Source of the DNA: a candidate division FCPU426 bacterium
GTDB lineage: Bacteria; Oederibacteriota; Muellerivitia; Muellerivitales; Muellerivitaceae
Length of the DNA stretch: 64,000 nt
Reading direction: 5' to 3'
Assembly (NCBI GenBank): GCA_027452205.1
Contig: DAIDGV010000003.1
Coordinates: 201,399 to 265,398, forward strand
The notes beneath the pieces are model-generated. The model was not told the origin of the DNA, did no database searches, and saw nothing but the letters and a program-made list of their open reading frames with translations. Shown piece by piece: positions 1-64,000 of the stretch. The position numbers and the translations under genes are program-made. Within the stretch, counting starts at the first letter, position 1; every line of letters begins with the position of its first letter.

Positions 1-25
1 CATGTTCTCTCCTAAAAAATGATGA

Positions 26-1231
26 TTACTTTTTATCCGTCAAAGCGACGATGCCGGGCAATTGCTTGCCTTCCATGAACTCTAAAGAAGCCCCTCCACC
101 CGTCGAGATGTGGGACATCTTGGAGGCTAACCCGGCCTGATTGACCGCGGCCACCGAATCCCCACCGCCAACAATGGTCGTCGCGCCGTTATCTGAAGCA
201 TCGGCCAACAATTTGGCAATAGCAAAGGTCCCCTTAGCAAAAGGCTCCATTTCAAACACACCCACCGGGCCGTTCCAGAATAAGGTCTTGGCGCCCTTGA
301 TAAAGTGCGCATATTTCTCAACCGTAGCCGGACCGATGTCCATGCCTTCCCAACCCGGCAAAATGCCGCCGCGCGGGACTGTCTTGATATTGGCCTTGGC
401 GCTGAAATCGTCGGCGATCACGTGGTCGATGGGCAAAAGCAAGGGCACATCAGTATCAATGGATTGGGTCATCAGCTCTTTGGCCAAACCGATCTTGTCG
501 TTCTCACAGAGGGATTTGCCGATCTCGAACTTGCGGGATTTCAGGAAGGTATAGGACATCCCGCCACCGATAATAAGCACATCCACCACACCCATGAGGC
601 TCTTAATGACATCGATCTTGGTTGAGATCTTCGAACCGCCGACAATGGCCACGAAAGGCCGTGCCGGGTTGGACAAAGCGCCGCCTAAATACTTGATCTC
701 TTTGGTCAGCAGGAACCCGGCAGCCGATTGGGCCACGAACTTCGTGATACCTTCGGTGGAAGCATGCGCCCGATGGGCCGTTCCAAAAGCATCGTTGACG
801 TAAATGTCGGCCAAAGCCGCCAGTTTCTTGGCGAAATCCGGGTTATTCTTTTCTTCTTCGGGATAAAAACGAACATTCTCAAGCAGCGTCACATCGCCAT
901 TCTTCATGGCCGCGACGGCTTTCTCCACCTCCGGGCCGACCGAATCCTTCAAGGCCAGAACAGGTTTCTTCAACAATTCGGCCAATCGACCCGCTACAGG
1001 CTTCAAACGAAGCTTCTCGTCCACGCCCTTGGGACGGCCTAGGTGCGAGCAAAGAACGACCTTAGCGCCTTTGTCCGAAAGATACTGGATGGTCTTCAAG
1101 GATTCGCGGATACGGGTGTCATCGGTGATCTTTTGGTTCTCATCTAAGGGAACATTGAAATCGACACGAACGAACACTCGTTTTCCCGAAGGGTTCAGGT
1201 CCTCGACGGACAATTTGTTATAAGAAGCCAT
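26..1231 (-). CDS. pgk: phosphoglycerate kinase
   Basis: ORF 26..1246 translates to a full-length PGK (VDFNVPLD..., hinge and C-terminal GGGAS motif). The likely true start is the internal ATG at 1231 (MASYNKL), preceded by AAGGA 5 nt upstream. Confidence 0.93.
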
Positions 1232-1255
1232 ATGTGGTCCTTTCAAATGTAGGCT

Positions 1256-1300
1256 ACAAAAAAGAAGCGGTTGCCTTCCTTACGGAAAAACAACCGCTTT
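1256..1300 (-). terminator. putative Rho-independent terminator/attenuator between gap and pgk
   Basis: Inverted repeat gaagcggttg...caaccgcttt at 1264-1273 and 1291-1300. A-run at 1258-1263 gives a U-tract after the hairpin on the minus strand. Confidence 0.35.
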
Positions 1301-1331
1301 AAGATCCATCCTATTGAACCTTCAAGAAAAT

Positions 1332-2339
1332 TTATTTCTTGGAGTTCATGTATTCAACCAGGTCCACGACCCGGTTGGAATAACCCCATTCATTGTCATA
1401 CCACGACAGCACCTTCACCATATTGCCGCCGGTCACGTAAGTGGACAAGGCGTCCACGATCGACGAATGTGGGTTGCCTTTGAAGTCGGTCGAGACCAAC
1501 GGTTCTTCCGTCACTTCCAGGTACTTGTTCAAGGCAGGGCTCTTGGCCGCTTCTTTTAAGGCGTTATTGATATCTTCTTTGGTGACGTCTTTCTTCAATT
1601 CAGCCACCAGATCGACCACCGAGACGACAGGTGTCGGGACACGGATAGAAAGACCGTCCAACTTGCCCTTCATGTCCGGCAAGACCAAACCGATGGCCTT
1701 AGCGGCCCCGGTCGAGGTGGGGATCATGTTCAGGCTGGCGGCGCGGGCGCGGCGCAGGTCTTTATGAGGAAAGTCCAAGGTAACTTGGTCGTTCGTAAAG
1801 CTGTGGATGGTCGTCATCAAACCCTTCACGATGCCGAACTTATCGTTCAAGACCTTGGCGAAAGGAGCCAAGCAGTTGGTCGTGCAAGAAGCGTTCGAGA
1901 CCACATGGTGATTCTTCGGGTCATATTTGTCTTCATTGACACCCAAGACGATGGTCAAATCCTCACCCGCAGCCGGGGCGGAAATGATGACCTTCTTGAC
2001 GCTGTCCTTTAGATGAGCGACAGCCTTGGCTTTATCCGTGAAATGGCCGGTTGACTCAACGACAAATTCGGCATTCACGCTGCCCCAAGGGATCTGAGCC
2101 GGGTCGCGTTGGGCGAACACCTTGATCTCTTTGCCATTCACAATGATGGAGTTCTCGCCCGCCTTGATATCCGCGTGCAAATTACCCAAAACCGAGTCAT
2201 ATTTGAGCAAATGAGCCAGTGTCTTAGCATCCGTGAGGTCGTTAACTGCCACGATTTCGATATTCTTGTTGTTCATGGCCGCGCGATAAACATTGCGCCC
2301 TATACGCCCAAATCCGTTGATACCAACCTTGATCGCCAT
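1332..2339 (-). CDS. gap: glyceraldehyde-3-phosphate dehydrogenase (type I)
   Basis: N-terminal GINGFGRIGR NAD-binding motif and catalytic SNASCTTNCLAP motif, 335 aa. Confidence 0.94.
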   Translation of the reverse strand: MAIKVGINGFGRIGRNVYRAAMNNKNIEIVAVNDLTDAKTLAHLLKYDSVLGNLHADIKAGENSIIVNGKEIKVFAQRDPAQIPWGSVNAEFVVESTGHFTDKAKAVAHLKDSVKKVIISAPAAGEDLTIVLGVNEDKYDPKNHHVVSNASCTTNCLAPFAKVLNDKFGIVKGLMTTIHSFTNDQVTLDFPHKDLRRARAASLNMIPTSTGAAKAIGLVLPDMKGKLDGLSIRVPTPVVSVVDLVAELKKDVTKEDINNALKEAAKSPALNKYLEVTEEPLVSTDFKGNPHSSIVDALSTYVTGGNMVKVLSWYDNEWGYSNRVVDLVEYMNSKK

Positions 2340-2416
2340 AAAAGCCCTCCAAGGGTCTAAGTTAAGAGCGGTTAAACTAACATAGCGGTTTTATAGGGTC
2401 AAGGCCCGAATCCCCA

Positions 2417-3172
2417 CTAATTCCCTGCCCTATCATTTCCGTGACGGGGTGTCCGTCCCCAAACGACCGCACCGACCCATCGCACTCCAGCCGTCTTTAA
2501 GACTTTGGCACATTCTTCCAAAGTGGCTCCCGTGGTCAAAACATCATCAACTAGGACAACTCGTTCCACACCCGCGAGCGCGATGACCTCAAAAGCGCCA
2601 CGAGGATTTTTCAAGCGTTCTTCCCGACTTAATGTTCTTTGTGAAACGTTGGAACGAGTTTTTTGGATGAGCGGAAGGACAGGTATATCCGTTCCGATCG
2701 ATATCTGATGCGCTAAAAGTGCCGAAGGGTTATACCCCCGCTCTCTTTCTTTTTCGGGGTTCATTGGCACAGGGATCAAAGCTTGGACTTCTTTCCAAAA
2801 GGAACCGGCTATCGGAATCGTGATCTTATGGGCTAAGGGTATGGCCAAATGTTCCATACCTTGGAATTTGAAAGCATGGTGGGCCAGACGCAGAGCGCCT
2901 TCATAGGGTCCCAAAGAACGGACCGTATCTAAATGGGATGGCATTTCCCCGCAATCAAGACAACGTGGCTCGCCAACCCCCTCAAAGGCTCTTTCTGGAA
3001 GGGATATGCCGCATCGTTCGCAAACCGGGGACCGATAGGGTTCAATCCGATCAAAACAAACCGAACAAAGCACATTAGAAAGCCCTTGGCTGAAGGCAGA
3101 GCCGCAACAAACGCAAACTTTCGGGAAGAACAGATCAAGGAAAGTGGAGGGAACTTTGGAAAGAACACCCAT
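2417..3172 (-). CDS. comF: ComF-family protein (double zinc-ribbon N-terminus plus phosphoribosyltransferase domain)
   Basis: CxxC...CxxC pairs at the N-terminus and a PRTase motif VLVDDVLTTGAT near the C-terminus, typical of ComFC. Confidence 0.65.
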   Translation of the reverse strand: MGVLSKVPSTFLDLFFPKVCVCCGSAFSQGLSNVLCSVCFDRIEPYRSPVCERCGISLPERAFEGVGEPRCLDCGEMPSHLDTVRSLGPYEGALRLAHHAFKFQGMEHLAIPLAHKITIPIAGSFWKEVQALIPVPMNPEKERERGYNPSALLAHQISIGTDIPVLPLIQKTRSNVSQRTLSREERLKNPRGAFEVIALAGVERVVLVDDVLTTGATLEECAKVLKTAGVRWVGAVVWGRTPRHGNDRAGN

Positions 3173-3175
3173 GGA

Positions 3176-6100
3176 TTATTTAATTACCGCGATCTTTTCA
3201 ATGTCCTGAAGGCCGCTCATTTCGGTGGTGATCATATAAACGCCTGATGCCACAAAGTCCCCACTGGCATTCCGTCCGTCCCACTGCAGAGGGTAATTCC
3301 CGCCGACACCATAAACCCCCACATTAAAATACTGGCTGACCAACTGTTTGATAAACACCCCGCTGATACTATAGACCTTGATAGTCACCGTACTGGGATT
3401 CGTGACCACAAAGCGGACATGCACCACCTGTTCATTGGATGTGCCATAGGGACGTAAGCTGTTTCTGTCCAACGCCACGCTCGCGGTCAAACCCGTGGCG
3501 GTCACGGTATTATAAGTCGTTTCATGGACCATGTTTGGATCATTAGTGTTCACGTTGGGCGGCGCGTCATAAGCCCTGACTAAATAGGTATAGGTAGTCC
3601 CATTAATAATCGTGACATCATCCGTATAGCTAGTGGCCGTCGTTCCCTGTGGGTTCAATAATTGATAACTTCCTCCGCCATCACTGGACCGATAAACATG
3701 GTATCCCCCCAACGGATACATGGTCGAAGAATTGAAGTCTGTCACGCCGCTGTTGGCCGCAGTCCAGCTGATGGTATTACCGCTTTGGCCCTGGACCAGG
3801 GTCAAATTCGGATTATCCACCACCGGAGGATGGGCTGGCAGTGCGTTAGCGATCGGGCTATAACCGATCAAGCTGGTATGAGGATCGATCGCGAGGATCT
3901 GATAGTTATAAAGGGTCTTGTCCAACAAGCCCGTGTCAGTGTAATCCAGACCTGTCAATCCGGAAACAATGGTCTGGAAGGACGAAGCCGGGGCCGTTCC
4001 TAATTTTCGTTGAATGGTATAGGTGTAAGCGCTGGCCGCAGCTGTCCCTTGATAGCTCCATCGCAACTGAGCGATCTGATCCCCCGAAACCGCACTCAGC
4101 GTTGTAGGACCCTGGGGCGGTACGGTCAGGGTGACACTATTCGAATACGGGCCGTAGATGTTCTCTCCCGTGGTCGCAATGGCAACCGGCGCCACTTGAT
4201 AGACATAGGCGGACGTATAACCAGTCGTTGTATCCGTATAGGTGGTATTTGTAACGCTCGAAACCGAATAAGTTTGTGTCGTATTCGTTGAAATGGGAGT
4301 GGCTAAGGCTAATCGCTGGATCACGTAACTACCAAAACCAGGGGTAGCGATCTGAGTTACCGGTGACCAATTGAGGATCGCTTGGCTCACCCCCGCTGCC
4401 CCTGACATGGCCAACGGCGGTCCGGCCATGACCGCAACTTCAGTGGTCGGAGCACTTTTGAGCCCCGCTGAGATATCGTCCATATAGTAGAAATACGGTG
4501 TGCCAACCGCCACTTGTGTATCTATATATGGTCCTGAGTGGAAAGGAAGGACTGTTGGCGTTCCGTAAGGTGTCGCTGTGCCTGAGACCAATGCTTTATA
4601 AACCTCATAGGCTGTGACTGGCGCGCTTCCCGTCACTGGCGCCGTCCAATTGAGGGTTACAGCCGCTGAACCTGCCGAAGCCATAAAAACGGAAGGCGGA
4701 TTGGGCCAAACATTGATACCCAAAATGCCTGATAAAGAGAAATTCGCTGTCACCCCCGCACCGTTATCCGAAACGAACTTGTAATAGTTGATGTAACCCG
4801 TCACCGGTGCCGAATCAAAAAGGACCGTAGCAGAACTGCTGAGGCCCCCTATCGTCGTATAGGTCGAAAAACCCGGGTCTGTGGAACGATAAACCGTACA
4901 TTCTTGGGCCGCGCCGCTCGGGAAAGTAATGCCAGATATCCAGACCCCCGGCGTGGGGGTTTGAACAACGCTATAGCCCGTCGGCGTGTTCATAGAAACT
5001 ACTGGCGTGATGGTAGGAACTGGGAAGACGGTCAAGGTCACCGAACTATTACTTGGTCCGCCTGAATTATTGGCGATCACGTAATAAGTCGAAAGAACAC
5101 CTGGGCTTTCAGAGAATACCGCCGACATGGTCGCTGCCGGAACTACTGGAGCACCCGCGACCCCATTGTGGTAAACCGTATAAGTCGCGACATTGTCCGA
5201 CGCGGGGTTATTGAGCCAGAACAAGGTAGTCGCACTTGAGCTTGTATTGGCAACGAGTCCACCTGGCACATTGGGCCAGGTATTCACCGTACCAGGGGCT
5301 GATCCGCTGATCGAAACCGGGCTCTCGGCTACCGGGGTTCCAAGACCATTTGTGGAGCGTTGTGTGACAAAATAAGAATAAAGAACCGCGGGCGAAGCCG
5401 ACGTATCCAGATAACCCGAACTGCCCACGGCAACCGTGGCGATAGGCCTGTATTGAAGGTCCCCTCCCGGGGTCGGCGTGGCCGAAGACCGGTAAATGAC
5501 CCAATGGTCAATGTTCGGTGTTGTATCCGGCATAGGGGTCACATTCCATGACACCGTCACCCCTTGAGCCGGGGATTGAACGACTGCCGTCACATTATAA
5601 GTTGGGGCTGAAATGGCCGAAAAGGACACAGCCTGACTAGCACCAACCGAGTTGTAAGCGACCAAATAATAAGGTGTTGCGGCCCCCAAAGGCGGAAGGG
5701 GTGCTGGGAAAGGGGTCTCCGTTGGTCCAATGGTGTACTCAGGCGTAGGCGGGATCGTCCAAGTTGGGTAATCGGAGCCATAAACTTGATAATTCGTGAT
5801 ATTGTCCGCCTCTGGGTTCATTATCCAGCGCCAGGTCATGTTTGTTGCCGTTTGGATCGCAGGAAGAATCGTCGGCGTTTTTGGAACATATCCAGGCACA
5901 CTATTCGTCGTGATCATATTGGATAAGACCGCTAGGTCCGAAATATTCCCAAAATTATCGATGGCACCCACCGCGTAAGACACCCCGGTGCCGGAAGCGG
6001 CGTCCACGTAATCATTCCGACTGGACAAACTCGCCGATACGGTCGAAACCATGGTGGGTGTTCCCCCATTTACCACCCGGTAAATGGCATAATGACTTAT

Positions 6101-7684
6101 CGTCCCAAACAATCCCGGCAAGGCCCCTGACCAGGAAATGTTAACTTGGTTATTTGTGTTGGCTATTTGATTAGCAATCACAGTTGTGACCGGGGTCGGC
6201 GCCCAATGCTGGGTCGACGAGACCGTATCACCCAAGACCGGGATGGTCGCGGCCCCTGTTGGAATGCCATAGAAAGGTTGTACCCAATAGGAATTACTGG
6301 AATCCGTCACGGTATCGACCGCTATCAGGGTAGGTGTTTGGGAAGGCGTTTCAATGATGGTGGCGAAAGGCAAGGGCGTGAATGTGGGTGACGGTGTGCC
6401 TGCCACCCAGGTCACAACGGGGTAAGGAACTGGCGGCGCTCCGCTCAGGCCTTTATAAACGTTATATCCTTTAATCCCATAAGTTCCGGGGTTGCCCTGG
6501 ATCCAAGTGATGGTCACCGCATCATTAGTCGGGTTAGCGGTCACCGTCATCCCCCCGTTCATCGAAGGTCGGATGATGGAGCCATCAAAAACATTGGAAG
6601 TGACTGCCCCGTTGTTATTGATCGATGCGATGGAATAAGCCAAAGCCGGTCCGCCAGCAGCCACCGGTAACAGGGTCGTATCGAGATAAGTGAAGGTGGG
6701 CGTCGTCGTCGGAGGGACCAAGATCGTCGCGATGGCCGTTCCATTGGATAGGACCTTGAATTGGGTCACCGTTTCGACCGGCAAGGGCGGATTCCAGAAA
6801 AGTTGAACGCCATAGACAGGGGTCGCGTTAGGGGTCATGGTCGGCGTTACCGCCGGCACATACCCGGACAGGAACGGGGTCACGGGCGGCAAGTTATTAT
6901 TCGCCAGGGCCCCAAAGGTAGTGACCGTCGGGTAAGACCCGGTTACCCCATTACTATCGACACCTAATACCGTATAAAAAACCGATGTGGCGCCCGTAAT
7001 GGTCGCCGCTTGTTGATCGGAATAAGAAGGCGTCATGACAGTGGCCACAAAGGTCGGCACCGCCGTCAAGAAAGTTGAAACAGGCATGGTATTCCCTGTC
7101 GGGATAGTGGCCGATGTTTGACGATAGATGTAGTAAGAGGCGACCGGAAAAGTCGACAAGGGGATCCCCCAAGTCAGGTCCAAAGCGTTGTTGTGAATGT
7201 TCTGGACAGAGGGACTGATCGCCGCGGGCGCGGTATAAGGCAAGGCGGTCACCCGTGCCGAAGGGCCATTACCTGAGGCGTTTATCCCCCAGATCGAGTA
7301 CTGGTAAACGATACCGTCGGTCACTTGAAAGTCGGTCAAAGCAGGGGTCGTTGTTGAGGCGACCAAGGAAGAAGATTGCACAATAGCGATCGGTGTCGAG
7401 GTCGGCACCGGTGTTTCCGTTGGAGGGCCACCCGGGGTATCAGTGAACGTTGGTGAGTAATAAACATCCCGGGCAATAGCGTAATTGGTCGCGGCGGGAA
7501 CAGCTTGCCAGATCAAATTGACCTGCCCGCTATAAGGGCTCATGGTCGCGACACCCAACGGCGCCGCCGGCACCTGGGCCCCAACCACCGCGGCAAGGGC
7601 CAGAAACAACACGATTGAAAAAAGGATAGTCTTCTGCCCGTTCAAACGAAGATCCTTTGGGTGAAATGAGCTGAGAGGATCCAT
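3176..7684 (-). CDS. 1502-aa secreted surface protein with many tandem fibronectin-III-like modules and a C-terminal T9SS type-A (Por_Secre_tail / FlgD-Ig-like) sorting domain
   Basis: N-terminal signal peptide (ILFSIVLFLALAAVVGAQ). Repeated modules with W...Y.VYR/Y.V.A motifs, T/P/S/V-rich. The last ~80 aa carry VTIKVYSISGVFIKQL...WDGRNASGDFVASGVYMI...KIAVIK. Start codon overlaps the stop of the upstream giant gene (TGATG at 7682-7686). Confidence 0.6.
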   Translation of the reverse strand: MDPLSSFHPKDLRLNGQKTILFSIVLFLALAAVVGAQVPAAPLGVATMSPYSGQVNLIWQAVPAATNYAIARDVYYSPTFTDTPGGPPTETPVPTSTPIAIVQSSSLVASTTTPALTDFQVTDGIVYQYSIWGINASGNGPSARVTALPYTAPAAISPSVQNIHNNALDLTWGIPLSTFPVASYYIYRQTSATIPTGNTMPVSTFLTAVPTFVATVMTPSYSDQQAATITGATSVFYTVLGVDSNGVTGSYPTVTTFGALANNNLPPVTPFLSGYVPAVTPTMTPNATPVYGVQLFWNPPLPVETVTQFKVLSNGTAIATILVPPTTTPTFTYLDTTLLPVAAGGPALAYSIASINNNGAVTSNVFDGSIIRPSMNGGMTVTANPTNDAVTITWIQGNPGTYGIKGYNVYKGLSGAPPVPYPVVTWVAGTPSPTFTPLPFATIIETPSQTPTLIAVDTVTDSSNSYWVQPFYGIPTGAATIPVLGDTVSSTQHWAPTPVTTVIANQIANTNNQVNISWSGALPGLFGTISHYAIYRVVNGGTPTMVSTVSASLSSRNDYVDAASGTGVSYAVGAIDNFGNISDLAVLSNMITTNSVPGYVPKTPTILPAIQTATNMTWRWIMNPEADNITNYQVYGSDYPTWTIPPTPEYTIGPTETPFPAPLPPLGAATPYYLVAYNSVGASQAVSFSAISAPTYNVTAVVQSPAQGVTVSWNVTPMPDTTPNIDHWVIYRSSATPTPGGDLQYRPIATVAVGSSGYLDTSASPAVLYSYFVTQRSTNGLGTPVAESPVSISGSAPGTVNTWPNVPGGLVANTSSSATTLFWLNNPASDNVATYTVYHNGVAGAPVVPAATMSAVFSESPGVLSTYYVIANNSGGPSNSSVTLTVFPVPTITPVVSMNTPTGYSVVQTPTPGVWISGITFPSGAAQECTVYRSTDPGFSTYTTIGGLSSSATVLFDSAPVTGYINYYKFVSDNGAGVTANFSLSGILGINVWPNPPSVFMASAGSAAVTLNWTAPVTGSAPVTAYEVYKALVSGTATPYGTPTVLPFHSGPYIDTQVAVGTPYFYYMDDISAGLKSAPTTEVAVMAGPPLAMSGAAGVSQAILNWSPVTQIATPGFGSYVIQRLALATPISTNTTQTYSVSSVTNTTYTDTTTGYTSAYVYQVAPVAIATTGENIYGPYSNSVTLTVPPQGPTTLSAVSGDQIAQLRWSYQGTAAASAYTYTIQRKLGTAPASSFQTIVSGLTGLDYTDTGLLDKTLYNYQILAIDPHTSLIGYSPIANALPAHPPVVDNPNLTLVQGQSGNTISWTAANSGVTDFNSSTMYPLGGYHVYRSSDGGGSYQLLNPQGTTATSYTDDVTIINGTTYTYLVRAYDAPPNVNTNDPNMVHETTYNTVTATGLTASVALDRNSLRPYGTSNEQVVHVRFVVTNPSTVTIKVYSISGVFIKQLVSQYFNVGVYGVGGNYPLQWDGRNASGDFVASGVYMITTEMSGLQDIEKIAVIK

Positions 7685-10600
7685 CAGAACTTAGCCTCAC
7701 CAGATAACGAGATCTGCCAAAGAACATAACCCAGGGTTGAGGTCAAATAATCCGTGTAGTACTCATTAATCCCCGTCAACCCAATACGTAAGTTCTTCAA
7801 AGCGTTGTAATCGAACTCGAGTGTACCACGGTATCTTTGGGTTTTGATCTGGTTGTAGGTATATAAAGAATCATTCTCAGTGTAATCACTCAGGAAATTC
7901 GCCTTGAACTCGATGGCATCATGCAGCTGGATCTTCCAGTGGGTGAAAGGAATATGCAACATGAGGTTCGGCGCGAACTTCTGATCGTATTCCGCCGACA
8001 GCTGGTAATCATGTGTATAGGTCGGCACATTCGTGGTGGCCAACCCATTCTGTTCACCTAGTGACTCTTGGAAGCGAATGTTCCCCTGAGACGTCTTGCT
8101 GATCTCATAAGGGAATGTGACACCAAAAATATCGCTTTCAGAATAACTATCGACCTGACTGACGACCGAGCTGTCATACTGCGTGCTATCCGTGTGGGTG
8201 TATTCAATTTGGGCCGAATTCACGCTAAAGCTCAACCACGGGAGGGTAAATATCCTTTTGTTGTAGATCGTAGTGATCCCTAGCGTATCACTCACTTGTT
8301 GCGTGGGGGGGGCGCCCGTATACAGCAATGAATATTGGTCCGTCCAGGAACCGGTGGGGCGAAAATCCCAAACATCGAACAATTTAAAACTCGCGTTCAA
8401 TTGGTCGGTGGTGGATCGTGTCGCCAGCAAAGCAATCTTGTCGATATTGGGATCCGTCGGGTCGATCAGCCACCACTGCTGTCCAAAATTTAATTCTCCC
8501 GCTTGATAACCCGGGATTGAGACAGTGGAGCTGTCCGTCCTTCCACCGAACAAGGTCAAATTGATCTGTTGGAAGAAAGGCAGCCAAGAGCCTGGCGTGA
8601 CGTTCAAGGAATAGTTCACATTGTTCGAGTTGGAGAAGCGTAGCCCATCTTGATAATCTACCGCGTCATACGTGTCGCTACCCGAATAGGTGATCGAGGG
8701 AATGACACCGGGTACCCCCCGATAGACCAATCCTCCCTTGGGCTGGAACTGTTGGACGAAAGGTACCGGTGTCGCCACCGAGCCGGGAACCCCCGGCGAA
8801 TTGGTATTCCCCACCGCGTCGGTCAGCGCCACACTGAACCCCGGCGTGAATACCAAGTTCTTCACAACCTCGGTCGTATTGGTCCAGCCGTAATTTTGCT
8901 GATAGGTCGTGCGATCATACGGCGACAGGAAATTGAAGGTAAAGTCCTGCTGATCATGGGTCAGTGTATAGTTTTCGGTCAATTGGTTCGTGCCAATCGG
9001 GAAGAACCAGAGCTTGGTAGGCATATCATAAGTGCTGATCAAGCTCACCCGCTGTTCGTATTTTTCTGTATTTCCTTGCACCCCGGGTTGGTCCAAATAA
9101 GCCGATTGATAGACATCAACTTCTGAACTGGTGCTACCCGAAAGATTGATGCTGGTCAGACGGCCGAATTCAGGGCCCAGGTCCTTGGTATAAAGGATAC
9201 TGCCGGTGGTCGTATCGATCTGGCTATTGGGAAGGTCCAGGTAATAGGGATTGTTTAGGAGCGCCGTCTCGGTATAAAGCTCTTGATCGGTGAAGGAGAA
9301 TTGGGCCCTCAAAGGCTGTCCGAACAGGTATATCCCACTCGAGGAATAATCCAAACCATATTGAAGCGAGTGTTGAAAATGGGTGGAAGTCTGGTCGATC
9401 TCCGTGAAACCGGAATCTACCTCTCGATAACGGCCGTCGATGACGGCAAAAGGTTTTTTCGGGTCATCACCCAGCACCATTTCCGCGTTCAAACGACGGG
9501 CCGTACCGGTCCGCACATTGGCCGTGTTCGTTCTTAGATTGTCGATCCAAACTTCGCCGGTACGGCCGCCTGGCGGATTGGGAGAAATAAAACCAAAGCT
9601 GATCTGGCTCGCCTTGTTGATATAGGGCGTCCCCACAGTTGTCCGATTCCCGCCGGATCCGTCGATCGCCACATTGACCGCTCCCCAGTTGTCCAGCCCC
9701 AAATTGTTCGCCAGTGATTCCATACTAATGTTGTATTGGTAATAGTCCAACTGGTCATTGCCGATGCGGATGAAAAAGATGTCGCCTTGGTTATAACTAC
9801 GGATATTCATATCCATCGCCAGGTTTTGGTAGTCGGTGAAATCCAGGCCCTGTTGGAAGATGCGGGTCGTATAGTAAATAGGCTTTCCATTGATGTTCCC
9901 AGCCGGGTCATAATCCGCCGAGGAAAGATTGTACGTAATGTCGAGCGACTTCTCATTGAACTGGATGGCATTTTGGTCCTGGCCGGGTTGGATAATAATG
10001 AAGCGCATATTGGGATTGTAGGTCGAGTTCTCGGCTTGACTGATGGAGTTCACGTTGAATTTCGATGGATTGATGGTGACACCCATATCCGCGTTAGCAC
10101 CTGGATCTACCGCCAACTGCCACAAGTTATGCGTGAAATTGATGGTGTCGATCAGGAAATTACCATCGATCGGGGTGCCACTGGTCCCCGTGATCCACAT
10201 TCGCAAACTTTTGACCACAATGGCGTTGGGTGTGCCTTGGCTATGAAAAAAATAAGAAATACCGTTTGATGTAGAGGACTGGTAATCCGGCGACACCAAA
10301 TTCACCGGTATCTTGATCAACTGCCACCCCGACCAATTTGCCCTGATACCATACTCAAAGTAATTATCCTGAGTATTTAAGACACCGGTACCATCCATGT
10401 TCTGCGTAACAAAGCTACCGTTATACTGACCTTCTTGGGAAGTCTCGGGTTGCCCCGGGGAAGAATTGTTGACCACATTGTAATTATTATAGCCTGCCTG
10501 TAAGCCGATGAATCCTAAATCACCATGATTATCGGGCAAGTAATTGAATCCGGCGTGTTGGACGTTATAGGCGAAAGGATTGTTATCAAAAGCGGTATAG

Positions 10601-13600
10601 AATGTGGGTATTCCATAATTCAAGTTTGGATGGGCCTGATTCAGCGGCGAGTCGGAATCGAGGACCGTGACACCGTTCGACGGATCGTTATTGGAGTTTT
10701 CGTTCATGACCCCAAAATCGAACATGATCCATTTATCTTTCCCGTCGTTATAGATCCAAGTTTGGAAATACTGGACCGTAGAAAAGTCTTCCCCTGCCGA
10801 CGAGAGGACTTGCCTCAAACCCGCCCAAGTCGCGTTGGTCAAATGGGCGTAAGGCACCTGCAGAACATTAACCACGTCGCTGGCTTGGTTGGTCTGGGCG
10901 TAAACGTGGCCACCACCACCTGGAATTGCGGTGGACGTATTGATGCCAAAGTCCACTTGGGTCGAGGACACGTCGTCATAAAAACGGACACGATTATTAC
11001 CGCTATCCGCGCCGGCATCATAGGTTCCAGCCTGACTGTTCAAATAGGTCGGCGCGTAGGCAGGCGCAGAAGAGACCAACCAACTACTCGTGTTCAAGGA
11101 AGCCGTAATAGCGCTATCGATCCCTTCCATGTTGTCGACTAAAGCTACCCCTGTCTCGCCTTCGGCATTATAGGTGTCCGGGTTGAAATAACTCTGCGCG
11201 ATTTCACCGGATAGTTTTAGGCTCGCAGGTGGTTTCCATTTTTCAAGTCCTGGGATGATACCCGTGATTGATTTAAGGTCTTCCGAGTCCATCTCATATT
11301 TGGTATCCGCATCGAACAAGGTCAAAGAATTCGGGGTCGACCCCAACTGGGGTGTGTCGTTGGGTTGTTGGGAAGTGTCGAGCAAAAAGGTCGACCCAAT
11401 GAAGAACTTATCGGTAACGTCATACTCCATCCGACCACCGAGGATGTTTTGCGCACCAAAGGAACCAAACGGCGAATATTCATAAGAAACAACGATCTGG
11501 CTGTTAGGCGTCAAGATGCTCTTGTCCTGGAAATCCAGGAAGCCCGATGTGTAATCGATGAAATAATCCGTATCTCTCCGTAAGAGACGCCCATCCAAAT
11601 AAACCGTTTCACTGCCTCTCAAAATATTGATGTTGTCGAGTTTAAAGGTTGTCAGCTGCGTTTTATATCTCAGATGGATCGTATACAGACTGTTCGGAGT
11701 GTTCTGCTGGATGTTGTAAACATCTAAGTTCCCCATCACACCGCCCGCTGCCAAAGGGCTGGCAACTCCATCCTGATTCGGAAAAGGTCGTTCCGGAAAG
11801 TAAAGCGGTGAACTATTGGCAAAATTAACATTTGTTACGCTGATGACATTCAGGTCCAAATTCAAATTATAGACATAAGGATTTGCCGCGGTACCACCCT
11901 GGTTCGTTTGGATGATATTGTTTGTGCCTGTTGAAATGATCTGGAATAGAAAGCCCGGATCCTGCTGGGGCGGTATAAGCTTATCGGTCCCTAACGAGAA
12001 ATAATTCACCAAATACATCGGGCTGAGGACTTTCGAGCTGGTGGTCGAAGTACCCGGGGACCCAACATAATCCTTAATGAGGATGTAGTAAGTGGATCCA
12101 TTATTGCCAGAATCGATAATACCGTTATCGGGAACGTTTAGGATGTCCGTAGAATACTGGCCCAATATCGGTGTCAAGTCCGTGGAAGTGGTACCAAAAA
12201 CGTTCAAACCACGCTTGATTCCACTTTGGTCCGTATACCCGACCGCGACCTGGCTGCTGAGGGATAGGGTACGCAAGAAAGTGATGATCCCGGTCGTGTA
12301 ATCGATGGTGTAATCCCGGCCCGGTAACCAGTGTTCCCACTGGCCGACGAAATTAGGCGTTCCGATCGGGGCATATTGATTGTTGACCGGATTTACCCAG
12401 ATCTGTTCACTGCCGCTCTGGGGCAGATAAGTAGCGGTGGCCTGCGGCCTGGAAATATAGAAATATTTCCAGGGGATATAGGAAATATCCGAATAAGTCT
12501 TGTCGATCTGGGTGGTGTTTCCCGTGAAGACTTTCGTCACCGCGATACCCTTTGTTTGGGCGAAAAAAGATGTAAACCGGAAATTGTCGAATTTGAGCAC
12601 TGCTTGCAGTCCGAATAGCTGCTTACTGAACCCGGCAAACTCGGTGTTGGGCAAGGTCAGCTGCAGGTCACCGAAAGAGACGGTCTGAACCACACTATCT
12701 GGATCCCCATGATAGACGATGGAAATATCTTGTTTGGTCTCGTCCACACCACCGGCGCGATTGACATCGCTATAGTCCACGTTCACATCGACATTACTAC
12801 CGACCTTACCTTTCAAGTTCACGACCAACTCCTGATTAATGGTCGTCGTATTTACCTGATTAGAAACACCGTCCACGTTTGGGCGGTTGAAAGTCTGGAA
12901 AGCGAATGCGGCATCAACTTTTTTATAACCCTGGATCGACAATTGACTGTCAGCGGGCAACTTCAGGTTGATGATATTCTGCTCGGGAACAGCCAGTATC
13001 TTTTCCTGCTCCGGCGCCGTTTGTTTGGCCACTCGGATAGCGGCCAACTGTTCTGTCGATTGAGCGATCTCCATGCCGTTTGGTGTCACCGCCAGTTCAT
13101 CCGAATAAGGGCTCATATTGCCCTGTCCATCCACAGCGGCGACGACATAAAAATAATCCTCGCCATTCTGGGGCAGCAATAAGCTGTTGGAGGCTCCATC
13201 CAAAAAATAGGCCGCGTTCAAGGGCCTGGAATTGACCTGCTTATAACCCATTCCCGGCGTAGTAGAACGATAGACGTTGTAATAGGCGGTACTCGAGCCT
13301 GCGGGCGAGGTATCCCAAGAAAGATAGACCCCTTCCTTAAGGACGATCACCGATACTCCTGTAGGCATGGGCGGCGGGTGGTATATGTAGGTTTTGGAAT
13401 GCGTTGGCACCCCATTCGTGACACCATTCTCAGCATCGATGGATTTAAGCACTCTTGCCTCCTCTTCAGGGCTCAAAGAGAAGTCGCCGGAAACACCTTG
13501 GGAATCCACAGTGGGCACCGGTGAAGCGTTATGCACCGGTCCGTTTCCTGCGGTGGGGATCGGACCCAGCCCATTGGATGCCGGAATAGCCGCCACTGCC

Positions 13601-13746
13601 GTCGCCACGATGGAAGCCTCAGTGGAATGACCCGCCGTGGGCACCACCGTCTGTGCCCATCCCTGATCGATCAGGAGAAAGACGAAAATCCCCAGCCAAA
13701 AAGGGGGTCGCTTAGGCATTTTGATATTCAATATGCAACCGACCAT
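7684..13746 (-). CDS. 2020-aa giant secreted beta-rich outer-membrane protein; SprA-like T9SS translocon candidate (hypothesis)
   Basis: Signal peptide (MPKRPPFWLGIFVFLLIDQGWAQ; alternative start at the second Met). An FN3-like module near the N-terminus, then ~1800 aa of N/T/S/Y/D/G-rich sequence with alternating-hydrophobic beta-strand patterns. C-terminal residue is Phe (LWQISLSGEAKF). SprA is the only family of this size and type known to me. Confidence 0.5.
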   Translation of the reverse strand: MVGCILNIKMPKRPPFWLGIFVFLLIDQGWAQTVVPTAGHSTEASIVATAVAAIPASNGLGPIPTAGNGPVHNASPVPTVDSQGVSGDFSLSPEEEARVLKSIDAENGVTNGVPTHSKTYIYHPPPMPTGVSVIVLKEGVYLSWDTSPAGSSTAYYNVYRSTTPGMGYKQVNSRPLNAAYFLDGASNSLLLPQNGEDYFYVVAAVDGQGNMSPYSDELAVTPNGMEIAQSTEQLAAIRVAKQTAPEQEKILAVPEQNIINLKLPADSQLSIQGYKKVDAAFAFQTFNRPNVDGVSNQVNTTTINQELVVNLKGKVGSNVDVNVDYSDVNRAGGVDETKQDISIVYHGDPDSVVQTVSFGDLQLTLPNTEFAGFSKQLFGLQAVLKFDNFRFTSFFAQTKGIAVTKVFTGNTTQIDKTYSDISYIPWKYFYISRPQATATYLPQSGSEQIWVNPVNNQYAPIGTPNFVGQWEHWLPGRDYTIDYTTGIITFLRTLSLSSQVAVGYTDQSGIKRGLNVFGTTSTDLTPILGQYSTDILNVPDNGIIDSGNNGSTYYILIKDYVGSPGTSTTSSKVLSPMYLVNYFSLGTDKLIPPQQDPGFLFQIISTGTNNIIQTNQGGTAANPYVYNLNLDLNVISVTNVNFANSSPLYFPERPFPNQDGVASPLAAGGVMGNLDVYNIQQNTPNSLYTIHLRYKTQLTTFKLDNINILRGSETVYLDGRLLRRDTDYFIDYTSGFLDFQDKSILTPNSQIVVSYEYSPFGSFGAQNILGGRMEYDVTDKFFIGSTFLLDTSQQPNDTPQLGSTPNSLTLFDADTKYEMDSEDLKSITGIIPGLEKWKPPASLKLSGEIAQSYFNPDTYNAEGETGVALVDNMEGIDSAITASLNTSSWLVSSAPAYAPTYLNSQAGTYDAGADSGNNRVRFYDDVSSTQVDFGINTSTAIPGGGGHVYAQTNQASDVVNVLQVPYAHLTNATWAGLRQVLSSAGEDFSTVQYFQTWIYNDGKDKWIMFDFGVMNENSNNDPSNGVTVLDSDSPLNQAHPNLNYGIPTFYTAFDNNPFAYNVQHAGFNYLPDNHGDLGFIGLQAGYNNYNVVNNSSPGQPETSQEGQYNGSFVTQNMDGTGVLNTQDNYFEYGIRANWSGWQLIKIPVNLVSPDYQSSTSNGISYFFHSQGTPNAIVVKSLRMWITGTSGTPIDGNFLIDTINFTHNLWQLAVDPGANADMGVTINPSKFNVNSISQAENSTYNPNMRFIIIQPGQDQNAIQFNEKSLDITYNLSSADYDPAGNINGKPIYYTTRIFQQGLDFTDYQNLAMDMNIRSYNQGDIFFIRIGNDQLDYYQYNISMESLANNLGLDNWGAVNVAIDGSGGNRTTVGTPYINKASQISFGFISPNPPGGRTGEVWIDNLRTNTANVRTGTARRLNAEMVLGDDPKKPFAVIDGRYREVDSGFTEIDQTSTHFQHSLQYGLDYSSSGIYLFGQPLRAQFSFTDQELYTETALLNNPYYLDLPNSQIDTTTGSILYTKDLGPEFGRLTSINLSGSTSSEVDVYQSAYLDQPGVQGNTEKYEQRVSLISTYDMPTKLWFFPIGTNQLTENYTLTHDQQDFTFNFLSPYDRTTYQQNYGWTNTTEVVKNLVFTPGFSVALTDAVGNTNSPGVPGSVATPVPFVQQFQPKGGLVYRGVPGVIPSITYSGSDTYDAVDYQDGLRFSNSNNVNYSLNVTPGSWLPFFQQINLTLFGGRTDSSTVSIPGYQAGELNFGQQWWLIDPTDPNIDKIALLATRSTTDQLNASFKLFDVWDFRPTGSWTDQYSLLYTGAPPTQQVSDTLGITTIYNKRIFTLPWLSFSVNSAQIEYTHTDSTQYDSSVVSQVDSYSESDIFGVTFPYEISKTSQGNIRFQESLGEQNGLATTNVPTYTHDYQLSAEYDQKFAPNLMLHIPFTHWKIQLHDAIEFKANFLSDYTENDSLYTYNQIKTQRYRGTLEFDYNALKNLRIGLTGINEYYTDYLTSTLGYVLWQISLSGEAKF

Positions 13747-13770
13747 ACGAGCGACCGATCCTTTATCAAC

Positions 13771-14520
13771 TTAATCCAGGTCCAATACTTTCTTAAGCTC
13801 ATCCAATCGATCCCGGCTGACCGGCAACCGCGTCTTGAGTGGATCCGACAGGACGGCGAGATATTTCCTGTCGCCCTCGTGTTCCAATTCCTTGAGATAA
13901 TCGAGATTAATAACAGCGCTACGGTGGATCCGGAGGAATTTTTGTGGATCCAACCGTTTGATCAAAGCGTCCAGGCTGTCGTCCGCCGTTAGTTCTTGCC
14001 CTTCCACCCGCAAGACCGCGTAATGGTCTTTTGCGACGACCGCGGAGATGAATGACGGATCGAACACCTTGTATTTCGAACCACATTTGATCGCCATACG
14101 CCGTTTTGTGCGGCCCTCATCTAGGCGCGCGACCAGGTCCCTTAGATGACCCGCGTTGGCGCCCTCTTTCCTTTTGCGTATACGTTCCAAGGTCTCCGCT
14201 AACCGCTCGGGAGAAACCGGTTTTACCAAATAATCTGCGGCGGAAAGTTCAAAAGCGCGCAAGGCGTGCTCACTGTAAGCTGTCACAAAGACCACCACCG
14301 GGCCTTTGTCCCCCAGGGTTTCTGCCACTTCCAGGCCGTTCAGCTCAGGCATTTCAATGTCCAGGAACAAGAGGTCTGGTTCCAATTTTTGTGCGCTTTG
14401 CAGGGCTTCTACCCCATTGGAGGCTTCCCCGACCACTTCCAGGTCCGGAAAGGCCGCCAACATTCGATGGAACCGGGCCCGGGCCGGTGCTTCGTCATCC
14501 GCGATAAGGACCTTGATCAT
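13771..14520 (-). CDS. LytTR-family response regulator (REC + LytTR DNA-binding domain)
   Basis: MIKVLIADDE...LDIEMPELNG receiver domain. C-terminal LytTR-type domain (KFLRIHRSAVINLDYLKELE). Confidence 0.85.
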   Translation of the reverse strand: MIKVLIADDEAPARARFHRMLAAFPDLEVVGEASNGVEALQSAQKLEPDLLFLDIEMPELNGLEVAETLGDKGPVVVFVTAYSEHALRAFELSAADYLVKPVSPERLAETLERIRKRKEGANAGHLRDLVARLDEGRTKRRMAIKCGSKYKVFDPSFISAVVAKDHYAVLRVEGQELTADDSLDALIKRLDPQKFLRIHRSAVINLDYLKELEHEGDRKYLAVLSDPLKTRLPVSRDRLDELKKVLDLD

Positions 14521-15824
14521 GACTTCCCCTTTTCCGGCGTCGAGACCTTGTTCAAAGGCAAGGAGATCACTAACCGAGCGCCTCCCTTTTTACCGGCTGT
14601 GACCTCTAATGTGCCTTCAGCCCCAAATTCCAAGTTCAACCGTTTTCGGCAATTTTCCAAAGCTGTTCCGGACCCCGCATAAGGAGAGTTTCCAAAGCCC
14701 ACCCCATCGTCCTCGACCGAAAGGGCCAATTGATTCTCTTGTTTCCCTACCTCAACCCATATATGCCCGCCACCCGCCCTGGAGGAGATGCCGTGCTTGA
14801 CCGCGTTCTCCACCAAAGGCTGCAAGATCAAAACGGGCACTTGAATGTTTTCAAGGTCCAACCCTTCGGCGACCTTGATGCGAGAGACCAGTCGGGCGCC
14901 AAAACGGCTCTTTTCAATGTCTAAATAATCTCGGCAAAATTCCAATTCCTTTTTCAGGGCATGATTCGTTTTACGGGTCGCTTCCAAGACCGCTTGGAAC
15001 AAGGAAGAAAGTTTAATCACCACCTGTTCCGCCTTGGCAGGATCCTCAGGGATCAAAGAAGCAACTGTGTTGAGCGTGTTGAAAAGGAAATGCGGGTTCA
15101 TTTGGTCCTTGAGCTTGGTCAAAAGCGCTTGAAGTCTTTCCTTCTCCAATTCTTCAGCGCGCAGGCGACTGGACCGAGCGGCATCCCGCAGTTCTTCCCA
15201 TGATTTCACGAAAAAAAAGACCAAGAGCAACATCCACCCCCAAAAGGTCTCGCTGCCGTAATATTCCCAATGGAACTCTGGTGTAATTGGATCGCCCACG
15301 AAGGTCCAGTTGATGAGATAAACGATCAATCGCAAGGCCAAATAAAGACCCGGTGGTACGAGAATGGCCATGAAAAGAAGGAACCATCCCGTCCCGTGAA
15401 GGGGACGGCTCTTCCCTTGTCGTCCATACCAGAACTTTTCCCCGATTAAGTAGGACCAAATGATCAACATGGCGAACAAGCCAATGAAGGTCGCTTCAAG
15501 GAAGCTCCACCCCCACCTAAAACCGATGGATTGAAGGGAACCCTTCTCATAGATCAGGCTCATCAAGAAACTGGAAAAAGGGTTCCAGATGAAAAGGAGT
15601 TTAAGAAACGAGACCAAAAAGTTCCGCTCAAAATTAAGCGAAAAGAGCCATTTCCACACCCGGTTCATGCGTCGTTCCTTCCCGCTGTTGAAATTGACTA
15701 CCTGTATCCGAGAAACCCCCGGGAACCCCTCTAATACATCCCAAATCATAGCAATTCCGCCTTGGTTGATGGTTATTTTTGGTCCTAGGCAAGACCTGTT
15801 TTGATCCACGCTCTTAAGATACAA
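14517..15824 (-). CDS. LytS/YehU-type sensor histidine kinase (polytopic membrane N-terminus + His_kinase + HATPase_c)
   Basis: Multi-TM N-terminal half. HFLFNTLNTVASLI (PF06580-type His kinase motif). GGHIWVEV...DDGVGF ATPase region. Overlaps the LytTR gene by 4 nt. The real start may be the internal Met at about 15668. Confidence 0.8.
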   Translation of the reverse strand: MYLKSVDQNRSCLGPKITINQGGIAMIWDVLEGFPGVSRIQVVNFNSGKERRMNRVWKWLFSLNFERNFLVSFLKLLFIWNPFSSFLMSLIYEKGSLQSIGFRWGWSFLEATFIGLFAMLIIWSYLIGEKFWYGRQGKSRPLHGTGWFLLFMAILVPPGLYLALRLIVYLINWTFVGDPITPEFHWEYYGSETFWGWMLLLVFFFVKSWEELRDAARSSRLRAEELEKERLQALLTKLKDQMNPHFLFNTLNTVASLIPEDPAKAEQVVIKLSSLFQAVLEATRKTNHALKKELEFCRDYLDIEKSRFGARLVSRIKVAEGLDLENIQVPVLILQPLVENAVKHGISSRAGGGHIWVEVGKQENQLALSVEDDGVGFGNSPYAGSGTALENCRKRLNLEFGAEGTLEVTAGKKGGARLVISLPLNKVSTPEKGKS

Positions 15825-15909
15825 CCCTTACCCAAAGACCGGGGACAGCCGGTCCTCAATGGACGAAAAGCTGTCGTGAGCCGCCGGAAGCGGGGCCTCG
15901 GCTTGCCCC

Positions 15910-15937
15910 TTGGGATGATAGAGCGCTGTGCTATACT
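15910..15937 (+). promoter_or_regulatory. candidate sigma70-type promoter for lptF (TTGGGA-16-TATACT)
   Basis: TTGGGA at 15910-15915, 16-nt spacer, TATACT at 15932-15937. GAGG Shine-Dalgarno and TTG start follow at 15958-15968. Confidence 0.3.
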
Positions 15938-15965
15938 GCGACCCACCACAGCAACCGAGGCTTTT

Positions 15966-17105
15966 TTGAGAATCACCTATCGATACATCCTTCAAGAAAT
16001 GGCGCCGACTTTCTTGGTGGCGGTCGCCATGCTGACCTTCCTTTTCATGACCAACCGTGTCTTTCTTTTGTTGGACCTGATCCTCAACAAAAAAGCCCCT
16101 CTCGGCGATACTCTGGTGCTTTACCTAAGCTTGATGCCCTTTGTTCTCTCCTTTACCATTCCCATGTCCATGATGGTGGCTACCCTTTTGGCCTTTGGCC
16201 GCTTGAGTTCGGACATGGAAGTGACCGCCTTCAAGAGTAGCGGCATCCATGTCTTTCACCTGATCGCACCGGTCCTGGTATTCGGTATGGTGATGACCGG
16301 CATCATGCTCTTTTTCAACGACCGCATCCTGCCAGCGGCTAATTACGCGTTCAAAGAGACCCATTTCAAGATCCTCCAAAAACAGGCAAATGTGGCCATA
16401 CGGGAAAGGATCTTCATCGACCAATTCGAGGGTTACCAGTTCTATATTGACCACCTCAGTCCTGACGGCCTGTTCAATCAGGTGAAGATGTTCAACCGCT
16501 GGTCAGGCAAAGCACCCCTGCAGACCACAGTGGCCAAGACTGGCAATCTGGAATCAGATCCCCAAAAGTACCAAATGTTCTTTCATCTGAACGACGGGGT
16601 CATGAGCTGGGAAAACAATAATTACCAGACCTACAACCGACTCTATTTCCAGCACTACACCATCCATTTAAAGTTGGAGAACCAGTTGGCAAAGATGTCC
16701 GACATCAAGAAGGATTATGAGGAAATGACCTTGGGTGAGCTTTCTTCCGAGATCGGCAAGACCACCGACGAAAGCCGGGAGCGGTCCCTTCACATCGAAT
16801 TTCAAAAACGGATCTCCATGCCCTTCGCTTGCGTCATCTTGATCTGGTTCTGCGCCCCCTTAGGTCTATGGACCCGTTCAAAGGGTTTTATCGGCTTCAT
16901 CTTGGGATTGGCCATGATCTTCGTTTATTACCTGATGTTCACCGTTGGACAGATCATGAGCGAAAGGGGTGTTATGGATCCTGTCATCGGCTGTTGGTGG
17001 CCCAACCTTCTCTTGTTCGTCGTTGGCGCCTTCATTTATTATCTGGTGGTATCCGAAAATTCCGCATTCAAGAACCTGCCTGGTTTTCCCGGCGGCAAAG
17101 GTTGA
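15966..17105 (+). CDS. lptF: LptF/LptG-family LPS export permease (YjgP/YjgQ)
   Basis: ORF track starts at 15801, but the conserved N-terminus (RITYRYILQEM...) aligns with the paralog MRILTRYILKEF. Likely TTG start at 15966 with GAGG 5 nt upstream. 6 TM segments plus a periplasmic beta-jellyroll region. Confidence 0.7.
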   Translation: MRITYRYILQEMAPTFLVAVAMLTFLFMTNRVFLLLDLILNKKAPLGDTLVLYLSLMPFVLSFTIPMSMMVATLLAFGRLSSDMEVTAFKSSGIHVFHLIAPVLVFGMVMTGIMLFFNDRILPAANYAFKETHFKILQKQANVAIRERIFIDQFEGYQFYIDHLSPDGLFNQVKMFNRWSGKAPLQTTVAKTGNLESDPQKYQMFFHLNDGVMSWENNNYQTYNRLYFQHYTIHLKLENQLAKMSDIKKDYEEMTLGELSSEIGKTTDESRERSLHIEFQKRISMPFACVILIWFCAPLGLWTRSKGFIGFILGLAMIFVYYLMFTVGQIMSERGVMDPVIGCWWPNLLLFVVGAFIYYLVVSENSAFKNLPGFPGGKG

Positions 17106-17115
17106 TTGACAAATA

Positions 17116-18204
17116 ATGAGGATCCTCACTCGCTATATCCTGAAAGAATTCTCCAAGCCCTTCCTGATCGCCGTCATTGGTTTCAGCGTCGTAGTCCTCA
17201 TCGTGCAGATCTTTAACGACATCCGCTTCATCATGGATAACAAACCCGGCATGTTCCTGACCCTGAAATATTTCTGCCTACAAGTGCCCGGTTTCGCGGT
17301 ACAGATCATCCCCATCGCCGTACTTTTTGGCGTTCTTTTTTCCTTAAGTCGTCTTTCCAAGAACAGCGAATTGATCGCCATGAGGGCGGGCGGGGTCAGC
17401 ATCTATTTTGTCGCGATTCCCCTTACCATCGCCGGTTTTTTCATTTGTCTAGGAACCATCCTTATGAACGAGACCGTGGTTCCTCAAGCCACCTTGATGA
17501 TAGAACACACCAAGAAGGTCGAGATCATGCACATGAGCGAGGAATTCGCCACCCTTCAACGCCAGAACATCTCCATGATGGGTGCCAGTAACGAGCTTTA
17601 CCACATCGGTTTCTTTAATGGGACCGACAATAGCATGACCGATATCCTGATCCTGGATTACGACAACGGCTCGCACTTGCGGTCCCGGATCGACGCTCAA
17701 AGCGCTAAATATCAGAACAACCAATGGATCTTTTCGAACGGTTATTTACGGGCTTTTGACGACAACGACAAAGAAATATCGGCGCAGCATTTTGATCAAC
17801 TGCCGGTTGCCATCCCTGAAAAACCCGCGGACTTCTTACGGGACCCGAAACCCGCCGAGGAACGAACTTTATTGGAATTGGTCCGTTATGTCCAACAGTT
17901 GCAACGGAACGGTTCTGACTGTCACAAAGAATTGGTTGAGTTGAACCACAAACTGGCCATCCCTTTCGGCTGCGTCATTTTGGCTATTTTGGGCGTACCC
18001 TGGGGCTGGAGCATGGGCAAGTTCAGCGGCGTTGTCGCTAGTTTTGGTATTTGTCTTTTGGTGGCGTTCATTTATATCGGAGGGCAACAGATCGGACAAG
18101 GATTGGGAAATCAGGGGTTGATCTCTCCCTTTTTAGCCACTTGGTCCATGAACATTCTGTTCTGTGTGATCGGCCCGATCCTCTTGATCCGCAAGAACCG
18201 TTGA
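17116..18204 (+). CDS. lptG: LptF/LptG-family LPS export permease (YjgP/YjgQ)
   Basis: MRILTRYILKEFSKPFL N-terminus and YjgP/YjgQ architecture. Tandem with the preceding paralog. Confidence 0.75.
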   Translation: MRILTRYILKEFSKPFLIAVIGFSVVVLIVQIFNDIRFIMDNKPGMFLTLKYFCLQVPGFAVQIIPIAVLFGVLFSLSRLSKNSELIAMRAGGVSIYFVAIPLTIAGFFICLGTILMNETVVPQATLMIEHTKKVEIMHMSEEFATLQRQNISMMGASNELYHIGFFNGTDNSMTDILILDYDNGSHLRSRIDAQSAKYQNNQWIFSNGYLRAFDDNDKEISAQHFDQLPVAIPEKPADFLRDPKPAEERTLLELVRYVQQLQRNGSDCHKELVELNHKLAIPFGCVILAILGVPWGWSMGKFSGVVASFGICLLVAFIYIGGQQIGQGLGNQGLISPFLATWSMNILFCVIGPILLIRKNR

Positions 18205-18207
18205 TGG

Positions 18208-19014
18208 TCAAACAGTCTGGATGAAAAAGCGGTGTTTCTTTGCCAGGACCGCAAGTTTCTCTTTTTCCAGTAAGAAAGATCTGCCCGACTCAATGACCAA
18301 GCCCTTGACTTTGGCTTGAACGATCCTTTGAATGGTCTCAGGTCCAACCGTGGGCACATCGAATCGCCAATCTTGTTTCGGGCTTGCGACCTTGATGACG
18401 ATACTGCCCGGCCCGGCTACTCGTCCCGCCCGGGTGATGGTTGCGTCGGTTCCTTCCATGGCTTCAACTGCAACCACGGCGCTTTTCTTGGCCACGAGGG
18501 TCTGGCCGATTCCCGCATTAGCCAACAACTTGGCCTGCCGGACCCCGTAAGCGATGGTTGCCTTGGCTTCGCTATCAATCTTACCTACAACAAAGCCTTT
18601 GGGAGCTATCAATCCATCCATAAGGAATCGGCAGTCCTTGAGAATTACTCCCTGTTTTTGCAGTTCGACGGCCAATGCTTTGAGCAAACCTTCGCCCGAC
18701 CGGTCCTTGAGGCGGATCCAGATTGATAGCGCCTTGAGGTCCAATTTGAAATTCTTGAAAAGGGACGAGTGCTGGACTTTTCCATGCATGACCGCTTGAT
18801 GAACGCCTTGTTGCTTGAAGAATTTGATAAGGCCGCCTAACTGGCCAATAGAAATCCATCGGATAGTGGTACTGAGTTTTTCAAGGTCCTTGGGAGCCAT
18901 ACCCAGGACCGCCACCGTATGGACCTGTAATCCTTTAGCCTTAGCTTGCAGCGCAAACTGGATCGGCAAAGCGCCACCACCGGCAATAAGGCCGATCGAA
19001 CCGGGCTTCTTCAA
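18208..19014 (-). CDS. lpxI: UDP-2,3-diacylglucosamine hydrolase LpxI (DUF1009 family)
   Basis: N-terminus IGLIAGGGALP is typical of LpxI. Located immediately after lpxA in the lipid A cluster. Confidence 0.65.
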   Translation of the reverse strand: MKKPGSIGLIAGGGALPIQFALQAKAKGLQVHTVAVLGMAPKDLEKLSTTIRWISIGQLGGLIKFFKQQGVHQAVMHGKVQHSSLFKNFKLDLKALSIWIRLKDRSGEGLLKALAVELQKQGVILKDCRFLMDGLIAPKGFVVGKIDSEAKATIAYGVRQAKLLANAGIGQTLVAKKSAVVAVEAMEGTDATITRAGRVAGPGSIVIKVASPKQDWRFDVPTVGPETIQRIVQAKVKGLVIESGRSFLLEKEKLAVLAKKHRFFIQTV

Positions 19015-19790
19015 CGAACGATCCCACGGGTAGAGCCGTTGAGAAAATCGACAAGGTGCTTGATCTCTTCGATCTGAGGGAACTCGGTCGTCAAGGTATG
19101 GATCGCTTCCTTCAAGGTCATGTTATTTCGAAAAATGACCTTATGTGCCTTTTTGAGCGTATCGATTGTCTCTTTACTGAAATTATTTCGTTCCAGCCCG
19201 ATCTGGTTAACGCCGATGATACGGAGCGGTTCTTCGCCAGCGATCATATAAGGCACCACATCCTGGACCGCCCGGAACCCTCCGCCGATCATCACATAGC
19301 GCCCGATACGGCAGAACTGGTGGACCGGAGTTACCCCGCCAATGGTTGCATGGTCGTCGATGTGCACGTGCCCGCCCAGGGTCGCTAAGTTGGCTAATTT
19401 GATATGACTACCCAAAACACAGTTATGACCCACGTGGGCCTGGATCATCAGCCAGTTATCATTACCGATAATGGTCTTGCTACCCTCGCCTGTTCCTGGA
19501 TTGACCGTCACGTGTTCGCGAAAATAATTGTCATCACCAATCTCTAAATAACAGATCTCGCCTTTATATTTCACATCTTGAGGTTCGCTGCCAATGACGG
19601 CCCCGGTGAAGACCCGATTGCGTTTCCCCATGCTGGTGTGGCCGGTGATGATACAATGGGACCCAACGGTCGTGCCTTCTCCCAGGGTCACATACTCATC
19701 AATGATGGAATAGGGACCAACGTTCACGCCATCTGCCAACCGGGCCTTAGGATGCACGATGGCCGTCGGATGGATCATGGTTGGCATCAA
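19011..19790 (-). CDS. lpxA: acyl-ACP--UDP-N-acetylglucosamine O-acyltransferase
   Basis: Left-handed beta-helix hexapeptide repeats. [26 protein letters not shown] start, 259 aa. Confidence 0.9.
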
Positions 19791-21115
19791 GCTTTACCGT
19801 TCATATCGCGATCAACGATCGCGCAGGTCAATTCGGCTTCCACTGCCACTTGTCCATCCACGATGGCCTTACCGGCGATCTTGCCGATCTTAGCCCGAAC
19901 AAAGACCACATCCACTTCAAAGCGGATCTGATCGCCGGGAACGATGGGCTTTCGGAAACGGGCATTGTCTACCCCGGCAAGGTATAGGATTTTGCCTTGA
20001 TTGATCGGATCGCTCAAAAAGGTAGTACCACCGACCTGGGCCATAGCCTCTAAAATAAGGACACCCGGCATGATGGGGTGTCCAGGAAAATGCCCTTGGA
20101 AAAAGGGTTCGTTGATCGTCACGTTCTTGATACCGACCACCCTTTTCCCCGGTTCCAGCTCCAGTATCCGATCCACCAACAAGAACGGATAACGATGTGG
20201 CAACATCCCTTGGATTTGGACGATATCGAACATGGCAGTACCTCTTATGGAATTATTTGGGCTTCCCTCATGACCGAATTTCTTGAGGATCGCCTTGGCC
20301 AACTCAACGTGATAACGGTGACCGGCCTTTTTCACAGTTATTTTTCCAAGCAACGGACGGTTCAACAGGGTCAGGTCGCCCAAAAGGTCCAACGTTTTAT
20401 GACGGACCACTTCATCTTCAAATCGAAAGGGACCGTTCATGATTCCCGTTTTACCGATCACCATGGCGCAATCGAGATTGCCGCCCTTGATAAGACCTTG
20501 TTTTCGCAAATATTCAATTTCTTCCTCGAAACAAAAGGTGCGGGCTGCGGAAAGATCCTTTTCAAAGGAGCCAGTCTCAAGTTTGAAGATCCGATTCTGG
20601 TTCTCCAAGCCGGGATAAGGGAAGGATGTGGTGACATGAAGTTCCAGTTGGTCTGAGGGTTCCGCCTTTAGGTAAACATCGCCAAAACTCAGCTCAATAG
20701 ATTCGGTAACACGGATGGGTTCGATCGTTCCTTTTTGTTCAACTAAGCCAGCTCTTTCGAACATATGGCAGAATTTGACAGCGCTGCCGTCGAGGATGGG
20801 CATTTCCTCGGCGCTCATCTCCACCTTGAGGTTATTGATCCCAAATCCTGAGACCGTGGCCAAGAAATGCTCAATGGTATGGATGCTGGCATTCTTTTCA
20901 CCGCTCAGGGTAGTGCCTCGAGCGGTGCCACTGACACTTTCCGGACTTACTGTGATCCGGGCATCGAGATCGCTGCGAAAGAATTGGATGCCCGAACCTT
21001 CTGGCAGTGGTGATACTTTGACTTTACAATTCACACCAGTATGGAGGCCCGCCCCTTCGAACTCAAAGGCTCGGGCGATCGTCCTAGGATTAATGGTATT
21101 CCCGTTACTTTTCAT
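19787..21115 (-). CDS. lpxC: bifunctional UDP-3-O-acyl-GlcNAc deacetylase / 3-hydroxyacyl-ACP dehydratase (LpxC-FabZ fusion)
   Basis: N-terminal ~290 aa LpxC ([19 protein letters not shown]...). C-terminal ~150 aa FabZ hot-dog fold ([54 protein letters not shown]). Confidence 0.9.
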
Positions 21116-22148
21116 GGTCGTTCACGACCCTGATCTTTTCCAAGGCTTTTTCTAAAACCCTGATCCGTTTGATCAATTCTGGTAATTGGCGATAAGCTGC
21201 CACATTTTTCATTTCTTCGTTCATTTTGCACGAAGGCGAACCCCAATAAACGCCTTTTTCTAGGATGTCTTCCATGACGCCTGTGCGAGTCGCCAATGTT
21301 ACGTTATCACCGATCTTCAAGTGGCCGGCTAATCCAACCTGCCCACCCATGATCACGTTATTCCCCACTTGAGTGGAACCCGAAATACCTGTTAGAGCTG
21401 CCATTACGGTGTTTGAACCAATGACCACGTTGTGGCCGATCTGGATGAGGTTATCAAGCTTACTTCCCTTGCCAATGACCGTACTCCCTAAGACCGCGCG
21501 ATCCACGCAGACATTTGCACCCAGTTCCACATCATCTTCCAAGACAACATTACCCACTTGAGGGATCTTTTTATATTCTTCACCATCTTTGGCAAAACCA
21601 AAACCATCTGAACCCACCACAACTCCCGGCTGCAGGATGACTCGCTTGCCAAGAAAGCAATTTTCCCGAATGGTCACATTGGGATAAACGATACAGTCTT
21701 CGCCCACACGAACATTTTCACCTATGAAAACCCCTGGGTAAAGGACAGTCCGGGCACCGATTTGGGCGCCCTTAGAGATAACAACTCCTGCAGAAACGGA
21801 CGCCGTCAGATCCACCCGAGCACCCACTTCGACCCAAGCACCTGATTGGATGCCCTCAGGTCTTTTAGTTGGTGGATAAAAAAGGCCGATCACCTTCGCT
21901 AAAGCCGCATAAGGATTGGACGACAGCAAGAACGTCTTAGATATACCTGGCAATTCTTTGTCGGTCAGAATGACCGGAGACTTTGTTTGGGAAACAGACG
22001 AAGCATAACGGGAATTGGTGAGGAACGCCAGGTCGTTGGGGCCCGCTTTTTCCAAAGAGGAAACACCTGTTAAAACAATCGAAGCGTCACCCGTAAAGGT
22101 TGCACCTATTTCCCGGGCCAGTTGTTCCAAGGAAAAGGAATTAGGCAT
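21105..22148 (-). CDS. lpxD: UDP-3-O-(3-hydroxyacyl)glucosamine N-acyltransferase
   Basis: LpxD N-terminal domain plus hexapeptide-repeat beta-helix, 347 aa. Overlaps lpxC-fabZ by 11 nt. Confidence 0.9.
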
Positions 22149-22172
22149 AGGTAACGCTTCTCTCGATCAGAA

Positions 22173-22682
22173 CTATTTGGAATCCGAATCCGAACTCTTG
22201 TACGACTTCAACACTTCGTCCGTCAAGTCGACCGCATCCTTGGCATAGACCGTCTTTTCAGCATCCAAGACCATATCCACACCATCGTTCTTGGCGATCT
22301 TGGCCACGATGCCCTTGATCTCTTCTAAAAGGGTCTTAGTCATTTCTTGCTCTTTAGCGGCCAAATCGTTCTGGACCTGGCTTTCTTCGTCTTGGAAAGC
22401 CTTGGCCTTGGTGGCGTACTCTTCTTGCTTAGCCTTCATTTCTTTTTTGGAAAGGACCGAACCCGAGTCTTTCAAGGACTTTTCAATATCCCGGATCTCA
22501 TCGGCTTCGTCGGTTAATTTTTGCTTCTTTTCGTCGGCCATCGCATTAAACTTTTTTTGGGCCTTTTTGGTACCGGGGTATTCCTTGAACAATTGTTGAA
22601 GATCAACGGTGGCAACCTTGAAATCCTTGGCCATTGCCACAGAAGCGACTAAAAAACAGCAAATCAAAGTGAAGAAACGCAT
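22173..22682 (-). CDS. skp: OmpH/Skp periplasmic chaperone
   Basis: Signal peptide, 169 aa, K/E-rich coiled-coil protein directly upstream of lpxD. Confidence 0.8.
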   Translation of the reverse strand: MRFFTLICCFLVASVAMAKDFKVATVDLQQLFKEYPGTKKAQKKFNAMADEKKQKLTDEADEIRDIEKSLKDSGSVLSKKEMKAKQEEYATKAKAFQDEESQVQNDLAAKEQEMTKTLLEEIKGIVAKIAKNDGVDMVLDAEKTVYAKDAVDLTDEVLKSYKSSDSDSK

Positions 22683-22748
22683 AACGGCTCCTTGTGAAAA
22701 ATAAGCGTGATTCTAGCATGCGATTATCGAAGATAACAATGAAAGCTT

Positions 22749-22781
22749 AAAAAAAGCCCAACAACAAGGGTTGTTAGGCTT
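22749..22781 (-). terminator. Rho-independent terminator after the beta-helix protein gene
   Basis: Plus strand reads aaaaaaagcccaacaacaagggttgttaggctt. On the minus strand this is a GC-containing hairpin (one mismatch) followed by a 7-U tract. Confidence 0.5.
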
Positions 22782-22826
22782 GGAAGCATCACCTGAATTG
22801 AACGGTTAAATCTCGAAAAATTCGTT

Positions 22827-23909
22827 CTAGAGGAACAGCAATACCACCGTGACCACGGCCGTAGCGCCAACCGCCAGTATCTTCACTGCAGAAGAAGGCT
22901 TTTTCTTTTGGGCCTCCACATTGCTGATCTTCATAGCATCAAAAGGACGACCATAACTCCACAACTCTTCTTCCTCGATCTTGGGCTTTTCTTGGGCCTG
23001 AAGACTTGCAGAACTACTAGGCGCAACGGCCATCGGCTGTTGCATGGTCCCCATGGGCTGCTGGGCCGTCTGCATACCGACAAACGGCATAAAGGAAACA
23101 CGCCCCAATTGAGGGCTGTAAGCGCCATCGTAAATGGTTCGAAGGATCTGTTGGGCATCAACCATACGGAAATCGTTATTGGGACTGGACAAACTTTTTG
23201 CGGAATAGTTAACGATATTATATTTTAAATTGCTGTAAATACGGTTTCCCGAGATGTTGGGAGTTCCAAAGTCCTTTAAATAAAAACCATAATTATTGTT
23301 ATAGATATCGTTGCCAGTGATGATCGGGCTGGCGGTATCAGCCAATAAGATGATACCAATACCGTTGGCCGTGATACGGTTGCCCGTGATTTGCGGTTGA
23401 GAATTCAGGGCCACTTCAATGCCGCTCTTAGCGCCAAAGATCGCCGACTGGGAAATGACTGGCGACGAGGAATTACACACAATGCGTCCACCCTTGATCA
23501 AACAAGCTTGCAATAAACAGTTTGGTGAATCAGCGTTGTAAAAATAAATAGCACCCCATAAGGATCCGGCGACCCCCGGGTTGAACTGGATCGGGTCAAT
23601 AGGGGTTCCAACTGCCTTGATACCACCTTGGATGACCAAATTCGGGCCAGCTCCGACCGCACCATTATCTGGAGCGACAAAGCGGACTTCCACGCCGGGT
23701 GCGATGGTCAAGATGGCACCTTTTGAAACAACGATGTCATTTTGAAGAATATAAGGGCTGTTCTCTTTTGTCCAACTGGTCGAGGTCGAAATAGCGTCTT
23801 TTACATAAGTCGGACCTGCGGCACGGGCCTGGAATGACATAGAAAAAAAACAGAGGCACACCAAAAAAACATTTAAGAATTTCATTAAAAATGGCCTCGA
23901 AACGTTCAA
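22827..23909 (-). CDS. right-handed parallel beta-helix repeat protein with signal peptide and C-terminal transmembrane anchor
   Basis: Repeated G..I..N.I motifs (ITGNRITANGIGIIL, ITGNDIYNNNYGFYL, ISGNRIY). Q/P/M-rich linker. C-terminal KKKPSSAVKILAVGATAVVTVVLLFL. Confidence 0.55.
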   Translation of the reverse strand: MNVSRPFLMKFLNVFLVCLCFFSMSFQARAAGPTYVKDAISTSTSWTKENSPYILQNDIVVSKGAILTIAPGVEVRFVAPDNGAVGAGPNLVIQGGIKAVGTPIDPIQFNPGVAGSLWGAIYFYNADSPNCLLQACLIKGGRIVCNSSSPVISQSAIFGAKSGIEVALNSQPQITGNRITANGIGIILLADTASPIITGNDIYNNNYGFYLKDFGTPNISGNRIYSNLKYNIVNYSAKSLSSPNNDFRMVDAQQILRTIYDGAYSPQLGRVSFMPFVGMQTAQQPMGTMQQPMAVAPSSSASLQAQEKPKIEEEELWSYGRPFDAMKISNVEAQKKKPSSAVKILAVGATAVVTVVLLFL

Positions 23910-24067
23910 ATGTGTGAAAGCGAAAGTAGTCTAACAAAAGCCTTATTTATTTAAAAGTTTAAATTAACAAGGTTTCAAATTGGACCTATTGGGAGGTAAA
24001 TCGATTACTGTTGACCGGGCTCGAAATCATGAATAACACTGCAAAAGAACAAAACAAACCCAAACCA

Positions 24068-24538
24068 TTAGCCTTGAATGGCACTTGTCGAAGGAAGAAA
24101 TTCCACTCCTTTATCAAAATTCAAAAGAGAGATTATCCGTCCTTGTATATGGGCGACCCCAGTAATGAATCCGGCCCTGGGGTCGTTAGGATCAACTTTA
24201 GAGGGTTTTAAACAATTTACCTGAACATGCAACACTTGACGAATGGCATCCACCAACAACCCAACCATCCCGCCTTCACCCATGGCCGTGACCAAAATGG
24301 CACCTGTTCCTTTCCCCTCGTTTTTCCCTATACCAAAATGACAACGAAGGTCCAAAATTGACATCTTCTGGTTGCGCAGCTTAATCACGCCTTTCAAACA
24401 AGGGTTTTCAGCTTCAGTTTCGACGATGCCATCCGGACCCAATATCTCATGTACCCGATCGAATGCGATCCCATACTCCTCACGCCCCAAGGCAAAAGTA
24501 ATATAGGGCCCCGCCATATGATTCATTTCAGCGCTCAT
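24068..24538 (-). CDS. cheW: chemotaxis coupling protein CheW
   Basis: CheW domain: YITFALGREEYGIAFDRVHEI...GVIKLRNQKMSILDLRCHFG, 156 aa. Confidence 0.8.
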   Translation of the reverse strand: MSAEMNHMAGPYITFALGREEYGIAFDRVHEILGPDGIVETEAENPCLKGVIKLRNQKMSILDLRCHFGIGKNEGKGTGAILVTAMGEGGMVGLLVDAIRQVLHVQVNCLKPSKVDPNDPRAGFITGVAHIQGRIISLLNFDKGVEFLPSTSAIQG

Positions 24539-25023
24539 TCAGGCTCCTGCTCTATCCATAAACGAACCTCAACCGGCCAATTTTCGACAATGAAAGCACA
24601 GCAAGCGGTCGGTTCCTTATCGGGCCAATTTCGGGGTGTCGTGAACCTGGGCAGTTCCATTTTTAACAAACCCCAATTATTGCCCCAAAGATATGCCATC
24701 AAACGACCACTGAAGACATCGACAAATTCCTTGAAAACCTCGATCTCCGCGGATCTTAAGGCTTTCTTACCACCAACTTTTAACATCAATACTTTTGCGA
24801 CATCCGGAGTTGTTCGAACGTTCAAGAACCCCGTCGCATGACCCGAAAAACGAACCGAAAATTCCAATGGAAGCGGTGCCGGACCTTCTACCGGAACTCC
24901 GATATAGCGAGACGGAAGGTGCGCCCAAGATTCCATTACCGCAGTAACACCTTGCAAAATGGCATTCACTTCAATCTTGGGAAAATCACCGTATTCTTGT
25001 GGCGGTATGAAATAGGAAGGCAT
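24535..25023 (-). CDS. CheX-like protein (CheC/CheX/FliY phosphatase-family fold; active-site motif divergent)
   Basis: 162 aa with the order of secondary-structure elements expected for CheX. ELTN-like position reads EFVDVFSG. Overlaps cheW by 4 nt. Confidence 0.4.
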   Translation of the reverse strand: MPSYFIPPQEYGDFPKIEVNAILQGVTAVMESWAHLPSRYIGVPVEGPAPLPLEFSVRFSGHATGFLNVRTTPDVAKVLMLKVGGKKALRSAEIEVFKEFVDVFSGRLMAYLWGNNWGLLKMELPRFTTPRNWPDKEPTACCAFIVENWPVEVRLWIEQEPE

Positions 25024-25053
25024 CGGGCACCTGTCGGACCGGAATATGGATTA

Positions 25054-25081
25054 CCATGGTCAAACGCAAAGGCTGTGCCAA
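25054..25081 (-). promoter_or_regulatory. sigma54 (RpoN) -24/-12 promoter: TGGCAC-N5-TTGC
   Basis: Minus strand reads TGGCACAGCCTTTGCG (plus-strand gcaaaggctgtgcca at 25066-25080). Sits 43 nt upstream of the cheX-like start and directly downstream of the sigma54-dependent response-regulator gene. Confidence 0.6.
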
Positions 25082-25187
25082 AATGAAAATTGTTTATATT
25101 TAATGAATCGGTAGATTTTTATAGGTCTCGCGCAGAGAAGTGTTCAACTATTGGACAAAGAGCGTTCAATAATTGGACGTTCGACTT

Positions 25188-26540
25188 TTATCCCAGTCGG
25201 TATTTTTTGATCTTGCTCAGGAGTGTCGTGCGGCTTACGCCAAGATGTTCCGCAACTTTGGTTTTGTGTCCATTAAATGCCAACAAAGCTTTTTGGATAT
25301 TCTCCTTTTCCGCTTCGTCCCGACTCATGGGTTCAACAGAGGTCTTTCCTATCCCAGTCCTGACAGGGTTCGAGCGCACCGGAGCTGAGGGAAAATCTCC
25401 CGGAACTAATGCTTCAACACGGCAGGTCAAAACCGCACGTTCCATGGCATTCTTCAATTCTCTGACATTTCCTGGCCAAGCATAGTTTTTCAGGGCGGCG
25501 ATCACTTCCGTGGAAAGGGGCCGCAGTTTTTTGTTGAAGTCCTTGCAGAAATCATTGAAAAAGAACCGCGCCAAGCTTTCAATGTCTTCAGGTCGCGATT
25601 TAAGTGGGGGTAAAATGATATTCACGACATTCAGGCGGTAAAAAAGGTCCGCGCGAAAGGTGCCAGCTTCGACCGCCTGCTTCAAATCTCGATTGGTCGC
25701 CGCGATGATCCGGACATCGATCTTACTTTCTTGCAAACCTCCCAATCGGCGAATGGCTTTCTGTTCCAAAACCTTCAAAAGCTTCGTTTGTGCTGAAAGA
25801 GGCATCTCCCCGATCTCGTCCAGAAACACCGTTCCTCCATTAGCGACTTCAAAAAGTCCCGGCTTAGCCCTTCGAGCGTCAGTGAAGGCTCCCGCTTCAT
25901 AGCCGAACAGTTCAGCTTCTAAAAGATTTTCTGGCATCGCGCCACAGTGCAACTCCACGAAAGGCGCCGCCGTTCGGGCCGAAAGCACATGGATCAACTT
26001 TGCCACATGCTCTTTGCCCGTCCCCGTTTCGCCAGCTATCATAACGGTTACGGATGATTGCTGAGCGACTTGCTCGATCTGTTCATAAACCTTCTGCATG
26101 GTCGGATCCGGCAGGAAGAGATAATCCTTTTGGTACATGGCCTTTTGATGGCTCTTCATCGCCTCCAGGTCCCTACGCAATCCCCTTTTTTCGTTGAGTT
26201 TGTTCAAGACGATTTCTAGCTCATCCAGATTGAGCGGTTTAGCTAAGTAGTCCTCCGCTCCCCGTTTAATGGCCTCGACCGCCACTTTGACGTCCACATT
26301 GGCCGTGATTAAGACCACCGAAGCTTCCATTTTCATCTCTTGGAATTTTCTGAAAAAGTCCAAGCCTGTTCCATCCGGTAGATGGACATCAAGCAATATC
26401 GTGTCCGGATTGAACTCATTGGCTTTTTTCAATCCCTCGGCAACTGTAGCCGCCGAATCTACTTCGTACTTCAACTCTTGAAGAAAGGACAACAACATAT
26501 CCCGAATCGGTTTTTCGTCATCAACCAATAGAACTTTCAC
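25188..26540 (-). CDS. sigma54-dependent response regulator (NtrC family: REC + AAA+ sigma54-activator + Fis-type HTH)
   Basis: MKVLLVDDE receiver domain. Walker A GETGTGKE. GAFTDA motif and ESELFGHE-like ELFGYEAGAF region. C-terminal HTH (VAEHLGVSRTTLLSKIKKY). Confidence 0.9.
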   Translation of the reverse strand: MKVLLVDDEKPIRDMLLSFLQELKYEVDSAATVAEGLKKANEFNPDTILLDVHLPDGTGLDFFRKFQEMKMEASVVLITANVDVKVAVEAIKRGAEDYLAKPLNLDELEIVLNKLNEKRGLRRDLEAMKSHQKAMYQKDYLFLPDPTMQKVYEQIEQVAQQSSVTVMIAGETGTGKEHVAKLIHVLSARTAAPFVELHCGAMPENLLEAELFGYEAGAFTDARRAKPGLFEVANGGTVFLDEIGEMPLSAQTKLLKVLEQKAIRRLGGLQESKIDVRIIAATNRDLKQAVEAGTFRADLFYRLNVVNIILPPLKSRPEDIESLARFFFNDFCKDFNKKLRPLSTEVIAALKNYAWPGNVRELKNAMERAVLTCRVEALVPGDFPSAPVRSNPVRTGIGKTSVEPMSRDEAEKENIQKALLAFNGHKTKVAEHLGVSRTTLLSKIKKYRLG

Positions 26541-26541
26541 G

Positions 26542-29280
26542 TTAATCTCCTTCCAAAACGGGTAAGGACACGATGAATTCAGTCCCTTTCGAACGCATCT
26601 TTTTCAATTCGATCTTTCCCCCATATTCCTGAGCGATACGCTGACTGACGGCCAAACCCAGGCCAGACCCTGTTTTTTTTGTGGTAAAGAAAGGCTCAAA
26701 AATCCTTTTCACATTCTCATCCGTTATCCCAGGACCATTATCCTCGACGCTAACTTTTATAAAGGTCCCTTCCCGTTTCAACGCCAACTTTATCTTGTTT
26801 CCCTCGCCCAACGCCTGATAAGCGTTCAGGATCAAATTTACGAATATTTGTTGCAAACGTCCCAATTCTGCGTTTACCTGAAAATCTTCCTTCGGGGCAT
26901 TCCAATCGACCAGGATCTTCTGATGGGAAGGCCCAAACTGAACTTGGCTCAAGCGTAGCGCACTTTCTAGTGCGGCTCTCACCGAGACCGGCCCCACGTT
27001 CAGGACGGCATCCGGCTTAGCGAAGATCAAAGTATCCCGGACCAGTTTTTCAAGCCGGTCCGATTGTTCCAAGATCGTCTCCAATTGCCCATGATCTTCT
27101 TTAGGTTTTTTTCGTTTGAGTATCTGAGCCGCCACCGAGATGGCCGCCAATGGATTGCGTATCTCGTGGGCCATGCCCGCAGACATTTCTCCAATGGTCG
27201 AGAGCCTTTCCATTCGGATCAGGCTTTCTTCGGTCTTTTTCCGCTCCGTCAGGTCGCGGGCAACAACAGCCACCATTGGTAAGCCTTCGTAATGGATAAA
27301 AAAACTGACCACTTCAGCATAGACCTGTTCTCCATCTCTGCGGATAAAGACCTTTTCTTGAGGTGGATTATAATCGCCATGGTCCTTCAATTTACCGATC
27401 CTTTCGAGGATTACCGGCAGGTCCTTTTCACGAATGAACTCATTCGGTTTGAGACCCATTAGTTCTTCTGCTTTGGAATAACCCAAAAAACGAAGCATCG
27501 AATCATTGACATAGACCATTTTAGACGGCCTATCCATCGTGTGAATGATCACGCCATCGGGTGATTTTTCGATCAAATTCCGGAAATTCCTCTCGGACTG
27601 CCTCAGCGCTTCTTCGGCTTTTTTTCGCTCCGTCAGGTCGCGAGCGACCGCCACAGTCACAGGAACTCCCTCGAAGTAGATCATGAAACTAGCCACGTCA
27701 ACATACAATATGGCGCCATCTTTTCGAATAAACCGTTTTTCCTGCGGGGGATTGTAGTCGCCTGGATTTTTTAATTGTTTGATCCGCTCATGAACCGTTG
27801 CTTTATCTTCAGGATGGACAAAAAGAGTCGGAAACCTTCCAACCAACTCCCCGGGTTCGGAATAACCAAGCAAGTTGAGCATCGCATGATTAACATAGAC
27901 TGTCTTTTCAGGGGTATGAATCAAAATCGCATCCGGGGATCTTTCGATCAAATTGCGAAAACTGTGTTCGGACTTCCGCAGGGCTTCTTCGATCTTTTTT
28001 CGCGCGGTCAAATCCCAGAAATTGGTGATCCTAAGGATCTTTCCATTCATAATCAATTCAGCCCCGGTCGCTTCGATCGGAACAATCGAGCCGTTAGGGC
28101 GGATCACATTCAACTCGATCGCCTTCCCAAATTCACCCGTTCGAAGAAGGTCCAAAACGATGTTTTTAGAGTTTTCATCCAAATAATCCGCCGCGTTTTT
28201 TCCAACCATATCTTCCGGTTTATATCCCATCAATTCGGCGCCAGCTTTGTTCACATCAACGATGACACCATTATCATGAATAACGATACCTTCTTTCGAG
28301 ACCTCAGAAAACCGTTTGAACCGTTCTTGGCTTTCAATGATGGCTTGCTCCATTTTTTTCCGCTCTGTAATATCCCAGAGACTCACCACTCGAAGCTCTC
28401 TTCCCGAAAAGTTAAAATTGGTCCCATGTGCCTCTACCGGCAACCAATCGCCATTCTTCCGTTTCACTTTGATTTCGTAAGGCTTATCGGTATATCCTTC
28501 AAGCCTGAACTTTCGAACCAATTCCAGGGACTGGGCGTCAATGAATTCGTCCGATTTTTTTCCGATAAGATCCGACCTAGAATATCCGGTCATATCCGAA
28601 AGCGCTTGATTGAAATCGATGATCGCTCCCTTGTCGTGGATCAAGATGCCTTCCCTCGTGACCTCCGCGAATCTTTCGAATCTTTCCCGGCTTTCTTTTA
28701 AAGCCTTTTCTATTTTCTTTCGTTCGGTCAAGTCCCATATCTTGACCAACCGCATGGTCTTGCCGTGCCACAAAGTATCCATCCCGTGGGTTTCAGCCGA
28801 AACCAAAGTTCCATTAGCATGCTTTAACGTGATCTCAAAGGTCTGCATCGGTATCTCGCCCGATCGGATCTTTTTGATGAACTCCGCTGACTTGTCATCC
28901 ACAAAGAAAAGACTGTCTCTCCCGACGAAGTCCCTTGTTTCAAGCCCCACCATTTCCGCAAGCGCTTGGTTCACCTCCACGATCACGCCCCTATCATGGA
29001 TCAAAAGACCTTCGCGAGTGGCGTCCGCGAATTTTTTGTACCGTTCCTGACTTTCCAGCAATTGCGCTTCTCGTCTATAAAGATGTTGCATCTTGACTCT
29101 ATAATAAATGCCGAAAACCCACCCCTCTATCGCGACCAGTGTTTCCAAAAGGTATAAATAGAGATCACGGCTGGTATGAATGTAGGAACCTAAAAGACAA
29201 ATTAGAAAAACGACACTCAGAATAATATTGAGGATCATTAAAAGATCGCGGCGAGTGATCGGCTGGATGTGTTCTTTCAT
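26542..29280 (-). CDS. membrane-anchored sensor histidine kinase with about six tandem PAS domains + HisKA + HATPase_c
   Basis: 2 N-terminal TM helices. Repeated ~120-aa units ending in TERKK.E.AL. H-box MAHEIRNPLAAI. G-boxes in ...GSGLGLAVSQRIAQEYGGKIEL. Stop is 2 nt before the response-regulator start. Confidence 0.85.
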   Translation of the reverse strand: MKEHIQPITRRDLLMILNIILSVVFLICLLGSYIHTSRDLYLYLLETLVAIEGWVFGIYYRVKMQHLYRREAQLLESQERYKKFADATREGLLIHDRGVIVEVNQALAEMVGLETRDFVGRDSLFFVDDKSAEFIKKIRSGEIPMQTFEITLKHANGTLVSAETHGMDTLWHGKTMRLVKIWDLTERKKIEKALKESRERFERFAEVTREGILIHDKGAIIDFNQALSDMTGYSRSDLIGKKSDEFIDAQSLELVRKFRLEGYTDKPYEIKVKRKNGDWLPVEAHGTNFNFSGRELRVVSLWDITERKKMEQAIIESQERFKRFSEVSKEGIVIHDNGVIVDVNKAGAELMGYKPEDMVGKNAADYLDENSKNIVLDLLRTGEFGKAIELNVIRPNGSIVPIEATGAELIMNGKILRITNFWDLTARKKIEEALRKSEHSFRNLIERSPDAILIHTPEKTVYVNHAMLNLLGYSEPGELVGRFPTLFVHPEDKATVHERIKQLKNPGDYNPPQEKRFIRKDGAILYVDVASFMIYFEGVPVTVAVARDLTERKKAEEALRQSERNFRNLIEKSPDGVIIHTMDRPSKMVYVNDSMLRFLGYSKAEELMGLKPNEFIREKDLPVILERIGKLKDHGDYNPPQEKVFIRRDGEQVYAEVVSFFIHYEGLPMVAVVARDLTERKKTEESLIRMERLSTIGEMSAGMAHEIRNPLAAISVAAQILKRKKPKEDHGQLETILEQSDRLEKLVRDTLIFAKPDAVLNVGPVSVRAALESALRLSQVQFGPSHQKILVDWNAPKEDFQVNAELGRLQQIFVNLILNAYQALGEGNKIKLALKREGTFIKVSVEDNGPGITDENVKRIFEPFFTTKKTGSGLGLAVSQRIAQEYGGKIELKKMRSKGTEFIVSLPVLEGD

Positions 29281-29375
29281 ACGATGACTAGCATATCTAA
29301 ATTGGGTCGAAATGGGTATTCAGGCATCGGCCACAAACCATTAGTTTAAAACGGTTTTGTCCCGGCCAGACATCT

Positions 29376-30680
29376 TCAATACAAGCTTCCTGGATACCGA
29401 TCGCCCAATATTCGGTAATCCTTTTGTTGGATCGCCTGGACCACCTTGTCTCTTTCAGGATAAAGCGAGTTGGTATCCTTGACCGCCAAGGCATACCCCA
29501 ACTGGAAATAGACACAAAGTACAAGAACAACCTTTGTCAAAATGCCGAGAAGTTTATTTTGGGCATACCGGACATAACATTCGGAGGAATAGATCATCAA
29601 AAGTGGAAAAAGGATGTAGTAAATATGGGCCAAGGGCTTTTTGACCGTGAACCAAAAACTGATATAAACCATCACAAAACCGAAAAGCACCAACAATTTC
29701 AAGGGCCTCCAGCTTTTATTCGTCAATCTTTTCCTGAAAAATTCAATCAAAAGAACGAATGGTTGCAGCAAACCTAATATCCATAAGATCGCGCCCGGCG
29801 CTAAAAGCCACCAATGATCCAACAAAAAGCCGACCCGTGCCTTGGTGTTGATCTCGATGAACCGAGGCATCTCAAAACAAGGTATTGAAAGGTACCTGGC
29901 AAAAATAACGAACCCGTTTTTGACGTTATCCCAATTCAATCCAGAAGCGAACCCGGCCGCCGCCCCGCCTTTTGAAAGCCCATATTGAAGATAAGTTGGG
30001 ATGATCAAAGCCGCCATTGGCAACATTCCCACCAAAACCCACAACAAACTTCCAAAACGGCGTTCCCCAAATTGATAGAACAAAGAGATCATCAACAAAG
30101 GAACGAAGTAGATATAAGAAGCGTGGAACTGCATGGCCCAGCCAACGGCAAATCCCATGAGGACATTCGCAAGGCTGATGGGTACAAGGCCTAACCGGGT
30201 CATCGGAAGGGTTTCCAAAAGTCCAACAAAGAAAAGACAAGCCGACAGTAACAAATAACACGGATTCAAGATCGAAGTGCTGTAATTCAGACACCAGGGA
30301 CTTGAGCCGATCCAGACCAAGAGCCAACCAAAGGATAACTCCCGTGAACGTCGGGCGATATACCAAGCCAACAAGACAACCCCTGCCATCGATAAAATGT
30401 TGAGCGTGATATAGGGCGCTTCCGGAATAGGCAAGAGTTTGAACGAGAGTCCGATCAACAAACCTTCAAGCGCCCCAGGGATCTGGCTGGAATAGCTCGA
30501 TTCAGCCCCCGTTAGATCCGGACCGAAATAGGGCCAAGTCTGGGTGGTGTATTGTTTTAGACCGATGAGGTAGGTCTGCTTTTGGTCGTACTCTTGCCAC
30601 TTCGCGTTAAAAAGACCGAATAGAAGGCGGAAAAGAAAAAGAGCTAGGATCAAGAAGACCCAGCTGGATTTAAAGGTCAT
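29376..30680 (-). CDS. polytopic integral membrane protein, possibly a GT-C-type glycosyltransferase (uncertain)
   Basis: About 11 predicted TM helices with large loops. ORF track starts at 30722 inside the tmRNA-derived repeat, so I take the next in-frame ATG at 30680 (MTFKSSWVFLILALF). Confidence 0.45.
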   Translation of the reverse strand: MTFKSSWVFLILALFLFRLLFGLFNAKWQEYDQKQTYLIGLKQYTTQTWPYFGPDLTGAESSYSSQIPGALEGLLIGLSFKLLPIPEAPYITLNILSMAGVVLLAWYIARRSRELSFGWLLVWIGSSPWCLNYSTSILNPCYLLLSACLFFVGLLETLPMTRLGLVPISLANVLMGFAVGWAMQFHASYIYFVPLLMISLFYQFGERRFGSLLWVLVGMLPMAALIIPTYLQYGLSKGGAAAGFASGLNWDNVKNGFVIFARYLSIPCFEMPRFIEINTKARVGFLLDHWWLLAPGAILWILGLLQPFVLLIEFFRKRLTNKSWRPLKLLVLFGFVMVYISFWFTVKKPLAHIYYILFPLLMIYSSECYVRYAQNKLLGILTKVVLVLCVYFQLGYALAVKDTNSLYPERDKVVQAIQQKDYRILGDRYPGSLY

Positions 30681-30694
30681 GACCTGTCCAAAAT

Positions 30695-30725
30695 TTGATG
30701 AAGGCGGTGGGAATCGACCCACGGA
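30695..30725. repeat. partial direct repeat of the tmRNA 3' end (T-arm/acceptor), att-scar-like
   Basis: tttgatgaaggcggtgggaatcgacccacgg here versus ttttggtggaggcggtgggaatcgaacccacgt at 30817-30850 (the genuine tmRNA 3' end). About 27/31 identical, same orientation, 124 nt apart. Confidence 0.5.
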
Positions 30726-30819
30726 ACATTCACAGGGGAAAGGCCCCCTGTGTACCCCTTTAACATCCGGAAAAACTCCCGTTTTCCCGAACCCTTTCCC
30801 GGTGGGTTCGGCGGAATTT

Positions 30820-31164
30820 TGGTGGAGGCGGTGGGAATCGAACCCACGTCCTGAAAATCATCCGTAATGGGCACTACGTGCGTAGCTCAAGAAAGAGTCT
30901 CACCCCCCGCTCGCTCTCGAGCGGCCGGCGGAGAGCCAGTCCCATTGTTTCTCGCCCGGCCATCGGTGGAACAACCCTGATCCGGACCAACCTATTGCTT
31001 ACGTTCCATCCCCCTAATAGGTATCAGAGGCGAAACGCTTACCGCATTAAGCGGCGAGAGCTAACTGGTTATCGGCAGTTATACCGTTTGCCATGTTTGA
31101 CGAGCGATGGCGTCCTCGACACGCACCCAAAAGTTCAGCTTCCCAGTCGAAACCGGTCGCCCCC
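30820..31164 (-). ncRNA. ssrA: tmRNA (ssrA), ~345 nt
   Basis: Minus strand reads 5'-GGGGGCGACCGGTTTCGACTGGG...GGTTCGATTCCCACCGCCTCCACCA-3'. 7-bp acceptor stem with G3:U. tRNA-Ala-like T-arm and encoded CCA. Internal ORF GCA AAC GGT ATA ACT GCC GAT AAC CAG TTA GCT CTC GCC GCT TAA gives tag ANGITADNQLALAA (resume codon inferred). Confidence 0.88.
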
Positions 31165-31200
31165 TCCTTTACAAAGGTGTTAATGAACAACGGGGCTACT

Positions 31201-31500
31201 TTAAGGCTTTAAGCCTAATTTCTCAAGGATAGCCGGTATATCGGCCAATTCAGTGTGCTTGAGCCACAAATTATCAGGCTGGATCAAAACATTGGCACCT
31301 TCTTCACAAACGTCCAGACAACCAGACTTGACCACTCGTATCTCTTTCGCCATGCCCGCCGACTTGACCGCTTCCTTTAGTGAAGCGTGTAATTCCTTAC
31401 CGCAAAAGTCTTTCCCACATGAGACCCGGGAACCATCCAAACGTTCATTGGTACAAACAAGGACATGTTTTTTGAACTGCGGTTCCGCCTGTTCCATCAC
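31201..31500 (-). CDS. thioredoxin-like [2Fe-2S] ferredoxin
   Basis: 99 aa. Cys ligands in [20 protein letters not shown] ... GCLDVCEEG pattern typical of the NuoE/Fd4-like 2Fe-2S family. Confidence 0.65.
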
Positions 31501-31910
31501 TCTCCCATCACTTTCACGATGACCCGTTTTTTTCGCCGGCCATCGAATTCCGCGTAATAAATTTGCTGCCAGGTCCCAAAATCAAGCTTACCCTTGGTGA
31601 TCGGAACGACCACTTCATGATGGACCAAAATGCTTTTCAAATGAGAGTCGCCGTTATCCTCACCGGTTTGGTGATGTTTGTAATCCGGGTTGAAGGGCGC
31701 GAGCTTTTCAAGCCACTCGTCGATATCCTCGATCAAACCTTCTTCAGCGTCGTTCACATAGACCCCGGCGGTGATATGCATGGCCGAAACCAGTGCCATT
31801 CCCTCTTGCACGCCGCTTTTGCGCACAGCTGCTTCAACTTCATTGGTGATATTGATGTAGTCCCTATGCTTGACCGTCTCGAACCAAAGATATTCGGTTA
31901 GAACTTTCAT
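31497..31910 (-). CDS. yjbQ: YjbQ/UPF0047 family protein (secondary thiamine-phosphate synthase-like)
   Basis: 137 aa. [26 protein letters not shown]...[15 protein letters not shown] matches the UPF0047 family pattern. Overlaps the ferredoxin gene by 4 nt. Confidence 0.75.
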
Positions 31911-31928
31911 TCTTTAACTCCACATTAT

Positions 31929-32609
31929 CTATCTAAACACCGAACGTTTCTTTTGATAAACACCGCTTTTTCTTGGAGTCTTTTTTATTAATTTAAATTC
32001 CTCAAGTATGTTCAGAACATCATCAGAGTCATCTTTTCTTAACCGAGTTCCTCTAATTAAAGATTTCACGTTATCGTAATTAACAATGTCGTGATCTCGA
32101 AAATGAGCCATAACTCGCAAAGCCAACAGACGCTTCTTTTCGTGTTTGGAATCGCTATCAGGAATTTTCTTCCAAATCCTTTTAACCCAATACTCTTTAG
32201 TGAGAATATTTTGAACAAGCGCATCACCCAATCCAGCATCCACTTTATAATCATAAGACGTGTATTCCAATCGTTGCAAACCACGGATATCAGACGGCAC
32301 TTCATTAGATCTTCTCGTATTCAAAAGAATGTAATAATTTTTACCTGGTGAACTTTTCAATCCTTCGGCCAACCCCAATTCTAAAGCAACATTTGGGTTC
32401 CAATTAGAGAGATCAAAAATCGAATAATCAGCCGTGTTAATACTCGACTTCATTACCTTCAATAGATGCTTAGTTTGAACATCGGTATTTCCGTAAATAA
32501 CTTCGAAAGGTAATTCTTTAAATATTTTTCTGAATTTTTTTGCAGGAAATCTACCGCTAAAAGGATGGCCCACAAAAACTTTTGGCATTCTGGTACGAAC
32601 ACGAGCCAT
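31929..32609 (-). CDS. AT-rich gene: N-terminal TIR-like / nucleoside 2-deoxyribosyltransferase-like domain plus basic C-terminal region (function unknown)
   Basis: KVFVGHPF...FEVIYGNTD...ADYSIFDLSNWNPNVALELGLAEG resembles the flavodoxin-fold NDT/TIR-like pattern (E-hG-hA motif). C-terminal 90 aa is K/R-rich. Local GC is about 37% against about 52% for the window. Confidence 0.4.
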   Translation of the reverse strand: MARVRTRMPKVFVGHPFSGRFPAKKFRKIFKELPFEVIYGNTDVQTKHLLKVMKSSINTADYSIFDLSNWNPNVALELGLAEGLKSSPGKNYYILLNTRRSNEVPSDIRGLQRLEYTSYDYKVDAGLGDALVQNILTKEYWVKRIWKKIPDSDSKHEKKRLLALRVMAHFRDHDIVNYDNVKSLIRGTRLRKDDSDDVLNILEEFKLIKKTPRKSGVYQKKRSVFR

Positions 32610-32628
32610 ACGTTTTCCTTTGGTAAAT

Positions 32629-33036
32629 CTAAATTATCGATTCTTCATCGAATTGTTCTTCGGCATTGAGCACCCAAGAACGCATCGAGGCGAATTTACC
32701 TTTTTGAATGGACATGATGATGTAGGAAAAACCCGGCCAGGCGGCCTGACGGTCTGTCTCGGAGGCTTTATCCGGATGGTCCGGGTGCGAGTGGAAGATA
32801 CCGATGACATCCAACCCCTTTTGCCGGGCCAAAGCTTCTCCTTTGAGGTAATCCTTAGGGTCCATGTCATAGCGGGTCTCGGGCTTGAGCTTGTTCAGGT
32901 TACCGCATTCGAACACTTCCGTCACCAAACGAACATTCCCGGCCTCGCCGAACATAAGACCGCAGATCTCATGTGGGAAACCCTTTTCACCGATAGCGAT
33001 CATTTGATCCTTTGCGTTTTTTTCAAATTTAATCAC
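32629..33036 (-). CDS. JAMM/MPN+ metallopeptidase, Mec+ (CysO-cysteine peptidase)-like
   Basis: 135 aa. E..CGLMFG ... FHSHPDHPDKASETD gives the E-x(n)-HxH-x7-S-xxD JAMM motif. Overall resembles Mec+ from mycobacterial-type CysO/CysM clusters. Confidence 0.75.
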   Translation of the reverse strand: MIKFEKNAKDQMIAIGEKGFPHEICGLMFGEAGNVRLVTEVFECGNLNKLKPETRYDMDPKDYLKGEALARQKGLDVIGIFHSHPDHPDKASETDRQAAWPGFSYIIMSIQKGKFASMRSWVLNAEEQFDEESII

Positions 33037-33044
33037 ATTAGCTC

Positions 33045-34028
33045 CTAAAAGCTTCCCGTTTGTAATCTTTCACGATTGTAACGATTAGATATTTTTATCG
33101 ATCTAGGACAAAACGAGCTTTCTAAATCTAAGTTTTTAATTTTTTTAAGTCTTTCAAAATAACTAGTTGCTTGATCGGTTTTCCCGAGGTTGTTCGAAAT
33201 TTCCCAACAATTGGCAATTGCATCAAAATCATTAGGGCTTTTTTTCAGATAGTCATCAAAGCCTTTTAACGACTGTAATCTAATTTTTTCAATTTCTTCT
33301 TTCTTGTCCGTCGAGAATTGAGAATCATACAAGTCTAAACACTTAACAAAGTCATCTTTAACCTCTTCGAATCGCTCCCCGTTCCATTTACAAACCACTT
33401 CACGAAAAATTTCCGTTGAGTTTCCTGCTGCGCCTACAAAAGCACCTCGGTAACTGATTAGAATCGGTTTCCCGCTTCTCTCCTCAACCGAACTCACACC
33501 ACCATATCCACTTGCCTCAAAAACACTTGAAAATTTCGATCCATCGTATTTAAAAACATTTACCTTTGTACTGTTGGCGCCAACCAGTGAATAAAAAATG
33601 AGCTGTTTTTTTCCAGCATCAATTAAATCGAACAATTCCATGTTCTGGAAACCTTCCCCCAGCGTCTCTACTTGTACTAGTTTCCATTTTTTGTCGGATA
33701 GCTTGTAATAACAAAAACCATCAAATATCAGCAATCCCGATTTGCTGTAAGCATTAATTAAAACGATAAGATCAGAATCCGGTCCCGAATAACTAAAAAC
33801 TCCACTAGATACAACTTTATATTCGTCAACCTGGTTGCCATCATCCGACTTTTCTCCAAGATATGGCTCCAGTTTGAGTGCGCCTGCCATCACATTAAAT
33901 GTCCGTCCATTTTTTAAGACAACAGGCAAATCGATTGTTTCCTTAGGGAAGCCCGGGCCGACGCAAAGAAAAAGGAACAACATTAAATAAAAAATTCTTC
34001 GTTGATAAAAACCAGTCTCAACCTTCAT
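33045..34028 (-). CDS. AT-rich hypothetical secreted protein / lipoprotein
   Basis: Signal with Cys (LMLFLFLCVGPGFP). No recognisable catalytic motif. Start overlaps the cysteine synthase stop by 4 nt; ends 8 nt before the JAMM start. Confidence 0.45.
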   Translation of the reverse strand: MKVETGFYQRRIFYLMLFLFLCVGPGFPKETIDLPVVLKNGRTFNVMAGALKLEPYLGEKSDDGNQVDEYKVVSSGVFSYSGPDSDLIVLINAYSKSGLLIFDGFCYYKLSDKKWKLVQVETLGEGFQNMELFDLIDAGKKQLIFYSLVGANSTKVNVFKYDGSKFSSVFEASGYGGVSSVEERSGKPILISYRGAFVGAAGNSTEIFREVVCKWNGERFEEVKDDFVKCLDLYDSQFSTDKKEEIEKIRLQSLKGFDDYLKKSPNDFDAIANCWEISNNLGKTDQATSYFERLKKIKNLDLESSFCPRSIKISNRYNRERLQTGSF

Positions 34029-34975
34029 TCCCAGACCCTTGTCGAAAGATATTTGTCCCCCGAATCCGGGAAGACGGTCACGATGCAGCCTTGTTTGATT
34101 TCTCTAGCTAAACGCGAGCAAGAGGCCATAGCACCACCGCTAGAAAGGCCCACCAAAAGACCTTCTTCCCGGGCCAAGCGCTTGACCATTTCATAAGACT
34201 CTTCGGTATCCATCGGGATCTTCCGGTCATAAACTTTTGGATCGTAAATACCCGGTACTATGGAAGAGGCCATGTGTTTAAGACCTTCCAAACCATGGAA
34301 AGGCTCGGCGGGTTCCAAAGCGACGATCTGTACCGACGGTTTCAATTCTTTGATCCGACGTCCAGTGCCCATCAAGGTACCACTGGTACCGATACCCGCA
34401 GCGAAATGGGTGATCCTGTCTCCCATATATTCCATGATCTCCTCGGCGGTGGTAAGACTATGTGCCTTGGGGTTTTCGGGATTGTTGTACTGGTCCGGTA
34501 CAAAATAGCGGTTGGGGTCTTTTTTATATAGTTCGCGGGCCAGCAGAATGGCTCCATCAGAACCGTCCATCTCGCTGGAATAGTGCACTTCGGCGTTATA
34601 GGATTTAAGGATACGTTTGCGTTCCTCGCTGCAATTGGCCGGAATGGCCAAAACCACTTTATAGCCCAAGGCCGCGCCGATCATGGCCAGGGCGATGCCC
34701 GTGTTACCCGAAGTCGCGTCCAAGATGCACTTGTCCTTGGTCAACTTGCCCGACTTGATGCCTTCTTGGATCATCCGCAAGGCCGGGCGGTCCTTGACCG
34801 AACCGCCGGGGTTGAACGATTCCATCTTGGCATAGATCTCCACCCCAGGAACATTATGCAAATGAACCTGTATAAGTGGCGTATGACCGACCAATTCGGT
34901 CACCGATTCATAGATGCGGGGTGGGTTTTGAAAAGCAGTCGCCAAAAGAGCGCTCCAAAAAGAAAAGGCCTTCAA
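34025..34975 (-). CDS. PLP-dependent cysteine synthase, CysK/CysM family
   Basis: PLP-lysine motif SVKDRPALRMI. TSGNTGIALA. GIGTSGTLMG glycine loop. 316 aa. Confidence 0.85.
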   Translation of the reverse strand: MKAFSFWSALLATAFQNPPRIYESVTELVGHTPLIQVHLHNVPGVEIYAKMESFNPGGSVKDRPALRMIQEGIKSGKLTKDKCILDATSGNTGIALAMIGAALGYKVVLAIPANCSEERKRILKSYNAEVHYSSEMDGSDGAILLARELYKKDPNRYFVPDQYNNPENPKAHSLTTAEEIMEYMGDRITHFAAGIGTSGTLMGTGRRIKELKPSVQIVALEPAEPFHGLEGLKHMASSIVPGIYDPKVYDRKIPMDTEESYEMVKRLAREEGLLVGLSSGGAMASCSRLAREIKQGCIVTVFPDSGDKYLSTRVWE

Positions 34976-35002
34976 GCCAAAGCTTGAAGGCCTTTTTCGG
35001 CA

Positions 35003-36887
<1,885 letters not shown>

Positions 36888-36979
36888 GTGGAACTCCCGA
36901 ATGAGCGTTGTACTACCGGCGGATTATACACGAGGGATTGATGGTATCAAAAGAGAAACAACCTAGGGGTGGGGCTTCT

Positions 36980-37840
36980 TTAGGGGACGATTTCGGTCCC
37001 CACACCTTGCGGGGTGAAGATTTCCAACAAAAGCGCATGGGGTAAGGTGCCATTGATGATATGGGTCTTGTGGACCCCTGATTTAACTGCGTGTAAACAA
37101 GCTTCCACTTTAGGAATCATCCCCCCTGAAATGACGCCGGATTTGACGAGCTTCGGCACATCCTTGGCTTTAATGCTCGACATCAAGCTCTTGGGGTCTT
37201 CTTTCTTTTTGCAAATTCCCGGAACATCGGTCAAAAACACCAACTTTTCGGCTTTCAAAGCCCCCGCGATGGCTCCCGCCGCTTCATCCGCGTTCACGTT
37301 ATAGGTCTTGCCATCCGGCCCCATTCCCAGGGGGGCGATGACCGGGATGAATTGTTCTTTGTCCAGGATATCCAGAACCGCCGTGTTCACTTTGGAGACC
37401 TTGCCCACATACCCCAGGTCCTTCCCCGATTTGGACTTGGCCTTGGTCGCCTGGAGCAAGGCCCCATCCTTGCCTGAAAGACCGACCGCCTGTCCGCCTA
37501 ATTGCTGGATCGTGCTGACCAGTTCTTTATTGATCTTCCCGCCCAGGACCATCTCGACCACTTCAATGGTCGAAAGATCGGTCACCCGAAGTCCATCCAC
37601 AAAGGTGGACTTGATACCCAGTTTCTCGGTCAACCGGGTAATGTCTTTACCGCCGCCATGCACCACCACTGGGCGCATCCCGACGAATTTCATGAGCACG
37701 ATATCTTGCAAAGTGTTCTTCAACTCTTCAGCGCCCGAGCGGGTGCTGCCACCATACTTCACCACTACCGTGGTGCCGTACCATTGGCGGATATAAGGAA
37801 AAGCCTCGATCAGAATGTTGGCTTTGTCGACCGGTTGCAT
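36980..37840 (-). CDS. argB: acetylglutamate kinase
   Basis: VVKYGGS...VVVHGGG amino-acid-kinase motifs, 286 aa. Confidence 0.88.
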   Translation of the reverse strand: MQPVDKANILIEAFPYIRQWYGTTVVVKYGGSTRSGAEELKNTLQDIVLMKFVGMRPVVVHGGGKDITRLTEKLGIKSTFVDGLRVTDLSTIEVVEMVLGGKINKELVSTIQQLGGQAVGLSGKDGALLQATKAKSKSGKDLGYVGKVSKVNTAVLDILDKEQFIPVIAPLGMGPDGKTYNVNADEAAGAIAGALKAEKLVFLTDVPGICKKKEDPKSLMSSIKAKDVPKLVKSGVISGGMIPKVEACLHAVKSGVHKTHIINGTLPHALLLEIFTPQGVGTEIVP

Positions 37841-40221
37841 CAGTCAAAACTCCCCAAGGCGGGCGGCGGAGCCACCGGCGCCGCGATAGCGGGCGTGCCA
37901 TCCTCTTTGTTCGAGAATTCTTTGTAATCGCATTCCTTGTTAGGACAGGCGATGTGAGGTCCGAAGGTCTTATTGTACTTTTCGATCAAATAGGGCGTCG
38001 CGCACTGGGGACAAGCGCGGTTGACCGGCTTGTTCCAGGACACGAATTTGCAATCCGGGTATTTGTTGCAACCATAGAAAACACCCCGATGGGATCCACG
38101 GGAAACAACTTCCCCACCGCAGCCCAAAGGACAGGGAATCTTGAGTGAGATCGGCTTTGCTGTTTTACACTCAGGGTAACGTGAGCAAGCCAAAAATTTC
38201 CCAAAACGCCCCATCTTCACCACCATCGCCGCGCCGCAATTAGGGCACTTCTCGTCGGTAATGGCGTCGGTGTCGATCTGAATGGACCCATCCGTCGTTT
38301 CTTTCAGGCTCTTGGTGTTCTGGCAGGCCGGATACTGGGAACAAGCCAGGAATTTTCCGTGGCGACCCCACTTCACGATCATCATCTTTCCGCACTTCTC
38401 GCAAGGGATGTCCGTGACCTGTTCGATCTTGGCCTTTTCCTCACCGATCAACTTTTCCGCTTCGGCCAAGGTATCTTTAAAAGGAATATAGAATTCGCCG
38501 ATGACATTGCGCCATTCCATTTCGCCGGATTCAACCTGGTCAAGTTGGCCTTCCATTTTGGCCGTGAACGCGTAATCCAAGATCACCGGGAAGTTCTTCA
38601 TGAGGATCTCAAGGACCAAGTTGCCCAATTCAGCCAGAAAGAACCGGCCGCCTTCTTTTTTGACATACCGTCTCGCCTGAATGGTTTCCAAGGTGGGCGC
38701 GTAAGTGGACGGACGACCGATTCCCATTTCTTCCAAGGTCTTGATCATCGAAGCGTCGGTGAAGCGCGGAGGAGGTTGAGTAAAATGCTGTTCCATGACC
38801 GGCTCTTTCCAGGTCATGCCTTGCCCTTCTTCGATTCCCGACAATTTATTGGCGGTCACTTGCTTGGTTTGTTCCTCGTCGTTGCCCGGTTCACTGCCTT
38901 CTTTTTTGTCTTCATCGGCGGCTTCTTCATAAACCTTGGTAAAACCATCGAACACCGTGGCGGTGCCGGTAGCCCTAAAGGTCACGTTATCGCCGGTGAT
39001 TTCAACGCTGGTCTCGCGGTACTGGGCCGAGGCCATTTGGCTGGCCATGAAATCTTCCCAGACGAGCTGGTACAGCTTGAATTGTTCGGGGGTCAGAAAG
39101 GTCTTCATCTTTTCGGGCGTGCGATAAGCCGAGGTCGGACGGATCGCTTCGTGGGCGTCTTGGATCTTGTTCTTGCTGGCCGCATCACGGTCACCCGGGC
39201 TTAAATATTGCTCACCGTAGGTTTCTTTGATGTATTTGGCGGCCTCGGCCTTGGCATCGGGCGAGATACGCTTCGAGTCCGTACGCATATAGGTAATTAA
39301 CCCGACCGGCGCGGATTCACCGATCTCAATACCTTCATATAAACCCTGGGCAATGGACATGGTCTTCCGGGCCCCAAAGCGCAATTGCTTATAGGACTCC
39401 TGTTGCATCTTGGAAGTCGTAAAGGGCATCGGTGGTTTTTTGGACTTATCGCGGTGTAACACCGCCGAAACTTTAAAATCAGCCTTTTCGACCCGCTTCA
39501 CCAAAGCTTCGCTTTCGGCCTGGGTCTTCAATTCCGGCTTTTGGCCATCTACCTTGGCCAGCTTGGTACGGATGGTCTTTTCCTTCTCGGTCAAGAAGTC
39601 CGCTTCCAAGGTCCAATACTCAACGGGCACAAAACTTCCGATCTCTTTTTCACGCTCATAGATCAACCGAAGGGCAACGGACTGCACCCGGCCCGCGGAC
39701 AACCCACGACGGATGTTCTTCCATAAAAGAGGACTGATACCGTAACCCACTAACCGATCCAATACCCGGCGCGCTTGCTGGGCATTGACCATGTTCAGGT
39801 CGACCTGGCTTGGCGTCTTGATGGCTTCTTCAATAGCTGGCTTGGTGATCTCATTCAAACGCAACCGATAGATCTGCGGGACCTTCTTAGGCATAGCCGC
39901 GAGAAAGTTACCGATATGCCATCCGATCGCTTCCCCTTCACGGTCCGGGTCAGCGGCCAGATAGACCACACTGGCTTTCTGTGCGGCCTTTTTAAGTTCC
40001 TTGATAATGGAGGCTTTACCCCGGATCGGGATGTACTGAGGCTCGAAGTTATCCTCAACATTGACTCCCAGCTTGCTCTTCGGCAGGTCGATCAAATGCC
40101 CTTTGGAGGCCAGCACCACATAATCGGACCCTAAGTATTTGTTGATGGTCTTGGCCTTGGAAGGCGATTCGACGATGACTAGTTTTTTGCTTTCTTTGAC
40201 TTTCGCCTTGGCTTTGGCCAC
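37840..40221 (-). CDS. topA: DNA topoisomerase I with C-terminal zinc-ribbon repeats
   Basis: TOPRIM N-terminus (LVIVESPSKAKTI). Active-site region. Three to four C4 zinc ribbons (CEKCGKMM..C, CPNCGAAM..C, CPLGCGGEV..C). Confidence 0.93.
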   Translation of the reverse strand: MAKAKAKVKESKKLVIVESPSKAKTINKYLGSDYVVLASKGHLIDLPKSKLGVNVEDNFEPQYIPIRGKASIIKELKKAAQKASVVYLAADPDREGEAIGWHIGNFLAAMPKKVPQIYRLRLNEITKPAIEEAIKTPSQVDLNMVNAQQARRVLDRLVGYGISPLLWKNIRRGLSAGRVQSVALRLIYEREKEIGSFVPVEYWTLEADFLTEKEKTIRTKLAKVDGQKPELKTQAESEALVKRVEKADFKVSAVLHRDKSKKPPMPFTTSKMQQESYKQLRFGARKTMSIAQGLYEGIEIGESAPVGLITYMRTDSKRISPDAKAEAAKYIKETYGEQYLSPGDRDAASKNKIQDAHEAIRPTSAYRTPEKMKTFLTPEQFKLYQLVWEDFMASQMASAQYRETSVEITGDNVTFRATGTATVFDGFTKVYEEAADEDKKEGSEPGNDEEQTKQVTANKLSGIEEGQGMTWKEPVMEQHFTQPPPRFTDASMIKTLEEMGIGRPSTYAPTLETIQARRYVKKEGGRFFLAELGNLVLEILMKNFPVILDYAFTAKMEGQLDQVESGEMEWRNVIGEFYIPFKDTLAEAEKLIGEEKAKIEQVTDIPCEKCGKMMIVKWGRHGKFLACSQYPACQNTKSLKETTDGSIQIDTDAITDEKCPNCGAAMVVKMGRFGKFLACSRYPECKTAKPISLKIPCPLGCGGEVVSRGSHRGVFYGCNKYPDCKFVSWNKPVNRACPQCATPYLIEKYNKTFGPHIACPNKECDYKEFSNKEDGTPAIAAPVAPPPALGSFD

Positions 40222-40405
40222 GTTAGGGTCTCCAGGTTTTCAAAATCCGCTGAAAAAAAGGCTTTTTGAGCATTGGCGCAAGAATAGGCATGGTTTTTAG
40301 CTTTGTCAAGTTTTCAACTCTTTCGGACCCCTCCATCAAGCGTTGAACCTTTACCCTTTTCGGGCGAATTGAGGGAGAATCGGATGCCCGGACAACTCAA
40401 ATAAT

Positions 40406-40433
40406 TTGCGCTGTCTCGACAAACGGATACAAT
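40406..40433 (+). promoter_or_regulatory. weak candidate sigma70 promoter (TTGCGC-16-TACAAT) for the small lipoprotein gene
   Basis: TTGCGC at 40406-40411, 16-nt spacer, TACAAT at 40428-40433, in the divergent topA/lipoprotein intergenic region. Confidence 0.25.
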
Positions 40434-40460
40434 AACCTTACTTTGATTACCGGGTGGGAC

Positions 40461-40820
40461 ATGAAAAAGTTTTTAGGGATCATACTATTTGTGTTGGTGG
40501 TTTACGGTTGCACGGCCAATCCAACGACATCGAACCCAACCGTTACTCAAACATTGACATTGAACTGTTCTACCGCGAACATCCAGGTTTCCGGCACATT
40601 TTATGATATCAGTTCGCCGGCGACCGTCTTATTTCCTAGCGGAGGCGGCACCAGCGGATGCCCCTGCTCTTTTAATTTCACCACCGGCAAACACGATACC
40701 GTTGATTTCAAAGTAACTTTCAGTTCGCAGTGCACCTTCAGTTACACTCTCGGTTCTACTTCCAGTTCGGCGAGTACCGACTCCAACGGCAATTACACCA
40801 GCCCCGAGATCACCTTCTAA
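40461..40820 (+). CDS. small Cys-containing lipoprotein, hypothetical
   Basis: Lipobox LVVYGC after MKKFLGIILFV (ORF track starts 18 nt earlier at 40443). S/T-rich, 6 Cys, ends in Phe. Confidence 0.5.
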   Translation: MKKFLGIILFVLVVYGCTANPTTSNPTVTQTLTLNCSTANIQVSGTFYDISSPATVLFPSGGGTSGCPCSFNFTTGKHDTVDFKVTFSSQCTFSYTLGSTSSSASTDSNGNYTSPEITF

Positions 40821-40821
40821 A

Positions 40822-41928
40822 CTAGACCCGGAAGTAGCAATGCCCCGGGGCCTGTTGGACGAAACCCTGCAGTTCCAGCGACAACAACAATTCATTCAAC
40901 CGCCGGGGATTGGCCCCCGTTGACCGGGCCAAAGCATCGATGTGGACCGGCTCATAAGCCAAATGTTCCAGGACCGCTCTTTCTTCTTCGCTCAACCTTT
41001 CCGCAGAAGGTGTCGTGATACCCACTCGTGATTTGAGGACCGTGCTGGCATGGGTGTCATGCAGTTCATGAAAAATATCTTCAACACTCGTTACCAGTTT
41101 CGCTCCCTGCTGGATCAAGGCATGGGTCCCTTCGGATTGCTTTTGGTGGATGGGTCCGGGGACCGCAAAGACGGGCTTTCCCTGATCCAAGGCGTGATCG
41201 ACGGTAATGAAAGAACCACTGTCCTTATTCGCTTCGACGACTAGCACGCCCCGGGAGGCTCCACTGATAAGACGGTTGCGTTGGGGAAAATGCATGGCCA
41301 AAGGCTTGGCCGAAAGGGGATATTCGCTGAAAAGGGCTCCTCGAGAAACGATTTCCTCGGCCAATTTCTTATTCTCGGGCGGATAAATGTTCAAAAGACC
41401 GCTTCCCAGAAAGGCGACCGTGCGGCCTTTTGAGAACTTGAGCGCTCCCTCGTGAGCGATCGAATCAATGCCCCGGGCCAGCCCCGAGACGACCGTATAG
41501 CCTGCCCGGGTAATGTCCTCGCCCAATTTCAGAGCCGCCTGTTTTCCGTAAAGACTAGGCCTGCGGCAACCGATCACCGCGATCGCCTTTTCGTCCCCGG
41601 GAAGATATTCACCGGCCCGCCAAAGAACAAAGGGCGGATCATAGAGGGATTCAAAAACGGCTGGAAAATCATCATCACCCTGGACCAAAACCGAGATGTC
41701 CTGGGCTTGGGCTCGTTCTAATTCTCTTTCGACCCTTTCACCGGGATCCTTCAACGCGAGTACTTTTTGGGCACTAGCAAGGGTCCAGTCTTTGAGGCCG
41801 CCCAAAACATCCTCAGTTGCGCCAAAAGCATCGGACGGGTCATGAAATCGATCGACAAGGGATTTTAACCGACGAGGGCCCACCACACCGGAAAGATGTA
41901 GGGCTAATAGAGTCGTTCGATGATCCAT
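40822..41928 (-). CDS. dprA: DNA-processing protein DprA (Smf)
   Basis: Rossmann-like DprA core (AVIGCRRPSLYGKQAALKLGEDITRAGYTVVSGLARGIDSIAHEGAL) plus C-terminal winged-helix-like region. Confidence 0.85.
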   Translation of the reverse strand: MDHRTTLLALHLSGVVGPRRLKSLVDRFHDPSDAFGATEDVLGGLKDWTLASAQKVLALKDPGERVERELERAQAQDISVLVQGDDDFPAVFESLYDPPFVLWRAGEYLPGDEKAIAVIGCRRPSLYGKQAALKLGEDITRAGYTVVSGLARGIDSIAHEGALKFSKGRTVAFLGSGLLNIYPPENKKLAEEIVSRGALFSEYPLSAKPLAMHFPQRNRLISGASRGVLVVEANKDSGSFITVDHALDQGKPVFAVPGPIHQKQSEGTHALIQQGAKLVTSVEDIFHELHDTHASTVLKSRVGITTPSAERLSEEERAVLEHLAYEPVHIDALARSTGANPRRLNELLLSLELQGFVQQAPGHCYFRV

Positions 41929-41937
41929 GGAAAGCTA

Positions 41938-42855
41938 TTACGGTTTATAGACTGCTTCAAAACCAGAAGCGATCGATTCCGAGTCGTTCAGGATCTGCGC
42001 CAAACAATAACTGCCACCAGCATAAAAAACTTTCGCCCAACCTCTTCTTTTACGCTCTTTGCGGTTATCAGAATTAAAGGTTATTTCGAATAATTGAAAG
42101 GTCATTCCTTCCACCACTCCCTGTTTTTTTCCAGCAGTCAGGATGAGATAATCGTTTTGATTCCAAGTATCGTGACCACGTTCGCCCCCGGCCACGTAAC
42201 ATTTGATAGTCTCGCTAGGCAAGGTCTTGACAACCCGGGCCTTGTCCCAGAGGTTTCGTTCACTGTCATAGAACTTAACCGGACTTCCCGCCGGGATAAG
42301 TTCGAAGGAATTTTCCACGTCTGCTAAATAACGCTGTTTCCCCACTTGCTCTCTTACGCGCAGAACGGCCAAATTCTTGATGAACCGTTTGTAAAAATTC
42401 GCGATCTTGACGGTCAAAGAGCCGCCATCGCCAAAAACGATCAACCGGACCCCCGGATCCAATTTCATCTTATCGTCGTTTACAAGTACATAAACGGATT
42501 TTGCCGCGCTCAAGCTATTATCCAACTCCGGTGTTCCATCAATATGGCCGATCGAGGGAATGTTCTTGATATCATTGGCCGCGTAACCGCTGGTCAGGAA
42601 ATAATTGAAATTGAGCTCATTTAAGTCCTCAGGACTCGTCTCCTCTCTGCCGTTATCCTGTCCACCCTTTTCAGCGGACATCAAAGTATCCGCATCATCC
42701 TCGTCATTCGACGTCGGCGAGACAACAATGACGCCATTATCCTTTTTCACATCCACCGTTCCCGCCACGACCCACTGGGCCACGCCCATGGTCAGCAATC
42801 CTGACAAAAGCATCGTTAAAAAACCAACCCGGTTATTAATGGTAGCCAGGTTCAC
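41938..42855 (-). CDS. hypothetical secreted protein
   Basis: Signal/anchor helix, acidic low-complexity stretch (SNDEDDADTLMSAEKGGQDNGREETSPEDL), no recognised motifs. Overlaps the upstream gene by 4 nt. Confidence 0.45.
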   Translation of the reverse strand: MNLATINNRVGFLTMLLSGLLTMGVAQWVVAGTVDVKKDNGVIVVSPTSNDEDDADTLMSAEKGGQDNGREETSPEDLNELNFNYFLTSGYAANDIKNIPSIGHIDGTPELDNSLSAAKSVYVLVNDDKMKLDPGVRLIVFGDGGSLTVKIANFYKRFIKNLAVLRVREQVGKQRYLADVENSFELIPAGSPVKFYDSERNLWDKARVVKTLPSETIKCYVAGGERGHDTWNQNDYLILTAGKKQGVVEGMTFQLFEITFNSDNRKERKRRGWAKVFYAGGSYCLAQILNDSESIASGFEAVYKP

Positions 42856-43259
42856 TTTTGCACCTCATCGATGAGTGATTGCGCCTTGGACGCCCAATCA
42901 TCTTGCTTTGGATACTGGTCGATCACCGTTTGCAAATAGGGTATGGCCTGTACGCGCAAACCTTTGAGATATGAAGCATCTGCTTTGATCCTGCCACAAT
43001 AATAGAGAGCGGGCGCGCAAAGAGCCGCGTTATCAGGATAGGTTTGGTATAGATAATTGAACATCCGAATGGCCGTGTCCCCGTCGGTCAAAAACTCACA
43101 AGCCCGACCCGTATCATAAATTATTTCCGGCACATTGGGATCCGACTGGTTTTGTTGGGCCCACGTCAAGACCTGGTCCGCGACCAAATGGGGATTCAAA
43201 ACCACGACCAGGACCGCCCCGATGACCACCGCTATAAAGATCATAAACTTCAAATTCAT
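42852..43259 (-). CDS. small single-pass membrane protein with TPR-like helical repeats
   Basis: N-terminal TM (FMIFIAVVIGAVLVVVL). Helical-repeat composition, 135 aa. Confidence 0.4.
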   Translation of the reverse strand: MNLKFMIFIAVVIGAVLVVVLNPHLVADQVLTWAQQNQSDPNVPEIIYDTGRACEFLTDGDTAIRMFNYLYQTYPDNAALCAPALYYCGRIKADASYLKGLRVQAIPYLQTVIDQYPKQDDWASKAQSLIDEVQK

Positions 43260-43286
43260 GCTATCCCCTTAAAATAAAATGTAATG

Positions 43287-45593
43287 TTAACCGATCTTTG
43301 AAAAAATGCCGCTTAGAGTATTCTTCTTGATCTTCGCTTCCTCGATCTTCTTGGAGATCTTATCGTTCAACGGGTCCAGATCGAATACCTTCGACCAAAT
43401 GCGGATGGCCCGGTCCATATCATTGGCATCGTAATATTGCTTTCCTTCGACATATATCTTTTCATTGATCTGTTGGATCTGCGCTTTGATCCCGTCCAAT
43501 TGACGCACGGCATCCGGATGACCGGGCGAAAGGCGGATGACCTTGTTGAATTGCTTTTGGGCTTGGTTCAGGTCGCCTATTTGGACCGCCTGGACACCTT
43601 CCTCATAAAATTCTTTGATCTGTTGTTCTTCCATGTGGACTGCCTTTTGAAGGTATGCGTTCAAATAAACGTTACCTTCGGCCTTGCCCAATCCCCGTTT
43701 GAAGAAGTCCGTTGCGGTCTGAAAATCGCCTTTTACGTAACTCTTGACGCCTTGTTCGAACATACCCAGGATGATGGCCTTTTCAGGGTTTCCGTCCAAA
43801 CCATCCACGCCCACTGAAAGGATCTGGGCGATACCCTGTTGTATATATTGCGCCACATCCGTCAACTCGGAGTTGACCTCATAAGCTTGGTTCCAGAGGA
43901 CCAAAGCGGCTAAGAGGTCTCCCGCTTTATAGGCGTCAATAGCGCCCTGGTTATATTCATTCGCCTTGAGGCGGGCTTTTTCTTGCTGGGCCGCCTTTTT
44001 CAATTCGCGCAAAAGCACACCCGCTTGTTCGTGATTCGGGTCAAAGATCAACACCTGTTCCACACTGGCGATGGCGTTTGTTATGTCGTTCTGTTGTTTA
44101 TAGGTCATCGCCGCTTGATAGTATTGGAGAGCCTTCGCCTTGTTCTCTTGCTCATCTTGGATGGCTTTCAAATAACCCTGAGCCTGTTTGTTTTCCGGAT
44201 CCACTTCCAAAGCCTTCTGGAATTCGATGATGGCCGCTTGGGCTTTTCCTTCACGGTACATTTGCAGGGCCGCCTTGATCACCGAACCGGCATCTTTTTT
44301 CTTTTCAGTCTTACTTTCCAATTCCCGCAGTTGGGCCATGAGCACATTGGCCTCTTTATGGTCGGGTATCTCCATCAAGATGCGCTTGATCTCCGCGCGA
44401 GCTTCATCATAACGGCGCTTATCAAAATAATCCTGGCCTCGGCGAAGCCAACCGGCCACCCGTTCCTTGCGCTGATCCCCCTCAAGTTGGGACATAAGCG
44501 ATTGCGCGGAAGCCCTGGAGGAAGAAATGCCCTTGAGACCGAGGTCGATCTCACTGGGCGAACTGGCCTGCTCCATCGCGCTTTCGCGGCTAATGAAATT
44601 GGCCCGCACCAACCCGATCAAGGATTGATCAAAGGTCTGCATACCATACTGGCTATTCCCCTCAGCGATGAACTGACGGATACTGCTGATCTTCCCGTCT
44701 GCGATAAGGGATTTGATGGTCGGCGTCACGATCATGATCTCGCAAGCAGGCACCACTCCTACCCCGCCAGCCTTAGTGACCAAACGTTGGGAAATGACCG
44801 CCCGCAGCGTATTCGACAATTGTATCCGGATCTGGTTCTGCTGTTCCGGCGGGAAGAAATCGAGGATACGTTCAATGGTCTGGGTCGTATCCATGGTGTG
44901 CAGGGTGGACAAGACCAAGTGACCTGTTTCGGCAGCTGTAATAGCCGCCTGAACCGTTTCCACATCGCGCATTTCACCGACCAGGATGATGTCCGGATCT
45001 TGGCGCAAAACATATTTGAGGGCCGAACGGAAGGTCTCCGTATCAAGCCCCACTTCTCGCTGGGTGATACTGGATTTTTTGTCTTGGTGAACGAACTCGA
45101 TCGGGTCTTCCACGGTCACGATATGGGACGCGCGGTTCATGTTCATCTCATTGATCATGGCCGCTAGGGTCGTGGACTTACCGGACCCGGTAATACCCGT
45201 GACCAGGATAAGACCCCGGGGTTCCATCGCGATCTGTTTCAAGACCGCCGTAGGCATATTGATGTCCTCGATCTGGGGCACATGGGTCGGGATGACCCGC
45301 ATGATGATCTCCGGCAATCCCCTTTGCCAAAGGATGTTCGTACGGAACCGGGCCAACCCCTGTACCTCATAGGCCAAATCCACCTCTCGGTGATTCTCGA
45401 AATAGGCTTGCCGCTGTTTATCGTCCATCAATTGACCGGCCACTTCACGCATTTCTTCCACGGAAAGGGCGGTCTCACTTTGGGGGGACAGATCGCCATC
45501 GATACGGAAAAGAGGGGGAGCACCCGCCTTCAGGTGCACGTCAGAGGCTTTATGTTCGACCATGGAATGTAGGATTTGATGCAGGTCCATCAA
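43287..45593 (-). CDS. pilT: PilT-type type IV pilus retraction ATPase fused to a ~420-aa C-terminal TPR-repeat domain
   Basis: Residues 1-350 are a full PilT (Walker A GITGSGKSTTLAAM, Asp box, His box, AIRNLIRE-like SIRQFIAEG). Residues 350-768 are consecutive TPR-like repeats. Confidence 0.75.
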   Translation of the reverse strand: MMDLHQILHSMVEHKASDVHLKAGAPPLFRIDGDLSPQSETALSVEEMREVAGQLMDDKQRQAYFENHREVDLAYEVQGLARFRTNILWQRGLPEIIMRVIPTHVPQIEDINMPTAVLKQIAMEPRGLILVTGITGSGKSTTLAAMINEMNMNRASHIVTVEDPIEFVHQDKKSSITQREVGLDTETFRSALKYVLRQDPDIILVGEMRDVETVQAAITAAETGHLVLSTLHTMDTTQTIERILDFFPPEQQNQIRIQLSNTLRAVISQRLVTKAGGVGVVPACEIMIVTPTIKSLIADGKISSIRQFIAEGNSQYGMQTFDQSLIGLVRANFISRESAMEQASSPSEIDLGLKGISSSRASAQSLMSQLEGDQRKERVAGWLRRGQDYFDKRRYDEARAEIKRILMEIPDHKEANVLMAQLRELESKTEKKKDAGSVIKAALQMYREGKAQAAIIEFQKALEVDPENKQAQGYLKAIQDEQENKAKALQYYQAAMTYKQQNDITNAIASVEQVLIFDPNHEQAGVLLRELKKAAQQEKARLKANEYNQGAIDAYKAGDLLAALVLWNQAYEVNSELTDVAQYIQQGIAQILSVGVDGLDGNPEKAIILGMFEQGVKSYVKGDFQTATDFFKRGLGKAEGNVYLNAYLQKAVHMEEQQIKEFYEEGVQAVQIGDLNQAQKQFNKVIRLSPGHPDAVRQLDGIKAQIQQINEKIYVEGKQYYDANDMDRAIRIWSKVFDLDPLNDKISKKIEEAKIKKNTLSGIFSKIG

Positions 45594-45677
45594 AATTCTC
45601 CCGGTAGGTCCGGCTGGTCAGCGAAGGTGTTCATTATAACAATAAAAGCCCGGCAAAATTCATCCCCCTTCGCTATT

Positions 45678-47879
45678 TTAGGGCGCTTTTTCCATGATCG
45701 CGGCCCGGGTCTCATTGGATAAAAAGACGGCCCCTTCTCGATTGAACCATTCGATTAAGCGACCATAATCGGCCAAGGTTTTATCCCGCATCGGAGGCGT
45801 AGTTTTTACCATTTCTTCCCAACTCCCCTCCCAATGCCGCCGGACACCCTTCTTGCCTTCGCTTGTTAGGCTGGGATTCTCGTCATTTTTATTCAAACCC
45901 AAGTCCAAATAAGCACGGGCCTGCGCCACATTGCCATCAAGCAGATAGAGATGAGCCAAATTTATGTATGCTCCCAGATCATAAGGATTGGCCTCAATGG
46001 CTTTCTGGTTCAACCGCATGGCCAACTTGAAATATCCCTTTTGTGCGCACAGGCCCGCCATCGGTCCCATCATATTCAATGCCGGATCCAATTCATGACC
46101 TTTGTCGATAAAGACCAAGGCATGGTCCAGATCGCCCTTTTGACGGAACCAAAAGCCCATATCGAAATATTGTTGTGTATAGAACATTTGGATCTCATGA
46201 GTCGTTACATCTTCCGCGTCAAAGGTTTCGTCCAAATCCCGGTGGCGCTCCAGAGCGACTTTCTCGTCAAAGGACCGGATCACCTCATCCGACCCCGGTT
46301 CCTTTTGGCCCCACTTTTGGGTCAAGGCCCAGGGGAACCAATATCCATTGAAACGTTTCGGGAAGCTGGTCTGCATTTCACGCAGGTCCAAGAACAATCC
46401 CCGTCCATCCACCAGGCTGGTCAAAGCCTCTAAGTGGGCCGGTAGTTCCTTCAAGTTGTTCAAGGACCGAGGCGCTTTTGGTTCTTGCGCTCCTAATTGG
46501 GCCCAACCCCAGTCATGCAAAAGGAAATGCGATACTTGAAAAACCAAGTCCTTCCTCTTGCCTTCAACTTCCCTTTCATAAACGAGTGGCATGACATAAA
46601 TATCCGAATCGGCCAGGAAAATGGACCGGGCCGGAAGGAACTTGACGGCATTCAAGGCGAGATCGGAAGACGCTGTATATCGACTCTTATTTTCATGATG
46701 GAAAGTCCAAAAACACCAACCGCATGCCGCGATCAACAAGAACACCACCGCTATTCGTCCGATCCGTTCCTTTTGATCGACCAGACCCTTGGACAAATAG
46801 AACGCCATCAGCGCTTGGGTCGGCACCAAATAAACCCCTACCAAAAATCGGGTCTCTTCCCTTGGGATCATCAGGACACCCAGGACCATGGGCAGGTAAA
46901 ACATCAAGCTCGAGCAAAAAAGAGCCCGATTGGAGCGATAAAGACAGAAAGCTCCCCATAGTGCGAACAAGAGTATTCCCGGAAGCCAATGGCTTCCGAG
47001 CACTTTTAAATATTCGCCCATGAACGAAAGATAGTAGGAAGAAGAACGGAACAGCGGCTCACTGCCGGAGGCCAACTTGCGGCTCACGACCCACCAAAAC
47101 TCAGATAGAGACATCGGGTTCCCCCAACAAAAACCAGGTTTTTGCGCGGCACGTAAGGGCAGATAAAGATAGGTCGACAGTCCGATCAAGAGGACCGAAA
47201 GGCCCTGGATCGTTCTTTTTATGCCCCACTGGAACTTTTCCTGCCAACCCCAATAGACCAGGAAAGGCACCCAAAGCACTTGGCTTTCCCAGTGATTCGT
47301 CATGCCGACTGCCCACAAGAACCAAAGGAACAGGAACAATGGCGTCGAAAGACCTTTGCCTTCGTTCCGGACCCTCAACCACCAAAAGAAAGACAAAAAG
47401 AGGAGTGTCAAGGTATAAACCCCACCTTTGGCGGTCAAAGCTTGGGCAAAAACACTTCGACAGGAAAAAAGAAAAAGAAGGACCGCGATCGTCAAAAAAG
47501 TTGGCTTCCATCCAGCCGCTTCTTTGTTCGAAGAAATTTTTAAAGCGGATACCCCGACAAAAGCCAGTGACAAAAGAACGAAAAGACTAGAAAGCAGATT
47601 CAATCGAAAAGCGACAATACCCACGGGAACCAGTGAAAAAAGTCGCCCCAAAAGACAGAACAAGGGATAACCCGGCGGATGGGGCAATCCCAGCCCATAG
47701 GCCGCTGCCACCATTTCCCCGCTGTCATCCGACATCAAACCCGGGTTCTGGGCCCAAAGCGTGATCTGCCACAAAACCAAAAGGAACAGACACCAAGCCC
47801 ACAAGGGCGGTAATTTGATGGGTTTTACGGTGGTCATTTTGAACCCGCCTAGCGCTTGGGTTTGTTGATCAACTTCCAC
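45678..47879 (-). CDS. DUF2723/TMTC-like polytopic membrane protein (GT-C fold) with C-terminal TPR domain
   Basis: N-terminal motif DSGEMVAAAYGLGLPHPPGYPLF typical of DUF2723. About 11 TM helices. C-terminal TPR repeats. Confidence 0.6.
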   Translation of the reverse strand: MEVDQQTQALGGFKMTTVKPIKLPPLWAWCLFLLVLWQITLWAQNPGLMSDDSGEMVAAAYGLGLPHPPGYPLFCLLGRLFSLVPVGIVAFRLNLLSSLFVLLSLAFVGVSALKISSNKEAAGWKPTFLTIAVLLFLFSCRSVFAQALTAKGGVYTLTLLFLSFFWWLRVRNEGKGLSTPLFLFLWFLWAVGMTNHWESQVLWVPFLVYWGWQEKFQWGIKRTIQGLSVLLIGLSTYLYLPLRAAQKPGFCWGNPMSLSEFWWVVSRKLASGSEPLFRSSSYYLSFMGEYLKVLGSHWLPGILLFALWGAFCLYRSNRALFCSSLMFYLPMVLGVLMIPREETRFLVGVYLVPTQALMAFYLSKGLVDQKERIGRIAVVFLLIAACGWCFWTFHHENKSRYTASSDLALNAVKFLPARSIFLADSDIYVMPLVYEREVEGKRKDLVFQVSHFLLHDWGWAQLGAQEPKAPRSLNNLKELPAHLEALTSLVDGRGLFLDLREMQTSFPKRFNGYWFPWALTQKWGQKEPGSDEVIRSFDEKVALERHRDLDETFDAEDVTTHEIQMFYTQQYFDMGFWFRQKGDLDHALVFIDKGHELDPALNMMGPMAGLCAQKGYFKLAMRLNQKAIEANPYDLGAYINLAHLYLLDGNVAQARAYLDLGLNKNDENPSLTSEGKKGVRRHWEGSWEEMVKTTPPMRDKTLADYGRLIEWFNREGAVFLSNETRAAIMEKAP

Positions 47880-50209
47880 AACTCTACTTGAGCTTCTTTA
47901 TTCTGCGGGTCCACCGTAATGACCGACCGGAAAGCCTCCTCTGCCTTGCCCCAATCCCCAGACTGCTCCATGGCGTGTCCCAAGGCCATTTGAGCTTCCA
48001 CTTGCTTCGGGTTTATCTGGACCGAGGATTCCAAAAGGGCCTTTGCCTCTTGGACCCTTCCTTGTTTTTCATAGATCTTGGAAAGTTGGTATTGGGCATC
48101 CGCCAATTCACTATTGAGTTTCACCAATTGGCCCAGGTCGTCCGCCGACTTGGTCGAATCCTTTGCCTCTTGGGCGGCATCCAAAGCCCTCATCAATTGA
48201 TCGATAGCTTTCGGATGGGTTTGAAGCACCTTTTCATATTCCAACTGGGCCGCTTCCAGCAAATTATGCTGGGAATAGATAAGGGAAAGTTGGTCCATGG
48301 ACCCTTTATCCGCCGGGTCCAATCGCGCCGCGCGGTCAAAAGCGTGAATGGCATCCGCATATCTTCCCTGCGCCAAAAGCGACTGCCCCAGCGCCTTGAA
48401 ACCTTCTACATAGCTTTTTAAATAGGCCCTGGACCTTTTATCCATTCCCTCGTGGGCAATTGGGATCAAAGACAGGTCATAACGGTATTGAAAGCTCGCC
48501 GGGTCCACCAGATCGGTCTGGTCTTGGAACAACTCGGTCAAACCCGTGGGCACCGCCGCGGGCTCTGTCCAACCGGAAGGTAACCCCAGGCGACACCAAT
48601 GGATCTGCCAGCGGTCCCGGTTGTCCAGCACCAGACTTTTGACCAAAAGCTCCGGGGTGCCTATCGAATTGGAGAACAACAACTCAGGCTTTTTCTCAAT
48701 CCATTGGGACAGATACCAACGCTGATCCAGGCAATTGGGATCGATGACCGCTCCCTGTCGGTTTGAAGGCTCCATCCACCAAGCTTCCAATGTTCCGTAG
48801 TATTCAAAAGGACTATCACAGATCAAAAGCGACCGCTGCCCTAGAGGGCGAATCAAGTTCAAAGCGTGTTGCTGTGGAAAGAAATATTGGTCCCTGACCT
48901 GTCTTTGACCTGGCAGCCAAGTCAATCCCATGGCGATCAAAAGGCCTAAAAAAGCCAGCCAGCCCACGTTCGCTTTTGACAGCAAGCGGTTAGAAAGGCC
49001 AGCCCGGCGGTCGAAGGAGAACGCGAAGAACCCGGCCATCCCAGCCACGAACCAAAGCGAGGTCGCTCCCAAAAGATCGGTGCTATTGGAGTAGAAAAGA
49101 ACCGCTCCACCGCCACAGAGAAGCCAAACCCAAAGATCCATCGGTGAGACCATTTTGCGGGACATCTCCACCCCGTTGAGCAGATTGAAAAGCCCTAAAA
49201 GCGCCGTCAACAAGAGCAAAAACGCCACTTCCCATCCCAAAGCGCCCAAAGCGTTCGTCCAAGACCAATCGGTAGCGAAATGCTTCAACATCAAGCCAAA
49301 AGACGAACGAAGCATCTCTAAAAAGGGCTTTTGCCCGCCCCAAGAGGGAAACATGCTCCCCTTCCGGAAAAAGACCCAAAGATAGGGAGAAAGGCCCAAT
49401 AGGAAAGCGAACCAGTTCTTGTCCATTTCATTGCGCACTGCCTCGTGGGCCCAAAAGGACAAGAGGCCGGCCAAACCCCAAAGAGGATGGACACACCAAA
49501 GAAGTCCCATTAAGAGCGTTGATAGGACTGAATGGTCTTTCCCCAATTGAAGTGAATGCCGTTGAAGGAGGAACAACAGAAGACCCAACCCCGAAACCAG
49601 CCCCGAGGCCATGGTGGCCGCCGTCCACAGGGGGCGGCTCAGGCCCAGCGCCAAACAAACGAACAAGACAAACAATTGATGCAGACGGATCTTGCTCTTG
49701 AATTGACTTAGCAGCTCTTGGGCCGTCACGAACAAGACCAAGGAGATCACAAACCCGGAAAGCATCGGGAGAACGGAAAAAACATGGTCCGGGAAAAGAT
49801 AACAGGTCGCTTCCCCGATCATATAGGCCAAAGGCGACCAGATCGGCTCCACTACCGCCCCCGCATGGACCGCCAACCAAAAAGAGGGGTCATATCCCCA
49901 GTAAAAAGAAGGAAGGGCTGAATAGAAATAAAGGGCAAGGAGCGGCACTGCTGCCAAAAGCCCCAGAACGAAGGAAACGCGGGTCACCCGGACGGCCTTT
50001 CCGGCATTCCATCGGAAAGCAAAACAGAGGAGACCTAACAGAACGGCACTGGCGCCAGAGCCCAGATAATCATGGCCAAATCTCCACCAGCCCCAAAGGG
50101 TAAAACCAGTTCCCAAAAGCAACAATATCCCCTGGATCCTTTCCCAATTTTCCTCTTGGAGCCGGACTTCTTCGTCAGCGGCTAGTTCTTCGATATTGTT
50201 ATGCTTCAT
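47849..50209 (-). CDS. paralogous polytopic membrane protein with C-terminal TPR domain
   Basis: More than 12 TM segments followed by TPR repeats (GRYADAIHAFDRAARLDP, GRVQEAKALLESSVQINP). Overlaps the downstream DUF2723 gene by 31 nt. Confidence 0.5.
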   Translation of the reverse strand: MKHNNIEELAADEEVRLQEENWERIQGILLLLGTGFTLWGWWRFGHDYLGSGASAVLLGLLCFAFRWNAGKAVRVTRVSFVLGLLAAVPLLALYFYSALPSFYWGYDPSFWLAVHAGAVVEPIWSPLAYMIGEATCYLFPDHVFSVLPMLSGFVISLVLFVTAQELLSQFKSKIRLHQLFVLFVCLALGLSRPLWTAATMASGLVSGLGLLLFLLQRHSLQLGKDHSVLSTLLMGLLWCVHPLWGLAGLLSFWAHEAVRNEMDKNWFAFLLGLSPYLWVFFRKGSMFPSWGGQKPFLEMLRSSFGLMLKHFATDWSWTNALGALGWEVAFLLLLTALLGLFNLLNGVEMSRKMVSPMDLWVWLLCGGGAVLFYSNSTDLLGATSLWFVAGMAGFFAFSFDRRAGLSNRLLSKANVGWLAFLGLLIAMGLTWLPGQRQVRDQYFFPQQHALNLIRPLGQRSLLICDSPFEYYGTLEAWWMEPSNRQGAVIDPNCLDQRWYLSQWIEKKPELLFSNSIGTPELLVKSLVLDNRDRWQIHWCRLGLPSGWTEPAAVPTGLTELFQDQTDLVDPASFQYRYDLSLIPIAHEGMDKRSRAYLKSYVEGFKALGQSLLAQGRYADAIHAFDRAARLDPADKGSMDQLSLIYSQHNLLEAAQLEYEKVLQTHPKAIDQLMRALDAAQEAKDSTKSADDLGQLVKLNSELADAQYQLSKIYEKQGRVQEAKALLESSVQINPKQVEAQMALGHAMEQSGDWGKAEEAFRSVITVDPQNKEAQVELWKLINKPKR

Positions 50210-50954
50210 GGATCTTCCGCCATATCAGTGCAATGCCCTTCAGGGTCAGGTCGGGCTCAATGGTCTTAAAAAGCCCGGTCTTTTGGAATACGGAGCAGAA
50301 TCCACCCGTGGCGATAGCCGGAGCGGAGGCCGTTTTTAATTCCTTTCGAATACGGGTCAACAGTTCCCGAGTAGTACCGATCGCCCCGTGATAAACACCC
50401 GACCGGACCGCTTCCTCGGTGGTATGGCCGATGGCGAATCGGACCTTTTCGAATTTCACCAGGGGGATCTTCGCGGTGTAATCATGGAGGGCCCTGACCG
50501 AAATGCCTAAGCCCGGCAGGATGGCCCCGCCGAAGTAATTCCCCTGTCGGTCCACCACATCGAAAGTGGTACCCGTCCCATAATCGACCACGATGGCCGG
50601 ATGTCCATAAAGTTCCTTGGCCGCCACCGCGTTGGCCAAACGGTCCGCGCCCACTTGAGCGGGCTTCTTGAGTTTCACCTTCAGGCCCATCGGGGTCCGG
50701 TGATCGACAAAAACGGGTTTTAAATAAAATGCGGCTTGAATGGATCTTTGAACAAAGCCGTCCACAGGCGGCACCACGCTGGCAACAACCACCCCTTTGA
50801 CCGGGGAAAGCCGGGCCAGCTTTTTGGCCCAAACTAGGGCTTTGGAGGAGGAACGGAGCGTGGCCGTGGGCACAATCTCCCTTTTGAGGATAGTCGTTCC
50901 CTTCATCAGGGCCGAGACCGTCCTGGTGTTACCGATCAAAACCGCCCAGATCAT
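50199..50954 (-). CDS. coaX: type III pantothenate kinase
   Basis: ASKHA-fold CoaX motifs (VLIGNTRT, VVDYGTGTTFD), 251 aa. Confidence 0.85.
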   Translation of the reverse strand: MIWAVLIGNTRTVSALMKGTTILKREIVPTATLRSSSKALVWAKKLARLSPVKGVVVASVVPPVDGFVQRSIQAAFYLKPVFVDHRTPMGLKVKLKKPAQVGADRLANAVAAKELYGHPAIVVDYGTGTTFDVVDRQGNYFGGAILPGLGISVRALHDYTAKIPLVKFEKVRFAIGHTTEEAVRSGVYHGAIGTTRELLTRIRKELKTASAPAIATGGFCSVFQKTGLFKTIEPDLTLKGIALIWRKIHEA

Positions 50955-51775
50955 GAACGCCCCTTGGTGCTCTTTTTCTTCAGCAAGACCACATCGCCCG
51001 AAAGCACTTTTCGGGAAAGCCCGTCCTTGTCCGTTACCAACAAAAAACCATGCTCATCGATATCCTTCACTTGTCCCTCAAAGGACCCAGCCCCGTTCTC
51101 GACCAGAACCTTCTGGCCCAAGGTTACGGATCTTTTTCGCCATTCTTTCAGGACCCGGGCGAACTTACCCTCATCCCACCAAGTGCAGGTCTTTTCCAAG
51201 TTTTTCATCAGTTCTCGAAGGAACTCCACCCGGTCCACCTTTTTTCCCGAGGCCCGGTAAAAACTGGTCGCCAAAGCCCGTATCTCCGTCGGAAAGTCTT
51301 GGATGGATTGGTTCAGGTTGATGCCGATCCCTAGGATGACCGAAGACCTATTATCCCGCCGGGGACCCATTTCCGTCAAAATACCGCACAGCTTTTTGCC
51401 CTGGAGCTGGATGTCATTCGGCCATTTGATACCAGGCTGGAGCCCATAGCTTTCCAGGGTCAGGGCCACCCCCACCGCCGCCGCTAAAGTGATACCCGGT
51501 ATCTTGTCAGGCCTCGCTTTAGGATAAAGGATCAAGGAAAAGGCCAGAGCCTTTCCGGGAGAGGTGGTCCATCGCCGCCCCTGTCGGCCACGGCCCTTGG
51601 TTTGGGATTCGGCCAGGACCAGGGTTCCTGACGGCGTTCCCTTTCGGATCAGGTCCCCGGCTATATCGTTCGTCGAGGTCACTTCAGAAAAGGAATAGAA
51701 AGCCCGGCCAAAGCGGTGGCTGCGCAACCCCTTGGCGAAAAGCTCGACCGAAATGGGTGCGGTGCTTACTTTCAA
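50951..51775 (-). CDS. birA: biotin--[acetyl-CoA-carboxylase] ligase
   Basis: BPL catalytic core (QTKGRGRQGRRW, KWPNDI) plus C-terminal SH3-like domain. No N-terminal HTH. Confidence 0.85.
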   Translation of the reverse strand: MKVSTAPISVELFAKGLRSHRFGRAFYSFSEVTSTNDIAGDLIRKGTPSGTLVLAESQTKGRGRQGRRWTTSPGKALAFSLILYPKARPDKIPGITLAAAVGVALTLESYGLQPGIKWPNDIQLQGKKLCGILTEMGPRRDNRSSVILGIGINLNQSIQDFPTEIRALATSFYRASGKKVDRVEFLRELMKNLEKTCTWWDEGKFARVLKEWRKRSVTLGQKVLVENGAGSFEGQVKDIDEHGFLLVTDKDGLSRKVLSGDVVLLKKKSTKGRS

Positions 51776-52614
51776 AGCGGATAGAACTCGATGGAAAAAT
51801 CGATCGAAGGGGCTGAGTGGGTCAAGGCGCCGGAGGAAAAACGGTCCACTTTGAGCGAGGAATATTTGCCGATGTTGGAAAGGGTCAATCCACCCGAAGT
51901 TTCAACCTGCATCTTGCCTTTAACAAGTTTGAGGATACGAGCGAAATCCTTGGGTGAAGCATTATCGACCAAGATGATGTCCGCTCCCGCTCTCAAGGCC
52001 TCGACCGCCTGGTCATAGGTTTCCACCTCGACCTCGATGAATTCTTGGGTGCCATATTTCAGCCGGGCCGCCGAAACCGTCCCGAACACCCCGCCGCCCA
52101 GGCGCAAATGATTGTCCTTAATGAGCACATGACCGGACAAGTTGTAACGGTGATTGGTTCCCCCGCCAACGCGGACCGCGTAACGTTCGAGGGGCCGCAA
52201 AAGCGGGGTGGTCTTGCGGGTATCGTAAAGTTTGCCCTTGGGAAGGACTTTGGCGAATTGGTTCGTTAAAGTGGCAACGCCTGATAAACGACTGAGCAGG
52301 TTGAGCGAAACCCGTTCACCGGATAAAAGGGCTTGAGCAGGCCCTTCGAGCAGAGCCACTTTCATTCCCTTGCGGACCTTGGCCCCTTCTTTTTGTAACA
52401 GCTTTACTTTTACACGCTTGTCCAAAAGCCCATAGATTTCTTTCACCAAAGGCAGACCCGCTAAAACACCTTCGGCCTTGGCCAACACTTCCCCCCGGGC
52501 CCGTGCAGAGGAAGAAATGACCGCTTTCGATGTGCGATCATTCCAAACCCCATCCTCTTTCAGGGCTTCACGCAGGAAAGAGCGAGTCAACTTCCAATCA
52601 AAGTTTTCTTTCAA
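51772..52614 (-). CDS. nadC: nicotinate-nucleotide diphosphorylase (quinolinate phosphoribosyltransferase)
   Basis: 280 aa with QAPRT motifs (ALKEDGVWNDRT N-terminus, GGGTNHRYNLSGHVLIKDNH). TTG start per ORF track. Confidence 0.9.
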   Translation of the reverse strand: MKENFDWKLTRSFLREALKEDGVWNDRTSKAVISSSARARGEVLAKAEGVLAGLPLVKEIYGLLDKRVKVKLLQKEGAKVRKGMKVALLEGPAQALLSGERVSLNLLSRLSGVATLTNQFAKVLPKGKLYDTRKTTPLLRPLERYAVRVGGGTNHRYNLSGHVLIKDNHLRLGGGVFGTVSAARLKYGTQEFIEVEVETYDQAVEALRAGADIILVDNASPKDFARILKLVKGKMQVETSGGLTLSNIGKYSSLKVDRFSSGALTHSAPSIDFSIEFYPL

Positions 52615-52651
52615 TTAACGACCTCAAATCATCAGGATTCAGTCCACTAAC

Positions 52652-53500
52652 CTAACCCACCATATATCTTTCCACTTTACTCGGTGCGGCGTTCATCAGG
52701 TAAACGGTGTCGTTTTGGCAGCCGATATATACAGAAGTTCCATCGTCACTGAGGGCTGGTTTGCCGATGGTCGGGCTATAAACACGGCTGGTCCAAAGGG
52801 GGGTCACTGAAGAAGTGGTTGGCAAGGCCGGGAAACAATATAAAACGCCGTCATTGGAGCCAACAATGACGGCATCGGTGCTCGTTCCGTTTTGGATCAA
52901 CCCTTCCGTCGGTGAGGACAAAATGGCGTCGCTGGTCTGGTATTGCCAGATCAGGTTTCCGTTGATATCCATCGCACGGAACATACCGTCACTGGACCCA
53001 AAGTAAACCCGGCTATTCGTGCCCTCTCTTAAAACAGCGGGGCTGGAGTAAATTTCACCCTGGGTTTGGTAGCTCCAGCGTTGACTGCCATCAAAGGTAT
53101 TGAGGGCCAAAAGCTTGCCCTGGGTAGTCCCAACGAACAAAACCCCTTGATTTGTGGCACTTTCAGCGCCATTCAAGCCGGTAAAAGGCGCGTCAGGGAC
53201 CGTGTTTGAGCCCAGATCCAGCACCGCCGGAGGGGATGAATAGGTCACATTGGGCTGACCCAAGGGTGACACCCATTTTTGTTGGAAGAAAGGGTTATCG
53301 AGATGTTGGTTAAAGCCGGTGTTATCGGGGTTATAGCGGTATTGCACCCAGGAATTAGGATTCGAGGGCGTGAGCGTGGCCGTGGGCGTGTTTTGAGCAA
53401 AAGCCGGAGCCGTTGCAAAAAAAATAAAAAAACAAACAGTTATAAAAAACCGTTTATTTTCTTCCGCCTTAAAATATTGACGTCTTATATTTTTCAACAA
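52652..53500 (-). CDS. secreted PQQ-like beta-propeller repeat protein
   Basis: Signal peptide. Repeated (V/I)(Y/F).G(S/T).DG.(L/F)(Y/R)A(L/M)D motifs. Confidence 0.6.
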   Translation of the reverse strand: MLKNIRRQYFKAEENKRFFITVCFFIFFATAPAFAQNTPTATLTPSNPNSWVQYRYNPDNTGFNQHLDNPFFQQKWVSPLGQPNVTYSSPPAVLDLGSNTVPDAPFTGLNGAESATNQGVLFVGTTQGKLLALNTFDGSQRWSYQTQGEIYSSPAVLREGTNSRVYFGSSDGMFRAMDINGNLIWQYQTSDAILSSPTEGLIQNGTSTDAVIVGSNDGVLYCFPALPTTSSVTPLWTSRVYSPTIGKPALSDDGTSVYIGCQNDTVYLMNAAPSKVERYMVG

Positions 53501-53547
53501 CTCTATCCATTCAGATATCAGGTCAATTATTCAGAAACCTAATACCG

Positions 53548-53787
53548 TCAAAAATTCTTAATCATTAAATAAACACCCAAAACCGTAATCACCGTTCCCA
53601 AAATATAATTTCTGACACGCATCAAATTTTCAGATGTATTCATATTCCAAAAATCATTGATTTCACAAAACATTTTCGAAATCCTTCTATTGAAAATTAG
53701 AAAAAAAAACCCTGCTAAAAAAAACGCAAAGGATTCAAAAAAATAAATTTTTCCCAAAAACCAATTACCCATTTTCAACATCTCCAT
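53548..53787 (-). CDS. AT-rich small two-TM membrane protein; candidate immunity protein for the adjacent RHS C-terminal toxin
   Basis: 79 aa with 2 hydrophobic helices. About 30% GC. Sits 11 nt after the RHS gene stop. Confidence 0.4.
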   Translation of the reverse strand: MEMLKMGNWFLGKIYFFESFAFFLAGFFFLIFNRRISKMFCEINDFWNMNTSENLMRVRNYILGTVITVLGVYLMIKNF

Positions 53788-53798
53788 AAAAATTATAG

Positions 53799-55202
53799 CT
53801 ATCTGTTATCCGTTCCATCCCATTCCGTGTTTTGGTTATAGGGCGCATTTGGCGGTATCACAAACCGGGTTGGCTGATACTGGATAGAAGGATAAACTGT
53901 AACAACTCCCCCACTCAGTCCAAGCGTACCAGCGCCAAATTCGGTTGAACTAGGCGGTTGAAAAACAGGCGTGCCCTGATTAAAGGTTATTTGTCCACCT
54001 GTAGATGCTGCCCCACCAGCTGCTAAACCCGCAGTCCAATAATCGCCAGGAGTTGGCACACTATTCATAGAACCCGTTAGGGAGATTCCAGGCCCAAAAG
54101 CACCTGCCCCCAAATACGGTATTATCAAACCAGTGTCAGATTGAATTATTATCCCGGCTGTCACTCCAATATAATCGTTGCCAAAACTGACATTCAGATT
54201 GTTATAACCTGGTGGCACCGTAGATCCCGGCGCATTGGAAGTTGCCGCAACTGGATAACTAAGATTATTACCAGATCCATCGTTAGTAGTTGGCGTTGGT
54301 GTAGCTGTAGATGTTTGCATACCTGTTGACGTTGCGGTTGGCGGACACAATCCCAAGAAATCTATGCCGTTAATTGGATTATTGAAAACATATCCATAAA
54401 GATTCAAACCGCCTCTAATGTCCACTGAATCTTGCGTCATAAATCTGCCAGCGTTTGGGTCATACCAACGGTTGCGCATGTAAGTTAAACCAACCGAAGC
54501 CTCGTTTTCCGAACCCATTTTCCCAATAAACTGATAGTGATTGTCCCTGGTGTTTCCTCCGCTCAAGGTCGTACCAAAAGCGTCATAACGATAGCTGTCT
54601 GAAATATTCCCGCCCGCGTCCGTGACATTCGCCACGGAAGCCAACCCATCAAAGTGGAAATAACTCACCCGAGGGATGTAGTTGGTTTTGGGGGTAAATA
54701 TCTGGGACAAATTAACGGTATGAACCACGTTATTGGCCGTTTGGCCTTCGTTGCCGTCTTGATCCACCACGCTTCCCTTGCTCCACAAGTATTGATGGGT
54801 GTCTGGTTCGCCCTTGGGACCGGCTTGGGTATTACTGATCTTCATACCCGTATAGTCATAGCCATAAATAAAGTGTTGGCCGTTATACAAAGTAGCTGTC
54901 GTTAAACGGTTTTCCGTGTCATAGGTATAGGTCGTGGTTTGGCTGGTCGAAGTATCGGTCTTGGTCAGCGGGTTTCCATTGCCGTCGTAGGTGTAGCTCA
55001 CCGTACCGGCCGTCAACAACTTGTTCGCCGCGTCATAGCCATAAGTGGTCGTGATGGCCCCCACCGTCATACTGGACCGGTTACCCGCGTTGTCATAGTT
55101 ATAGCTGACCGCCTTCAAAGTGCGGTCATTCCATGCTCCGTCCTCTTTCAAGGCTTCGTATAAAAAAGGATGAGTGGACTTCCACATGATTTTTTTGGTC
55201 AT
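53799..55202 (-). CDS. RHS/YD-repeat C-terminal fragment with RHS core (DPxGL) and variable Gly/Thr/Ser-rich C-terminal domain; N-terminal 32 aa derived from nadC
   Basis: YD repeats (YTYDGNGNPLT, YTYDTENRLT, YGYDYTGM). Core NRWYDPNAGRFMTQDSV...NPINGIDFLGL. C-terminal 182 aa are low-complexity and glycine-zipper-like. First 32 aa (MTKKIMWKSTHPFLYEALKEDGAWNDRTLKAV) parallel the NadC N-terminus. Confidence 0.75.
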   Translation of the reverse strand: MTKKIMWKSTHPFLYEALKEDGAWNDRTLKAVSYNYDNAGNRSSMTVGAITTTYGYDAANKLLTAGTVSYTYDGNGNPLTKTDTSTSQTTTYTYDTENRLTTATLYNGQHFIYGYDYTGMKISNTQAGPKGEPDTHQYLWSKGSVVDQDGNEGQTANNVVHTVNLSQIFTPKTNYIPRVSYFHFDGLASVANVTDAGGNISDSYRYDAFGTTLSGGNTRDNHYQFIGKMGSENEASVGLTYMRNRWYDPNAGRFMTQDSVDIRGGLNLYGYVFNNPINGIDFLGLCPPTATSTGMQTSTATPTPTTNDGSGNNLSYPVAATSNAPGSTVPPGYNNLNVSFGNDYIGVTAGIIIQSDTGLIIPYLGAGAFGPGISLTGSMNSVPTPGDYWTAGLAAGGAASTGGQITFNQGTPVFQPPSSTEFGAGTLGLSGGVVTVYPSIQYQPTRFVIPPNAPYNQNTEWDGTDNR

Positions 55203-55203
55203 A

Positions 55204-57867
55204 TCAGTTCTCGAGAAACTTCAAGTTGTGGTCGATCCGGACGATCTTGTCCTTGGTTTCTCGCAACTTTGTCTTTTCACCATCGATCAGTTCCGCTGGC
55301 GCATTCTTGACGAATTGCTCATTGGCCAACTTGCCTTGGATGGATTGGACATATTTTTCGAGCTTTTGCTTTTCCTTGATCTGTTTGGCGGCCTCGGCCT
55401 TGATATCGATGAGCCCTTCCAGATGGATATAGACCTCACCGCCCTTCACCACCGCCAAAGAAGTTTTGGGAGGGCGTGAAGAAGCCAACGAGATGTCGTT
55501 TACACGACAAAGGGTCTTCAAAATGGCCGACACTTGGGAGGCTGGATCGAACTTCACACTATCCCCATGGGTGGAAAGCTTCAGTTGGGCCGAAGGCGGT
55601 ACATTCAGCTCGCTGCGGCTGGTGCGAATAGCCGTCACCACTTCTTGCAAGAACTCGAATTCAGCCACGGCTTTTTCATCCATCGGATAATCCGATGATT
55701 TGGGCCAAGAGGCCTTCATGATGGTTTCGGGATGGCCAGGCAGCTTTTGCCAAAGTTCTTCGGTCACAAAAGGCATCACCGGGTGCAGCAAGCGTAATAC
55801 GCCGTCAAACACCGTCAAAATGACCGATGCGGCCAGTTTCTTTTCTTCAGAATTGGCTTCGGCATAAAGCCGAGGCTTGACCGATTCCAGATACCAGTCG
55901 CAAACCTCGTTCCAAAGGAAGCGATAGAGGGTCGCGGACAGTTCAGCCACTCGGTATTTTTCGTAATCCGGCGTCACCGAGGCGATGGTCTGGCTCAAAC
56001 GGGTCAATATCCATTTGTCTTCCAGCCTCAGCTTGTTCCAATCCGCTTTTTGCAGTGGCTTCACTTCGGTCCCATCCTCGAGTCCCATCAGTACGAACCG
56101 GGTGGCGTTATAAAGCTTATTCACGAAATTCCGGGACGATTCCAACTTTTGAGGGGTCAAGGCCACATAGCGCTGCTTGGTCTCGATGCTGGTCAAGGTA
56201 AAGCGCAGGGCGTCGGTACCGTACTTGTCGATCATGTCCAAGGGGTCCACCACATTGCCCTTGGATTTGGACATTTTCTTGCCCTCTTCATCGGCCACCA
56301 GCGAATAGATATAGACCTCTTTGAAAGGCACCTTGCCCATGAACTTGATGCCCATCATCATCATGCGGGCGACCCAGAAGAAGAGAATGTCCCAACTGGT
56401 CACGAGGACCGATGTCGGATAGAAAATTTCCAAGTCCTTCGTTTTTTCAGGCCAACCCAGGGTGGAAAAGGGCCAAAGGCCGGAGGAGAACCAGGTATCC
56501 AACACATCCGGATCCTGCTCAAAGCGGGTCTGTTGGCACTTAGGACACTCTTTGGGAACGCTCGTCGCAGCTACTTGGGTCGAGCAGTTGGCGCAGGTGT
56601 AGACCGGAATGCGGTGACCCCACCAAATTTGTCGGCTAATGCACCAGTCCTGGATGTTGTTGAGCCACTTCTCATACTCACCGCGCCACATCTCGGGCAC
56701 GAACTTGGTTTCACCCTTATCCACCGCCTCCAATGCCTTTTCGGCCAGGGGTTTCATCTTCACGAACCATTGTTTGGAATAAAAAGGTTCCACCACCGTA
56801 TCGCAACGATAGCAATGTCCCACGTTGTTCTCATGGGGCTCGATCTTGATGAGAAATTCCTTCTCTTCCAGGTCCGCCACGATCTTCTTACGGGCCACGA
56901 AACGGTCCATGCCCTGATAAGCGCCCGCGTTCTCATTGAGCGTGCCATCCGGGTTGAGGATATTGATGCGTTCCAGGTTATGCCGCACACCCACCTGAAA
57001 GTCGTTGAAATCATGGGCTGGAGTGATCTTCACCACACCTGTTCCGAATTCCTTATCGACATAATCGTCCGCGATGACCGGAATGGCCTGGTTGACCAGG
57101 GGCAAGGTCACTTTCTTGCCCACCAAGGACTTATAACGCTCGTCCATCGGGTTCACCGCCACCGCCGTATCACCCAAGAGGGTTTCCGGACGGGTGGTCG
57201 CCACTTCGAGAAACTTCGTCGGGTCATCCACATAAGGATAACGGATGTGATAGAAGTTACCGTTCTTCGGTTTATGGGTCACCTCGATGTCCGACAAGGC
57301 CGTGCGGCAATGCGTACACCAGTTGATCAGCTTGTAATCCTGATAGATGAACTTTTCATTGAAGAGTGTGATGAAAACTTCTTGAACGGCCTTAGAGAGA
57401 CCCTCGTCCATGGTGAAACGTTCCCGGGACCAATCGCAGGAACAGCCCATAGTGCGGATCTGCTTCATAATGCGGGCCCCGTACTTCTCTTTCCACTCCC
57501 ACACTTTTTGGATAAAAGCTTCCCGGCCCAAGTCATAACGGGTTTTGCCTTCCGTCTTCGCCAGTTCCCTTTCCACCACGTTCTGGGTGGCGATACCCGC
57601 GTGGTCGCAACCCGGCAACCAAAGCACATTGAAACCGTTCATGCGTTTGAAACGGGCCAAAGCGTCCTGCAGGGTGTCGTTCAATGCATGGCCCATATGT
57701 AGGCTACCCGTCACGTTCGGCGGCGGGATGACCATACAAAAAGCGGGCTTATCGGTGGTCTGGGAGGCCTTGAAAATGCCGGACTTTTCCCAAACGTCGT
57801 ACCAACGGGCCTCGACCTCTTTGGGTTCATAGACCGGGGGTAAGGAAAATTCGTTCGTCTTGTCCAT
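55204..57867 (-). CDS. valS: valine--tRNA ligase
   Basis: HMGH and KMSKS class-I motifs, editing domain, C-terminal coiled coil, 887 aa. Confidence 0.95.
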   Translation of the reverse strand: MDKTNEFSLPPVYEPKEVEARWYDVWEKSGIFKASQTTDKPAFCMVIPPPNVTGSLHMGHALNDTLQDALARFKRMNGFNVLWLPGCDHAGIATQNVVERELAKTEGKTRYDLGREAFIQKVWEWKEKYGARIMKQIRTMGCSCDWSRERFTMDEGLSKAVQEVFITLFNEKFIYQDYKLINWCTHCRTALSDIEVTHKPKNGNFYHIRYPYVDDPTKFLEVATTRPETLLGDTAVAVNPMDERYKSLVGKKVTLPLVNQAIPVIADDYVDKEFGTGVVKITPAHDFNDFQVGVRHNLERINILNPDGTLNENAGAYQGMDRFVARKKIVADLEEKEFLIKIEPHENNVGHCYRCDTVVEPFYSKQWFVKMKPLAEKALEAVDKGETKFVPEMWRGEYEKWLNNIQDWCISRQIWWGHRIPVYTCANCSTQVAATSVPKECPKCQQTRFEQDPDVLDTWFSSGLWPFSTLGWPEKTKDLEIFYPTSVLVTSWDILFFWVARMMMMGIKFMGKVPFKEVYIYSLVADEEGKKMSKSKGNVVDPLDMIDKYGTDALRFTLTSIETKQRYVALTPQKLESSRNFVNKLYNATRFVLMGLEDGTEVKPLQKADWNKLRLEDKWILTRLSQTIASVTPDYEKYRVAELSATLYRFLWNEVCDWYLESVKPRLYAEANSEEKKLAASVILTVFDGVLRLLHPVMPFVTEELWQKLPGHPETIMKASWPKSSDYPMDEKAVAEFEFLQEVVTAIRTSRSELNVPPSAQLKLSTHGDSVKFDPASQVSAILKTLCRVNDISLASSRPPKTSLAVVKGGEVYIHLEGLIDIKAEAAKQIKEKQKLEKYVQSIQGKLANEQFVKNAPAELIDGEKTKLRETKDKIVRIDHNLKFLEN

Positions 57868-57887
57868 TGAAAGCTCGCTTTATTGGA

Positions 57888-58469
57888 TTACTGCGGCCGG
57901 CTGGCCGCTCCGCCCAGGTCCGCCGTGCCCAAGGCGTAATGCCCCGCCAAGGTCGGCGCGTCTTGCCCGTCCACCAACACCTTCACCTGTTTGATCTCGT
58001 AAAAATTCTGGCTCAAGGATTCGATCAGTCCCCGGATGAACAGCACCTCTTCGTAGAACCCAAAATGACCCGGGTCGATCTGCGCGGTTGAAACGTCTAC
58101 TACCGCGGTACCCTGGGGCGTGAAATAGAACTCGTTCAACTTCAGTCCCTCCGGCACGGGCACTTGGTCTTTACCGGTGCGGGGGCCATTCAAGAAGGCC
58201 AGCAGTAACTGCCGCATTTGATTGACCCGGCTCTTGCTCAAATAGATGGTTGTTTGCAGGTTGAACAAGCGGCCATTGTCCATTTCCACCGCTTTGACGA
58301 AGACCTTGCTGGGTTTGTCGCCCGGTTCGTAGAGCGGGGCGTTCCCCGTATTATGGGCCAACTCGGTCTTTTTGCCTCCGTGCCGCAGAACAAACCACAA
58401 GCCGCCGACCAACAAAAAGAACAGAACAACGACAACGGTAACTTTGATCACTGGGAATTTGGATGTCAT
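57888..58469 (-). CDS. GerMN-domain membrane-anchored protein
   Basis: N-terminal TM then GerMN-like domain. Overlaps and is co-oriented with the upstream amidase gene, a common pairing. Confidence 0.55.
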   Translation of the reverse strand: MTSKFPVIKVTVVVVLFFLLVGGLWFVLRHGGKKTELAHNTGNAPLYEPGDKPSKVFVKAVEMDNGRLFNLQTTIYLSKSRVNQMRQLLLAFLNGPRTGKDQVPVPEGLKLNEFYFTPQGTAVVDVSTAQIDPGHFGFYEEVLFIRGLIESLSQNFYEIKQVKVLVDGQDAPTLAGHYALGTADLGGAASRPQ

Positions 58470-59230
58470 TTCGTGGCCCCTCCCGGCGTCGTGGACGCGG
58501 CCAAGGGAATCTGAAGATAAACGCTGACGCCTTGCACCACCTTAGCGGCGAAATCCTCCACCGCCTTATCTTCGGAAAACTTCTTTAGGTCCGAAGGCGA
58601 GGTCAAGAAAAGCGGGGTCAGTACCACTGCGGGCTTATTCAAATTACGCAGACTTTGGTGGGGCAAACAAGCGATCCGGCCATAGGGGTTCACCGTCTCC
58701 CCGCCCGTGCCACGGCTATCCGACAGGTCCGATAAGGAACCATCGATCCCCAGCTTGGCCGCCAAGTCCTGGGCCAATTTTAAACTCGCGCGATATTCGG
58801 CACCAGTGATCTGGCCCAAGGGTTGGATGCTGTCCAGTGGCACCAAGCCCATTTGGTTGGGCGGCTCCACCACAATGAAGGGACCGTTCTGGGTATGGGT
58901 CCACTCCCTGTCCGCATGCAGGACCAGGACCACCCGGGCCTTGGAGGAATTGATCTGGTTCATTCGTTCTTCGGGGTCCAATGCCTCATCCGAAGTGCGG
59001 GTTTGGATGACCTGATAGCCCGCCGCCGAAAAGGCTTTTTCCAAAGCCTCGGAGAATTTTAAGTTCCATTCTTTTTCGGTTTCGGTCCCTTCTTGAACGC
59101 CTTTATCGGACCCACCGTGGGCCGCATCGATGACGATTTGAGGCCTGTTCTCTGTATCCGCATGACACCAAGCGGCGCCCAAAAACACCGAGAGGGAGAA
59201 AAGGATGGAATACAGCGAAGCTTTCTTCAC
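58466..59230 (-). CDS. N-acetylmuramoyl-L-alanine amidase (Amidase_3 family)
   Basis: Signal peptide. IVIDAAHGGSDKG...E zinc-binding motifs of the AmiA/B/C family. Confidence 0.8.
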   Translation of the reverse strand: MKKASLYSILFSLSVFLGAAWCHADTENRPQIVIDAAHGGSDKGVQEGTETEKEWNLKFSEALEKAFSAAGYQVIQTRTSDEALDPEERMNQINSSKARVVLVLHADREWTHTQNGPFIVVEPPNQMGLVPLDSIQPLGQITGAEYRASLKLAQDLAAKLGIDGSLSDLSDSRGTGGETVNPYGRIACLPHQSLRNLNKPAVVLTPLFLTSPSDLKKFSEDKAVEDFAAKVVQGVSVYLQIPLAASTTPGGATK

Positions 59231-59266
59231 GTTAGAGCCTTTAAAGGAATGTGATAAGCGAACAGG

Positions 59267-60172
59267 CTATTTGCCTTGAAATACGCCCATGGCACGGAAC
59301 TTTTTATACCGCTGCTCTTCCAGGGCCTTGGCGCTTAAACCCTTCAAACCGTCCAATTCCTTCTCAACGGCTTTTTTCAGGTTCTTGGCCGAGGTGTCAT
59401 AGTCCAATTGAGCCCCGCCTTCGGGTTCCGGGATGATGCCGTCGATGATCTTGAAGGACAAAAGGTCCGGGGCCGTCAATCGCAACACGTCCGAGGCCTG
59501 TTGCGTCCGTTCCCGGTCGTTCCAGAGGATAGCCGCGCAGCCTTCCGGTGAAATGACTGAATAAATGGAGTTTTCCATCATCAACACTTTATTAGCCACC
59601 GCGATACCCAAAGCCCCGCCACTGCCGCCTTCCCCGATGATGACCGAAACGATCGGCACCTTGAGCTTGGCCATTTCGAGCAAATTACGGGCGATCGCCT
59701 CGGCCTGGCCCCGTTCTTCGGCACCCAGCCCGGGGTAAGCCCCGGGGGTATCAATAAAGGTCACAATGGGCCGTTTGAACTTTTCAGCCAATTTCATGAG
59801 ACGTAAGGCCTTGCGGTACCCTTCCGGGTGGGGCATGGCGAAATTACGGCGGATATTCTCTTTGGTATCCCGGCCTTTTTGCTGGCCGATGACCACCACG
59901 GGATGACCGCTCAAATAAGCGAAACCGGAAACAATGGCGTGATCGTCGCTGAAGGCCCGGTCCCCATGGATCTCGCTGAACTCAGTGAAACACTTTTGGA
60001 TGTAATCCAGGGCAAAAGGACGCTGCGGGTGTCGGGCCAACTGGACCCTTTTCCAAGCCAGCGAAGCCGTCGTTTCCGCCTTGGCGGGTTTCTTTAGGAT
60101 TTTCAATGTGAGGCCTTTCCCGTAAAAATGAGGGCTCATTATAAGCAGGCCTGATAAAGGGTGGCAAGGCAC
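59267..60172 (-). CDS. accA: acetyl-CoA carboxylase carboxyltransferase subunit alpha
   Basis: [58 protein letters not shown] motifs. N-terminus is short relative to E. coli AccA and the start is uncertain (60172 or 60139). Confidence 0.85.
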
Positions 60173-60264
60173 CTGCGGGCTAAAACCCCGGTTAAATCAA
60201 GAAAAACGGGACCTTCCACAGCCTGTCATGCTAACTTAGCTCCAATCCACCCATCGAGGAACCT

Positions 60265-61263
60265 TTGAACTTACGGCTATCGATCTTACTGCTACTGCTC
60301 TTGCCGACGGTCGCCCTGGCCGGAGAGAGCACCAATACCCTACTCAACGTTTCATACGACCCCACCGGGGAGTTCTACCAGAAATACAACCAGGAGTTCG
60401 CCCGTTACTGGAAAGAGAAAACCCGGCAAGACGTAACCATCCATCAATCTCATGGAGGGTCTGGCAAACAAGCCCGCGCGGTGATCGAAGGGCTGGAAGC
60501 CGACGTGGTCACCCTGGCCCTCGCCAACGATATCGACGCTATTTCCCAAAAAGCGGGTCTCTTACCCACCCATTGGCAGAAGCGCCTACCGCACAATTCG
60601 TGCCCTTATACCTCTACCATTGTCTTCTTGGTCCGCCAGGGCAATCCTAAGGGCATCAAGGACTGGCCCGACCTGGCCAAACCGGGCATCGGCATCATTA
60701 CCCCCAACCCCAAGACCGGCGGGGCCGCCCGTTGGAACTTTTTGGCCGCCTGGGGGTATATGATCAAGACCACCGGTAACCCGGACGCCGCCCGGGATTT
60801 CGTGACCAAGCTTTATAAGAATGTAGTTGTCCTGGATTCAGGTTCCCGGGGCTCCACGACCACCTTCGCCCAACGGGGCATTGGCGATGTGCTGGTCACC
60901 TGGGAGAACGAGGCCTATCTGGCCCGGGACGAATTTCCAGATCAACACTTTGAGATCGTGTCTCCTTCCTTGAGCATCCTGGCCGAACCAACGGTCGCTT
61001 GGGTCGATAAGGTGACCGAAAAGCATGGCACCACCGCCCTTGCCAAAGCTTATTTGGACCATCTTTATGCTAAAGATTCCCAAGATCTCATCGCCAAATA
61101 CCATTTCAGACCCTGCAAACCCAAAGCGCTGCGTCGACACGCGTCCGAATTCGCCTCGATGGAAATGTTCAGCTTATCCGACGTTTTCGAAAGCTGGAAA
61201 AAGGCCCAAGCCACCTACTTTGCCGATGGCGGAGTTTTCGATCAGATCTACGGGACACACTGA
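60265..61263 (+). CDS. sbp: sulfate/thiosulfate ABC transporter substrate-binding protein
   Basis: Signal peptide. 332 aa with overall sulfate-binding-protein family pattern ([11 protein letters not shown]..., [15 protein letters not shown]). Confidence 0.82.
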
Positions 61264-61265
61264 CC

Positions 61266-62417
61266 ATGAAGCGTTGGCCTTTCCTGTTGCTGGCCCTGGC
61301 CGTTATCGGCTGCGGCCCGGCCGGCCCTGAGCCGAACAACAACCTGGCCCCCACCCCGCCTATGGGCTGGAACTCCTGGAATAAATTCGCCTGCAACATC
61401 AACGAAAAGCTTATCCGTGAGATCGCGGACGCCATGGTCACCACCGGCATGAAGGATGCCGGTTACCAGTACGTCATCATCGACGATTGTTGGCAGCTTC
61501 CCCGCCGAGAGAACGGCCATCTGATGGCCGATCCCGATAGCTTCCCCGGCGGCATCAAAGCCCTGGCCGATTATGTCCACGCCAAAGGGCTGAAATTAGG
61601 CCTATATAGTGACCGGGGCCTTCGGACCTGCCAGAACAAGGCTGGTTCCCACGACCACGAAACGACCGACGCCCAGGACTTTGCCGCCTGGGGCGTAGAT
61701 TACGTGAAATATGACAATTGCAATCCGGCTTTTCTGTCGAACCAAGAAGCTGATTTCCGCCGGATGCGGGAATGCTTGAACAACTGCGGCCGTCCCATCG
61801 TTTTCAGTATTTGTTGTTGGGGTTTTGGAGATTGGATGCCTGCCGTAGGAGACCTATGGCGCACGACCGGGGATATCACGGATAAATGGGGACGCATGGT
61901 GGAGCTGATCGACACCAACGAGCAATACGCCAACCTCAGCGCCCCTTCCCACTGGAACGATCCGGACATGCTGGAGATCGGCAATGGCGGCATGACCGAT
62001 GTGGAATACCGTTCCCAATTCAGTCTGTGGGCCATCATGGCGGCACCCCTGATCGCGGGCAACGACCTGCGTCAAATGAGCAAAGCCACCCTGGAAACCC
62101 TGACCAACAAAGAGGTCATCGCGGTCGACCAGGACCCGCTGGGGGCCCAAGGCACCATGGTCGAATCCAGCGACAAAGACTTGCTTGTTTATGCGAAGAA
62201 TTTGAAAGATGCCGGACAAAAAGCAGTGGTTTTGTTTAACAGAACGGACAGCGGAAGCCCCATGACCGTTCATTGGGGCAAGATCGGCCTAGCCCCTGGC
62301 ACAGCCCAAGTGCGGGACCTTTGGGCCCATAAGGAATTAGGAAAGTTCAAAGATAGTTACAAGGTCTATGTACCCAGCCACGCGACGGTCCTTGTAAAGG
62401 TTACCACGCTCAACTAG
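61266..62417 (+). CDS. alpha-galactosidase (GH27), lipoprotein
   Basis: Lipobox LALAVIGC. GH27 motifs PPMGWNSWN, YQYVIIDDCW, LKYDNC. C-terminal beta-sandwich. Confidence 0.85.
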   Translation: MKRWPFLLLALAVIGCGPAGPEPNNNLAPTPPMGWNSWNKFACNINEKLIREIADAMVTTGMKDAGYQYVIIDDCWQLPRRENGHLMADPDSFPGGIKALADYVHAKGLKLGLYSDRGLRTCQNKAGSHDHETTDAQDFAAWGVDYVKYDNCNPAFLSNQEADFRRMRECLNNCGRPIVFSICCWGFGDWMPAVGDLWRTTGDITDKWGRMVELIDTNEQYANLSAPSHWNDPDMLEIGNGGMTDVEYRSQFSLWAIMAAPLIAGNDLRQMSKATLETLTNKEVIAVDQDPLGAQGTMVESSDKDLLVYAKNLKDAGQKAVVLFNRTDSGSPMTVHWGKIGLAPGTAQVRDLWAHKELGKFKDSYKVYVPSHATVLVKVTTLN

Positions 62418-62418
62418 C

Positions 62419-64000
62419 TCAGGGCACTTCGAACCAGGTCACCGAAAGAGGTGGTAAGGAGAGCACTAGCGAATAGGGCAATCCGTGGTGCCCCTCGTAA
62501 TGGGAATGGACACCCCCGCCATTGCCATAGTTGCTGCCGCCATAATGATGGGAATCGGTATTAAGGATCTCGCTATAGTGTCCCGCCTTGGGCACCCCCA
62601 CCCGGTAACCGTGCCGGATAACGGGAGAGAAATTGCCTACCACCAACACCTGCCGGCCCGTCGCGGGCGCTTTGCGCAAAAAGGCCACGATATTCTCGTC
62701 CCCATTATTCGCGTCGATCCACTGGAAGCCTGAAGGATCCACATCGGCTTCCCAGAAAGCCGGATTCTCCTGATAAATGGCGTTCAATTGCCGGACCAAG
62801 TCCTGGGTGCGCCAATGGTCCGCCCATTGGGTCAAATGCCAGTCCAAACTTTTGTCGTTGTTCCATTCCCGGAACTGTCCGAATTCACTGCCCATAAAGA
62901 GCAGTTTCTTGCCTGGGTGGGACCACATATAGGCCAGCAGCGCCCGCAAGTTAGCGAACTTCTGCCAACGGTCCCCCGGCATCTTGTCGATCAGGGAGCA
63001 CTTTCCATGCACCACCTCATCATGGGAGATGGGCAGGATAAAATTCTCGCTCCAAGCATAGAGAAAACCAAAGGTCAAGTTGTTGTGGTCGTAGCGCCGG
63101 TAGATTGGGTCCCGGCTGAAGTAATGCAGGGTGTCGTGCATCCAACCCATGTTCCACTTAAACCCAAAACCTAATCCACCCGTATAGGTCGGACGGCTGA
63201 CACCGGGCCAGGCAGTGGATTCCTCGGCGATGATGAGTGCCCCCGGGAACTGGGCATGGGCCACTTCGTTCAGTTGTTTGAGGAAACGGATAGCGTCCAG
63301 GTTCTCCCGGCCCCCAAACTCATTCGGCACCCATTCCCCTTCTTTACGGCTGTAGTCCAGGTAAAGCATCGAGGCCACCGCGTCCAAACGCAGCCCGTCC
63401 ACGTGATATTCGGAGAGCCAATAGAGGGCGTTCGACAGAAGGAAGTTCCTCACCTCATTGCGGCCAAAATTGAAGACGTAAGTACCCCAATCAGGGTGTT
63501 CCCCTTGCCGGGGGTCTAAATGTTCATAAAGGGCTGTGCCATCGAACCGTCCCAAAGAGAAGGCATCCTTAGGAAAATGAGCAGGCACCCAATCCAAAAT
63601 GACACCGATGCCATTTCGATGCAGATGGTCCACAAGGAATTTGAAATCGTCCGGGCTACCGAACCGGGCGGTGGGTGCGTAATAAGAAGTTACCTGATAG
63701 CCCCAAGACCCGCCAAAGGGATGCTCCATGATCGGCATGAACTCCACATGGGTGAAGCCCAGGTCCTTTACGTACTCGGCTAATTGATAGGCCATTTCCC
63801 GATAGGTCAAAGGCCGGTCGCCTTCCTCGGGCACCCGGCGCCAGGACTCGAGATGGACCTCATAGATGGCCAAGGGCCGGTTGAAAGTATCGTGATGGCG
63901 CCGGGCTTCCATCCAATCGTCATCGAGGAATTGATAGGTCGATCGGTTGAGAACTGAAGCTGTCAGGGGCGGCTTTTCGGTAGCGAAAGCAAAAGGATCG
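62419..64000 (-). CDS. glgB: 1,4-alpha-glucan branching enzyme GlgB (5'-truncated by the window edge)
   Basis: Near-collinear with E. coli GlgB from the catalytic domain onwards ([51 protein letters not shown]). The reading frame stays open upstream of the annotated Met to position 64000. Confidence 0.9.

What the first reader, a model, noticed from the sequence alone, without database searches (positions are those of the whole stretch)
52519..55240. RHS C-terminal toxin fragment carrying a duplicated, diverged nadC 5' end: a ~2.6-kb insertion between valS and nadC
The first 32 codons of the RHS-fragment gene (MTKKIMWKSTHPFLYEALKEDGAWNDRTLKAV) and ~40 nt upstream of it parallel nadC's start (MKENFDWKLTRSFLREALKEDGVWNDRTSKAV) and its upstream region, which lie 2.6 kb away in the same orientation. 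DNA alignment of 55107-55240 with 52519-52650 is roughly 70% identical. For example, gtgcggtcattccatgctccgtcctctttcaaggcttcg aligns with gtgcgatcattccaaaccccatcctctttcagggcttca.

After codon 32 the new gene continues straight into terminal YD repeats, the RHS core (DPxGL: ...IDFLGL) and a 182-aa variable C-terminal domain. No N-terminal RHS body or delivery domain is present.

So an rhs C-terminal tip cassette, with its small AT-rich membrane protein and possibly the PQQ propeller gene, appears to have recombined into the 5' end of nadC. It captured nadC's translation start while regenerating an intact nadC downstream.

Chimeric orphan rhs-CT modules grafted onto a housekeeping gene start are unusual. 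This one shows how toxin tips can be mobilised and expressed without a full Rhs carrier.
Basis: seen in the sequence. Interest (0 to 1): 0.7.

Follow-up and report, generated by a model that had tools for sequence, protein, structure and literature searches.

The report
Orphan Rhs cassette inserted into nadC
A 2.5-kb piece of a bacterial toxin locus (the tail of an Rhs toxin gene, a small membrane-protein gene that probably gives immunity, and the head of the next gene) sits inside the start of the housekeeping gene nadC; 96 bases were duplicated, so nadC stayed whole and the toxin fragment took over nadC's old start codon, which is a clear but fairly ordinary example of how such toxin/immunity modules spread.

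Summary
A 96-nt direct repeat, nadC codons 1-32, flanks a ~2.49-kb insert (55107-55202 and 52519-52614; 66/96 identical; local alignment score 60 against 17±2 for shuffles). Close relatives (nadC 94%, 84%, 77% and 75% identical) have the empty site: valS stop, one base, nadC ATG. That is exactly where the chimeric gene now starts.

The left junction lies in a GCGGTC(A) microhomology shared by nadC and rhs relatives. The claimed ~40 nt of upstream similarity is not significant.

The insert is an internal chunk of an rhs polymorphic-toxin locus. A full-length relative (L048) has a 3819-aa Rhs, a small membrane protein, and a multi-propeller gene of at least 3074 aa. The window keeps only:
- the last ~253 aa of the Rhs shell and core
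- a unique 182-aa C-terminal domain
- a 79-aa two-helix membrane protein
- the first ~280 codons of the propeller gene

So the "PQQ gene" is a gene fragment. Similar doubly truncated cassettes, each with a different toxin tip and small membrane protein, occur at three or more other genomic sites in related uncultured bacteria.

Best reading: a microhomology-mediated ectopic insertion with target duplication, giving an orphan toxin/immunity module. Expression and function are untested.

The parts
55204..57867 (-). valS, the left flank. Its TGA stop is followed by one base and then the ATG of the chimeric gene.
   Evidence: Pfam tRNA-synt_1, Anticodon_1 and Val_tRNA-synt_C. 90% nt identity to L009 valS. 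The same stop/1-nt/start arrangement with nadC occurs in L009, L010 and L012-15.
55107..55202 (-). Repeat copy A: the original in-situ nadC codons 1-32 (MTKKIMWKSTHPFLYEALKEDGAWNDRTLKAV), now the N-terminus of the chimeric ORF.
   Evidence: It occupies exactly the position of nadC's start in empty-site relatives. 77/96 nt identical to L009 nadC, with 12 private changes spread over all codon positions.
55106..55112 (-). Left junction: GCGGTCA, shared by nadC (AAG GCG GTC ATT) and by the insert.
   Evidence: Rhs relatives have GCG GTT / GCG GTG / GCG GTC at the homologous Ala-Val codons. L009 homology ends at 55106 and rhs homology starts at 55103.
54348..55106 (-). Rhs arm: the last ~253 aa of an Rhs shell plus the Rhs-associated core, ending at IDFLGL.
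   Evidence: RHS_repeat and TIGR03696 core. 68% aa identity to residues ~3388-3654 of the 3819-aa Rhs of L048. 71% to L001 and 65% to L003-type fragments.
53802..54347 (-). Variable C-terminal domain (182 aa, rich in Gly, Thr and Pro); presumed toxin of unknown activity.
   Evidence: No Pfam or NCBIfam hit. One weak relative among 1.84 billion representatives (P0241, E 8.6e-5), and that gene also lies directly after an Rhs core end and before a membrane protein. Not homologous to the tips of L001, L003, L048 or L049.
53548..53787 (-). Small AT-rich ORF (79 aa) with two hydrophobic helices; candidate immunity protein.
   Evidence: Hydropathy peaks around residues 13-33 and 58-79. It sits directly after the toxin tip, as in every related cassette, and each cassette has a different small membrane protein. 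No family hit.
52652..53500 (-). 5' fragment (282 codons: signal peptide plus a partial beta-propeller) of the gene that follows rhs and immunity in the full locus.
   Evidence: PQQ_2 and Beta-prop_ACSF4 hits. 80% aa identity to the start of an ORF of at least 3074 aa in L048 with PQQ, NHL and SGL propellers. 85% to the 447-aa L001 version, and truncated relative to it at about residue 280.
52615..52651 (-). 37 nt of unassignable sequence between the end of the propeller fragment and nadC's TTG. It contains GAGG 8 nt before the start and a TAA immediately before it.
   Evidence: No significant match to the valS 3' end or to the continuation of the propeller gene in L001. Sequence read.
52519..52614 (-). 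Repeat copy B: codons 1-32 of the working nadC, with the start codon changed from ATG to TTG.
   Evidence: 75/96 nt identical to L009. 14 private changes, 12 of them in the first 52 nt and mostly at third positions.
51772..52614 (-). Intact nadC (280 aa), followed by birA and coaX as in relatives.
   Evidence: QRPTase_N and QRPTase_C. Same length as the L009 nadC and 94% aa identical to it. dN/dS 0.05.

Best explanation
A ~2.49-kb DNA fragment from an rhs polymorphic-toxin locus was integrated ectopically at codon 32/33 of nadC by illegitimate, microhomology-guided recombination. The fragment holds the last 0.76 kb of the rhs shell and core, a toxin tip, its small membrane immunity gene, and the first 0.85 kb of the following giant propeller gene.

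The event duplicated about 96 nt of target, nadC codons 1-32. The upstream copy stayed attached to valS and now supplies the start codon and translation-initiation context of an in-frame nadC'::rhs-CT chimera. The downstream copy rebuilt a full-length nadC, which has since acquired a TTG start behind a GAGG.

A replication template switch out at GCGGTC and back near the nadC start would give this structure in one step. Only products that restored nadC would be kept.

Functionally the result is an orphan toxin/immunity module. The most likely benefit is the immunity gene, which would protect against neighbours that deliver the cognate toxin on a full-length Rhs. The chimeric ORF is probably translated from nadC's former start, but it lacks any delivery domain.

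Shown: the structure, the boundaries, the empty site, the origin of the insert and the polymorphism of the tip/immunity pairs. Inferred: the recombination mechanism, toxin and immunity activity, and expression.
For: - Empty site in four relatives of graded distance: L009 at 94% nadC identity, P0123 at 84%, L010 at 77% and L012-15 at 75%.
- Collinearity of L009 with the window on both sides, with a 91-nt overlap of the two blocks.
- Both repeat copies are closest to the L009-type nadC. They share two derived states, AAG at codon 8 and Thr10, that L009 and the outgroups L010 and L012 lack; Thr10 was also seen in none of the other listed nadC N-termini.
- GCGGT(C) is present at the homologous site of rhs relatives.
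- A full-length locus, L048: 3819-aa Rhs, a 107-aa membrane protein, and a propeller gene of at least 3074 aa. Both ends of the insert align to it.
- The region between the arms (54387-53456) has no homology to L001 or L002. All five tips and all small proteins compared are mutually unrelated.
- Doubly truncated cassettes occur at three or more other genomic sites: ispA...dxs (L001), autotransporter...GH92-rpsB (L003-8, L016, L133), and next to mgtC-dus (L137-9). There are tandem arrays in L049 and L133.
- No integrase or transposase lies nearby, and flanking synteny is intact.
Against: - The donor locus is not in hand. No protein more than 71% identical to the Rhs arm, or more than 83% identical to the propeller arm, exists in the 5.8-billion-protein set, which does include this genome's proteins.
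- The two repeat copies differ by 31%, more than the 11% separating the window from L009. Copy B has 14 private changes against 3 in L009, and 6 of them match outgroup states. A simple in-situ duplication does not predict this unless the new start region was remodelled.
- The right junction cannot be placed to the base.
- No evidence bears on expression, toxicity or immunity. The structure model of the tip was useless, at pLDDT 35.
- Only one contig carries this arrangement.
Confidence: 0.75

Rival explanations
1. Homology-anchored import. The cassette arrived on DNA from a related donor in which the propeller fragment already lay just upstream of nadC. The right end recombined homologously inside nadC's first ~50-96 nt, and the left end joined illegitimately at GCGGTC. 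On this view copy B, or at least its first ~50 nt, is donor sequence and not an in-situ duplicate.
For: Copy B has 14 private substitutions against 3 in L009, although the branch lengths are equal elsewhere (128 against 130). Twelve of the 14 lie in the first 52 nt, and 6 of the 14 equal the outgroup state. dS of copy B against L009 is 1.3, compared with 0.55 for the rest of nadC.
Against: No such donor arrangement was found in the protein, genome or metagenome searches. Copy B is still closer to L009 (75/96) than to L010 or L012 (66-67/96), and it shares two derived states with copy A. The model needs an earlier insertion in the donor as well, so it is less parsimonious. With only 96 nt, the statistics are weak.
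Confidence: 0.15
2. The cassette is ancestral at this site and was precisely lost in relatives by recombination between the two nadC repeats.
For: Direct repeats would allow precise excision. The large divergence between the repeats (31%) could mean that the insertion predates the split from L009.
Against: All sampled relatives at four levels of divergence have the empty site, which would require several independent precise losses. The L009 nadC 5' end is not a simple A/B recombinant: sites matching A and sites matching B are interleaved along the 96 nt.
Confidence: 0.04
3. The 32-residue N-terminus is a conserved tag of this Rhs family that happens to resemble nadC, or the arrangement is an assembly artefact.
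For: None was found. Only one contig carries the structure.
Against: Every close Rhs relative, including the full-length one, has YD-repeat sequence at that position. The peptide is 24/32 identical to the neighbouring lineage's nadC and sits exactly at nadC's ancestral start. An assembly chimera would not produce an in-frame fusion flanked by diverged 96-nt repeats and a restored nadC.
Confidence: 0.02
4. The fragment is a maintained functional unit and not passive debris. Either it is an internally expressed toxin/antitoxin-like addiction module, or it is a stored cassette with two homology arms for swapping toxin tips into a main rhs locus.
For: The 467-codon chimera and the 282-codon propeller fragment are both open. 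If copy A's 12-16 private changes reflect neutral time (at least 0.13 substitutions per site), the chance of no stop codon is about 0.008 for the Rhs part and 0.03 for the propeller part. dN/dS of the arms is 0.07-0.22; my three-way split of the distances gives the window branch dN of about 0.09 and no excess over L001 or L048. The orphan fragments in L001 and L003 also begin with their own ATG. Orphan Rhs tips can act as type II TA modules in Salmonella (PMC7043789).
Against: The age estimate rests on 96 nt. No main rhs with arms similar enough for homologous recombination is seen in this genome's proteins. The L016 copy is broken by a frameshift, so decay does occur. The shell fragment (about 7% of the full Rhs) may not fold or self-cleave.
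Confidence: 0.15

Closest known systems
Orphan rhs-CT/rhsI modules of Enterobacteriaceae (Poole et al. 2011, PMC3150448; Koskiniemi et al. 2014, PMC3967940)
   Same: A 5'-truncated rhs fragment keeps part of the conserved core, carries a variable C-terminal tip and is followed by a small cognate ORF. Tips and small ORFs are polymorphic between strains.
   Different: [quoted passage not shown] This one lies in a housekeeping operon with no rhs gene in the 64-kb window. It is fused in frame to nadC's start, and it also carries the 5' end of the gene that follows the locus.
Internally expressed Rhs tips acting as type II toxin-antitoxin modules (Starsta et al. 2020, PMC7043789)
   Same: The toxin tip and immunity gene could be made inside the cell without the delivery part of Rhs.
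   Different: In Salmonella, expression comes from internal promoters and start sites within rhs. Here it would come from a captured housekeeping start. Activity was not tested here.
Effector/immunity arrays built by sequential displacement (Vibrio cholerae T6SS, PMC5361080)
   Same: The related loci L049 and L133 show tandem remnants (immunity, propeller fragment, Rhs fragment, immunity, propeller), as expected when incoming modules recombine through conserved flanks.
   Different: Those arrays form at the home locus by homologous recombination. The window's copy is at an unrelated site and shows a microhomology junction and a target duplication.
Illegitimate or homology-facilitated illegitimate recombination, and microhomology-mediated template switching (de Vries and Wackernagel 2002; Hastings et al. 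2009; cited from my own knowledge and not read here)
   Same: There is a short microhomology at the junction, no recombinase gene, and a duplication of target sequence flanking foreign DNA.
   Different: The mechanism is inferred from the scar only. The donor and the right junction are not resolved.

Membership tests
Rhs / YD-repeat polymorphic toxin (full-length) | Rhs-associated core domain ending in a DPxGL-type motif, followed by a variable C-terminal domain | tested here: met
   TIGR03696 at residues 206-285, 68.3 bits against a cut-off of 32.5. The core ends at IDFLGL and the 182-aa tail is unique.
Rhs / YD-repeat polymorphic toxin (full-length) | Long YD-repeat shell plus an N-terminal secretion or delivery region | tested here: not met
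   Only about 253 aa of repeats and core are present. The full-length relative is 3819 aa, with a signal peptide and DUF6531. The N-terminus here is nadC-derived.
Orphan rhs-CT / immunity module | 5'-truncated rhs fragment with a toxin tip, followed by a small ORF that differs between cassettes | tested here: met
   The fragment aligns to L048 residues ~3388-3654. The 79-aa two-helix ORF follows it. Tips and small ORFs are unrelated across five cassettes.
Orphan rhs-CT / immunity module | Located immediately downstream of a main rhs gene | tested here: not met
   The only Rhs-like sequence in the 64-kb window is this fragment. It lies between valS and nadC. No protein more than 71% identical to the arm exists in the database that holds this genome's proteins.
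Orphan rhs-CT / immunity module | Lacks its own translation initiation signals (usual, not obligatory) | tested here: not met
   The fragment is fused in frame to nadC's ATG at the ancestral valS-coupled start.
Orphan rhs-CT / immunity module | The tip is toxic and the small protein neutralises it | not testable with these tools
   No family hits. The structure model had pLDDT 35. The only support is context: the one remote homologue, P0241, is also placed directly after an Rhs core.
Site-specific integrative element that regenerates its target gene | Integrase or recombinase gene and att repeats of near identity | tested here: not met
   The insert holds only three ORFs and none is a recombinase. 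The repeats are 69% identical. Flanking synteny with L009 and L012 is otherwise unbroken.
nadC (quinolinate phosphoribosyltransferase), for the downstream gene | Full-length QRPTase_N plus QRPTase_C under purifying selection | tested here: met
   Both Pfam domains are present. The protein is 280 aa, the same length as relatives. dN/dS is 0.05 against L009.

The most novel reading that the evidence does not exclude
In this uncultured lineage, rhs cassettes truncated at both ends (Rhs arm, toxin tip, immunity gene, propeller arm) are not debris. They are maintained, translated units dispersed around the chromosome. Each acquired a start codon, here by capturing that of nadC. They persist because they act as addiction or immunity modules, or as a store of toxin tips that can be swapped into a main rhs locus through their two arms.
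Probability: 0.15. Interest if true: 0.6.

Novelty: new variant of a known kind. Interest (0 to 1): 0.4.

Why it matters
Orphan toxin/immunity modules are thought to arise and stay next to their parent rhs gene and to be silent. This case has an exact empty-site control, and it shows three things. First, the unit exchanged between strains (conserved arm, tip, immunity gene, conserved arm) can also land elsewhere by microhomology. Second, such an insertion into a housekeeping gene that is intact and under purifying selection is tolerated when a target duplication rebuilds that gene. Third, the orphan can inherit a working start codon.

It is a well-resolved natural example of gene fusion plus target duplication, and of immunity-gene spread without mobile-element machinery. 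It does not reveal a new kind of system.

Tried and rejected
- Upstream homology of ~40 nt: tested against the valS 3' ends of the window and of L009, and no better than shuffles.
- Exact look-up of the chimeric protein on other contigs: none found. Its 90% cluster has one member and no name.
- Organism name from nadC relatives: only '[bacterium]'. The only labelled relative of the cassette is a candidate division FCPU426 MAG (L016), so the window's own taxon remains unassigned.
- Pfam and NCBIfam on the toxin tip and the small ORF: no hits.
- AlphaFold2 on the tip alone: pLDDT 35, not usable, so no fold search was run.
- Promoter and terminator scan of 52300-55500: no more sites than in shuffles.
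- Viral contigs: only distant Rhs relatives at 25-30% identity, so there is no sign of a phage vector.
- Flanking direct repeats at the L001 and L003 cassettes: none comparable, so target duplication is not a general signature of these insertions.
- 'Ancestral cassette, precise loss in relatives': rejected on parsimony and on the interleaved A/B pattern in L009.
- A conserved Rhs N-terminal tag: rejected.

Full report
**Anatomy**

All relevant genes lie on the minus strand:
- valS, 55204-57867
- a 467-aa ORF, 53799-55202
- a 79-aa ORF, 53548-53787
- a 282-aa PQQ_2/BamB-like ORF, 52652-53500
- nadC, 51772-52614, with a TTG start
- birA and coaX downstream of nadC

Pfam and NCBIfam confirm valS, nadC, birA and coaX. 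They also place RHS repeats and the Rhs-associated core domain (residues 206-285) in the 467-aa ORF. G+C falls to 28-37% around the small ORF.

**The repeat**

Codons 1-32 of the 467-aa ORF (55107-55202, copy A) and of nadC (52519-52614, copy B) are 66/96 nt identical. The repeat finder gives a 79-nt core at 75% identity, with spacing 2588. A local alignment scores 60, against 17.0±2.1 for 500 shuffles.

The 66 nt upstream of the two starts do not align better than shuffles.

**The empty site**

The nearest nadC homologues were found in the protein search. Their contigs show valS ending one base before the nadC ATG:
- L009 (nadC 94% identical), L010 (77%) and L012-15 (75%)
- the P0123 contig (84%), where gene positions only were available

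The window has the same valS stop, one base and an ATG, but there the ATG opens the chimera.

L009 is collinear with the window from 63261 to 51546. Its two homology blocks end at window 55106 and restart at 52608, and they overlap by 91 nt in L009 coordinates. So copy A is nadC's original 5' end in place, about 2.49 kb has been inserted after codon 32, and copy B is the duplicated target.

**The left junction**

nadC reads AAG GCG GTC ATT and the chimera reads AAG GCG GTC AGC. Rhs relatives have GCG GTT, GCG GTG or GCG GTC at the homologous Ala-Val codons. The join therefore lies in a 6-7-nt microhomology and is in frame.

**The right junction**

Homology to the propeller gene fades at about 52650-52680. 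Thirty-seven unassignable bases follow, and then nadC's TTG, which is preceded by GAGG and by an in-frame TAA.

**What the insert is**

Close relatives of the Rhs part in the protein database are all short (428-654 aa), and none carries the nadC peptide.

The metagenome scan found a full-length locus (L048 and L052):
- a 3819-aa Rhs with a signal peptide, DUF6531 and many RHS repeats
- a 107-aa membrane protein
- an ORF of at least 3074 aa that begins with the PQQ-like propeller and continues with NHL and SGL propellers

The window's Rhs part matches residues ~3388-3654 of that Rhs at 68% aa identity. The window's 'PQQ gene' matches the first ~290 residues of the giant ORF. Relative to the 447-aa L001 version it is cut at about residue 280.

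Between the two conserved arms, the toxin tip and small ORF (54387-53456) have no DNA homology to L001 or L002. The tips and small membrane proteins of five cassettes are mutually unrelated. This is the signature of a polymorphic toxin/immunity locus with conserved recombination arms.

**Related cassettes elsewhere**

Arm-tip-small ORF-arm pieces, truncated at different points, lie at three or more other genomic sites:
- between ispA and dxs (L001 and L002)
- between an autotransporter and GH92-rpsB (L003-8; L016, a candidate division FCPU426 MAG in which the Rhs ORF is split)
- next to mgtC-dus (L137-9)

L049 and L133 show tandem arrays of such pieces. No comparable target duplication flanks the L001 or L003 copies. 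No close relative occurs on viral contigs.

**The toxin tip and the small protein**

The 182-aa tail has one weak relative among 1.84 billion representative proteins (P0241, E 8.6e-5). That gene also lies directly after an Rhs core end and before a membrane protein, which fits a tip family used by polymorphic toxins.

The 79-aa protein has two hydrophobic helices. The small proteins of the other cassettes are also rich in hydrophobic stretches by eye; only the window's was profiled. This hints that the tips act at the membrane, but that is inference. A single-sequence structure model was unusable.

**Timing and selection**

- The window and L009 differ by dS 0.55-0.60, and their branches are equal (128 against 130 private changes).
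- Over the 96 nt, copy A has 12 private changes, copy B has 14 and L009 has 3. A and B share two derived states.
- Copy A's changes are spread over all codon positions, as expected after release from nadC constraint.
- Copy B's changes are mostly at third positions and are concentrated in the first 52 nt. Six of them equal the outgroup state.

Copy B's excess is unexplained. It could reflect re-tuning of a new start (ATG to TTG, loss of coupling to valS), or donor origin of the first ~50 nt.

If copy A's divergence measures neutral time since insertion (at least 0.13 substitutions per site), an unconstrained 435-codon Rhs-tip ORF would stay free of stops with probability of about 0.008. The propeller fragment would do so with probability of about 0.03. 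dN/dS of the arms is 0.07-0.22. My three-way split of those pairwise distances gives the window branch dN of about 0.09, no higher than the L001 or L048 branches.

Either the cassette is under purifying selection or it is younger than the repeats suggest. With 96 nt, I treat this as a lead and not a result.

**Mechanism**

No recombinase gene is present, and synteny on both sides is intact. The scar has three features: a microhomology at one end, a ~96-nt target duplication, and an insert that is an arbitrary internal piece of another locus. It fits illegitimate recombination.

Most simply, a replication template switch left nadC at GCGGTC, copied 2.5 kb of an rhs locus, and returned near nadC's start. 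Selection would then keep only products with a complete nadC. The rival is a homology-anchored import from a donor in which the propeller fragment already abutted nadC. It would explain copy B's oddities but needs an extra, unobserved step.

**Comparison with what is known**

This is an orphan rhs-CT/immunity module in the sense of PMC3150448 and PMC3967940. It departs from the usual pattern in four ways:
- It is not next to a main rhs gene.
- It carries both flanking arms of the locus.
- It is fused in frame to a housekeeping gene's start, whereas orphans 'usually lack translation initiation signals' (PMC3967940).
- It is flanked by a target duplication that rescued the host gene.

Internal expression of orphan tips as toxin-antitoxin-like modules has been shown in Salmonella (PMC7043789). 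It is a possible but untested role here.

**Verdict**

This is a new variant of a known kind. It is well resolved and instructive, but it is not a new system.

Noticed in passing
L003 9465-10001; L016 9457-9850: The gap between the autotransporter gene and the Rhs fragment holds two arrays of short direct repeats: about six TGTTTAACGG units and about six AATGCTACTAG units, mostly 21-22 nt apart. They look like stacked protein-binding sites. Nothing similar lies at the window's junctions.
   Followed up: partly
window 3176-7684 and 7684-13746 (minus strand): Two adjacent giant ORFs (1502 and 2020 aa) have no Pfam hit at E<=1e-4. They lie next to a LytTR response regulator and histidine kinase pair.
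   Followed up: no
window 52519-52614: The 5' end of the working nadC has about four times more private substitutions than the same stretch in L009, clustered in the first 52 nt. The start codon changed from ATG to TTG.
   Followed up: partly
L049 1-4022; L133 1-4263: Tandem arrays at the related locus: immunity, an 80-aa or ~117-aa propeller fragment, an Rhs fragment or another tail, immunity, and a propeller fragment. In L133 the propeller fragment continues into an unrelated tail.
   Followed up: partly
L016 9989-11953: In the candidate division FCPU426 MAG, the orphan Rhs fragment is split into 374-aa and 278-aa ORFs, so some copies of this cassette family are decaying.
   Followed up: no
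L009 879-1790 versus window ~62383-62413: The closest relative carries an extra YHYH-domain gene that is absent from the window at the syntenic position.
   Followed up: no
L010 2221-4855: valS is called as two ORFs (335 and 546 aa) in this relative. This is either a frameshift or an assembly error.
   Followed up: no
window 30820-31164 (minus strand): tmRNA gene with tag peptide ADNQLALAA. It is the only tRNA-like gene in the window.
   Followed up: no
window 27539-27635 and 27914-28010: A 97-nt direct repeat at 74% identity lies within the span of the 912-aa minus-strand ORF (26542-29280), which suggests an internal protein repeat.
   Followed up: no
L001 2271-2833: A DUF4258 gene and a 78-aa ORF (a likely toxin-antitoxin pair) sit immediately upstream of the orphan Rhs fragment in the ispA-dxs locus.
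   Followed up: no
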